A DNA stretch of 38,203 nucleotides from a virus (Duplodnaviria > Caudoviricetes). Positions 1-38,203 of the stretch are shown piece by piece (position 1 is the stretch's first letter; each line of letters begins with the position of its first letter). The DNA lies in IMG/VR virus record IMGVR_UViG_3300039208_000182, positions 1 through 38,203 of that record. One strand, written 5' to 3'. A program made the translations under genes and the position numbers. The notes under the pieces were generated by a model that saw nothing but the letters and a program-made list of their open reading frames with translations, did not search any database and had not been told where the DNA came from.

Positions 1-17
1 GTTTCCCAGTCACGATC
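1..17 (+). other. Library amplification primer tag (round A/B random-PCR, SISPA-type primer B)
   Basis: GTTTCCCAGTCACGATC at the exact 5' end, with its exact reverse complement at the 3' end; an M13-forward-derived tag used in viral random amplification. Confidence 0.92.
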
Positions 18-125
18 TTGCGGCAAGGCCAAGACCCCAGCATCCAGTGGCCGCAAGTCCATGAACGTGCAGGGAATGTGCGACAGCCGACCGGCTGATA
101 GTGATCGTACCCAGTCCGCCAAGTA

Positions 126-284
126 ATGAAAGCCAAGGGAAAACCAGGGCGGATAGCTGTTTCGCCCTTAAAGAAAAAGGGCAAGCCCATCAAGCCCAAG
201 GGGAAGCCTGGCAAGAAGCCGGTCGTTAAGCCCCCTCGCGGTGGTTTGGCGGGAATGCTGCGCAAAGGAGCAAGACGTGCTTAA
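126..284 (+). CDS. Small Lys/Pro/Gly-rich basic protein (52 aa)
   Basis: ATG at 126 overlaps the upstream TAA (TAATG); MKAKGKPGRIAVSPLKKKGKPIKPKGKPGKKPVVKPPRGGLAGMLRKGARRA; below the ORF-track cutoff. Confidence 0.65.
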   Translation: MKAKGKPGRIAVSPLKKKGKPIKPKGKPGKKPVVKPPRGGLAGMLRKGARRA

Positions 285-579
285 ACCAACGATTAATCCC
301 TCCGGGGGACCGTTGAGTGTTAGGGGTGATTATAACCCACGTAAGGGAAATCTTAGTGATTCCCGAACACCGGGTATTTACCACCAGGGCAAGCCAGCTA
401 ACACGGTTCACCAAAAGCCGTTGCCCCCGGACGGTGGTCCGCGAATACGGCCTCGACCTCAGCCCAATGTCGAGCCAATGCCACAACCTAATTTTGATTT
501 TGATAGTTTAATGGGTATGATTGAAAAATATAAGATGAATGGTGGTGGTAAGACCGGGGGCGGCAAGTTTGGCCGCTAA
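277..579 (+). CDS. Hypothetical Pro/Gly-rich protein
   Basis: AAGGAG RBS before GTG at 277, in frame with track ORF 241..579. Confidence 0.6.
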   Translation: MLKPTINPSGGPLSVRGDYNPRKGNLSDSRTPGIYHQGKPANTVHQKPLPPDGGPRIRPRPQPNVEPMPQPNFDFDSLMGMIEKYKMNGGGKTGGGKFGR

Positions 580-1243
580 GCGTACCCGAAAGAATCATGA
601 CAAAGTAACAGAAGAAATTGTCATGAATCTGGCTCGTGGCATTGGGTTCAAAGAATCCTGCCAGATGGCTGGTGTTAGCCAGAGTCAAGGGTACGTGCTG
701 CGCCGGAAGTATCCGGTTTTTGAGGATGAGTGTAAGCGATTACTGGGTAGTGCTCTCCATCGACAACGCTTGACGGTTAAGCGAGGTAGCACCGAGGCTG
801 CCAAAAAGAAGGATTGGCGCGAACAGTTTGTAGTGCATTATCGCGAGACGGGCGATAGAGTGATGGCAGCTAATGCGGTTGATCGCAGCATTGGCGACAT
901 CGAAGAAATGCTCAACCCAGCTGGTGATAATTATGATGAAGAATTAGCTTCACTGATGCGCGAAGAGGAAGTCCGCAAGTTGTGGCAAATTGAGGATGCC
1001 GCTTTTCGCACCGCCATTAAAGGCGACAATAACACCATGCAGAAATTCCTGCTGCAGAACCTCCAGAAGGATCGATTTGGGCAGGCGGATCGGCATGGTG
1101 ATAAAACTCTTAACGTGTTTTGGTTCAGTAAAGAAAGTGAACTAAAGACACTAAAAGAATTGGATGGGCTTTTTGATGAATCTACCCAAGACACTGGACC
1201 AATACTTGATGTTGGACCAGAAGCTCCAGTCCTTACTGGATAG
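539..1243 (+). CDS. Putative terminase small subunit
   Basis: Directly upstream of and overlapping the large terminase; HTH-like segments (ESCQMAGVSQSQGY; AANAVDRS); helical C-terminal part. Confidence 0.6.
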   Translation: MVVVRPGAASLAAKRTRKNHDKVTEEIVMNLARGIGFKESCQMAGVSQSQGYVLRRKYPVFEDECKRLLGSALHRQRLTVKRGSTEAAKKKDWREQFVVHYRETGDRVMAANAVDRSIGDIEEMLNPAGDNYDEELASLMREEEVRKLWQIEDAAFRTAIKGDNNTMQKFLLQNLQKDRFGQADRHGDKTLNVFWFSKESELKTLKELDGLFDESTQDTGPILDVGPEAPVLTG

Positions 1244-2828
1244 TGGTAAAGATCGGGAGTACGCCCATTATCTAAGGGTTCTTTGCAAAAATGATCTTTA
1301 TGCCCTACTTCGTTATGTGCTTAGTCCACGTGAGTGGAAAGACAAAGAAACGGGGTTGCCGTTCTGGAACAAACAGTGGTTAATTGATCGCTGTCGGGAC
1401 GCACAATTCGACAATCATGACGTGCTCGATGTGTGGTCCCGGTTTCATTGTAAGAGTACAATTAAAACATTTGCACTTACAATTTTTGAATTAATCCAGA
1501 ACCCCAACGAAACCATTGGTATTTTTAGTATTACCAAGGGAAATGCCGAAGGTTTCGTGATGCAGATTAAGACGGAGCTGGAGCAGAATGAGATGCTCAA
1601 GTCTCTGTTCCCTGACGTGTTTTACTGGGATCCAGCCAAAGAAAGCACCCTTTGGTCACTGCAGAAAGGTTTCAATGTCAAACGAACCAGTAACACCAAC
1701 ACAGCTAATGTCGAGCCGCAGGGACTGGTTGACAGTAACTACGCCGGTAAGCGATATTCTATACAAAAGTACGATGATGTCGTTACTGAAGCGAGCGTCA
1801 CAAGTCCCGACATGGTTGAAAAGACAACACAAGGCTGGGAACTTAGCATGGGTACCGGGATGCCTGGAACCCGACGCCAGTACACTGGAACTTTCTACGC
1901 CTACGGAGATACCTACCATACAATTGTCGAAAGAGGAATAAAACTAAGATTACACCCGTGTTATGAAGTTGACTACGATAAGAGCACGTTCGACAAGTCT
2001 ACGGGGCTTCCTTTGGAGCTTCATTACTTTGATGATAAGCCTAGCTTGTTTGGCGGTGAGTTTCTTAGGGAATTGGCAGCCAGTATGGGTCCAATTACAT
2101 TTGGATGCCAGCTTCTTTGTAATCCTAGCGCTGGACTCGTTAGTGGTTTTAAGCTTGAGTGGTTTAGAACTTATACCGGAGAAACTTGGGACGTGGCTCG
2201 GGATCGACCCCGAGTAATTTTGGTGGATAGTGCTAATGAAAAGAAAAAGGGGAGTGATTACACTTGTATGTGGGTGGTTGCTCTCAGCGACAATGGTATT
2301 GCTTACATTGTTGACGGTATTAGGGATCGTCTCAATCTTCGGGAGCGTACTGATGCACTTTTCGATTTACACCAGCGGTGGAAGCCTTTAGAGGTACGAT
2401 ACGAACGTTATGGCATGATGGTAGACGTAGAACATATCCGCGAGGTTATGAACCAGCGCCATTATCATTTTGATATTATTGAAGTAAAGGGGAACACGAA
2501 AAAAGATGATCGAATCGCAAGACTAGTTCCATGGTTTAACGCGGGCAGGGTTTATTTCCCAGCAACTCTACCGTACGTTAATTATGAAATGGAAGAAGTT
2601 GATTTGACTGAGCAGTTTCTCAAGGAAGAATTCCTGAAATGGCCAACGGGTATTTTTAAGGATATGCTCGATTCACTGGCCAGGTTACGAGAACCAGATC
2701 ATCCACTGCCGTGGCCCTCTGACAGAGAAGCTCAAAAGAAGGCAGACACACTAAAGTGGCGACGACAGTTCGCACGACGACGTAACAGTACGATGTCGCA
2801 AAAGGGAGATTGGCAAGCCGCATGTTAG
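1164..2828 (+). CDS. terL: Terminase large subunit
   Basis: Walker A-like SRFHCKST, Walker B-like QKYDDVV, coupling motif TGTFY, nuclease motifs ILVDSA...SDYT and KDMLDSLA; alternative start ATG 1176. Confidence 0.92.
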   Translation: MGFLMNLPKTLDQYLMLDQKLQSLLDSGKDREYAHYLRVLCKNDLYALLRYVLSPREWKDKETGLPFWNKQWLIDRCRDAQFDNHDVLDVWSRFHCKSTIKTFALTIFELIQNPNETIGIFSITKGNAEGFVMQIKTELEQNEMLKSLFPDVFYWDPAKESTLWSLQKGFNVKRTSNTNTANVEPQGLVDSNYAGKRYSIQKYDDVVTEASVTSPDMVEKTTQGWELSMGTGMPGTRRQYTGTFYAYGDTYHTIVERGIKLRLHPCYEVDYDKSTFDKSTGLPLELHYFDDKPSLFGGEFLRELAASMGPITFGCQLLCNPSAGLVSGFKLEWFRTYTGETWDVARDRPRVILVDSANEKKKGSDYTCMWVVALSDNGIAYIVDGIRDRLNLRERTDALFDLHQRWKPLEVRYERYGMMVDVEHIREVMNQRHYHFDIIEVKGNTKKDDRIARLVPWFNAGRVYFPATLPYVNYEMEEVDLTEQFLKEEFLKWPTGIFKDMLDSLARLREPDHPLPWPSDREAQKKADTLKWRRQFARRRNSTMSQKGDWQAAC

Positions 2829-4678
2829 ACTACAAAGATTTCCAAGATCGGATGCGCGATATCGTCGATTACATGTCCTACTGGGATCCAGAGGCATTTG
2901 ACGATTTCCGGTTCGCAGCCCTAGACCAGTGGGCCGAATCAACCCGGCAGCGACTAGATGAACTTAAGCGCCCCCATTTGGTGCTCGACAAAACTCGTAT
3001 TATCATCGACTCAGTTGGTGGTAGCGAGGTCAGCAATCGTTATGAGCCCAAGTTTTACCCTCGCAATCTACCTGGTGAGGACATTGATCTGGAAGCCAGT
3101 GAGGGAGTAGGAGAGCTTTATCGTTGGGGTCGTCAGACCTGCGACGCTGAGCACCAGGAAAGTATGATGTTCCGTGACACGGCCATTTGTGGTGTTGGGT
3201 GTACTGATACTTTCATGGATTACACCGATAGCCAGGATGGCAACGGTATTATCCGCACGGTGCGAGTCCCCGTATTCCAGGTAGCTTGGGATCCCACCAG
3301 CCAGGACGCTAACTTCGCTGATGCCAACTTCTTCGTGCGGGATAAGTGGATCCCTGAAAAGGAATTCATCGCCAAGTACCCGGATTTTGCTGGGGTGTAC
3401 AACGAAAAAGGTGATATACACGAAAGCCGAGTTCTTCAGCGAGCATGGAGCCGGTTAACCAATCGAGACAACAATCGTTACGCAGGCTCCCGCAGCTTCC
3501 AGTATTTTGACCCTAAGCATAGACATGTACACGTATGGGAGTACCAGTGGCGAGAGCTGCGACCCGTTACTCGTATTATGATCCCCAACGCCATGGGGCA
3601 ATACGACGACATGGTAGTGGAGCGTCACGAAGCAGAGAGTATTATTGAGGAGGCGATGCAGGCCAATGAAGCGTTACAAACGATGGCTCAAGAAAGCGGT
3701 GTTGAAGTGGCGAGGGAAGTCAAGTGGCACCACTTTGAAAAGTATTTTTATTACAGAAGCATTCTCGCAGGGAAAGAAATACTTGAAGAGGTGGATGAAC
3801 CGCTCCAAGACTTCACGCTAAAGTTTACCACTGGGTTCGAGGATTTCAGCCGGGGCGATAAGAAATATTATTTTGGACTTATGAAACCGATGCGCGATCC
3901 GCAGAAGTATGTTAATTCATTCTTCTCGGCAGCAATCCACAAGTGGTCCACCAGTCCCAAGGGAGCATTCTTACACGAGCCCAACTTCTTTGAAGATGAA
4001 GATGAAGCACGCAAGCAGTTCGCTCAACCCAATCCGGTTCTGCGCACGGCGCACGGAGCCCTTTCAGGAACAGCTAAAGATAAGTACCGGATCATAGAGA
4101 ATCACAATTCCTTCTCGGGAAGTGAGCCGCTGTTTAACTTCGCGAACAATGCTATCTCAGAGGCCAGTGGTGTAAACCCTGCCTACACAGCTGGTTTGGC
4201 TGGTGACGTTAGGCGTGCAGCTACTAGCGCTATTGAGTTGGTACAGCAGGGTAATTTAACCACGCTGGCACCTTTATTTGACGGATTACGGCGGTACCGT
4301 AAGGCACACGCCGGACTGTTCATGAGCTTCGTGCGAGAGTACATGAACGACGACCAAATTATCCGGGTACTGGGGCCGGAAAAAGCGCACATGGTACAGC
4401 TAACTAAAGATGAGTTAGTTCGCCAGTATGACATTGTGGTGTCGGATGGTCCATCCTCGCCGACACAGCAGCATCAAGTGATGCAACACCTGGTGCAAAC
4501 GGATCTGCTCGGCAGGCTTATCGACACACAGTTGTGGCCAGCTGAGGGTTGGAAGTACTTAGGATTACCCAGTGATCTTGGTACTCAGATCATGAATCGC
4601 CAGCAAATGATGGAACAAATGATGATGCAGCAGCAAGCCCCACCCGCCGGGGAAGGCGGAGAACCAATCCCTGAATAA
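2822..4678 (+). CDS. Portal protein (P22-like)
   Basis: About 620 aa after terL; DQW...L...RP.L..DK, ICGVG, WDP, YFGLMKPMRDPQKYVN, YDIVVSDGPSSPT, M/Q-rich tail. Confidence 0.88.
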   Translation: MLDYKDFQDRMRDIVDYMSYWDPEAFDDFRFAALDQWAESTRQRLDELKRPHLVLDKTRIIIDSVGGSEVSNRYEPKFYPRNLPGEDIDLEASEGVGELYRWGRQTCDAEHQESMMFRDTAICGVGCTDTFMDYTDSQDGNGIIRTVRVPVFQVAWDPTSQDANFADANFFVRDKWIPEKEFIAKYPDFAGVYNEKGDIHESRVLQRAWSRLTNRDNNRYAGSRSFQYFDPKHRHVHVWEYQWRELRPVTRIMIPNAMGQYDDMVVERHEAESIIEEAMQANEALQTMAQESGVEVAREVKWHHFEKYFYYRSILAGKEILEEVDEPLQDFTLKFTTGFEDFSRGDKKYYFGLMKPMRDPQKYVNSFFSAAIHKWSTSPKGAFLHEPNFFEDEDEARKQFAQPNPVLRTAHGALSGTAKDKYRIIENHNSFSGSEPLFNFANNAISEASGVNPAYTAGLAGDVRRAATSAIELVQQGNLTTLAPLFDGLRRYRKAHAGLFMSFVREYMNDDQIIRVLGPEKAHMVQLTKDELVRQYDIVVSDGPSSPTQQHQVMQHLVQTDLLGRLIDTQLWPAEGWKYLGLPSDLGTQIMNRQQMMEQMMMQQQAPPAGEGGEPIPE

Positions 4679-4689
4679 GGAGAGTAATT

Positions 4690-5670
4690 TTGAGTTTGCA
4701 GAATGAAGATAAAGTAAATGAACTAATTTCGGATCGAGATTGGGGTTCACATGAAGATGATTCAGAGTTTGATGGAACAACTAGGGAAACGGATATCGGT
4801 GATGGAAACTTATTACCCCCTAGTGATGAATCCGGAGATAGTGAAACCCCCGATGATGAGGCCGCAGAAGCAGAAGATAACGATGATGTAGTTGAGGAAC
4901 CTAATGAAGAGTTAGAAGCTCTACAGCGTGAGTCTGAAGGACGCCTTAAGGATCTTATTCGTGAGCGTCAAGCACGGGCTCAAATGCAAGAGCAGCTGGC
5001 GGCTGTTAATGAGCAGATGGAGCAGCTCCGCAACGACTTAACCCAGGAGGAAACCCCTAATCCGGACGAGGATGAGGTAGCTTACCTGGAACGAGTTAAC
5101 CGCGACAACGCAGCCGTATTGCAGGAAGAGATTCAATCACTGCGCCAGGAAATGCAATACCGAGAATTAGAGCGAGAAGTGTCGGATGTGGCCGGTGCCA
5201 CGGTTCACTACGAACAGAGTTTCAGAGAGCAGCATAATGATTACGATGATGCATTTGAACACGTTAGAAATACTTATGTCAACGAGCTTCGGTCCCAGGG
5301 TATCTCTGATGCGGAAGCCGAGCAACGAGTATTTGCGATGGGGTTCCATTTCAGCAAGGCTGCACTTATGGAAGGACGAGATCCCGCACAGGCTATCTAT
5401 GATGAAGCAAGACGGCTCGGGTTTAATGCTGCAGGCCCTACTCCCGAAGTTCCCACGGAACCGGAGATTAAGGAAACACCCAACCGCCCCAGCCTATCTG
5501 AACCTGGGATGAATGGAGTAGGTAATTCTACCGCTCGCAAGGGCAAGGTAACTCAGGAATGGGTTTTCAATAACTTGGACAAAGGACAACGCCGCAAGAT
5601 TTTCAATGATCCTACGTTAAATCGGGAACTGGCTGAAACCGGGTACGTAACACTACCTGCTGACTTCTAA
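4690..5670 (+). CDS. Capsid scaffolding protein
   Basis: Acidic N-terminus, coiled coil, PNPDEDE...HNDYDDAF...DPAQAIY pattern; lies between portal and MCP; AGGAG RBS plus TTG start. Confidence 0.75.
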   Translation: MSLQNEDKVNELISDRDWGSHEDDSEFDGTTRETDIGDGNLLPPSDESGDSETPDDEAAEAEDNDDVVEEPNEELEALQRESEGRLKDLIRERQARAQMQEQLAAVNEQMEQLRNDLTQEETPNPDEDEVAYLERVNRDNAAVLQEEIQSLRQEMQYRELEREVSDVAGATVHYEQSFREQHNDYDDAFEHVRNTYVNELRSQGISDAEAEQRVFAMGFHFSKAALMEGRDPAQAIYDEARRLGFNAAGPTPEVPTEPEIKETPNRPSLSEPGMNGVGNSTARKGKVTQEWVFNNLDKGQRRKIFNDPTLNRELAETGYVTLPADF

Positions 5671-5773
5671 GGTTCGCGTTAAAATATACCTTCGGATGGT
5701 ACAAAAAGCACCGTAAATCGCGCCCCCTCAAGGCGATAACTGAGGCCACCGAGAGTGCTACTCGTAACTAGCA
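5669..5773 (+). promoter_or_regulatory. Multi-hairpin leader upstream of the major capsid gene
   Basis: Stems AAGGT/ACCTT (5669-5692), CCTCA/TGAGG (5726-5745) and TGCTA/TAGCA (5756-5773), each with a loop containing CG(N)TAA. Confidence 0.4.
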
Positions 5774-5819
5774 TAATTGTTTTAGTTGATTCATTTAATT
5801 TTCATGAAAGGAGTACCTA

Positions 5820-6911
5820 GTGGCTGTTCGAGAGAATACTTCTAGTAATCCACTGAGTAATCAACAGTGGGCAGAAGGTCTTGAGGCTCAGGTTCTCGAT
5901 AAGATCAGTTACGTGAATCTTATCGGTAAGTCTAGTTCCGATATTATTCAGCAGCGTGACGACCTTATCAAGGCGGCTGGTGACCAGATTACGTTTGGTC
6001 TGAGGCCGCAGGACTACCCGGTTCTTCTTGGTGAATCTGATGAGTACGAAGGCAACGAGAACTCGATTACCACGTATACGGATAGTATCGTGATTAATGA
6101 GATCGGTCTGCCGTATCGGTGGAAGACTCGTATGTCTCGTCAGAGGGTTCGCTTTGAGGACAGGGATGAGGCCAAGGCCGCAATTAGTGATGGCATGGCT
6201 AACGGTCTGGATATTGCACTCTTTATCCAAGGCTGTGGTTTTGATGCCACGAGCGGTAGTTACTTCGGGTATGACATGGCAACACTGCCTGCTACCATGA
6301 AGGGCAACAACACCGTTCATCCTCCGACCACGAATCACCACCTGTTCGCAGGTACCGGCAACAGTGCCGATGAGGATTTGGCGTCGGGTGACGACTTTAC
6401 TTTGGATCTAATTTCCGAGGCTGTTAAGAAGGCTAAGACTAACACCATTCCGATTCGCCCAGCGCGTATCAATGGTGGCGAGTATTACGTTTGCTTCGTG
6501 CATCCGTATCAGCTGGCCCAGCTTCGTGAGCAGGACTCCCGTTGGGATAAGGTCTACTTGGCCGCCCTCCAGGGAGGTATGATTAGCGACAATCCATTGT
6601 TCAATGGAACGATGGGTGTGTGGGATGGTTGCCTTATTATCGAGTCGACGCGTGTTACACCGGGCGTTAACTCCAGTACCAAGGCGGTTATCGGCGACGT
6701 TAAGCGTGCTCTGTTCTGCGGCGCTCAGGCTTTCACCATTGCGTGGGGCCGTACGGGCGGTGATCCGGGTAGTTTCGTTTGGGAAGAGGAAAGGTTTGGC
6801 TACGGTCGCCAGCGCGGTATTGCCGCCAGTGCCCTGGTTGGACTTTCTAAGAACCAATTCAACAGCGAGGATTTCGGTACCATCGTGATTTCTTCGCACA
6901 GCGCGAGCTAA
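5820..6911 (+). CDS. Major capsid protein (DUF4043 / N4-gp56-like family)
   Basis: DLIKAAGDQITFGLR...EGNE, YVCFVHPYQ...LR, NPLFNG.MGVWDG, RALFCGAQA, K.QFNSEDFGTIVI; AAAGGAG RBS plus GTG. Confidence 0.9.
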   Translation: MAVRENTSSNPLSNQQWAEGLEAQVLDKISYVNLIGKSSSDIIQQRDDLIKAAGDQITFGLRPQDYPVLLGESDEYEGNENSITTYTDSIVINEIGLPYRWKTRMSRQRVRFEDRDEAKAAISDGMANGLDIALFIQGCGFDATSGSYFGYDMATLPATMKGNNTVHPPTTNHHLFAGTGNSADEDLASGDDFTLDLISEAVKKAKTNTIPIRPARINGGEYYVCFVHPYQLAQLREQDSRWDKVYLAALQGGMISDNPLFNGTMGVWDGCLIIESTRVTPGVNSSTKAVIGDVKRALFCGAQAFTIAWGRTGGDPGSFVWEEERFGYGRQRGIAASALVGLSKNQFNSEDFGTIVISSHSAS

Positions 6912-6923
6912 AGGAGGTAAAAC

Positions 6924-7397
6924 ATGGCAGCTACAGTTGTTGACGCAACCGACAATCGCCGTGAACAGGCTCCTTTTCTGCACGTCGGTCTGACCCCCGT
7001 TTTTAAGACGGTCGAGGTCCAGACTACGAGTGTAGATGAAGTTAACGACGCTGTTCTTCTTTATGAGTTCCCGGCAGTAGCGTTCGTTCGTAACGTTGCT
7101 GGTGCGGTTACTTACGATATCGGGACTCTCGATTCCAATGGTACGCCCACTTGGGCCGCCAGTCTTGGAATTGGTGACTCCGATGGTGTTCTCGATACTA
7201 CGCTTAAGACGGGTATTGATGAGGATGACCTCGGGGAATCCGACGCGGTTAGCGGCGGGAATGCTTGGTTAGACGTGGGTGGTAAGTTTCTTATCCTTCG
7301 CACTACGACCGCTGCTGCTACGGCAGCCGCCGCCGATGTGTCCGTAGGGTTTGAATTCGCAGCTGGTCTGCGGGAAATCAACCACGACGGTAGTTAA
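6924..7397 (+). CDS. Putative capsid decoration/cement protein
   Basis: Strong AAGGAGGT RBS; directly after MCP and before the terminator; Ala/Thr/Asp-rich beta-type composition. Confidence 0.5.
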   Translation: MAATVVDATDNRREQAPFLHVGLTPVFKTVEVQTTSVDEVNDAVLLYEFPAVAFVRNVAGAVTYDIGTLDSNGTPTWAASLGIGDSDGVLDTTLKTGIDEDDLGESDAVSGGNAWLDVGGKFLILRTTTAAATAAAADVSVGFEFAAGLREINHDGS

Positions 7398-7404
7398 TTT
7401 TTTA

Positions 7405-7466
7405 CTCTGGCAGGGAGGTTTGGACTGGGCTTACTCGGTCGTCTCCCTGCCCGGAGATTTTTCTTT
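7405..7466 (+). terminator. Probable intrinsic terminator after the capsid genes
   Basis: GGCAGGGAG/CTCCCTGCC outer stem with inner GACTGGG-CTTA-CTCGGTC hairpin, followed by TTTTTCTTT. Confidence 0.55.
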
Positions 7467-8180
7467 ATGAGTGATCTAGGTACCCTAATATATCGAGTGT
7501 TGGATGAGTTGCCCCGCAACACGTCATCCGATGAGGACCGCATTAAGCTGGCCGCCATTGACGCTATTAAGTACTGGCGGACTACACCTTTGTTCTTCAA
7601 TGAGCTTACCGACCAGTTTACGGTAACTATCGGGGAAGAAGCTTATGGTGATGTCACTTCAGAAGGTGCCGGTGCTGGGTATGATAATACCTTATTGGGA
7701 ATAAATTGCCTTTATGCCGACGACGCGGGCGGCCATTTTGAGCCAGTTGAGCAATGGCCCCTTGATATCGTTCGTCTCCAAAACACCAATACCACCAGTA
7801 TTAGAGGTTACCCGGATTTCTTCGCTTTTTTCAACAAACAAATTTATGTGAGTCCAGTACCACATGTAGCTTACGATATCCGTATTGATGGGATCAAAGA
7901 TATTGGCACACCCGTGGCTCAGGCATCGGCAGGAACCCTACAGTTCTTCGAGCCGGATGGTACCACTGCTTTAACGGATGCGTACACCAGTGAATGGTTC
8001 ACAGAGGCCGAGGAGTTGATTAGACTTGAAATTAAAATCAATCTGGCGGAGAATGTGTTTAGGGACTTTGGTCTTGCTAATATCCTCCGCAGCCGTCGAA
8101 CCGATGTCTTTAACAAAGTCCAAGATCGAAAGAGGGCTTTCCGACACAACTCACGAGTCATTCCTTATGAAGCGTACTAG
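7467..8180 (+). CDS. Head-tail adaptor (tail tubular protein A-like)
   Basis: I..AAIDAIKYW...LFFNE, GYP.FFA....IYVSPVP..AY, WFTEAEELIR pattern; position before the tail hub. Confidence 0.65.
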   Translation: MSDLGTLIYRVLDELPRNTSSDEDRIKLAAIDAIKYWRTTPLFFNELTDQFTVTIGEEAYGDVTSEGAGAGYDNTLLGINCLYADDAGGHFEPVEQWPLDIVRLQNTNTTSIRGYPDFFAFFNKQIYVSPVPHVAYDIRIDGIKDIGTPVAQASAGTLQFFEPDGTTALTDAYTSEWFTEAEELIRLEIKINLAENVFRDFGLANILRSRRTDVFNKVQDRKRAFRHNSRVIPYEAY

Positions 8181-10773
8181 AGTCCCATTGGGGGTATTTG
8201 CCCCCGATTCTGAAACGGTTAGTGGTCCAGCGTTGCGGGATGTGGAGAACCTCCTGCCACTGTACGGCTCTTACCGATTTCTTCGTTCACCAACAGTTGC
8301 CAGTGTTTTTGATAAGACTGGTAACAATCCTGTGAGCGGGGGATTCGTGCATCTGGTGGACAAACGCGAATTAATACAATTTGCACGCCCCGATGAGGAT
8401 GTACCTACACCCGACTTCGCCCATTGGCGTGATAATGAAGGCAATAATGAGGGTGATGGATTATACAAAGCCATAGACGAGGCCGTTCCCAATGACGCCG
8501 ATTATATCTTTGGAGGACAAAGTAATGGTCAGGCTGGATTTGAAGTTAAGTTAAGTGAGGTAGATGACCCCCTGGTTGATACCGGCCACATACTAAGAGT
8601 TCGATATTTTATTGATAGTCCGGTAGACACAACATTTAATTTCACCCTTATTGATGATGGTTCCAACATTGCATCAGTAACCCCCAGTTCTCCTCCAGTG
8701 GGGGAATGGACAACAGAAACTTTAACCTTAGGGACACTCCAAGCCTCCAGTATTGCTAATTATGATCGTCTATCGGTATCCTTTGCCGCCGACCTTGACT
8801 CAGATTTGCAGGTTTTTTACCCGGATGAGGTTGTAGGTAATAGTGGTGGTTGGGAAGGTAATGATGGGGGAACGGACCTACACGACTATTTAGGTGATCT
8901 AGCTGACGATACTGAATACATTACTACCCCGAATATTCCAGCGGGGGGTTTTAATTTTTGGGCCACGGTTGGTTTAGAAAATCCGGTAGACCCTGATGTA
9001 CTTACCCAGCACAAGCTAGACGTGCGGGCCCGTCGTGTTACGATGAGTGCAGGGGAATTAAAGGTTATCCTCAAAGAAGGTGACACGACAATAGCAACAT
9101 CCACGATCACCTTAAACGATTCCTTTACCACACATTCTATTAATTTTGATTCTGATGATATTTTAAATATCAATGACTACCAAAATCTTCGGATCACTTT
9201 TCAGGCTAAGAACACGGCCCTAAGTGGCGCAGGGACCGTAGAAATTTCCGGCATGGAGCTTGAAATGCCCCAAAGCGGAACTTTATTCATTAGCTGGGTG
9301 GAGTTTGAGGTGCCCTCAGTGGCGGGTGCCGAAACCAAGGAAGGTGATGTCAACATTCAGTATGTGGGGGATGATGAAGAGTTATTTGAATTGTCTGATG
9401 CTTTTGCTTGGTCTGAGGTAGGCCGGGTTAGTAATTACGGCCAAGGTACGTCTAAACCCCTGTCCTGGGACTTCACCAGTTGGGGTGATGACGTAATTGC
9501 CACCAACTACGTAGATGAAATTCAAACCAAGGGGCCAACGGATTCTGTCTTTAGTGATCTTATTACGTCTCCTGGGTCTGATGAATACGAACCACGAGCC
9601 CGGTTTTGTACCACTATTAACAACTTCCTGGTATTGGCCGACATAAATCCGGACAGCGGTGGTGCTGGGGGTGCCGGTACTTTAGGGACCAGTTTGGGGA
9701 ATCCATACACAGTTTGGTGGAGCGCCATTAATGACAACCAGACCTTTAAAGAAATTGATCTAACCACCCAGTCTGATTATCAGCCTTTGCGGGATACACC
9801 GGGAGCCATCACTGGACTAGTGGGTGGAATTGATTACGGGCTGGTTTTCAAGCGTGGTTCCATCATACGCATGGACTACGTGGGCAGTCTTGAGATTTTT
9901 ACGTTTGATACCATCAGCTACAAAGATGGCACAGCTTATCCGCGCAGTATTGTCACGGCTGGTTCTGATGTGTATTTTATGGGCGGTGGCTCCATTAAAC
10001 GAATCCAAGAAGGCCGGTACGTATCCGATATTGGGGATGGGCAGGTTGTTCGATGGTTGACGGATAATGAAAACAATGACGAGGCGATGGCCCAGCGCAG
10101 TAACGAGAATACCAAGTTGGTAGATTCCCAAATCATTGGGGCTTATGATCCGATTACGCGGTGCATCTATTGGGTGTATACCCACGAGGGTGCTTCTGAC
10201 TTCAATAAGGAACGCCGCATCCTGGTGTACAACACGGTAGAGGATAGGTTCACTAAGCTATCTATCGACAGTTCCTTACCTTCCAATACGTACATTTCTC
10301 ACATCCAGACCATATTCAATACTACGGTAGGTGGTGGACCAGTTACGAGATTACTCCAGGTATTTCTTTACAACCCCACTACTGATGAGCACTCACTGGC
10401 GCACTTTACGGGCGGCAGGTATTTGAACAGTAGTTTTGAAAGCAACATCATGGACTCTGAGACATTTGCCCGAGGGGAGAATGTCAATGAGATACAGATC
10501 CATCGGGTACGGCCCATTTTTAGGATGGAAGGAACTTCACCAACGTACCCAAGTATCCGGCAGACGATTACATCATCTCACCAGCCGGAAATGTCTTCGA
10601 CCAGTGCGATAACGGTAGACTCAAACCAACGATCAGAGGCCGGATGGTATCCACTGGACAAGATTAAAGGTGGGGAGTTCTATACATTTAATACTAACAT
10701 TGAATTCGCAGCTGACCAATTAAGGTATTTTACCCACTGGGAAGTTGAGTATGAAGAAACAGGAGAACGATAG
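8167..10773 (+). CDS. Tail hub / packaged-DNA stabilisation protein (P22 gp10-like) with inserted beta-sandwich domains
   Basis: Start reassigned to ATG 8167 (MKRTRVPLGVFAPD); W.FT.WGDDVIATN, PRARF, VWWSAIND, QSDYQ, GAITGLVGG...VF...I.RM.YVG motifs. Confidence 0.75.
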   Translation: MKRTRVPLGVFAPDSETVSGPALRDVENLLPLYGSYRFLRSPTVASVFDKTGNNPVSGGFVHLVDKRELIQFARPDEDVPTPDFAHWRDNEGNNEGDGLYKAIDEAVPNDADYIFGGQSNGQAGFEVKLSEVDDPLVDTGHILRVRYFIDSPVDTTFNFTLIDDGSNIASVTPSSPPVGEWTTETLTLGTLQASSIANYDRLSVSFAADLDSDLQVFYPDEVVGNSGGWEGNDGGTDLHDYLGDLADDTEYITTPNIPAGGFNFWATVGLENPVDPDVLTQHKLDVRARRVTMSAGELKVILKEGDTTIATSTITLNDSFTTHSINFDSDDILNINDYQNLRITFQAKNTALSGAGTVEISGMELEMPQSGTLFISWVEFEVPSVAGAETKEGDVNIQYVGDDEELFELSDAFAWSEVGRVSNYGQGTSKPLSWDFTSWGDDVIATNYVDEIQTKGPTDSVFSDLITSPGSDEYEPRARFCTTINNFLVLADINPDSGGAGGAGTLGTSLGNPYTVWWSAINDNQTFKEIDLTTQSDYQPLRDTPGAITGLVGGIDYGLVFKRGSIIRMDYVGSLEIFTFDTISYKDGTAYPRSIVTAGSDVYFMGGGSIKRIQEGRYVSDIGDGQVVRWLTDNENNDEAMAQRSNENTKLVDSQIIGAYDPITRCIYWVYTHEGASDFNKERRILVYNTVEDRFTKLSIDSSLPSNTYISHIQTIFNTTVGGGPVTRLLQVFLYNPTTDEHSLAHFTGGRYLNSSFESNIMDSETFARGENVNEIQIHRVRPIFRMEGTSPTYPSIRQTITSSHQPEMSSTSAITVDSNQRSEAGWYPLDKIKGGEFYTFNTNIEFAADQLRYFTHWEVEYEETGER

Positions 10774-11326
10774 ATTGTCTAAGATTAGCAGACAAACGCA
10801 GGATCCCGGCAGGTCTTTCGAGAATTTCGTAACTATAGCTGATTACGTCAATGAGATGTATTTTCGCGAATGGCTTGATCCTACACGGTTTACCAGATCG
10901 GGTGGTAGTGAAGCCCAGCGAAATGAAACATCGGCTATCACTTTTCCAAATGCTTCAACTACATCGAATATAGCTAATTTTGTTAACAAGGATCTGTGGC
11001 GTAGTGGGTATTTCTCTGTTAAAATTTTCTACTCGACGGGAGCCACTACGAACGATATTCTTTTCCGCAGTACTATTAGGGGTTTTAACGAAGATACTGA
11101 TACTAACGGTACAACAGTTTCAAGCGTAACCTCTATCTTGGCCCCAGCATCGTCCACAGTAAATTACCTAGAGATTGTGTCAATCGAGGATACGGATAGC
11201 CCTATTAGTGATCATTATGATATGTATTCTTTAGAGTTAGAGAGAATTGGTGGCGACCCGGCGGATACTTACGGATTCAATGCTTTTGTACATGGAGTAT
11301 TAGTTGAATTCCATCCCACAACCTAG
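10751..11326 (+). CDS. Putative tail structural/adaptor protein
   Basis: Overlaps the tail hub gene end; Ser/Thr-rich beta composition with C-terminal LER...DPADTY...A.V.GV. Confidence 0.45.
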   Translation: MKKQENDRLSKISRQTQDPGRSFENFVTIADYVNEMYFREWLDPTRFTRSGGSEAQRNETSAITFPNASTTSNIANFVNKDLWRSGYFSVKIFYSTGATTNDILFRSTIRGFNEDTDTNGTTVSSVTSILAPASSTVNYLEIVSIEDTDSPISDHYDMYSLELERIGGDPADTYGFNAFVHGVLVEFHPTT

Positions 11327-11720
11327 TCGAGTTCCTAAAGCTGCGATTGAACCCTACTGGGAAGAGTTCTCAGAAGGGCTTCAATCGGCTTTGGACTACA
11401 GCGGCAATTATCGAACCCTGGAGGAAATACGGGAATGTCTCGATGAGGGCCGGATGGTGTTGTGGGTAGTAGAAGGATTAGGTTGTTGTACCACAGAACT
11501 AATGGAAACACCGGAGGGGGTATACTGCAATATCCCTTTCCTTTACAGCAAAGACCCCCGGGTGGATATACATGGACCGCTCTTGGAGTTGCTAGAAGAA
11601 GTAGCACGAGCCGAGGGACTGGTGGGTATTAAATTTATTAGCCAGCGTCCGGGTTATGGTCGTAAGATGAAAAAATATGGGTTTAAGCCTGGGTTTGTGG
11701 AGTATCGTAAGCAGTGGTAA
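11304..11720 (+). CDS. GNAT-fold protein (virion assembly-associated)
   Basis: IRECLDEGRMVLW...LEEVARAEG..GIKF..RPGY.RKMKKYGF; GGAG RBS plus TTG; typical position before the ejection genes. Confidence 0.55.
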   Translation: MNSIPQPSRVPKAAIEPYWEEFSEGLQSALDYSGNYRTLEEIRECLDEGRMVLWVVEGLGCCTTELMETPEGVYCNIPFLYSKDPRVDIHGPLLELLEEVARAEGLVGIKFISQRPGYGRKMKKYGFKPGFVEYRKQW

Positions 11721-12154
11721 TACGTGAATTAACGGTGGAGGAAGTCCCCCAGTGCGAGGAAATAGGAAGGCTATTTTACGCAGAGGGAACCATCCCAGGT
11801 GAGTTCAATCCAGAGGTATTTAATTCTAACTGGAAAAATTTAATAGACAATAACGTAGGTACTATTCTTGGAGCTTGGAAGAATAATCGTCTTATCGGAG
11901 TCCTAGGAGGAGTTTTGGCCCCGGATGTCAACGATGGGCAATTAGTGGCGAATGAGATGTTTTGGTTTATGCTCCCCGATAGTAGAGGTGGGGGTATCAG
12001 GTTACTAAAGAGTTACATGAAGCTCATGAAATCTAGGGGAGCCAAGAGGATTACCATGGTACATCTGGCAGACGGCATGGGAAATAGGGTAAAAAAATTA
12101 TACACCCGATTAGGGTTAGAACCCGTAGAAACTCATTATAAGGGAATTTTATGA
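11714..12154 (+). CDS. GNAT family N-acetyltransferase
   Basis: MVIREL start, E.FWFMLPDSRGGG.RLL acetyl-CoA loop, LY.RLG motif. Confidence 0.8.
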   Translation: MVIRELTVEEVPQCEEIGRLFYAEGTIPGEFNPEVFNSNWKNLIDNNVGTILGAWKNNRLIGVLGGVLAPDVNDGQLVANEMFWFMLPDSRGGGIRLLKSYMKLMKSRGAKRITMVHLADGMGNRVKKLYTRLGLEPVETHYKGIL

Positions 12155-12720
12155 TTTTAGTTATGGATAACGTAGTCCCTAGTAATGAATTGGACTCCCT
12201 GCGCCAGGACGCTTTAGCGCAAAATTTTAATGATGTGGAGTATGATAGCCATATTTTTCCAGGTATAGGAACAGCGTTACCCTTTAGTAAAATGGAGGCT
12301 ACTGTCTCCCAACTTGTTGGATCTCCCATTGAAGTAGAAATGTCATTTTGGAAAATGGGATTAGCAGGGGAAAATGCTCCTACGTGGATTCATGCGGATT
12401 CAGGTTGTTCCCAGCTGGCGGCCATTTATTATTTGTCTGACAGTCCCGGTGGAACCGCATTCTGGAAACACAAAGAAACAGGGTGGCTAGAAATCCCTAA
12501 AGAGACAGATAATGCTATGGAAGTGGCTGACTTACTGCACCGGGATACCCACAATGAAGCAGCTTGGGAACAAACAGATTTTATCAAAGGGTTTAAAAAC
12601 AGACTAGTTATTTATTCCTCAAAGGTTTTTCACAGTAGATATCCTCAAGAAGAAAAAGCCACAACAAAAGAAGATGGGCGTTTAACTTGGGTATGTTTTT
12701 TTAATGTAAGGGGGTCGTAG
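12151..12720 (+). CDS. 2OG-Fe(II) oxygenase superfamily protein (DUF6445-like)
   Basis: IHAD (HxD)...AAIYYLS...GGTAFWKH...NRLVIY....FHS...RL..V.FF. Confidence 0.8.
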   Translation: MILVMDNVVPSNELDSLRQDALAQNFNDVEYDSHIFPGIGTALPFSKMEATVSQLVGSPIEVEMSFWKMGLAGENAPTWIHADSGCSQLAAIYYLSDSPGGTAFWKHKETGWLEIPKETDNAMEVADLLHRDTHNEAAWEQTDFIKGFKNRLVIYSSKVFHSRYPQEEKATTKEDGRLTWVCFFNVRGS

Positions 12721-12721
12721 A

Positions 12722-13825
12722 ATGGCCGCAGTAACAGGAGCCGTAGTTGCCGGGCTTGGGTCCGCCTACGGCGCATACAGTCAAAGTAAAGCCGCTAAGA
12801 AGGGGTCTAAAAGTACTTCTTACTTAGAACCCTACGGTGGCGCTAAGGGCACTTCTTATTTAAACACATTATTGGATAAAGGGAATGACCTTTATTTTAA
12901 CACACCGAACCCCGATATTGGCCCCAGTGACGAAATGCGCCGATTGTATGGTGAATTAAGTGGACTAGTTGGTGGTAGTGGTCAAAATGGTGGAGGGGGT
13001 TATAGTTATACCGGCGGTGGTTCATCCGGCGGGGGAAGCTCCTCCAGTAGTGGACGACCTGGTGGGGGTAATGGCAACTTCATGAACACCCAACAACTCG
13101 GGGATTACCTAGGCAATTATTCCGTTGAACCTAACCAGTGGATGCGGGAAGTGCTGGATGGTAAGTTCTTAGATCAGGGTAATCCTTACGTGCAATCCTT
13201 GGTAGATGAATCTTATGAGGACTATCAGCGATCACTAGGAGACATTGATTCCCGTTTTGCTACCAGTGGACGATTCGGCAGTGGTGCTTTGGCAAGGGCT
13301 CACGTATTAGCCAATGAGGAATTCAATGAGGGAGCCCAGCAATTACGGGGCAGTCTCTACGAAAACGAGCGCAACCGCATGATGGATGCGATGGGGATGC
13401 TCTCGGGTGAAAATACCTCAGCCCGTAGTACACTGGGGGGGACCAACCAGTCCTTAATTGCCCGAAGTGGTCAGTTGGGATCTGCCAAGATAGCAGCCGA
13501 TGCTCAACGGGCAGCCGCTAGTATGGCCTTGCGTGGTCAGATGGCTCGACTGGGATTTGACCGGGATCAAGCTAAGTTCGGTAATATGATGCAACTTATG
13601 GGTGTTGCCGAGGGAATGAATACTCTGGAGAATAAGAATGAACTACTCCCCTACGAGATGCTCAATCAAGCTCAGCAGTTTGGCCTACCCATCCTAAGCA
13701 CATTCGGCACCCAGCATGGAAAATCGACCCAGCCTTACGCCGGTAATCCTTGGATTAATGCTGGTATTTCCGGACTGGGGGGTTATCTCGGGGCCGGTGG
13801 AACTTTCGGTGGAGGAGGTAGTTAA
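12722..13825 (+). CDS. Putative DNA ejection/pilot protein
   Basis: Gly/Ala/Ser-rich hydrophobic termini, NPY, GRFGSG, Y.NERNRM motifs. Confidence 0.6.
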   Translation: MAAVTGAVVAGLGSAYGAYSQSKAAKKGSKSTSYLEPYGGAKGTSYLNTLLDKGNDLYFNTPNPDIGPSDEMRRLYGELSGLVGGSGQNGGGGYSYTGGGSSGGGSSSSSGRPGGGNGNFMNTQQLGDYLGNYSVEPNQWMREVLDGKFLDQGNPYVQSLVDESYEDYQRSLGDIDSRFATSGRFGSGALARAHVLANEEFNEGAQQLRGSLYENERNRMMDAMGMLSGENTSARSTLGGTNQSLIARSGQLGSAKIAADAQRAAASMALRGQMARLGFDRDQAKFGNMMQLMGVAEGMNTLENKNELLPYEMLNQAQQFGLPILSTFGTQHGKSTQPYAGNPWINAGISGLGGYLGAGGTFGGGGS

Positions 13826-14742
13826 TGGGATTTCGTAATATGTTTTTTGGGAGCGGCCCCGGCCCTACCTTTGAAGATCCGGATTTGCAGGCTGATTATC
13901 TGCGGCGAATTGGGGCAGCTTTATCCGCCTCAGTCGGCCCTAATGGTATGACAGGTAATATGGCTCAAAACTTGGTAGGGGCCATGGATCAAACGATGGC
14001 ACTAGAGCGTCAGCAACTTCTCGATACCCGGAATCAGGAAATCCAAGATTTGCGCATGGAAGATTATATGAATCGTGGAGAGGCCCAAAAGTTACGTGAG
14101 GAACTACAGCTCCGTCAGTATGAGGATGAGCAGAACGAAATGGCCGGTATTTTAGAAAGAGCTGGTGCCATAGCTAATGAAATGGGCGTAGCGCCCCCTC
14201 AGACGCCCGAGGAGGCAAGTTTATTCATTGACCAATACATACGTAACCAATTTAAAGACCAAGCCCCTGAGCAGCCTGCTGTGCGGGGTGGCACGGTTCA
14301 ATTGCCGGATGGTAGTTTTGGGTTTGTGCGCGAGGATGGTTCAGTGGTTCCGTGGCAAGATGGGGTTGAGCCTTACCACAAGCCTCAGGTTGCCCCTAAT
14401 TTAAATATCCGCACCTACCCCAGCGAACAGGGCCAAATGATTGTACCAGTTAATCCAAAGACGGGAGCCTTGGCTGGTGATGCGCAGTTACTACCTGGTA
14501 GCATGCCGCCGGAGCAAGAAGAGCCGGAAACACCTGACAATAGTGAGATGATTAAGTTAGCCCACCAGTACCGTAAGATGTACATGCAGATTATGGAAAT
14601 GCCTGAAGGTGAAATTCGCAACGGTAAGTTGGCAGAGTTAGAAGCTATGTTTAACTGGCCCGATGGATTTGATCCGATGGATCCGCTTACGTGGGAAGTC
14701 CAATCAGTAGGTGGTAATATCTTTGGTGATTTACTTGAATAA
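13825..14742 (+). CDS. Putative internal virion/ejection protein
   Basis: Translationally coupled (TAATG) at both ends, between ejection-type genes; Q/M/P-rich coiled coil. Confidence 0.5.
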   Translation: MGFRNMFFGSGPGPTFEDPDLQADYLRRIGAALSASVGPNGMTGNMAQNLVGAMDQTMALERQQLLDTRNQEIQDLRMEDYMNRGEAQKLREELQLRQYEDEQNEMAGILERAGAIANEMGVAPPQTPEEASLFIDQYIRNQFKDQAPEQPAVRGGTVQLPDGSFGFVREDGSVVPWQDGVEPYHKPQVAPNLNIRTYPSEQGQMIVPVNPKTGALAGDAQLLPGSMPPEQEEPETPDNSEMIKLAHQYRKMYMQIMEMPEGEIRNGKLAELEAMFNWPDGFDPMDPLTWEVQSVGGNIFGDLLE

Positions 14743-17700
14743 TGTTTGACGCTCGATTTGACACGATCTTGGGTTCGGATTTAAGCCGCAACCTAAGCCA
14801 TCTTCCTGACGATATCCAGGGGAAGATCAGGGAACGTGTACTTAGAGCACATGAGGGCGGAGCGGACAGTGGTCAAATTCAATCCCAATTACGCTCTTTC
14901 CTGGGGCAGTACAAGGATGCCAAAGGATCGGCTGTATCCCGTAAAACTATTCGGTCTAAGACTAGGGATCCTAATTATACCCAGTCTCCGGACGTTCTAG
15001 ATACACCGGATCGCACGTCTAACCTGGGGGATAAAGGTAAGATGTGGCAGGCAGCTGCTTCTAACCTTGTTAATATTCCTCGGGATCTTATTGACGTAGC
15101 AGCTTTGGGGCATCGGTACCTAAACCCCGCTGGTTGGATACAGGGGGACAAGGTATTTGACGATACTGCTAAACTGCACGATGCCATTGACAAGGCAGTC
15201 CCTATCTATAATGACCTGGGGGAAGCTCGGGAAGTAGCTCGGGAAGATTATCTGGCCACGGCTAATAGTCCCAGTGCAGCCCGCAAAGCTTTATTCGCAG
15301 CTGAATTACTAGAGCCTACTTCCAATAACCCAGCGGGCCTAGCCAGATTAGCTGGTAAAATGGCTTTAGTTGGAACTGGTGCTTATGGTGCCCGTAAGTT
15401 GGGGCGTAAAATTGGTAGGGCAACGGCACCAACGTTAGACGATACTTCCCGTCAAACGATGCGGCGTAGTATTAGTGGTGCCGATACCCAGGCTTACGAC
15501 GAGCTGGCAGCTTCCCTGCGCGAAAAGGCAGAACTTAAGAACGCTGAACTTCGCATGCAGGAAGAGGATTTGTTAACTGATCCGGACTACATGCAGGCAC
15601 ACGATACTCTATACCAGGAAATACCAGTCAAGAAAGATAAGCTTAAGTCCCTCCTTAAAAGAGCAGAACGTACTGAGGATCCTATTAAGAAAGAAAGGGT
15701 TTTCAACAGAACAGTTCGACTAGAGACTAAGGTGGCCGATACCGAGAACGCGGCCATTGATGTGCTAGTAGATAAGTCCAAAGGGTTAGAAGAATCCCAG
15801 GAATTCATAACCGCCCTGGATAGAAAGGCTTCTATTCTAGAGGGACGGGCTCGTGAGATTAACGCGGCTCGTGAAAAGTATGGCGTATACCTGGATGAAG
15901 CTAAATTTACGCAGGCAGAATTAGCCACGGCCAATGGGTTGCGTGAGGCAGAGAACGCCCGCCAGCTTTATCATTTCCTGCCCGAGGATGAATTTAAGTC
16001 CACGGCGGACATGATTAAGGGAATAGCAGCTCGTGAAGCTAAAGAAACCCCTGCCCTGGGGAAGTCAGAGCAAGGGTTCGATAAATTCTACCAGTTCTTA
16101 AAGAAGAATTTCGGGAGTCGACGAGGGCTGCCCGAGGATGTCTTTATGTCCAAAATTAAAGCCGACCAGGAACCTATCCTGGGGGCTTATCAAATGCGGC
16201 AAAAGGCAGAGGCTATTAAGGAGCTGGTGGAGCGCAAATACGGGGATATAGAGCTTTACGACCAGGTAGATAATCTATTAACCGCCAAAGAGGCTAGGCT
16301 TCCAGGGGATGTCCACGCCATAGCTCAATCTATGCGTGACGATTTAGATAATCTGTCCATGCAGCTATTGGATAACCCCAGCCTGCAGAATGCCAGCCCT
16401 GATCTGCGGCAAAAGCTTTCAGACAATCTTGGTAAGTACTTGCACCGGGATTACGCGGTCATTGAAAATCCGTTCTGGCAGAAGGACGTATCACCGGAAA
16501 TTGTCGGCAAGGCCAAGGAGTTCCTCAAAAGGGACTACGATCTAACCGATGACCAGATCGAAGGTATTATCCGGGCCAGTACTACCCAAAAGAACAATCC
16601 ACTGCTGGTGCTTAATGCCAACAAAGTTAGTTCTACGGGTAGGCGTGTGCTCAGAGCCCGCAAGAACGTACCACCAGCGATGCGTGCCCTACTGGGGGAA
16701 CATACTGATCCTTTTCACAAGGCAGTGCGGTCCTCCTACTATATGCATTCATTGGCAGCGGAAATGGATTTTAACCAGAAATTAGGCCCCATGCTAGCGG
16801 AGCAAGGGCTTGGTGTCGCGAGCCCCATTGCTACCGGCAAGTTCACCAGGGAGTTACCCAATTCCCCTGGGTTCTTCGTATCCGACGACATCGCGGACAT
16901 TCTGGAAGAGCAGACTAAGCTCAAGGCCAATAGCTTTAGCCTTATGCTTAATGGTTTAACCAAAGCACACAATACCGTCCTCAGTCCTACTACCCACGTT
17001 AAGAATTTTATCTCTAACGGTTGGGTGGCTATGGCGTTAGGGCATATCCCCAATGTTATTGATCCAATCGGGCGTAAGGGAGCAAGAGCACTACGCACTG
17101 AAAAGGCAGCCAGTCCCGAGATTACCCAAATGGTAGAGGAGCTTATTCAAGAGGGTGCCCTGGGCACTAACGTAGATGTAGGTGATTTACTAGAGTTTGA
17201 AAACTCTATGAATTATTACATGCGCAAAGCCACTGGCAAAAAGGTATCGGAAAAATACGAAAAGCTAATGGATTTTGGAACCAAGTGGTATCTCACAGGA
17301 GATAACTACTGGAAGGTTAGTATCTATAACAAGGAAATTAAGCAATACACCAAAGCGCTAATGGATTCCGGCATGACCCGATCCGCAGCCGAGACTGAGG
17401 CTAAGAAAAGAGCTGTTAGGGTGGTTCGGGATGCCACGCAGAACTACAATTTCTTGCCCCGAGTGGGTCGCAAGATCCGTGAAAGCGCCATCATAGGGCC
17501 TTTCGCCAGTTTCCCTATCGAGAGTATGCGCAACTTCCGCAACTTGGTCAACATCATGTATGACGATTTAGCTGACCCTGTTACCCGCAAGATTGGATTG
17601 CGACGGGCAGCTGGTGTTATGGCTTCAGTTACAGCCGAGTACGCGGGCAGTCGTTGGGCTTCAACCTTTACTAACGTGGGCCGCAACGTCAACCAAGCGG

Positions 17701-18443
17701 TCGTGCCTTTTTTGCCGGAGTACCACCAGGATGGGGAAATTGTTCCCTACAAGTGGGATCCAACCACTGGCCAGATGGAATACTCCATCATGAGTGATGG
17801 GAATTACTATAATTATCCCATGTCCATAATGCGGTCAGCTACCGCCCCTAGCCAAGACCCAGCTGAATGGGCGGGCAATTTCCTGGGAGCTGTGGCTGGT
17901 GATATAGTGTCGCCCAGTCTTATCCTGGGACCGATATCGGAGTATTGGCAGACAGGGGATATGAAACAAGCCGGTAAGAAACTGGTTAAGAACGTAACAC
18001 CGGGACTAGTGCGTGATCCCTTGGAAGCAGCTAGGGCAGCCGACGTACCCGGCGTAAGTAGAATTATAGGGCCTACCCCTGTAAGCCGGGCGGATCGTAC
18101 TGCCATCGAGCAGCTAGGGGGTAAGGCCGTAGGTGTCCAGCGGTACAAGTTGGACATCAAGAAAAGATTCCGAGGGGAGATATCAGAGCTGCGAAGATCT
18201 GCCGATTCCCAAGGGCGGAGGATAGCCGAGTTAACCAACCAGTCGGATAAGTTTGAGGCGCAACGCCAGTATCAAGAGAAGTGGCGGCAGGCGGGGGAAA
18301 GAACCTTATTCTTAATCCAGCAATTACGTAACGCGGGAATTGATGATTATTATATTTCCCAGTGGCTTCCCTCTTATACTAATAACCACAAGATTTACTT
18401 GCTGCAAGGGGAAATTCCCCCAGCACCCGTACCAAAGGAATAA
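14742..18443 (+). CDS. Large internal virion/ejection protein (1233 aa)
   Basis: Large helical protein ending the structural module; YLHRDY, TVLSP.THVKNFISN, D.Y.K...Y, NY..LP...PFASF motifs. Confidence 0.6.
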   Translation: MFDARFDTILGSDLSRNLSHLPDDIQGKIRERVLRAHEGGADSGQIQSQLRSFLGQYKDAKGSAVSRKTIRSKTRDPNYTQSPDVLDTPDRTSNLGDKGKMWQAAASNLVNIPRDLIDVAALGHRYLNPAGWIQGDKVFDDTAKLHDAIDKAVPIYNDLGEAREVAREDYLATANSPSAARKALFAAELLEPTSNNPAGLARLAGKMALVGTGAYGARKLGRKIGRATAPTLDDTSRQTMRRSISGADTQAYDELAASLREKAELKNAELRMQEEDLLTDPDYMQAHDTLYQEIPVKKDKLKSLLKRAERTEDPIKKERVFNRTVRLETKVADTENAAIDVLVDKSKGLEESQEFITALDRKASILEGRAREINAAREKYGVYLDEAKFTQAELATANGLREAENARQLYHFLPEDEFKSTADMIKGIAAREAKETPALGKSEQGFDKFYQFLKKNFGSRRGLPEDVFMSKIKADQEPILGAYQMRQKAEAIKELVERKYGDIELYDQVDNLLTAKEARLPGDVHAIAQSMRDDLDNLSMQLLDNPSLQNASPDLRQKLSDNLGKYLHRDYAVIENPFWQKDVSPEIVGKAKEFLKRDYDLTDDQIEGIIRASTTQKNNPLLVLNANKVSSTGRRVLRARKNVPPAMRALLGEHTDPFHKAVRSSYYMHSLAAEMDFNQKLGPMLAEQGLGVASPIATGKFTRELPNSPGFFVSDDIADILEEQTKLKANSFSLMLNGLTKAHNTVLSPTTHVKNFISNGWVAMALGHIPNVIDPIGRKGARALRTEKAASPEITQMVEELIQEGALGTNVDVGDLLEFENSMNYYMRKATGKKVSEKYEKLMDFGTKWYLTGDNYWKVSIYNKEIKQYTKALMDSGMTRSAAETEAKKRAVRVVRDATQNYNFLPRVGRKIRESAIIGPFASFPIESMRNFRNLVNIMYDDLADPVTRKIGLRRAAGVMASVTAEYAGSRWASTFTNVGRNVNQAVVPFLPEYHQDGEIVPYKWDPTTGQMEYSIMSDGNYYNYPMSIMRSATAPSQDPAEWAGNFLGAVAGDIVSPSLILGPISEYWQTGDMKQAGKKLVKNVTPGLVRDPLEAARAADVPGVSRIIGPTPVSRADRTAIEQLGGKAVGVQRYKLDIKKRFRGEISELRRSADSQGRRIAELTNQSDKFEAQRQYQEKWRQAGERTLFLIQQLRNAGIDDYYISQWLPSYTNNHKIYLLQGEIPPAPVPKE

Positions 18444-18447
18444 GATT

Positions 18448-18714
18448 ATGCCGTCTAATTTTCTACCAGAGGACAAAGAATTGCTGATCCGGATTGATGA
18501 GAGAACACGGAACACCCACGACCATGTTAAAAGCATAGATAAACGTCTCACCAAGCTGGAGGAGAAGGGGGATGCTCGCCTTGAATCCTTGGAAAAGGAT
18601 ATCGAGGGCAAGTACGTTTCCCAAAAAGAATTTATCCCAGTGCGCAACTGGGTCACCGCCATCCTGAGTGCTATTATTACTGGATGGGGTATTGACAAAT
18701 GGCTGGGTAGCTAA
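18448..18714 (+). CDS. Putative holin-like membrane protein
   Basis: ATG 18448; LLIRIDERT coiled coil plus C-terminal TM segment; coupled to the endolysin gene. Confidence 0.5.
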   Translation: MPSNFLPEDKELLIRIDERTRNTHDHVKSIDKRLTKLEEKGDARLESLEKDIEGKYVSQKEFIPVRNWVTAILSAIITGWGIDKWLGS

Positions 18715-19043
18715 TGCTTAAATTCAAGGACAAAACAGTGCGGCTTGATAACCTGCGCCCACAGATGGTGCTGGGTCTAATAGTGATGCGGGACGCTTTG
18801 GCGGAACATGGGTACGACTGTATCGTCACTAGCTGTAATGATGGTCACCACAGCTACACCAGCTTACATTACGCGGGCAGTGCGGTAGATGTGCGCAGCA
18901 AGCACATTGCCTCCAATGAGGAAAAACAGCTAGTACTGGTGGAGGCTCGTAAGGCCCTGCCCCGGCATTTTGATCTTATACTGGAATCCCTAGGTACCCC
19001 CAACGAACATTATCACATGGAGTACCAGCCTAAAAATGACTAA
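18714..19043 (+). CDS. Putative endolysin, peptidase M15-like (LAS-type Zn peptidase)
   Basis: VTS..DG.H...SLHY.G.AVD.R...EHYHMEY (H-x6-D...H zinc ligands). Confidence 0.75.
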   Translation: MLKFKDKTVRLDNLRPQMVLGLIVMRDALAEHGYDCIVTSCNDGHHSYTSLHYAGSAVDVRSKHIASNEEKQLVLVEARKALPRHFDLILESLGTPNEHYHMEYQPKND

Positions 19044-19407
19044 AAAATGGCCATATGTCGTTACTGATCACCAGATCATATTGGATACTCCCATAAAGGG
19101 ACACGCAGGACGGGTTCTACCCTACGTTAGGCTACTCCCCAATGGTCGTATTATTATTAGCAAAGGGTATGCTTGGGATGGGGCTACCTGGGCACCAGAC
19201 TTTAAATGGGTGATGTTCCCATCATTGGTGCATGATGCCTTCTATCAGCTGATGCGCGAGGGAGAAGTGGCCCATCGGGTAAAGAAAGAGGCCGACGAGC
19301 TTTTTTACCAGTTGATGATACAGCGTGGTGCCCCTAAATGGTTAGCAACTATGTACTACTGGGCGGTAAAAAAGCTCGGTGGCCGTGGTTGGATTAATCG
19401 GCAATAA
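19036..19407 (+). CDS. DUF1353-like protein
   Basis: GYAWDGAT...SLVHDAFYQ...ADELF...YWAV. Confidence 0.7.
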   Translation: MTKKWPYVVTDHQIILDTPIKGHAGRVLPYVRLLPNGRIIISKGYAWDGATWAPDFKWVMFPSLVHDAFYQLMREGEVAHRVKKEADELFYQLMIQRGAPKWLATMYYWAVKKLGGRGWINRQ

Positions 19408-19408
19408 A

Positions 19409-19451
19409 TAGCAACCACAAAGGGTTGAAACTACCCTGTTGTGTGTTGTTA
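19409..19451. terminator. Long imperfect hairpin at the convergence of the two transcription units
   Basis: TAGCAAC-CACAA-AGGGT pairs with ACCCT-(G)-TTGTG-(T)-GTTGTTA; no clear poly-U tract. Confidence 0.4.
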
Positions 19452-19613
19452 CTGGTATTCCGGCGTCTTAGTGCTATGTTCTGCTGTCTTAATAATCGCA
19501 GCTCTACCTTACGATCTTCGGGGAAGTCTTTAATGGATTCCTCGAATTTTTCGTTATTATATCGGGCAGCTTCATAAGCAGGGCAGGACCAACGGCAGCC
19601 ATCATTCCCCCAA

Positions 19614-19784
19614 TCATTCTGGTGGTGACTGGCGGCCTAGCATAGACTCCAGACGTCGCCACTGACTCTTGCTTTTTGGGGTTGGGAGCCTTGCAATAGC
19701 TTCTAATAATTTTTCATGTTTTTCCTTGGAACTATCTCTACCATATAAGATCATGCGTGTTTCCTCAATTTTGTCCCTAATCAC
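19614..19784 (-). CDS. Hypothetical protein
   Basis: GGAGG RBS plus GTG at 19784 overlapping the upstream gene end. Confidence 0.45.
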   Translation of the reverse strand: MIRDKIEETRMILYGRDSSKEKHEKLLEAIARLPTPKSKSQWRRLESMLGRQSPPE

Positions 19785-19971
19785 TATCTTCCCTCCCCGC
19801 CTCATACCCGGCGGCGTAACCATCCTCAAAAGAATCCCTGAGGGCGGTACGTATATCATATTCTATTTCAGCAAAAGGAAAAGTATAGTCATAAATATCT
19901 AATTGGGGATTAATGTAAAAAAATCGTTCTTCAATAGTTCTTAAGAGTAATGTTAAATCCTCATTCCACAT
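19777..19971 (-). CDS. Hypothetical protein
   Basis: GGAGG RBS plus ATG 19971; C-terminal FEDGYAAGYEAG repeat. Confidence 0.6.
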   Translation of the reverse strand: MWNEDLTLLLRTIEERFFYINPQLDIYDYTFPFAEIEYDIRTALRDSFEDGYAAGYEAGREDSD

Positions 19972-21175
19972 TCTGCTTCCTCCGCATCCGGTGGTACATT
20001 TCAATGGCCCGCTTTTTGTTACCAGCGACCACGGCTCTAACCGCTGCCATGAAAGCCCCGGCCCCATCCGTTAAACCATCTAATGGTGGTTCAACTGGCG
20101 GCTCAGTAGTAGTCCCCCCATCGTCGTCCTTGGGCTCCTGAGTTGCCGGATCAATCTCCAACCAACCATCCTTCTGCGCCAATCGCCACCAGCTAGCAAC
20201 GTCTGATAGTTTGCGCTCACGTGATTTGTGGACTACCTTGCCGTCCGGTCCATCTGCCGTGGCCCAAATCTGGTTGCCATCTACTCGCACGGTTCCCTTA
20301 GAACCCCTAACGTGCTTGTCATCCTGATACTTAATGGCACTGTATAGGCGGCATACTCCCTTGTTGCCGGAGTCTACCATATTGATGGGGGGTTTAGTGC
20401 TATGGTCCCCGCTGGTACAGACTACCAGGGCATCACCATTCTTGAACTTGATAACGTCGATACCAGACCGGAGCCAATGCTCACTCTTAGCCTTGCCCGG
20501 TACTCTAGGGACTATATCAGAATAAGCAATACTAAGCTCAAATCCAAAATCATTATCGTTGAACTGAAGTTTCTGGTTGCGAAAATTCTTAACTCTTTGA
20601 GCCCCGCCAGTCCGGAAGTGATAACTGGAGACAAGATTTTCCAGCTGCCACCCCAATCCCTGATTAAAAATTCCTCGGGGACCAGCGGTAATCATAAATT
20701 TCTTTTCCTTATGAAACCGTCGACCATCATGGCCAGCCTTGCGGTCCAGAGTATATAACTCTAATGAACGGGGGTTTTCCACCAAAGTACGGTACCCCAG
20801 CTCATCAAAGAATGCTAGGAATTCCACGGCTTCTTCCTGCACATCCTTGGGACCATACCGATACATCATTCCCACACAGAAACACGTTAGTAACCAATAC
20901 AGCGGCCCCCACTCACTAAGCCCAGCCCTCTTGTGAACCTCAAAGAATTCCCGTGACTGGGACCAATCCCCCATTACCACACCAGCCGCCGCTGCCTTTA
21001 CCGCCGCGTGATTATTAGATCCATGCTTCCCCAAGGGAGGCTTAGTCACTGGTCGGGCAGCTTTCTCTGCTTCCTCTGTTAACTTGGATTTGGGATAGTT
21101 GTGTACATTATACTCCGGGTTGTCCCGCTGCACTATGTACAGTAATGCGCGGGCAGCTTTTTCTGTTCCAGCCAT
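19961..21175 (-). CDS. Hypothetical protein (404 aa), possibly polysaccharide-lyase-like
   Basis: GGAG RBS; helical N-terminal half with GSNNH and SEWGPLYW, beta-rich second half, TTTEPPVEPP linker; function speculative. Confidence 0.55.
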   Translation of the reverse strand: MAGTEKAARALLYIVQRDNPEYNVHNYPKSKLTEEAEKAARPVTKPPLGKHGSNNHAAVKAAAAGVVMGDWSQSREFFEVHKRAGLSEWGPLYWLLTCFCVGMMYRYGPKDVQEEAVEFLAFFDELGYRTLVENPRSLELYTLDRKAGHDGRRFHKEKKFMITAGPRGIFNQGLGWQLENLVSSYHFRTGGAQRVKNFRNQKLQFNDNDFGFELSIAYSDIVPRVPGKAKSEHWLRSGIDVIKFKNGDALVVCTSGDHSTKPPINMVDSGNKGVCRLYSAIKYQDDKHVRGSKGTVRVDGNQIWATADGPDGKVVHKSRERKLSDVASWWRLAQKDGWLEIDPATQEPKDDDGGTTTEPPVEPPLDGLTDGAGAFMAAVRAVVAGNKKRAIEMYHRMRRKQNVE

Positions 21176-21177
21176 AT

Positions 21178-21876
21178 TTAGTTCTCCACTTTAATTTCGT
21201 CAGTATAAGCTGCATTTGAGCCCCAAGAATAGAGCGCAACGGTGCCTGTAGTGTGGGCTGTATCGGTCACTGTCCCAAAGCAATCTGTGCCGTCAATAGA
21301 CACAGTAAAGTCATCACCTGAAACAGTAACTATCCATTCATACCAAGCATCATCGGTATAAGCCCCGTTACACTGGGCGGATACTGAATCAACCGCCAAT
21401 TCTGTAGCAACACCACCGTCTCGTTTAATTAAAATACAACCATTACGCTGATCGTCGCAGTCTACCCGGTAGTTATTATCTTTATCTGTGTAGCGCCACG
21501 CTAACCCAATACCATCATCATCAGTATTTCTCATCCACGCAGTAATAGTGTAATCAGTCCAGCTTTGAGCCGCCACGTCGTCCCAATAAAAATAGGTTCC
21601 TAACCTACCGGCTGGTGGGGGAGCCGATGACGTACCACCAAAACAATTGCTGTTTTCCCTGGCATGGCCTGTCCTACCGGCAAGCGCACCAGTGGCAACA
21701 GTCCAAGCTGATGGAGCACTAATGTCACAGTTATCAGCCTTAGTCCAACCAGTAACATCACTAGTAAAGTAGTCCTCCATCAGGAGTGTTGGTGCAGATG
21801 CAGTCCGCCTTACTATTACCTGCCCATCCAGGGGCAGGGCTAGTAAAAGAAATCCTGCCAGCAGCTTCTTAATCAT
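21178..21876 (-). CDS. Secreted lectin-like (concanavalin/DUF1080-type beta-sandwich) protein
   Basis: ATG 21876 with GGAG RBS; signal peptide MIKKLLAGFLLLALPLDG|Q; WTDYT...DDDGIGL.WRY.D.DNNYR...G.VALYSW; 6 Cys. Confidence 0.7.
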   Translation of the reverse strand: MIKKLLAGFLLLALPLDGQVIVRRTASAPTLLMEDYFTSDVTGWTKADNCDISAPSAWTVATGALAGRTGHARENSNCFGGTSSAPPPAGRLGTYFYWDDVAAQSWTDYTITAWMRNTDDDGIGLAWRYTDKDNNYRVDCDDQRNGCILIKRDGGVATELAVDSVSAQCNGAYTDDAWYEWIVTVSGDDFTVSIDGTDCFGTVTDTAHTTGTVALYSWGSNAAYTDEIKVEN

Positions 21877-22714
21877 AAGTGTACTCCATACAGATGGCAA
21901 TGGCGTCCACGGATCCTGTGACTGTACCAAAGTCTAAGTCTAACCTGTCACCATCGGCAAAAGTAGTATCCCCCGCGAACGTGCTATCCGTCACTCCGGC
22001 GGTAGTACATGTAATATTGCTACCGTTAACTCCTGTGGCGGTTCCATCATCTACTTCAATGTCCAGCGCCACTGACGTACCACCAGTTGCCTCACAATAA
22101 ATCTCCGTTGCCGTAACCGCTGCCGGTGCTCGCCACAGCGTTAAGAATTCCTCATCCGTAACTGGGTCTTCTACGTAAAAACAAATTGAGTGGGTAGGAA
22201 GTGTAGTATGTGCCCCATCTGCAATAGATGTCCCTAACTGGGTATTAAGCTCTGATAGGCTGTCAAGTTCCGTTTCCTCAATAGGGTCAAACGAAGTCAT
22301 AGCCGTTGTTACACTGGAGCAAGTGGGGGCTGCCTCATCCGTTAAGGCTGTTACCACTTGGTTTGTGCAACTTCCTACACCAGAATAACTGGAGGCAGCA
22401 TCATGCCCGGCCCATAACTCCGACAAACTTAATCGCTCATTGGTCCCACCACCACACTGGGCGGTTACAATTTCATCAGTGCCAGCTGCCGTGGTTTCAT
22501 TGGTAAGGTTACAAATAGTGCTATCCTGCCCAAAAGCCGAACTACCACCCCACGCCAACCCACCAACCAGCAAAATAATTTTTAACCACCTAGGAACCAT
22601 TTTAACTTTCTCCCACAATCCTCGGGGGCGAGCCTGGAGCAGTAAGTAGTACAAGTGACTTTGGGCGTCCGGGCTCTTCCCTCCTTTTACTTTAAATGTC
22701 CAACCTTCTTTCAT
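21869..22714 (-). CDS. Tail-fibre-like protein with signal peptide
   Basis: GGAGG RBS, TAATG-coupled ATG 22714 (alternative ATG 22600); RWLKIILLVGGLAWGGSSAFG|Q then DSTI.NLT..T.AAGTDEI...G.TN.R.SLSEL; C-terminal GDRLDLD domain; 8 Cys. Confidence 0.6.
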   Translation of the reverse strand: MKEGWTFKVKGGKSPDAQSHLYYLLLQARPRGLWEKVKMVPRWLKIILLVGGLAWGGSSAFGQDSTICNLTNETTAAGTDEIVTAQCGGGTNERLSLSELWAGHDAASSYSGVGSCTNQVVTALTDEAAPTCSSVTTAMTSFDPIEETELDSLSELNTQLGTSIADGAHTTLPTHSICFYVEDPVTDEEFLTLWRAPAAVTATEIYCEATGGTSVALDIEVDDGTATGVNGSNITCTTAGVTDSTFAGDTTFADGDRLDLDFGTVTGSVDAIAICMEYTYD

Positions 22715-22869
22715 TATGCCTCCAGTATTATCTTGGAACCGTCCTCTAGTAGGATGAAACCTGATCCATCTTCTAACAATAGGAAGTCTGGATCCCCTGA
22801 CGGCTGTTGGCCAGTAGGGTTGCCAAAAGGCAGCCCCATTCCCATCCCTAGTACACCGCCGTTTTTCAT
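22714..22869 (-). CDS. Small protein (51 aa) with LLEDGS repeats
   Basis: MKNGGVLGMGMGLPFGNPTGQQPSGDPDFLLLEDGSGFILLEDGSKIILEA; ATGA and TAATG overlaps; AGGAG/AAGGA RBS; absent from the ORF track. Confidence 0.75.
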   Translation of the reverse strand: MKNGGVLGMGMGLPFGNPTGQQPSGDPDFLLLEDGSGFILLEDGSKIILEA

Positions 22870-23105
22870 AACAATCCTTCTCCTCTCCGGATGCGGAAAA
22901 TCTCTTCACAGGTTTTGCATCCTGACCGAGTGGGGCCGACTCCGTTGTACTGGGGGTGATGGGGACAGGGTTCAATGTCGATTTCTCTGGCCGAATTTTC
23001 AAGAGCATCTGCCAGCCGCATAGAGCAAGTAGCGCATTTAACGTACTCCGTTTTCTCGGGCACAGTGAGTAGTGTCCCGCATCCAATACAACTTAGTTTC
23101 TTCAT
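22866..23105 (-). CDS. Small Zn-finger protein
   Basis: CIGC...CATC...CPHH...CKTC; ATGA coupling. Confidence 0.65.
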   Translation of the reverse strand: MKKLSCIGCGTLLTVPEKTEYVKCATCSMRLADALENSAREIDIEPCPHHPQYNGVGPTRSGCKTCEEIFRIRRGEGLL

Positions 23106-23233
23106 TCCCCCAGTATTTCGTCTATAATCTTATCCGCGATTTCTTCCGCCAACCAAGGATCAATCGTAATCCCGGCCTCCGTTAAAATTACATCGACAAT
23201 ACGCTCCTTTAGCGTGCCCTCATAATCGTTCAT
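23102..23233 (-). CDS. Hypothetical protein (43 aa)
   Basis: GGAGG RBS, TAATG and ATGA overlaps; MNDYEGTLKERIVDVILTEAGITIDPWLAEEIADKIIDEILGE. Confidence 0.6.
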   Translation of the reverse strand: MNDYEGTLKERIVDVILTEAGITIDPWLAEEIADKIIDEILGE

Positions 23234-23664
23234 TAATCCTCCACCAAGCTAAGAAAATCCTTACAATCCTTTATATGGTTTTCTACTTGATCTTCTAGTA
23301 ATTTAATAGCCTCCACTTTTTGATCTAATAATTCTTTTCTAGAGTAGGGAACTGATGGTTGTAGTAATTCCCCCGGCTCATCGTAAAAATAAGCTCTTTC
23401 CTTGGGATCCCAGTAAATAAGATGCGGGTCATCTTCCATCATTTCAAGAATTTCAGAAATAGAATTTATTTTAACTGGTGTGGGATCCCCAAAAATAGCA
23501 GGTTTTTTAGTACGAGAAAACCTAACACTCCATAGAAACTCCCTCGTATTTTTTCCTTTTAAGGAAATTACAAATCCTATAGAATTACCATAATCAAATT
23601 CATGTTCCACAATAATTGCATTGGGAAACTTCACACTTTTTAATTCAGACCCGGTAAAATTCAA
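23233..23664 (-). CDS. Hypothetical protein
   Basis: 143-aa ORF tiling the operon; TTG start. Confidence 0.6.
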   Translation of the reverse strand: MNFTGSELKSVKFPNAIIVEHEFDYGNSIGFVISLKGKNTREFLWSVRFSRTKKPAIFGDPTPVKINSISEILEMMEDDPHLIYWDPKERAYFYDEPGELLQPSVPYSRKELLDQKVEAIKLLEDQVENHIKDCKDFLSLVED

Positions 23665-24403
23665 CTGCTAAATCTTCTTTGTTCTTGTGGAACACGATCC
23701 GGGGTGAGCCCTGACTGCCGGGCGCGTAATCCTTCTGCTCCCCATAACCATCCTCGTACTCCATGTAATATCCTGTTAGTACGAAATGCTGGGTCGTGGA
23801 TTTAATGGACTTATTGCGCGAGTCATAATACCGCACTGGCATGAATTCGTGCGCCAGGTCATGAACGTGCCCCATGGCGTAAATGTCAGCACCAGGGAAA
23901 ATGTTGCGGAACTTCATAACCGCGTTAATCTTGCCGCCCCTGGTAGCAGCTCCACTACCGCCATGCTTAGCGTACATCAAATATGAAGTATTATCCACAG
24001 AAATGCGCACCACGCCGCCATATCCAAAATATGGCACCCCCAGCTCCCGTGCAAGATTCTTTCCGATATCGATGCCAGTATTCTTGCGAACTCGTTCTTC
24101 ATGGTTCCCCGTAATTGATCCAATGATCTGGTCCTTGTGGGGTTCTAACCACCGCAGCACTTCCTCGTACTGTTCCTGCGGCTGGATGTCTTGCTCGTAT
24201 ACCGAGGCTCCCACGCTATTAGCCAAACCGTAATCGCTTAGATCTCCCATTAGGAGAATCTTATCCCCATTATCCACACTTTTAGCCAGTGTGTCAAGTA
24301 ATCCTGTACTATTATGGCGCTCGTGCCCGATGTGGGTATCCCCGAGTAGAAGTAATCCTTCCCCCTCCTCCAGGTCTAAACTAATTAGTTTAATAGATTT
24401 CAT
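23645..24403 (-). CDS. Calcineurin-like metallophosphoesterase
   Basis: GDTHIG, MGDLSD, GNHE, KHG, MGHVH motifs. Confidence 0.88.
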   Translation of the reverse strand: MKSIKLISLDLEEGEGLLLLGDTHIGHERHNSTGLLDTLAKSVDNGDKILLMGDLSDYGLANSVGASVYEQDIQPQEQYEEVLRWLEPHKDQIIGSITGNHEERVRKNTGIDIGKNLARELGVPYFGYGGVVRISVDNTSYLMYAKHGGSGAATRGGKINAVMKFRNIFPGADIYAMGHVHDLAHEFMPVRYYDSRNKSIKSTTQHFVLTGYYMEYEDGYGEQKDYAPGSQGSPRIVFHKNKEDLAVEFYRV

Positions 24404-24407
24404 ACAG

Positions 24408-24773
24408 TTACCTCACCAAAATTATTTCGTTAGGCTCTAATTCTTCCTCAGTCTCACCCTCGATATTACCATACTGAAGGAGATTGTACGCCTCCAGTAC
24501 CCTATAATCTCCCTCAAAAATAGGGCCTTCTTCAAGGTCCACAGTATTCTCGTAGATATAGTCATCTAGTCTGGCGGTTGCTTCCCGCACCTGGTCGATG
24601 TGGGTAATTAAATACACCAATCCATCCGTGTACTCCTGCGCCAGGTGCTCCAGCATTGGCTTGCGGTTTAGGTTGCCGCCGTGTTTAGACTGGCCGTACT
24701 TGTACTTTTCCTGCACCCATTCGACTACTACCTTGGTAACTCGGGCCAGGTGAAAAATGGCGGATGTCTTCAT
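24408..24773 (-). CDS. Possible MazG-like nucleotide pyrophosphohydrolase-fold protein
   Basis: GQSKHGGNL...LEHLAQEYTDGLVYL pattern. Confidence 0.4.
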   Translation of the reverse strand: MKTSAIFHLARVTKVVVEWVQEKYKYGQSKHGGNLNRKPMLEHLAQEYTDGLVYLITHIDQVREATARLDDYIYENTVDLEEGPIFEGDYRVLEAYNLLQYGNIEGETEEELEPNEIILVR

Positions 24774-25030
24774 TGGTCATGGTTCCTTTCAAACTGATTA
24801 TTTCTGCCGGGAATCCGGTAGAGGGTGTGTACATCCACAAACCTAGTGACCAGCTCCCTAGCTTTATCCAAGGATTGACACTTAAAAAGGTCTTCCTCTA
24901 AATCCACTAAATCGTGTACAGCAGTGTTCACGGATCCTTCGCACCAACATTGTGTTTTACCAGGTCGGACCACGTGGTTACCACAGTTAGATCGCCCACA
25001 AAGAACAGCTTCTTCGTCCATTATCCCCAT
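24770..25030 (-). CDS. Hypothetical Cys-containing protein
   Basis: ORF tiling the operon with an ATGA overlap at its end. Confidence 0.55.
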   Translation of the reverse strand: MGIMDEEAVLCGRSNCGNHVVRPGKTQCWCEGSVNTAVHDLVDLEEDLFKCQSLDKARELVTRFVDVHTLYRIPGRNNQFERNHDQ

Positions 25031-25206
25031 TCAAATCCCACCTTGTCTAATTCTTTTTCAAAGTCCCTGATAGCTTTCAAATATACCCCCGCAGCTAGGG
25101 CAAGTCTGAATTCTTTTTCCACTATACTACGCGCAGCGACAGCAACTTCCTCCATATCTACACTAGAGTTATTAGAGTAATAATCTAAAAATTCTTCAAG
25201 AGTCAT
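25021..25206 (-). CDS. Hypothetical protein
   Basis: GGAG RBS plus ATG; 61 aa. Confidence 0.6.
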   Translation of the reverse strand: MTLEEFLDYYSNNSSVDMEEVAVAARSIVEKEFRLALAAGVYLKAIRDFEKELDKVGFEWG

Positions 25207-25225
25207 TTAATAGTATCTCCAAAAT

Positions 25226-25294
25226 TGGGGTGAGGCGGAGATTTGAACTCCACAACTAGGGTCACAACCTAGTCACCCACCTTGGGAACCTCAC
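25226..25294 (-). tRNA. Non-canonical tRNA-His(GTG)-like element, 69 nt
   Basis: Minus strand GTGAGG-TT-CCCA-AGG-TGGG-TGA-CTAGG-TTGTGAC-CCTAG-TTGT-GGAG-TTCAAAT-CTCC-G-CCTCAC-C-CCA: all four stems pair, GTG anticodon, C discriminator, encoded CCA; D-loop only 3 nt. Confidence 0.65.
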
Positions 25295-25709
25295 AACACT
25301 CTAAGTAATACTTACCCATCGTAATTGCATCAATCTCATGCTGGGTTAGCGATTCATCGACGTGGTACTTGTCGTTTTTCTTGGCCCAATCTTTCCACTC
25401 TTTGGGGTCTAAGCTCACTACCCTACATCCCATCTTTGAAGCTACTCCTATAAGAGCTCCCACCAAAAGAATTTGACTGTGTGCATTAGCTCTTCCTCCG
25501 CCGAAGGGGTAATACATTTCTATGATAAAATCTGTGACATGGCGGCTAGCTGAGATTTTATTTTTTAAACTGGTGGTATAGTGGTCAATAGCTTTCAAGG
25601 GTTCTACGCTATTAGGTCTTTTATCGTGAGAAGCGTACTTTACTTTCCCGTTGGGAGACATTAAAGCCCAGCCGGTATTAAGTGAGCCTGGGTCGCAGCA
25701 GAGGATCAT
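25269..25709 (-). CDS. RuvC-like Holliday junction resolvase
   Basis: ILCCDPGSLNTGWA, IIE, P.EWK, HEIDAI motifs. Confidence 0.8.
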   Translation of the reverse strand: MILCCDPGSLNTGWALMSPNGKVKYASHDKRPNSVEPLKAIDHYTTSLKNKISASRHVTDFIIEMYYPFGGGRANAHSQILLVGALIGVASKMGCRVVSLDPKEWKDWAKKNDKYHVDESLTQHEIDAITMGKYYLECCEVPKVGD

Positions 25710-25843
25710 GACCGTATCTCATCAATGATGAGGCGTATAAAATACCATATAAGACCTAGTATAGTCATACCCCCAAGTAATGCAGCAAGTAAGACTACTA
25801 AACAAACAGCTACTTCTATAATAATATATAAATTATCTACCAT
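25706..25843 (-). CDS. Small membrane protein (45 aa)
   Basis: MVDNLYIIIEVAVCLVVLLAALLGGMTILGLIWYFIRLIIDEIRS; ATGA overlap with the resolvase start. Confidence 0.6.
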   Translation of the reverse strand: MVDNLYIIIEVAVCLVVLLAALLGGMTILGLIWYFIRLIIDEIRS

Positions 25844-26543
25844 AATTTTCCATCTTTCCTCGTGGGCTTAACTTAGGGAATCCCCTGCCGCAGAAGAAAC
25901 AAAGCCCTTCTTTGTCACACCAGTCCGGCACGTTCTTATCGTCTATGTACTGGAGGGCGTTAACATGTCTTTGACGTATTTCCTCGAATGCGCCATTGTC
26001 AGGATATAACACCATGTCTGGACGATAAGTATACCCAGCCCGGTCAATAGGTAGACCTCCGAGCATTTCAGAAGTATTCCGATTAAAATAGACAAAATAA
26101 GTACATCCAAAAGGCCCACTATACCGAACGTCTCCTGATACCGATACGAGTTCATCGAAATGCAGATAAGTCTGAGCTTGCGGAACGTTGTATTCATATT
26201 TTTCTCGCCAGTCATTGGTCTTAGCCAGCGCTTTAAAATTCTTATCCTGCACCGCCTTGACCTCCAGCAGGGAGTAAGGAGTTTCCCCCTCCCCCTGGTT
26301 GTCGATTACCCCGTCGACATGGCCTACGATGGTAAAGTCCCCAAAATCGTGGATACCTTCACACTCTGTATCTACCAGCGCGATGCCCTCTTCCTTTAAT
26401 ATATCCTCCACTTGAGTCTGGAGGTAATGCCCGGTGGCTAGGAAATCTAACTTCTCCGCTGGTGGTTTGGCCGAACCAGGATCTAGCTCGGCCACAACCA
26501 GTTGACGGGTACAGGCTCCGGTTCTACTCCCCCGGAACTTCAG
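25833..26543 (-). CDS. Cas4-like PD-(D/E)XK exonuclease (probable CTG start)
   Basis: GHVDGVI...LEVK, QAQTY, C-terminal C....CFFC; extending to CTG 26543 adds FRGSRTGACTRQL and a GGAGGT RBS. Confidence 0.8.
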   Translation of the reverse strand: MKFRGSRTGACTRQLVVAELDPGSAKPPAEKLDFLATGHYLQTQVEDILKEEGIALVDTECEGIHDFGDFTIVGHVDGVIDNQGEGETPYSLLEVKAVQDKNFKALAKTNDWREKYEYNVPQAQTYLHFDELVSVSGDVRYSGPFGCTYFVYFNRNTSEMLGGLPIDRAGYTYRPDMVLYPDNGAFEEIRQRHVNALQYIDDKNVPDWCDKEGLCFFCGRGFPKLSPRGKMENYGR

Positions 26544-26724
26544 GGATTACCTCCGGAAAAACCTCATTCTCATACGCGGCCCAAAGACGGTCCTGGGCAA
26601 ATAGAAATTCCTCTCCTGCGGCAGCTACTTCAGGATTATCCGCACACTCCTCAAATACCATAGCTAGGGCAGTTTCATCTAAGATGGGTAATTCTTTAAT
26701 ACCACGAATGTCGTCTAGTGTCAT
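26524..26724 (-). CDS. Hypothetical acidic protein
   Basis: GGAGG RBS, ATGA coupling to the SSB gene. Confidence 0.6.
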   Translation of the reverse strand: MTLDDIRGIKELPILDETALAMVFEECADNPEVAAAGEEFLFAQDRLWAAYENEVFPEVIPEVPGE

Positions 26725-27482
26725 ACAGCCTCCCCCACTTCCTCGATAATCTTACCCTTTGTTTTGTGGTATAGCTCAATGATCGGATCGAAATGATCTC
26801 CCAGCTGATCCTGCACAGCTTCCATAATATCCTCACCGGATAACTTACGTGTTTGTGCCTTAGCCCCAAGATCGTGGAGATTATTTTTCCAGTCACTAAG
26901 GGGTAGTGGTGAAACTTCCGGCTGGGGTGAAGATACTCCCTTAACCATACTGTTCTTACCGATGGGGGTCATAGTCAGTATGATATCCTTACCAGCCTCC
27001 GGATCGGTCAAGAACACACCATACTCCGAAGAATCTGCCAGCAAATCATCAATTTTCTTGCGGGCTCCATAAGCTACACTCCAGACTCGGATGCTCTCGG
27101 ACATATAGTCATACACGTTAGCATAAGCTCTGTTGTCAGGGGCAATATTCTGGAGGCTCTCCTTGAATCCCTTATTTTCCTGAATCTCAGGAGTATGAAT
27201 TAAGGTAAAGAAAATATCGCAGGCTGGGCACTCATCCCCAAAAGTCTGCGGGCAGGCACCACTGATGTAGTTTTCCCCGTAGAAAAAATGCATGCGCTCA
27301 AAATGAAAGGGGTACGGATCGGGGTTACCGTCCGCGTCAATCTGTGGCAGGAGTCGAATAGTATATTTCTTATCGTCACCAGTGTCCTTATTGTGGGAAG
27401 GACGAAACCATTCGCTGACATTGCCCGCGTTAGGATCACGGCCACTCAGCTTACTAAGATCATCTTTAGAAAATAAACTCAT
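26721..27482 (-). CDS. Single-stranded DNA-binding protein (T4 gp32-like)
   Basis: IRLLP...PF...H...CPQTFGDECPACD...R.YANV...TDPEAG.DI. Confidence 0.78.
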   Translation of the reverse strand: MSLFSKDDLSKLSGRDPNAGNVSEWFRPSHNKDTGDDKKYTIRLLPQIDADGNPDPYPFHFERMHFFYGENYISGACPQTFGDECPACDIFFTLIHTPEIQENKGFKESLQNIAPDNRAYANVYDYMSESIRVWSVAYGARKKIDDLLADSSEYGVFLTDPEAGKDIILTMTPIGKNSMVKGVSSPQPEVSPLPLSDWKNNLHDLGAKAQTRKLSGEDIMEAVQDQLGDHFDPIIELYHKTKGKIIEEVGEAV

Positions 27483-27495
27483 ATTATCTCACTCT

Positions 27496-27861
27496 TTAAT
27501 TAACTGGAAATTCTAAAACGTTATCTGCGTTTTCTACTGCTTCTGATACCTCCGTCTCTGCGTCTAACTTATTAAAAATCTTATCGGCTTCCTCGGCCAG
27601 TTCCGTAGCGGCTGCGCCAATAGCCCTAATTGCCTCCAGGTCATCCTTGCTCTGGATGGGGATCATAAGCTTATTCCCCTCACTGACCAGAACCATGAAT
27701 GCCCCGAAACTAAACTGACCCTGGGGGACAGCCTGCTCCAACGTGAACTTGCGGTAATCATCGTCTTCAATATCGAAAGGACTATCAACCACAGTTTCGT
27801 AGGACGCTAGGCCCTCCTCGGGGTAAAGAAAATCTCGCTGTAATACTTTAGCTGCACTCAT
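27496..27861 (-). CDS. Hypothetical acidic protein
   Basis: AAGGAG RBS plus ATG 27861 (MSAAKVLQ). Confidence 0.65.
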   Translation of the reverse strand: MSAAKVLQRDFLYPEEGLASYETVVDSPFDIEDDDYRKFTLEQAVPQGQFSFGAFMVLVSEGNKLMIPIQSKDDLEAIRAIGAAATELAEEADKIFNKLDAETEVSEAVENADNVLEFPVN

Positions 27862-30238
27862 AAATATGTGTCTCCTTAAAATTTTGAAAGTTAGTCCCCT
27901 CTTCCACGGTAAATTCAAAGGGGATGGTCAGGTCGATACCTAACACTTGTTTGACGAAGGGCTTTAACTCTAACACGCATTGCTTTATGATGTCAAGTAC
28001 TCGTGCGCGGTCTTTTGCGAGACTGTCGAACACCAGACCATCGTGGTTGGTTAGAATAGGGATCATAACCCCCTCCCCCCTAACCATCAATAAGTACCCT
28101 AATAATTGACAGACCTCGTTGGCTGGGGCCTGCAATCTAAAATTAGCACCTTGGAGAATTTCCCGACTAAACTTATTCCGGGCTCCCGGTAAACGACGAT
28201 ACCTGCCGTAGGGCGTAGCGGTGTAACCTTCATACAGGACTTGCTTTTTAATACCATCAATAAAACTATAAAGAACTTTCCAATTTTGCTCCAGCGCGTT
28301 CTTAACACGCTTAGCTACTGAATGGGATAATCCCAGCTCTTTTAATTTTTTAATACTACATCCATAGATTGAAGCAAAGTTAACCGTTTTACCCTCCTTG
28401 CGGCTAATACCCCCTAGTTCAGCCGTGATACCATGCGGATCTTTACGGTTGGCAAAGATATCACACAGAAAAGGATCCCTACTTTCCATGGCACCCCAGC
28501 GCAGTTCAAACTGAGAACCATCAATACCCCACAGTAGTCCTTCGTCACCGTACCGTGAGATAAACACACTAGCAATATCCATGGTCTTTTTAACAGTCTG
28601 CATAGGGGGATTTTTAATAGACAACCTACCGCTTACAGTACCTCCTCCCTCATCCGAGGTTGCCGGAAAAATGTGAGGGTAGACCATCCCCCCTAACTTA
28701 GCTTTTTTAGTAAAAACTAAATTCTTTGAAACACCGTTGGCATAAGTCCGAATCTCTTTCGCAACTGATCGATGCTCCTTAAGTGTAGTGACAAACTCCT
28801 GCTCACCCTCCAGCGCATTAATTACATGTTCTGCTGTACGAGGAAATGATTCTCCCCAATTATTCTTAACATCAGGTACGTCAAGATTAAGAGGATGAAG
28901 AATGCCAATTTCCGCCAGCTTCTCATTACTGAACCCTCCCTTCTCCCCAAACAAATAGGCACTAAGCTGAACAGGGGAATCTAGATTTTCTACTTCCGGC
29001 GCTAACTCCTTAAGTTTAACCCCGATATCTTCTAGTTTATTGGTCTGGTCGCGAGTAACTTCCCGAAGCCGCCCAATATCCACAGCGATGCCTGCACTCT
29101 CCATGCAGGAAAGAAATGGGATTAATCTTTTGTTGTACTCCACCATGCGAGGGGAATACTGCTCGTAATGTTCCAGCGTCTCTTTAATTTTCTGGCGTAT
29201 TACGGGAGGTAGTCCTACATCAATGCCACAGTAGCGGGCAGCTAGCCGCAGATCAATGTCCTTAATTTTGGTGGAGTCAACTTCGTCATCGAGTTTACTG
29301 TAAGGTGTGAACTCTTTGGCAAGAGTTTTTAACTTGCGGTTTGAACCGGACTCATCGAGCAGATAGTGCCACATCATGCTATCATCAGCCAAACATTTAA
29401 TAACTTCCCCATCCAGAAAAAGGGTTGTCAAGTCAGCTTTTATATAATGCCCCAGTACCGTAATCTCTGGCCTATTGATAGTTTGTTTAAACCAATCAAG
29501 CCAGTCAGAACCTATCCTGGATTCTGGGTGAGCAGCTGGGATAACATAGATGGGACTGTCCCCGAAAGCTACGCCAACCATTAGAATCTCTTTGGTTTCC
29601 GGCACCCATTCCAGATCGAGTAAAACTTCTCCCTCAAAACCGGAGTATTCTTTTTGCAAGGATTCTAATCCGCGATAAGTATTAACTAGCCGAATATTAA
29701 AATCCGGTTCTGTTTCCTTATCCCCGATTAGAGCACTGTATAAATCTTCCAACCAGGTACGAGTTTTATGTGGACTTAATTCTATAAATGTAGGATGATA
29801 AGTTACAAAAACAGGAATATCACCGTAGGTTAATTCGATACGTCTGTTCTTTTCAACTGATACATTGTTGGTACCGATTACAGTAGCTCCCGCTTGACCC
29901 CCCAGGCACACGATAACTTCCGGCTGGAGAGATTCTATCTCTTTAGCCAGGTAGTTTTCACGGCAAATATCTTTTGATTTTTTGGGTGGTAATTTTTTAA
30001 AGGGGGGACTACACTTTACGGCGTAGGTAACAGCTACTTCCTTAAGGTCGAGCCCTTTGGACGCCAGAACTGGCAGGGCTCTTAGGAGAGAGTCCGCGCT
30101 GTCCGTAGGGCGCGGGAAGTCACGGACAATTAAGTACTTCGCAGTACGGTTAATAAAAGGAGCCCCTTCCACGGTCCGGGGCTCCATCGAAACTAACGTG
30201 GGGCATTCTTGACCAAGCTTACATAAGATACAGTTTAT
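27848..30238 (-). CDS. Family A DNA polymerase with N-terminal family-4 UDG-like domain and 3'-5' exonuclease (probable ATA start)
   Basis: UDG-like AVKCSPP, EI....PEVIVCLG, TYHP; exo DLE, KADL, YCGID; pol TVSGRLS...PPMQ, DGSQFELR, RKEGKTVNFASIYG, NHDGL. Confidence 0.92.
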   Translation of the reverse strand: MNCILCKLGQECPTLVSMEPRTVEGAPFINRTAKYLIVRDFPRPTDSADSLLRALPVLASKGLDLKEVAVTYAVKCSPPFKKLPPKKSKDICRENYLAKEIESLQPEVIVCLGGQAGATVIGTNNVSVEKNRRIELTYGDIPVFVTYHPTFIELSPHKTRTWLEDLYSALIGDKETEPDFNIRLVNTYRGLESLQKEYSGFEGEVLLDLEWVPETKEILMVGVAFGDSPIYVIPAAHPESRIGSDWLDWFKQTINRPEITVLGHYIKADLTTLFLDGEVIKCLADDSMMWHYLLDESGSNRKLKTLAKEFTPYSKLDDEVDSTKIKDIDLRLAARYCGIDVGLPPVIRQKIKETLEHYEQYSPRMVEYNKRLIPFLSCMESAGIAVDIGRLREVTRDQTNKLEDIGVKLKELAPEVENLDSPVQLSAYLFGEKGGFSNEKLAEIGILHPLNLDVPDVKNNWGESFPRTAEHVINALEGEQEFVTTLKEHRSVAKEIRTYANGVSKNLVFTKKAKLGGMVYPHIFPATSDEGGGTVSGRLSIKNPPMQTVKKTMDIASVFISRYGDEGLLWGIDGSQFELRWGAMESRDPFLCDIFANRKDPHGITAELGGISRKEGKTVNFASIYGCSIKKLKELGLSHSVAKRVKNALEQNWKVLYSFIDGIKKQVLYEGYTATPYGRYRRLPGARNKFSREILQGANFRLQAPANEVCQLLGYLLMVRGEGVMIPILTNHDGLVFDSLAKDRARVLDIIKQCVLELKPFVKQVLGIDLTIPFEFTVEEGTNFQNFKETHIYECS

Positions 30239-30242
30239 ATTA

Positions 30243-30758
30243 TTAATTTCCTTTCTTAACGTGATGAAACATAAAACCTAATTGTTTAATATACCACTCT
30301 AGCAACTGAGGAGTACCTTCTGTCCGTTCCAGACAGGCACTAACGTAAGGCCCTTCTGGCGAACCTTGACCGTGCGTATGTCCATGAATTTGCCCCCAAT
30401 ACTGAGGTATTACAGAACTTCTATGAATCGGCATGTGTGCTAATAGTACGTCATTAAGTACAGCGTACCCTGTTATTTTTCGGAACACCTGACGATATGC
30501 TTCCATATCTAATGTGTCATGGTTCCCCATTACCAGTTTCTTAATACCGGGCAGATTTTTAATTACATCTAGCCCTTCCCGATTCCAGGCCACATCACCG
30601 AGCACATAAATAACATCTTCTGAGCTAATATTGGCGTGCCACCAACCTTCAATTTCCGCGTCCCTTTTAATAATACTGTCATACTTTCGCCAGAATGGCT
30701 CATATTCTACTAATTTTTTATGGCGGAAGTGAAGATCAGAAGTTACCCAACATTTCAT
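30243..30758 (-). CDS. Calcineurin-like phosphoesterase
   Basis: SDLHF.H, LGD, GNHD, HMP, HGHTH. Confidence 0.88.
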   Translation of the reverse strand: MKCWVTSDLHFRHKKLVEYEPFWRKYDSIIKRDAEIEGWWHANISSEDVIYVLGDVAWNREGLDVIKNLPGIKKLVMGNHDTLDMEAYRQVFRKITGYAVLNDVLLAHMPIHRSSVIPQYWGQIHGHTHGQGSPEGPYVSACLERTEGTPQLLEWYIKQLGFMFHHVKKGN

Positions 30759-30766
30759 CCTTCCAC

Positions 30767-30940
30767 CTACGCTTTAGAGGCGGGGCGGCGACGTGGTTCA
30801 TGCAACAAGACTCCGAAGAACATACGGGCGAACGTAACCCCGTACAGCCGTCCGGATTTTAGCGAGTCAGGAACCTCTATTCGCCACCCCCACAACATCG
30901 AGGACCACCCCGGTATCAAACGCACACGCTTCTCGCTCAT
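30767..30940 (-). CDS. Hypothetical protein (57 aa)
   Basis: AGGAGG RBS plus ATG; MSEKRVRLIPGWSSMLWGW... Confidence 0.55.
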   Translation of the reverse strand: MSEKRVRLIPGWSSMLWGWRIEVPDSLKSGRLYGVTFARMFFGVLLHEPRRRPASKA

Positions 30941-31047
30941 TGTTCCTCCTGTTCAGAAACCCAATCCAGAAAACAATCATCACAAACCCCCTGCCGACCT
31001 ACGTTAGTCCACTCGCCGCAGTATTCACACTGCGCTTTGCCACTCAT
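30937..31047 (-). CDS. Tiny Zn-ribbon protein (36 aa)
   Basis: MSGKAQCEYCGEWTNVGRQGVCDDCFLDWVSEQEEQ; ATGA overlaps at both ends. Confidence 0.6.
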   Translation of the reverse strand: MSGKAQCEYCGEWTNVGRQGVCDDCFLDWVSEQEEQ

Positions 31048-31295
31048 GGGTCAATTACTAAAGTAACGTTGCGCACGGGGACAACTGTTAAGGTTTTATC
31101 CGTCACATTATTCCCAGGTATAGATCTTCCTGTTTTAAGAGCAACGTAACCATTATAAGTTTTTAGATAAAGATGTCCATCTTTTTGTGATGGGAGGACA
31201 AAAGAATTCCTAAAATAAAAACAATCACCTGGCTTCATATCGTCAATGGTAGGAATACCAGCGTCAACATTTTTTCTATTGTCTACAATTCTCAT
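31044..31295 (-). CDS. Hypothetical protein
   Basis: 83-aa ORF tiling the operon. Confidence 0.6.
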   Translation of the reverse strand: MRIVDNRKNVDAGIPTIDDMKPGDCFYFRNSFVLPSQKDGHLYLKTYNGYVALKTGRSIPGNNVTDKTLTVVPVRNVTLVIDP

Positions 31296-31296
31296 T

Positions 31297-31509
31297 TTAG
31301 TGTGTTCCTATAGTTCGCATTCGTTCTATTGCTCGTTGCATTGCTGCACGTGTCACATCGTTAGTCGTCGCATCCCCGATCCACTGGCAAACCTCGGCCG
31401 CCCAGTTGACACCTTCCTCAAAAAAGAACATAGCGTGCTCTCGTTCAGCTTCATCGGTGATGCGACTGCGGGCCAACACTCTTTCCACTGCCTGCAACTT
31501 ATTCGGCAA
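31297..31509 (-). CDS. Hypothetical protein
   Basis: 70-aa ORF tiling the operon. Confidence 0.55.
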   Translation of the reverse strand: MPNKLQAVERVLARSRITDEAEREHAMFFFEEGVNWAAEVCQWIGDATTNDVTRAAMQRAIERMRTIGTH

Positions 31510-31747
31510 GTGCTAAGTCATCCCCACCAAGAACGGCCATTTCACCGCCGCCATTAGTATTATCCTGCGGGGGCTGCTCTTGATATAACTGCTGAGTTAC
31601 ACTGGAATACAACCCGCCACTAACAAAATACTCCACCAATACACCGTTGCGGGAGGTTAACTCACGCAACACTTCATTGAATTCCCGTGTTAATTTCTTA
31701 AGAACATCTGCTAACTCTGGTGTTTCTAATTTCTTAATATCACTCAT
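31499..31747 (-). CDS. Hypothetical protein
   Basis: GGAG RBS, ATGA overlap at 31747. Confidence 0.55.
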   Translation of the reverse strand: MSDIKKLETPELADVLKKLTREFNEVLRELTSRNGVLVEYFVSGGLYSSVTQQLYQEQPPQDNTNGGGEMAVLGGDDLALAE

Positions 31748-32031
31748 AAATATTTCTCCAAATAATAATGCCAAGCTCTTTGTATTACTCGTCTATCTCT
31801 GTTAAAATGTTTAGCTATTTCATCAAATGTCATGTCCAACTGAGTGTACATGTGCGCCACGTCCAAAGCTATCTCCACATACACAGTTCCTTCGTAAGGT
31901 TCCCGCCAGCACAGAGTACCTTCGGGTAGGATATCGTAATCATAGCCCCGCCTATCTAGAATCTCCAGCATCATCCGCTGCCAGTAATACTGATCCTGCG
32001 TCTGGCGTGAATCATAAACAATGCGCATCAT
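31744..32031 (-). CDS. Putative HTH DNA-binding protein
   Basis: C-terminal MTFDEIAKHFNRDRRVIQRA. Confidence 0.55.
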   Translation of the reverse strand: MMRIVYDSRQTQDQYYWQRMMLEILDRRGYDYDILPEGTLCWREPYEGTVYVEIALDVAHMYTQLDMTFDEIAKHFNRDRRVIQRAWHYYLEKYL

Positions 32032-32732
32032 GACAAATAACTCGATATATCTAATCCCATTGAAGCCGGATCACGACCCAGTGGTAGCTGTTTAAATGTA
32101 CTACCTATTGGCATTTTAGTAAATTCGATGGTAGCTTTATTCAAAGGCACATCTCCGTCCGGCATGTAAATTAACCTGGAATAGTAATCACTAATATCCT
32201 CCACTTGTTTGTGATGTAACCGCCACGATAGAACGCAAGCTGCGTTAGTAAATTGTCCCACTACCAATGCATCAAATATACCCTCAACTAAAACTATCTC
32301 GCGAGCTGAATGAGTCTGGACGTGATAGTAAACTCCAGCCGAGGCCCCATCCCCCCCACAGTTTTTCCAAGCAGGTGGACGATGCTGTTTCCACCTACGT
32401 TCCTGCCAGAATTCAAAGCCCGGAAAAAAGAAAAGTAACCCCTTGGCAGTTTCGTAGATAGGCATGCTGTCTACTAACCAGCGAGGTACGTTGCGGTTTT
32501 TAAAATACTCATAGGCATTATCACTTAAGCTAAAATATTCCGGTGGTTCCTCTAAAGAACGATCTTCAAATTGCACCGGCTTAAACCCAGCAACCGGAAC
32601 ATCGAACCCTAGATTTTTTGACCTGCCAGATATACCACAACTGGCACGGTGGCAGTAGTATACTCCTTTAACTGTGTTAATGTAGAATGAAGAGCCGCCG
32701 CACTGAGGGCAAGTTGTTTGTACCTCACTCAT
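32028..32732 (-). CDS. DNA primase (Zn finger plus TOPRIM)
   Basis: Start ATG 32732; CPQC...YYCHRASCG.SG; LVEGIFDAL; MPDGD. Confidence 0.85.
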   Translation of the reverse strand: MSEVQTTCPQCGGSSFYINTVKGVYYCHRASCGISGRSKNLGFDVPVAGFKPVQFEDRSLEEPPEYFSLSDNAYEYFKNRNVPRWLVDSMPIYETAKGLLFFFPGFEFWQERRWKQHRPPAWKNCGGDGASAGVYYHVQTHSAREIVLVEGIFDALVVGQFTNAACVLSWRLHHKQVEDISDYYSRLIYMPDGDVPLNKATIEFTKMPIGSTFKQLPLGRDPASMGLDISSYLS

Positions 32733-32985
32733 TGACGGATTTAAAAACTTGCTTAGCCTTCCACTTATTCCAATTTTTAAAAGCACGTTTAATAATTAAT
32801 CTATCTAAAAATCCCAATACTAATTGTTCTTTACTAACTAAAGAAACATAAAAAGTTCCTTGGTTTGTTAGATGGAAACTAATATTTCTACTAGGGCATC
32901 CCCATCTGTCGGAATATACACCACTTACTTTCCAGAGCTCGGGGTTCTTTTTTACAAATTTATAGATCCTAATACCTATTTCCAT
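32725..32985 (-). CDS. Hypothetical basic protein
   Basis: 86-aa ORF tiling the operon. Confidence 0.5.
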   Translation of the reverse strand: MEIGIRIYKFVKKNPELWKVSGVYSDRWGCPSRNISFHLTNQGTFYVSLVSKEQLVLGFLDRLIIKRAFKNWNKWKAKQVFKSVNE

Positions 32986-32987
32986 TT

Positions 32988-33290
32988 TTAAATCTCATGT
33001 ATATTATTAGACCGCATCAAAGTACACTTTCCGCATACATAATAAGATACCTCAATATCTACCATAGCTTCTTCTTCACAGTCAGCACACTTTATTAATG
33101 CAGTATAGTTATCTCCTGGTCCGACCGCCAAAGGTAAAACAAACTCATCATCATCCTCTTCATACTCACCAGAGGCACAATCTATACAGATATCCTCTCC
33201 GTCAGTAACACAAGAATGGCAGATACCATTATAACAACTGGCACATTTAAAAGAACTTAATGGGTCTGGACAAAAGCACACATCACCCAC
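32988..33290 (-). CDS. Cys-rich Zn-finger protein
   Basis: Multiple CxxC pairs; likely GTG start at 33290 overlapping the helicase end. Confidence 0.6.
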   Translation of the reverse strand: MGDVCFCPDPLSSFKCASCYNGICHSCVTDGEDICIDCASGEYEEDDDEFVLPLAVGPGDNYTALIKCADCEEEAMVDIEVSYYVCGKCTLMRSNNIHEI

Positions 33291-34584
33291 CGCTCTTTTC
33301 CCATTTCGAGTAAGCTTCCACACTAGCAGTCGCATCCTCGCTGAAACTTTGAACTTCTGGCATACCTCTGAGAGCCACTTCCCTAGTCGCCCCAATGGTA
33401 CGTTCTCTAGCTTTTTCAACGGTCCATCTCATTTGACCCATATCCTTTTCATCGGATGTTTGATTAAGCGCCAGGATAACATCGGCAATTTCTACCTTGC
33501 TAATTGCCTCCGCCACGTTCTCCTTGCGCACATATTGTTCGCCGTAAGCCGCGCGATTAACTTGGCTGGCGGTCCACAAACCACCGTTAACCTCGCAGGC
33601 AATACGTCTAAGCATCTCAGTAGTTTCTGCTACCGCAAATCTCTCCTGCAGTCTAAAGTTACTTGGCTTAACCTTATCAATGTAATCCACGATGATAAGG
33701 GGCTGGGTATCAATAGTATCGCAGAACTTAAGTACATCTTGCCGCAACTGACTGGTGGTATAAGCCCGGTTGCTAAAATCTACCACACACCACGGAGGTA
33801 ATTTTAACGCCGCCAATTCTTTCTTAACATCGGCTGGATTAAACATCACATCCATGCGGTTTTTACCTAATAGACTCTGGTAGTACCGGACGTGGGATCG
33901 TCTGAAAGATATTTCTCCAGTCATGTGGATAACAGGCACATTACTTTTTAATGCCTGAACCCCTAGGTATGTGAGAGCCCACGTTTTACCAACGTGAACT
34001 TCCCCTAAGAGCACCCCCAGTTCACTTTCCCACAAACCACCATTCAGCATACCATCTAAAGTAACGAAGCCAGTTGGAAATTTTAAACAATCTTGCTCCT
34101 TGGTGATAACTGAATCCACCATATCTGGATTAAACAACTCCAGTGAATTACCGGACAACAACCCACGTTCAACGGCTTCTAATTCTGAAATAACTTTAGA
34201 CAGTTCCGTTTTGCCAGACTGCACTAAATCAGTTTGAGCTTCGAGTAAAATTTTACTAACCGTATGCCGGTTAATTGCTTTCTCAAAAAGTTTATCTAAG
34301 CTGGAGTCATTTAAAACAAGTTCATTAATCTTAGATATCTCAACTAAAAGATCATCCATCTGAGCTTCATTATCGGATACCTGCCCCAAGTATCCCTTAA
34401 TTAAATCCAGAGACACTGAATCAGTTGATTCTTCTGAAACCCAGTGATCTTCCAACACCGCAAAGACCTTGCGCTGGGTAATAGGCACAGCGGGATCTTG
34501 GAAAATAACCCCAAGTAAATCACCGTATCTATCCCAGTAAATCCTTTGAAATAAAGCTTTTAGAATCACTCTTCGTTCCGGCAT
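33283..34584 (-). CDS. Replicative DnaB-like (SF4) helicase
   Basis: PTGF..LD..LNGGL, GEVHVGKT, IIVDYID, WTASQVNR, K...AD, KAR; GGAGGT RBS. Confidence 0.92.
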   Translation of the reverse strand: MPERRVILKALFQRIYWDRYGDLLGVIFQDPAVPITQRKVFAVLEDHWVSEESTDSVSLDLIKGYLGQVSDNEAQMDDLLVEISKINELVLNDSSLDKLFEKAINRHTVSKILLEAQTDLVQSGKTELSKVISELEAVERGLLSGNSLELFNPDMVDSVITKEQDCLKFPTGFVTLDGMLNGGLWESELGVLLGEVHVGKTWALTYLGVQALKSNVPVIHMTGEISFRRSHVRYYQSLLGKNRMDVMFNPADVKKELAALKLPPWCVVDFSNRAYTTSQLRQDVLKFCDTIDTQPLIIVDYIDKVKPSNFRLQERFAVAETTEMLRRIACEVNGGLWTASQVNRAAYGEQYVRKENVAEAISKVEIADVILALNQTSDEKDMGQMRWTVEKARERTIGATREVALRGMPEVQSFSEDATASVEAYSKWEKSGG

Positions 34585-34621
34585 GGTACCTCCGTCAGGT
34601 CCGTTGGTGGGCGGGCTAATG

Positions 34622-34651
34622 AAGGTACCACGGCGGGGTGGTCCCTGTCAA
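34622..34651 (-). promoter_or_regulatory. Sigma70-type promoter for the replication operon
   Basis: TTGACA-18 bp-TACCTT with a TGn extended -10, in the intergenic gap upstream of the helicase. Confidence 0.65.
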
Positions 34652-34695
34652 GGAATCGTGCTCGATGCATAGGTACTTGACACATGTGGTATACT

Positions 34696-35697
34696 CTAGT
34701 GAACTGTAACTAACTTACTAGCATAACTTGTTCCGTTATTAGGATGTTCATTACAAACATTACAACATTCTCCTAATACAGAAATATCATCTAAAGGATC
34801 TCCACAACTACCACAAGTAATAGGGATACGACAAGCAGTACAACACCAGTGCGTTGATCCTTTCTTACGTGGTTGATTTTTTGGTATAGCTATTTTCTTA
34901 CCGCAGTTACAACAAGCAATCTTACCCCCCATTTCAGGCCCTCTGATTAAACCTCCCTCAGAATTTTGTTGAAACCTCATATGGGTTAAAGATTTAATAT
35001 CCGCAGTAGGTAAAGCTTTCCTAGTACTTATATCTATAACTTTAGGATCATCATCTACATTCTTTACTGGGGTAGTAGTTTTTTTATTAGATACCCCATA
35101 ATTGTGCCAATCGTTATAACCGGCCCCACCGTAGTACGATCTACGATAGCACTTATAACTGGTATTGCTGTACCAGACACCAGTGCTATCATCTAATTCT
35201 CCCTTCTCCATATTTAGGATGGTGATGCGCCCATCAGAGTCTAAGAAAGCTAACTTATTAAAAGTTAAATCTTTCTTAATAAGACGTTGAACACTATTTC
35301 TTTGGAGTAAGTCAGGGGTTAAGAAAGAAAGATAGTTCTTAGCAAAACTTTCACTATCAGTTGCCCCTTCAATTAAATCAATACCTTTAATGGTCCCATT
35401 ATGGGCCATAATAAGGTCATCCGAAATTTTAAATGGATGACAATTATCCTTATTAATTGCCCCTTCCGTAGCAATCCGGAAATGTAGTATAGCAGGGGTA
35501 TCTTTCTCAGTAAATTGAGTCTTTACGACGTCCTGATAACTAGTTAATAAAGCTTCTGTCGAGAGAAACTTTCTAACTTGAATCTTATCCCCATCATGAA
35601 AAGCATACCCACACCCATCTCCATTATTGTCTCCGCAAATTTGTAGGGTATCCATATCAACTTCAGCCCCAATGGGCTTAGCCACAATGATACACAT
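34696..35697 (-). CDS. Class II (Ntn) glutamine amidotransferase with C-terminal Cys-rich extension
   Basis: MCII N-terminal nucleophile, N.DG.G, HFRIAT.G, NCHPF, HNG, TDSE, WYSN. Confidence 0.9.
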   Translation of the reverse strand: MCIIVAKPIGAEVDMDTLQICGDNNGDGCGYAFHDGDKIQVRKFLSTEALLTSYQDVVKTQFTEKDTPAILHFRIATEGAINKDNCHPFKISDDLIMAHNGTIKGIDLIEGATDSESFAKNYLSFLTPDLLQRNSVQRLIKKDLTFNKLAFLDSDGRITILNMEKGELDDSTGVWYSNTSYKCYRRSYYGGAGYNDWHNYGVSNKKTTTPVKNVDDDPKVIDISTRKALPTADIKSLTHMRFQQNSEGGLIRGPEMGGKIACCNCGKKIAIPKNQPRKKGSTHWCCTACRIPITCGSCGDPLDDISVLGECCNVCNEHPNNGTSYASKLVTVH

Positions 35698-36632
35698 TAA
35701 ATAACCTTTCTTTGTTGCATGTACTCGGTTAAGGTTGGAAATTCATCCACAAGATTTTCTTCGTAGAAATTGTAGAATTCCTCGGAAGAAGGAGAAGTTC
35801 CTAAACCATTTGAAATAACAAATTTCACCACCGCCTTAGCAAATTCTAAAGTCGCCTGAAAGCTGTGAAAATTTAAAGTACCATTAAAAAACCGCAGTTC
35901 CATGGTATCGTGTTTGCTATAAATACAAGCATTATACCGATTCATAGCCCCCGGTTCGCGCATATACAAATCTCTAAGATCCCTAGTGGGTAGTGATCTA
36001 AAGTAACAATACCCGGTACCACTTCGGCGACTAAGAACTAGAAAATCCGGATTCTTAGTTATAAGATTAAATAACTTAATGCGCTGCGAAAGATTCAATC
36101 CTGCAATATGAACGTGTAGACCGCAGGTTCCCATTTGATGGCTGCGGGCACCAATTCCTACTAAGTTATTAAAGAGATTTGAGAATTCTTTAGAATAAGT
36201 TGTCCACCAATTCCAAAAGAAAGGTTGAGTAACAATCTCGTACCCAATAGGGTAATTAATTACCCCCGTGGTACCCCTGGTGATACTACCATCATATTTA
36301 AGATTAATAGCTTCACCCCCCAAGAATTCATTAAATTCGTAAAGTATTTGCCGAGAGTAATTAGAATTCTCATCTGGTACAGCTAATTCTAATTCCCAAC
36401 CATAAGTGTATGGGTGAAGGGTATCACGAACCCCTAGTATCCCTCCTCTATCTAATACATCTACATTATAATCTAAAATAGGTAATCTAGGCACATCTTG
36501 ATCCTCATCATTAGTGGTGGTGGTAGTATTGACTGTTGTTTGCCATTGTTGTAACCGTTCAATAATTCGGTTATGTTGCTCTATATTAAACTGGTAATAG
36601 GAATTAAAACTATTGCGTAAGTCTCCGGGCAT
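35697..36632 (-). CDS. Putative amidoligase (COOH-NH2 ligase, glutamine-synthetase-like fold)
   Basis: GWELEL, KYDGSI, YEIVTQP, CGLHVHI, RY, TMELRFFNGTLN. Confidence 0.85.
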   Translation of the reverse strand: MPGDLRNSFNSYYQFNIEQHNRIIERLQQWQTTVNTTTTTNDEDQDVPRLPILDYNVDVLDRGGILGVRDTLHPYTYGWELELAVPDENSNYSRQILYEFNEFLGGEAINLKYDGSITRGTTGVINYPIGYEIVTQPFFWNWWTTYSKEFSNLFNNLVGIGARSHQMGTCGLHVHIAGLNLSQRIKLFNLITKNPDFLVLSRRSGTGYCYFRSLPTRDLRDLYMREPGAMNRYNACIYSKHDTMELRFFNGTLNFHSFQATLEFAKAVVKFVISNGLGTSPSSEEFYNFYEENLVDEFPTLTEYMQQRKVI

Positions 36633-37299
36633 ATGATCGTGCTCCTACCTCACCTAAGTTAGGTGCCTTATTAACTTCCAATGCATACCACAGACCATCA
36701 TCCTCATTGCGGATAATATCCACAGCTCCAAAGTTATACCCCAATGATTTAACGGCGGACTTAGCCAGAGAAATTACTTCGTTAAAATTCTCTCCTAAAG
36801 TATCCCGCATAGAACGATAACCGACGGTAGCCCAGGCAACATTATTTCTATTCCACACAAAACCAGTATCCTGGTGGGGAGTTTTAGTGTGCAATCGAAA
36901 ACACCTAAAATCCCCCGGTGATCTTTCATATACGTCAAGTCTAACCTCTGCCGATTTGCGAATCTTCTGAACTAGGAATGCCTTATTCCCCTCAAGAATA
37001 TCCCGACCTTGATAATGTCGGAACTTGCGAACTATAAATTCATCGCCCAGTTCCATAACGTTTGGACATCTAATACCTTCTCGGCGGAAAGTTTTAAGGG
37101 CTTCCAACTTGTTAACTGTGGGGGCTCCATTAATAGCCCCCAGCACTTTGTTTTTACGGCCCCAATTAATGAGTGGCTCTTCAACTGGGGGATTATCTGA
37201 GGTATAAATATTTTCGAGACGGATATTTAATGCCTTTGCTAGATGTTTCGCGGAGACAGGTAGTTCCCCATTACGTAACGTATAGGTAGTAATATTCAA
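36610..37299 (-). CDS. ATP-grasp (RimK-like) ligase
   Basis: INWG, NKL, E.RL.V, A..AV..LG..FGAVDI, LEVNKAP; TTG start in a TTGA overlap. Confidence 0.82.
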   Translation of the reverse strand: MNITTYTLRNGELPVSAKHLAKALNIRLENIYTSDNPPVEEPLINWGRKNKVLGAINGAPTVNKLEALKTFRREGIRCPNVMELGDEFIVRKFRHYQGRDILEGNKAFLVQKIRKSAEVRLDVYERSPGDFRCFRLHTKTPHQDTGFVWNRNNVAWATVGYRSMRDTLGENFNEVISLAKSAVKSLGYNFGAVDIIRNEDDGLWYALEVNKAPNLGEVGARSYARRLTQ

Positions 37300-37487
37300 A
37301 TCTCTGCCTCCAGGATGTCGGAATATTCCCCCAATTCATCCTTATATTCTGAGATAATATTATCCAATCTATTGGCCAGACTAAGTTTATATGCGGCTAC
37401 ATCTTGGGTTCGGGCCTGCCCCAAAAAATAACTGCGCAGTTCTGTTAAAAGCTGATACAAAGAAGGTGCTCTAAGATGTTTCTGCAC
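37296..37487 (-). CDS. Hypothetical protein
   Basis: GGAGGT RBS plus GTG 37487. Confidence 0.55.
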   Translation of the reverse strand: MQKHLRAPSLYQLLTELRSYFLGQARTQDVAAYKLSLANRLDNIISEYKDELGEYSDILEAEI

Positions 37488-37854
37488 AACTGTACCTCCC
37501 TTCTGGATCATAAAAGTTATTATTGTCCTGTGCTATATCGTTAAAAGATAAGTAAAAAACGTGCGCTGACTCCTCATTTAAATTAGGTTCAATAGGGATT
37601 GCCATGGATTTGTACCCAGCACTACTTTCCATTTCCAAGATATCAACAAAAGAATCTTGTGGCACTAAATAAATTTCCCCATGCAATTTGTCATCCCTGC
37701 TTGGGACTGCTACGGGAACAACACCACCCACCATATAAAGAGCCATACCGCTAATATGACCGTCGCGCACGAACTGCGCCTTTGACATAAATTCTGCGTG
37801 ATTGGGTTCCCCTCTTTTCAAAGTGCCGTAAACAAATAACCGTATTAAATTCAA
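37471..37854 (-). CDS. Gamma-glutamylcyclotransferase (AIG2-like)
   Basis: LFVYGTLKRGEPNH...GEIY.V...E...GY. Confidence 0.88.
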   Translation of the reverse strand: MNLIRLFVYGTLKRGEPNHAEFMSKAQFVRDGHISGMALYMVGGVVPVAVPSRDDKLHGEIYLVPQDSFVDILEMESSAGYKSMAIPIEPNLNEESAHVFYLSFNDIAQDNNNFYDPEGRYSCAETS

Positions 37855-38033
37855 GATGCTGCCCTCATGTCCGGAATAACTTTATTATCCATAAAAGACT
37901 CCCATCCAGTCTTATGGAAGTTTTTTAATGAAGTCCAGTGAAAAATAATATCCTTATCAGGCCACCAATAATCTATCCCCTTAGAAATGAAATGTTTAAA
38001 AGCTTTTGACGCGGCTAACAACCTCCATAGCAA
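37851..38033 (-). CDS. Hypothetical protein (start uncertain)
   Basis: Its stop overlaps the GGCT start (TTGA). Confidence 0.4.
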   Translation of the reverse strand: MLWRLLAASKAFKHFISKGIDYWWPDKDIIFHWTSLKNFHKTGWESFMDNKVIPDMRAAS

Positions 38034-38172
38034 TAGCTAATTGATCCTCGGCTGGCAACTGCACCGGCACCCAAGTAAGCGAGATTGGACCAGGGCGATT
38101 GGTTTTTTCCAGCTTGTATAGGACTCCCTTGCGGATTCGGTATTCCGAACCATTAACCTTAGCTTTAATCAT
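37996..38172 (-). CDS. Hypothetical protein (58 aa)
   Basis: MIKAKVNGSEYRIRKGVLYKLEK...; upstream context cut by the primer tag. Confidence 0.5.
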   Translation of the reverse strand: MIKAKVNGSEYRIRKGVLYKLEKTNRPGPISLTWVPVQLPAEDQLAIAMEVVSRVKSF

Positions 38173-38186
38173 GTTGGGGGATGCAT

Positions 38187-38203
38187 GATCGTGACTGGGA
38201 AAC
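38187..38203 (-). other. Library amplification primer tag (reverse complement)
   Basis: GATCGTGACTGGGAAAC is the reverse complement of 1..17. Confidence 0.92.

What the first reader, a model, noticed from the sequence alone, without database searches (positions are those of the whole stretch)
21178..22869. Tail-fibre/receptor-binding cassette whose proteins carry Sec signal peptides and paired cysteines
Seen: three translationally coupled genes on the replication strand, outside the structural operon, which itself has no recognisable tail fibre. (a) A 51-aa LLEDGS-repeat peptide. (b) A protein in which a hydrophobic signal segment (RWLKIILLVGGLAWGGSSAFG) is followed at once by DSTICNLTNETTAAGTDEIV...GGTNERLSLSEL and which ends in a GDRLDLDF-type beta domain; 8 Cys, none in the leader. 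(c) MIKKLLAGFLLLALPLDG followed by a concanavalin/DUF1080-like domain with 6 Cys. Both predicted cleavage sites are G|Q. From my recall of phage families, the D..I..L...T...GTDE motif normally sits at residue 1 of cytoplasmically assembled tail fibres. Inference: these adhesion proteins are exported, oxidatively folded in the periplasm and added to virions at or after lysis, or are used as secreted receptor-masking decoys. Either route departs from textbook Caudoviricetes assembly.
Basis: partly seen in the sequence, partly recalled or inferred. Interest (0 to 1): 0.82.

Follow-up and report, generated by a model that had tools for sequence, protein, structure and literature searches.

The report
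Exported, disulfide-paired phage fibre cassette
An uncultured short-tailed phage has no recognisable fibre gene in its tail operon but carries a separate cassette whose fibre-like and lectin-like proteins begin with predicted secretion signals and hold paired cysteines, so its host-recognition gear likely folds outside the cytoplasm and would join the particle only at lysis, a route I did not find described for tailed phages.

Summary
Observation essentially confirmed. In a P22-portal podovirus contig, gene b (21869-22600, minus strand) reads: leader, fibre anchor-type domain, short stalk, C-terminal jelly roll. The jelly roll has 1521 relatives at E<=0.001. Of 141 Met-starting top relatives, 115 carry a leader by my heuristic, against 6 of 6850 internal controls (no SignalP available). 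Its four cysteines covary as two pairs. In relatives it mostly lies among phage structural genes, and the next gene usually has a leader too (34 of 42), as lectin-like c does here. Peptide a is an LLEDG-type tag that, in leaderless phages, ends the gene just before 'MADKKISEL'-type fibre genes (16 of 98 versus 0 of 98). b's mature N-terminus matches that anchor. The fibre slot of a syntenic cultured phage is empty here. Export and disulfides are likely (about 0.9). Attachment to virions is inferred (about 0.6); decoy or surface display remains the rival. Corrections: a and b are coupled only via start 22714, and the window is not a whole genome. The scan found the general phenomenon before on other DNA (58 findings).

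The parts
22714..22869 (-). Gene a: 51-aa leaderless, Cys-free peptide ending in three LL-ED-G-type strands; candidate cytoplasm-made docking tag for the fibre anchor
   Evidence: the same motif ends the gene directly upstream of leaderless MADKKISEL-type fibre genes
22601..22714 (-). In-frame 38-codon extension of b, used only if b starts at 22714 (coupled to a); absent in relatives
   Evidence: the public gene call P0001 is the 281-aa form
22529..22600 (-). Predicted Sec leader of b (24 aa from ATG 22600; AFG|Q)
   Evidence: sequence; heuristic; relative P0017 cleaves before the same QDSTI
22400..22528 (-). b mature N-terminal anchor-type domain (MADKKISEL family) with a Cys pair (30, 49)
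   Evidence: leaderless family members hit tail fibre/spike PHROGs and Peptidase_S74, C1q, LamG Pfams
22199..22399 (-). b short stalk with a Cys pair (78, 94); low model confidence
   Evidence: pLDDT 41-56; a similar segment in P0008
21869..22198 (-). b C-terminal jelly-roll domain; Cys140-Cys237 and Cys169-Cys198 covary as pairs; includes stop codon
21823..21876 (-). Predicted Sec leader of c (18 aa; LDG|Q); start overlaps b's stop by 8 nt
21178..21822 (-). Mature c: concanavalin/LamG-like domain (residues 40-224), 6 Cys; candidate adhesin
   Evidence: leader-bearing genes follow the jelly-roll gene in 34 of 42 loci; similar post-leader 'IVIRR' strand in L020 and L057
19961..21175 (-). Gene d: 404-aa leaderless basic orphan starting 2 nt after c; membership of the cassette uncertain
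   Evidence: no family, no relative, no usable fold
22866..23105 (-). Zinc-ribbon gene overlapping a's start; shows that the cassette is embedded in the leftward operon
18440..18450 (+). Empty fibre slot: the 1233-aa ejection-type gene is followed directly by the holin-like/lysis genes
   Evidence: syntenic Paracoccus phage KLEP18-1 has two fibre genes here
19421..19437 (.). Hairpin scored as terminator-like on both strands, between the convergent arms
   Evidence: 5 sites found, 5.0 expected, so weak alone; GC-skew switch

Best explanation
The cassette likely encodes this podovirus's host-recognition fibre: b is predicted to be a short trimeric fibre and c its lectin-like tip, both likely exported by Sec and disulfide-bonded outside the cytoplasm, and they would attach to the cytoplasm-built particle when lysis mixes the compartments. 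Shown: the genes, leaders, cysteine counts, family-wide leaders, cysteine covariation, the a-before-fibre gene grammar and the empty fibre slot. Predicted: cleavage at G|Q (giving N-terminal Gln), the jelly-roll fold, and disulfides Cys140-Cys237 and Cys169-Cys198. Inferred: trimerisation of b; c docking on b's jelly roll; the leaderless tag a, made in the cytoplasm, binding b's freed N-terminal anchor and so bridging fibre and particle; and assembly at lysis.
For: Leader in 115 of 141 Met-starting relatives vs 6 of 6850 internal controls, and in 21 of 26 closed reading frames at genomic loci. Cys columns in 151 of 153 aligned domains: both pairs 87, first pair only 32, second pair only 29, other 3. 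Mature Cys count even in 92 of 114 leader-bearing proteins; the 120 leaderless anchor-domain proteins split 27 even, 52 odd, 41 none, and hold 0.36 vs 1.64 Cys per 100 aa. Domain modelled at pLDDT 96-98. Best solved match is the C-terminal triple-jelly-roll tip of the phage 7-7-1 long tail fibre (Z 9.4, rmsd 3.0, 106 aligned; PMC12796354 passages). BFVD matches are collagen, minor-tail and tail-fibre proteins. 14 of 22 loci scanned have head, portal, terminase or tail PHROG hits on or beside the gene. The next gene has a leader in 34 of 42 loci. The LLEDG motif lies within 300 nt upstream of 16 of 98 leaderless MADKKISEL genes, vs 0 of 98 on the opposite strand and 1 of 254 window stretches, which is gene a; in all 16 it is at or near the C-terminus of a gene stopping -1 to 13 nt from the fibre ATG. 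b's post-leader segment scores 13.9 bits against that profile, and 0 of 2000 shuffles reach it. KLEP18-1 has two leaderless fibres where this operon has none. The closest capsid relative, L206, has a leader-bearing gene inside its structural operon.
Against: No virion proteome, culture or host; no cultured phage in the 50,697-record collection matches b, P0115 or c. Here the cassette lies in the leftward (replication) arm, not the late operon, and no promoter enrichment was seen (5 found, 9.2 expected). The fold match is middling: XepA (Z 9.2), capsid cement proteins (9.0, 8.4, 8.0) and YomS (8.7) tie with or nearly tie the fibre tip. The same jelly roll is also fused to pilin-type leaders at a chromosomal Patescibacteria locus (L062), so the domain is not only viral. 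7 of 22 loci gave no PHROG hit. Only 9 of 115 leader-bearing segments carry the anchor motif at >=5 bits, and an LLEDG motif was found in only 3 of 47 other family loci, one of them doubtful, so the a-tag is not general to the family. The anchor similarity is modest (E 0.012). The leader test is a home-made rule with false positives. Related sequences inflate all family counts. Disulfides alone do not imply export: Milano and 7-7-1 virions are disulfide-rich, and the term 'signal peptide' does not occur in either main text.
Confidence: 0.6

Rival explanations
1. b and c are exported but never join the virion. They are made with the replication-arm genes and act on the infected cell's surface or in the periplasm, as receptor-masking or superinfection-exclusion proteins or shed decoys built from fibre parts.
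For: Position in the leftward arm, coupled to a non-structural zinc-ribbon gene. Cells use leader-plus-fibre proteins on their surfaces (Bdellovibrio MAT, PMC10769870 passages), and this jelly roll occurs on pilin-type proteins at a chromosomal locus. The nozzle's unmatched N-terminal part and orphan 10745-11326 could supply adsorption.
Against: In relatives the gene sits among capsid, portal and tail genes (14 of 22 loci). b keeps an anchor-type domain and sits directly behind the tag gene that accompanies such anchors in leaderless phages. The normal fibre slot is empty. No integrase was detected among the 47 proteins scanned, though the window is incomplete.
Confidence: 0.2
2. The proteins are exported virion parts, but head fibres or capsid decoration rather than tail fibres. 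The jelly roll would act as a cement-like base on the capsid, with the N-terminus pointing outward.
For: Cement proteins of Pam1, KHP40 and GP4 score Z 8.0-9.0. In several loci the gene follows the major capsid gene closely (L003, L010, L013, L041, L063), as does the leader-bearing gene of L206.
Against: The domain is always C-terminal behind stalks of 100-1900 aa. The best single match is a tail-fibre tip. Other loci place it after tail genes (L005, L011, L061). b has an anchor-type N-terminus.
Confidence: 0.12
3. The leaders are not cleaved or not used. They act as membrane anchors released at lysis, or the 22714 start yields a cytoplasmic form, and the disulfides form by air oxidation after lysis.
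For: The coupled start 22714 has the stronger SD and buries the hydrophobic stretch at residues 43-62. Disulfide-rich virions exist with no export described.
Against: Relatives have short, classical leaders at the very N-terminus with small-residue cleavage motifs, across very different stalks. The hydrophobic stretches are short (best 19-residue mean hydropathy 1.39 and 1.72). Leaderless anchor-domain fibres are Cys-poor.
Confidence: 0.08

Closest known systems
Leaderless podovirus fibres, e.g. Paracoccus phage KLEP18-1 gp22/gp23 (OM654376.2)
   Same: Same capsid-to-ejection gene order; capsid, nozzle and acetyltransferase-like genes are homologous.
   Different: KLEP18-1 fibres lie in the late operon, have no leader and 0-2 Cys. 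Here that slot is empty and the fibre-like genes are in the other arm, with leaders and 6-8 Cys.
Agrobacterium phage 7-7-1 long tail fibre gp015 (PDB 9rkv; PMC12796354 passages) and Milano (PMC10811340 passages)
   Same: C-terminal jelly-roll tip (Z 9.4); cysteine-rich virions with disulfides.
   Different: Myophages with a beta-helix fibre body; 8% identity; 'signal peptide' occurs 0 times in either main text. Their capsid and sheath disulfides are in cytoplasm-built parts.
Bdellovibrio MAT fibres (PMC10769870 passages)
   Same: Signal peptide followed by phage-fibre-like modules and variable adhesin ends.
   Different: Cellular surface proteins with a conserved ~130-aa domain after the leader, many with S74 chaperones; not phage-encoded. 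No S74 here.
MADKKISEL-type leaderless fibres with an upstream LLEDG-tagged protein (uncultured phages)
   Same: Same anchor-type N-terminus and same tag gene directly upstream.
   Different: No leader (0 of 120, although the query favoured leaderless forms) and few Cys. No solved structure was found by sequence for either part.
Pseudomonas podophage A1002 fibre II gp41 (PMC13730344 passages)
   Same: A virion fibre protein whose first ~30 residues are absent from the cryo-EM map; the authors suggest proteolytic removal. Fibres dock on a peptide-like rope by beta-sheet augmentation.
   Different: The paper's main text never mentions a signal peptide; I could not obtain the sequence, so a leader is untested. 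Dimeric 140-170-aa fibres, no homology shown to b.
Filamentous phage pIII (recalled, from no call)
   Same: Sec-exported, disulfide-bonded receptor-binding virion protein.
   Different: Inoviruses assemble at the membrane without lysis; this phage has terminase, portal and HK97-type capsid genes.
PBSX XepA / SPbeta YomS (PMC6834076 passages)
   Same: Phage jelly-roll proteins (Z 9.2, 8.7); XepA is named 'exported protein'.
   Different: Pentameric lysis-cassette proteins; XepA is absent from mature particles; no stalk or anchor.

Membership tests
Sec/SPI-exported proteins | N-terminal n/h/c leader with small residues at -3/-1 | tested here: met
   Rule-based test passes for b (22600 start) and c; 115 of 141 relatives. 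Not SignalP; fails for the 22714 form.
Sec/SPI-exported proteins | No further transmembrane segment, no lipobox | tested here: met
Sec/SPI-exported proteins | Actual translocation and cleavage | not testable with these tools
   needs fusion assay or N-terminal proteomics
Caudoviricetes tail fibre | N-terminal virion-anchor domain | tested here: inconclusive
   Matches the N-terminal domain of leaderless fibre-annotated proteins, but modestly, and that domain's anchoring role has no solved structure.
Caudoviricetes tail fibre | Stalk plus C-terminal beta-rich tip | tested here: met
Caudoviricetes tail fibre | Homotrimer | not tested
Caudoviricetes tail fibre | Encoded in the late structural module | tested here: not met
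   Not in this window; met in 14 of 22 related loci.
Caudoviricetes tail fibre | Made and folded in the cytoplasm without a leader | tested here: not met
Caudoviricetes tail fibre | Present in the virion | not testable with these tools
   no culture or proteome
ConA-like/LamG clan (protein c) | Pfam match | tested here: met
   PF06439 28.6 bits (cut-off 26.8); PF13385 26.6 bits (just under 27.6)
ConA-like/LamG clan (protein c) | Carbohydrate binding or hydrolysis | not testable with these tools
   no model or assay
Capsid cement/decoration jelly rolls | Stand-alone jelly roll binding capsid | tested here: inconclusive
   Fold ties, but the domain is C-terminal on long stalks.
Bdellovibrio MAT fibres | Chromosomal gene of a predator with a conserved ~130-aa post-leader domain | tested here: not met
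   Phage contig; b's post-leader domain is ~45 aa and of the MADKKISEL type.
Type IV pilin | Class III GFTLxE leader | tested here: not met
   Absent in b and c; present in a few relatives (P0086, P0112, L062).

The most novel reading that the evidence does not exclude
A widespread class of uncultured tailed phages finishes its particle outside the cytoplasm. Fibres and adhesins are stocked, already disulfide-folded, in the periplasm or cell wall space and clip onto heads or tails at lysis. Here a cytoplasm-made LLEDG peptide tag is the latch that catches the exported fibre's anchor, and the C-terminal jelly roll is a universal socket for a separately exported, swappable adhesin.
Probability: 0.35. 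Interest if true: 0.9.

Novelty: new variant of a known kind. Interest (0 to 1): 0.74.

Why it matters
Tailed-phage assembly is taught as wholly cytoplasmic (textbook knowledge), and lack of a signal peptide has been used as a mark of phage origin for ligand-binding proteins (PMC6199706 passage). An exported fibre module would add a second compartment to virion assembly and tie infectivity to host Sec and disulfide machinery and to the lysis step. It could also keep adhesins from binding host glycans or precursors too early. It would explain many 'fibre-less' metagenomic phages, and it marks a 1500-cluster domain family, with no Pfam match for the domain, as an annotation gap. The cassette is small (51, 219 and 214 aa mature), so export, disulfides and a-b and b-c binding can be tested in a laboratory strain without the unknown host.

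Tried and rejected
Complex prediction of three copies of b's N-terminal 47 aa with three copies of a's last 40 aa returned 'no answer' (median 0.31, mark 0.32); it counts neither for nor against binding. Single-sequence fold of b failed (pLDDT 41). PDB sequence searches found nothing useful for the jelly roll, anchor, tag or c. The first 8-sequence anchor profile did not separate b from noise; only the deeper one did. Pfam gave one weak hit among 73 family members, and PHROG hits were confined to a few members, none on b. NCBIfam gave nothing for a-d. No cultured relative of b, c or 10745-11326; hits for a were at chance level. d has no relative or fold. The only near-identical locus is a second assembly of the same phage: 1 internal mismatch over 11.9 kb, plus its primer-like end. 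Promoter and terminator scans showed no enrichment. No lipobox or spanin was found, so host envelope type is unresolved; 'periplasm' is an assumption. Rejected: assembly artefact (second assembly), chance hydrophobic start (controls), leader on the nozzle gene (TTG 8026 is probably not the start; inference). The tree (68 rows, 119 columns) nests pilin-leader forms among phage forms but is unrooted, and L029's N-terminus is missing, so no direction of transfer is claimed. Papers whose passages gave nothing on exported fibres: PMC3556154, PMC11924767, PMC10975493 (only a leader-bearing esterase), PMC13576161, PMC8143477, PMC3483164. No supplements were opened; annotation tables there could note leaders.
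Full report
Setting. The window is one 38,203-nt contig of a podovirus-like phage. The plus arm holds terminase, P22-like portal, major capsid, nozzle-like, acetyltransferase-like and ejection-type genes, then probable lysis genes. The minus arm holds primase, helicase, PolA, SSB, a Cas4-like nuclease, RuvC and a glutamine amidotransferase/amidoligase/ATP-grasp/GGCT module. The arms converge near 19.4 kb. Both ends carry the same 17-nt word in inverted orientation, which I recall as a random-amplification primer. A second assembly extends more than 200 nt further left, so the genome is incomplete. That assembly matches 11871-23715 with one mismatch, which excludes mis-assembly of the cassette. 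The best cultured capsid matches are 36-37% identical (Rhizobium RHph_Y1_10, Paracoccus KLEP18-1); the host is unknown.

Observation. Genes a, b and c are as described; details are under the observation check. b has two plausible starts, both with SD-like sites. Start 22714 is coupled to a, and its -1 overlap is the spacing seen in several leaderless tag-fibre pairs. Start 22600 gives the classical leader seen in relatives. I cannot choose between them; both may be used.

The leader is a family trait. A word search with b found 7 other proteins; six of the seven start with a hydrophobic leader and one is a fragment. A profile of the shared C-terminal domain hit 1521 cluster representatives at E<=0.001, and in the 150 listed the domain lies at or near the C-terminus. 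I scored 153 proteins (146 new listed hits plus P0001-P0007). Of 141 that start with Met, 115 pass a rule-based leader test (b included, through its internal Met), as do 2 of 12 non-Met entries; 6 of 6850 random internal starts pass. At genomic loci (63 examined, 48 distinct), 21 of 26 complete frames pass. The five misses (L002, L011, L012, L050, L062) all show a hydrophobic N-terminal stretch by eye, one of pilin type. The rule is not SignalP and misfires on some true N-termini (2 of 11 Bcep22 and 1 of 18 KLEP18-1 proteins), far below the family rate.

The cysteines are paired. In 151 of 153 domains complete at the four columns, Cys140 and Cys237 are present or absent together in 151 of 151, and Cys169 and Cys198 in 149 of 151. 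The mature Cys count is even in 92 of 114 leader-bearing proteins. In 120 leaderless anchor-domain proteins Cys is rare and parity is not even-biased. The seed profile favoured Cys-bearing hits and the sequences are related, so the p-values are inflated, but the pairing pattern was not selected for. In the model, the four residues lie on or at beta strands, and 140 and 237 are on the domain's first and last strands; distances could not be measured.

b has fibre anatomy. The C-terminal 110 residues fold at pLDDT 96-98, the rest at 41-66. Foldseek found 275 viral models at E<=0.001, the named ones mostly collagen-repeat, minor tail, tail fibre and Mtd-N proteins, and only weak PDB hits, led by Ena pili and a cement protein. 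VIA-align ranked the tip of the 7-7-1 long tail fibre first (Z 9.4), tied within 1 Z with XepA, Pam1 cement, YomS, a KP1 baseplate chain and KHP40 cement. The paper describes that region as a triple jelly roll. So the fold is a generic virion jelly roll, compatible with a fibre tip but not proof of one. For the N-terminus, I built a profile from 186 leaderless MADKKISEL-type starts, excluding the window. b was the top hit of 625 window frames (E 0.012), at its post-leader segment; 0 of 2000 shuffles matched its 13.9 bits; 9 of 115 leader-bearing segments scored >=5 bits vs 7 of 2300 shuffles. Leaderless carriers of this domain hit tail fibre and spike PHROGs and carry S74, C1q or LamG domains. 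The query favoured leaderless forms, so 0 of 120 leaders there is not an unbiased ratio.

Peptide a belongs with that anchor. A search with a gave 19 loci. I inspected 13 of them, leaving out the same-genome locus and five apparent duplicates. In four (L066, L068, L077, L083) the LLEDG gene directly precedes a leaderless anchor-type gene, in two (L081, L082) it follows one closely, one stands alone, and six are internal matches in tail proteins. Starting instead from the anchor, 16 of 98 genes had the motif within 300 nt upstream, vs 0 of 98 on the opposite strand, always at or near the end of the adjacent gene. The motif ends proteins of very different kinds and lengths, as a docking tag would. 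a has no leader and no Cys, so it stays in the cytoplasm while b is exported; if they bind, they can meet only at lysis. Binding is inferred from gene grammar alone. Word and sequence searches of the scan's notes found nothing on this LLEDG tag.

Context. PHROG scans of 67 chosen proteins from 22 loci gave capsid, portal, terminase or tail hits in 14 loci, of podo-, sipho- and myo-like organisation, none in 7, and a cellular locus in one. The downstream gene carries a leader in 34 of 42 loci and varies widely, which suggests that the jelly roll serves as a socket for a swappable exported adhesin, here c (inference). KLEP18-1 shares the window's structural gene order and has two leaderless fibres right after the third ejection protein, where the window passes straight to lysis genes. 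L206, the closest capsid relative (53%), has a 202-aa leader-bearing, two-Cys gene between its head gene and adaptor. Against the virion reading: the cassette here is in the replication arm; the nozzle has about 380 N-terminal residues without a phage match; and the domain also occurs on pilin-leader proteins in a Patescibacteria chromosome.

Mechanism and odds. Export by Sec about 0.9 and disulfide folding about 0.9 (predicted, with strong comparative support). Exported tail fibre plus adhesin joined at lysis 0.6; non-virion surface or decoy role 0.2; exported head fibre or decoration 0.12; leader unused or uncleaved 0.08. The a-latch and c-socket steps are the least certain.

Comparison and novelty. 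It works like a tail fibre with a separate adhesin, but it fails two textbook features (late-operon position in this genome, leaderless cytoplasmic synthesis), so I file it as a variant, not an ordinary member. Nine full-text searches listed no paper on Sec-exported fibres of tailed phages; the library lacks most subscription journals. I read term-matched passages, not whole texts, of 12 papers. Nearest in print are the Bdellovibrio MAT fibres (cellular), the disulfide-rich Milano and 7-7-1 virions (no leaders mentioned), and A1002 gp41, a virion fibre lacking its first ~30 residues (leader untested). Filamentous phage pIII is a recalled precedent outside tailed phages. The scan has noted leader-bearing fibres in at least 58 other genomes; these are unchecked AI notes and are not counted as evidence. 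What this window adds is the Cys-paired jelly-roll family, the LLEDG tag grammar and the relocation out of the late operon.

Verdict. Real, non-random and probably an exported host-recognition module; virion attachment is unproven. New variant of a known kind; interest 0.74.

Noticed in passing
window 1-17 and 38187-38203: Same 17-nt word at both ends in inverted orientation (recalled as an amplification primer); a second assembly runs more than 200 nt further left, so the window is not a full genome.
   Followed up: yes
window 8167-10773 +: Nozzle-like gene (868 aa vs 490 in KLEP18-1) with roughly 330-380 extra N-terminal residues, seemingly two related beta domains, unmatched by cultured phages; possible cytoplasm-made binding domains.
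   Followed up: partly
window 10745-11326 +: 193-aa orphan right after the nozzle, in the position of a needle or knob gene; no hits.
   Followed up: partly
window 19961-21175 -: 404-aa basic orphan coupled to c, with an acidic Pro/Thr linker near its end; no relative or fold.
   Followed up: partly
L062:9191-11612 +; P0086, P0102, P0112: The same Cys-paired jelly roll fused to type IV pilin-like leaders in a Patescibacteria chromosomal locus (P-type ATPase, AsnRS-like, glycosyltransferase neighbours).
   Followed up: partly
L206:5976-6584 +: Leader-bearing 202-aa, two-Cys gene between head gene and adaptor in the closest capsid relative; absent from the window.
   Followed up: partly
L013:6893-7249 and 11888-12139; L063:6167-6508: Split arrangement: a short leaderless MADKKISEL-type gene just before the exported fibre, and an LLKEDG-type peptide gene after the exported adhesin.
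   Followed up: partly
window 34696-37854 -: Glutamine amidotransferase, amidoligase, ATP-grasp and gamma-glutamyl cyclotransferase gene run; recalled as typical of some podoviruses.
   Followed up: no
window 11304-12720 +: Two acetyltransferase-like genes and a DUF6445 gene inside the structural operon.
   Followed up: no
window 24269-24297 -: 11-of-12 sigma-70 consensus inside the phosphoesterase gene, 1.4 kb upstream of a; no enrichment over shuffles overall.
   Followed up: no
window 18448-19407 +: Holin-like gene, Hedgehog-clan peptidase-like gene and DUF1353; no lipobox or spanin found.
   Followed up: partly
PMC13730344 (phage A1002 gp41): Virion fibre lacking its first ~30 residues in cryo-EM; could be a cleaved leader; sequence not obtainable here.
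   Followed up: partly
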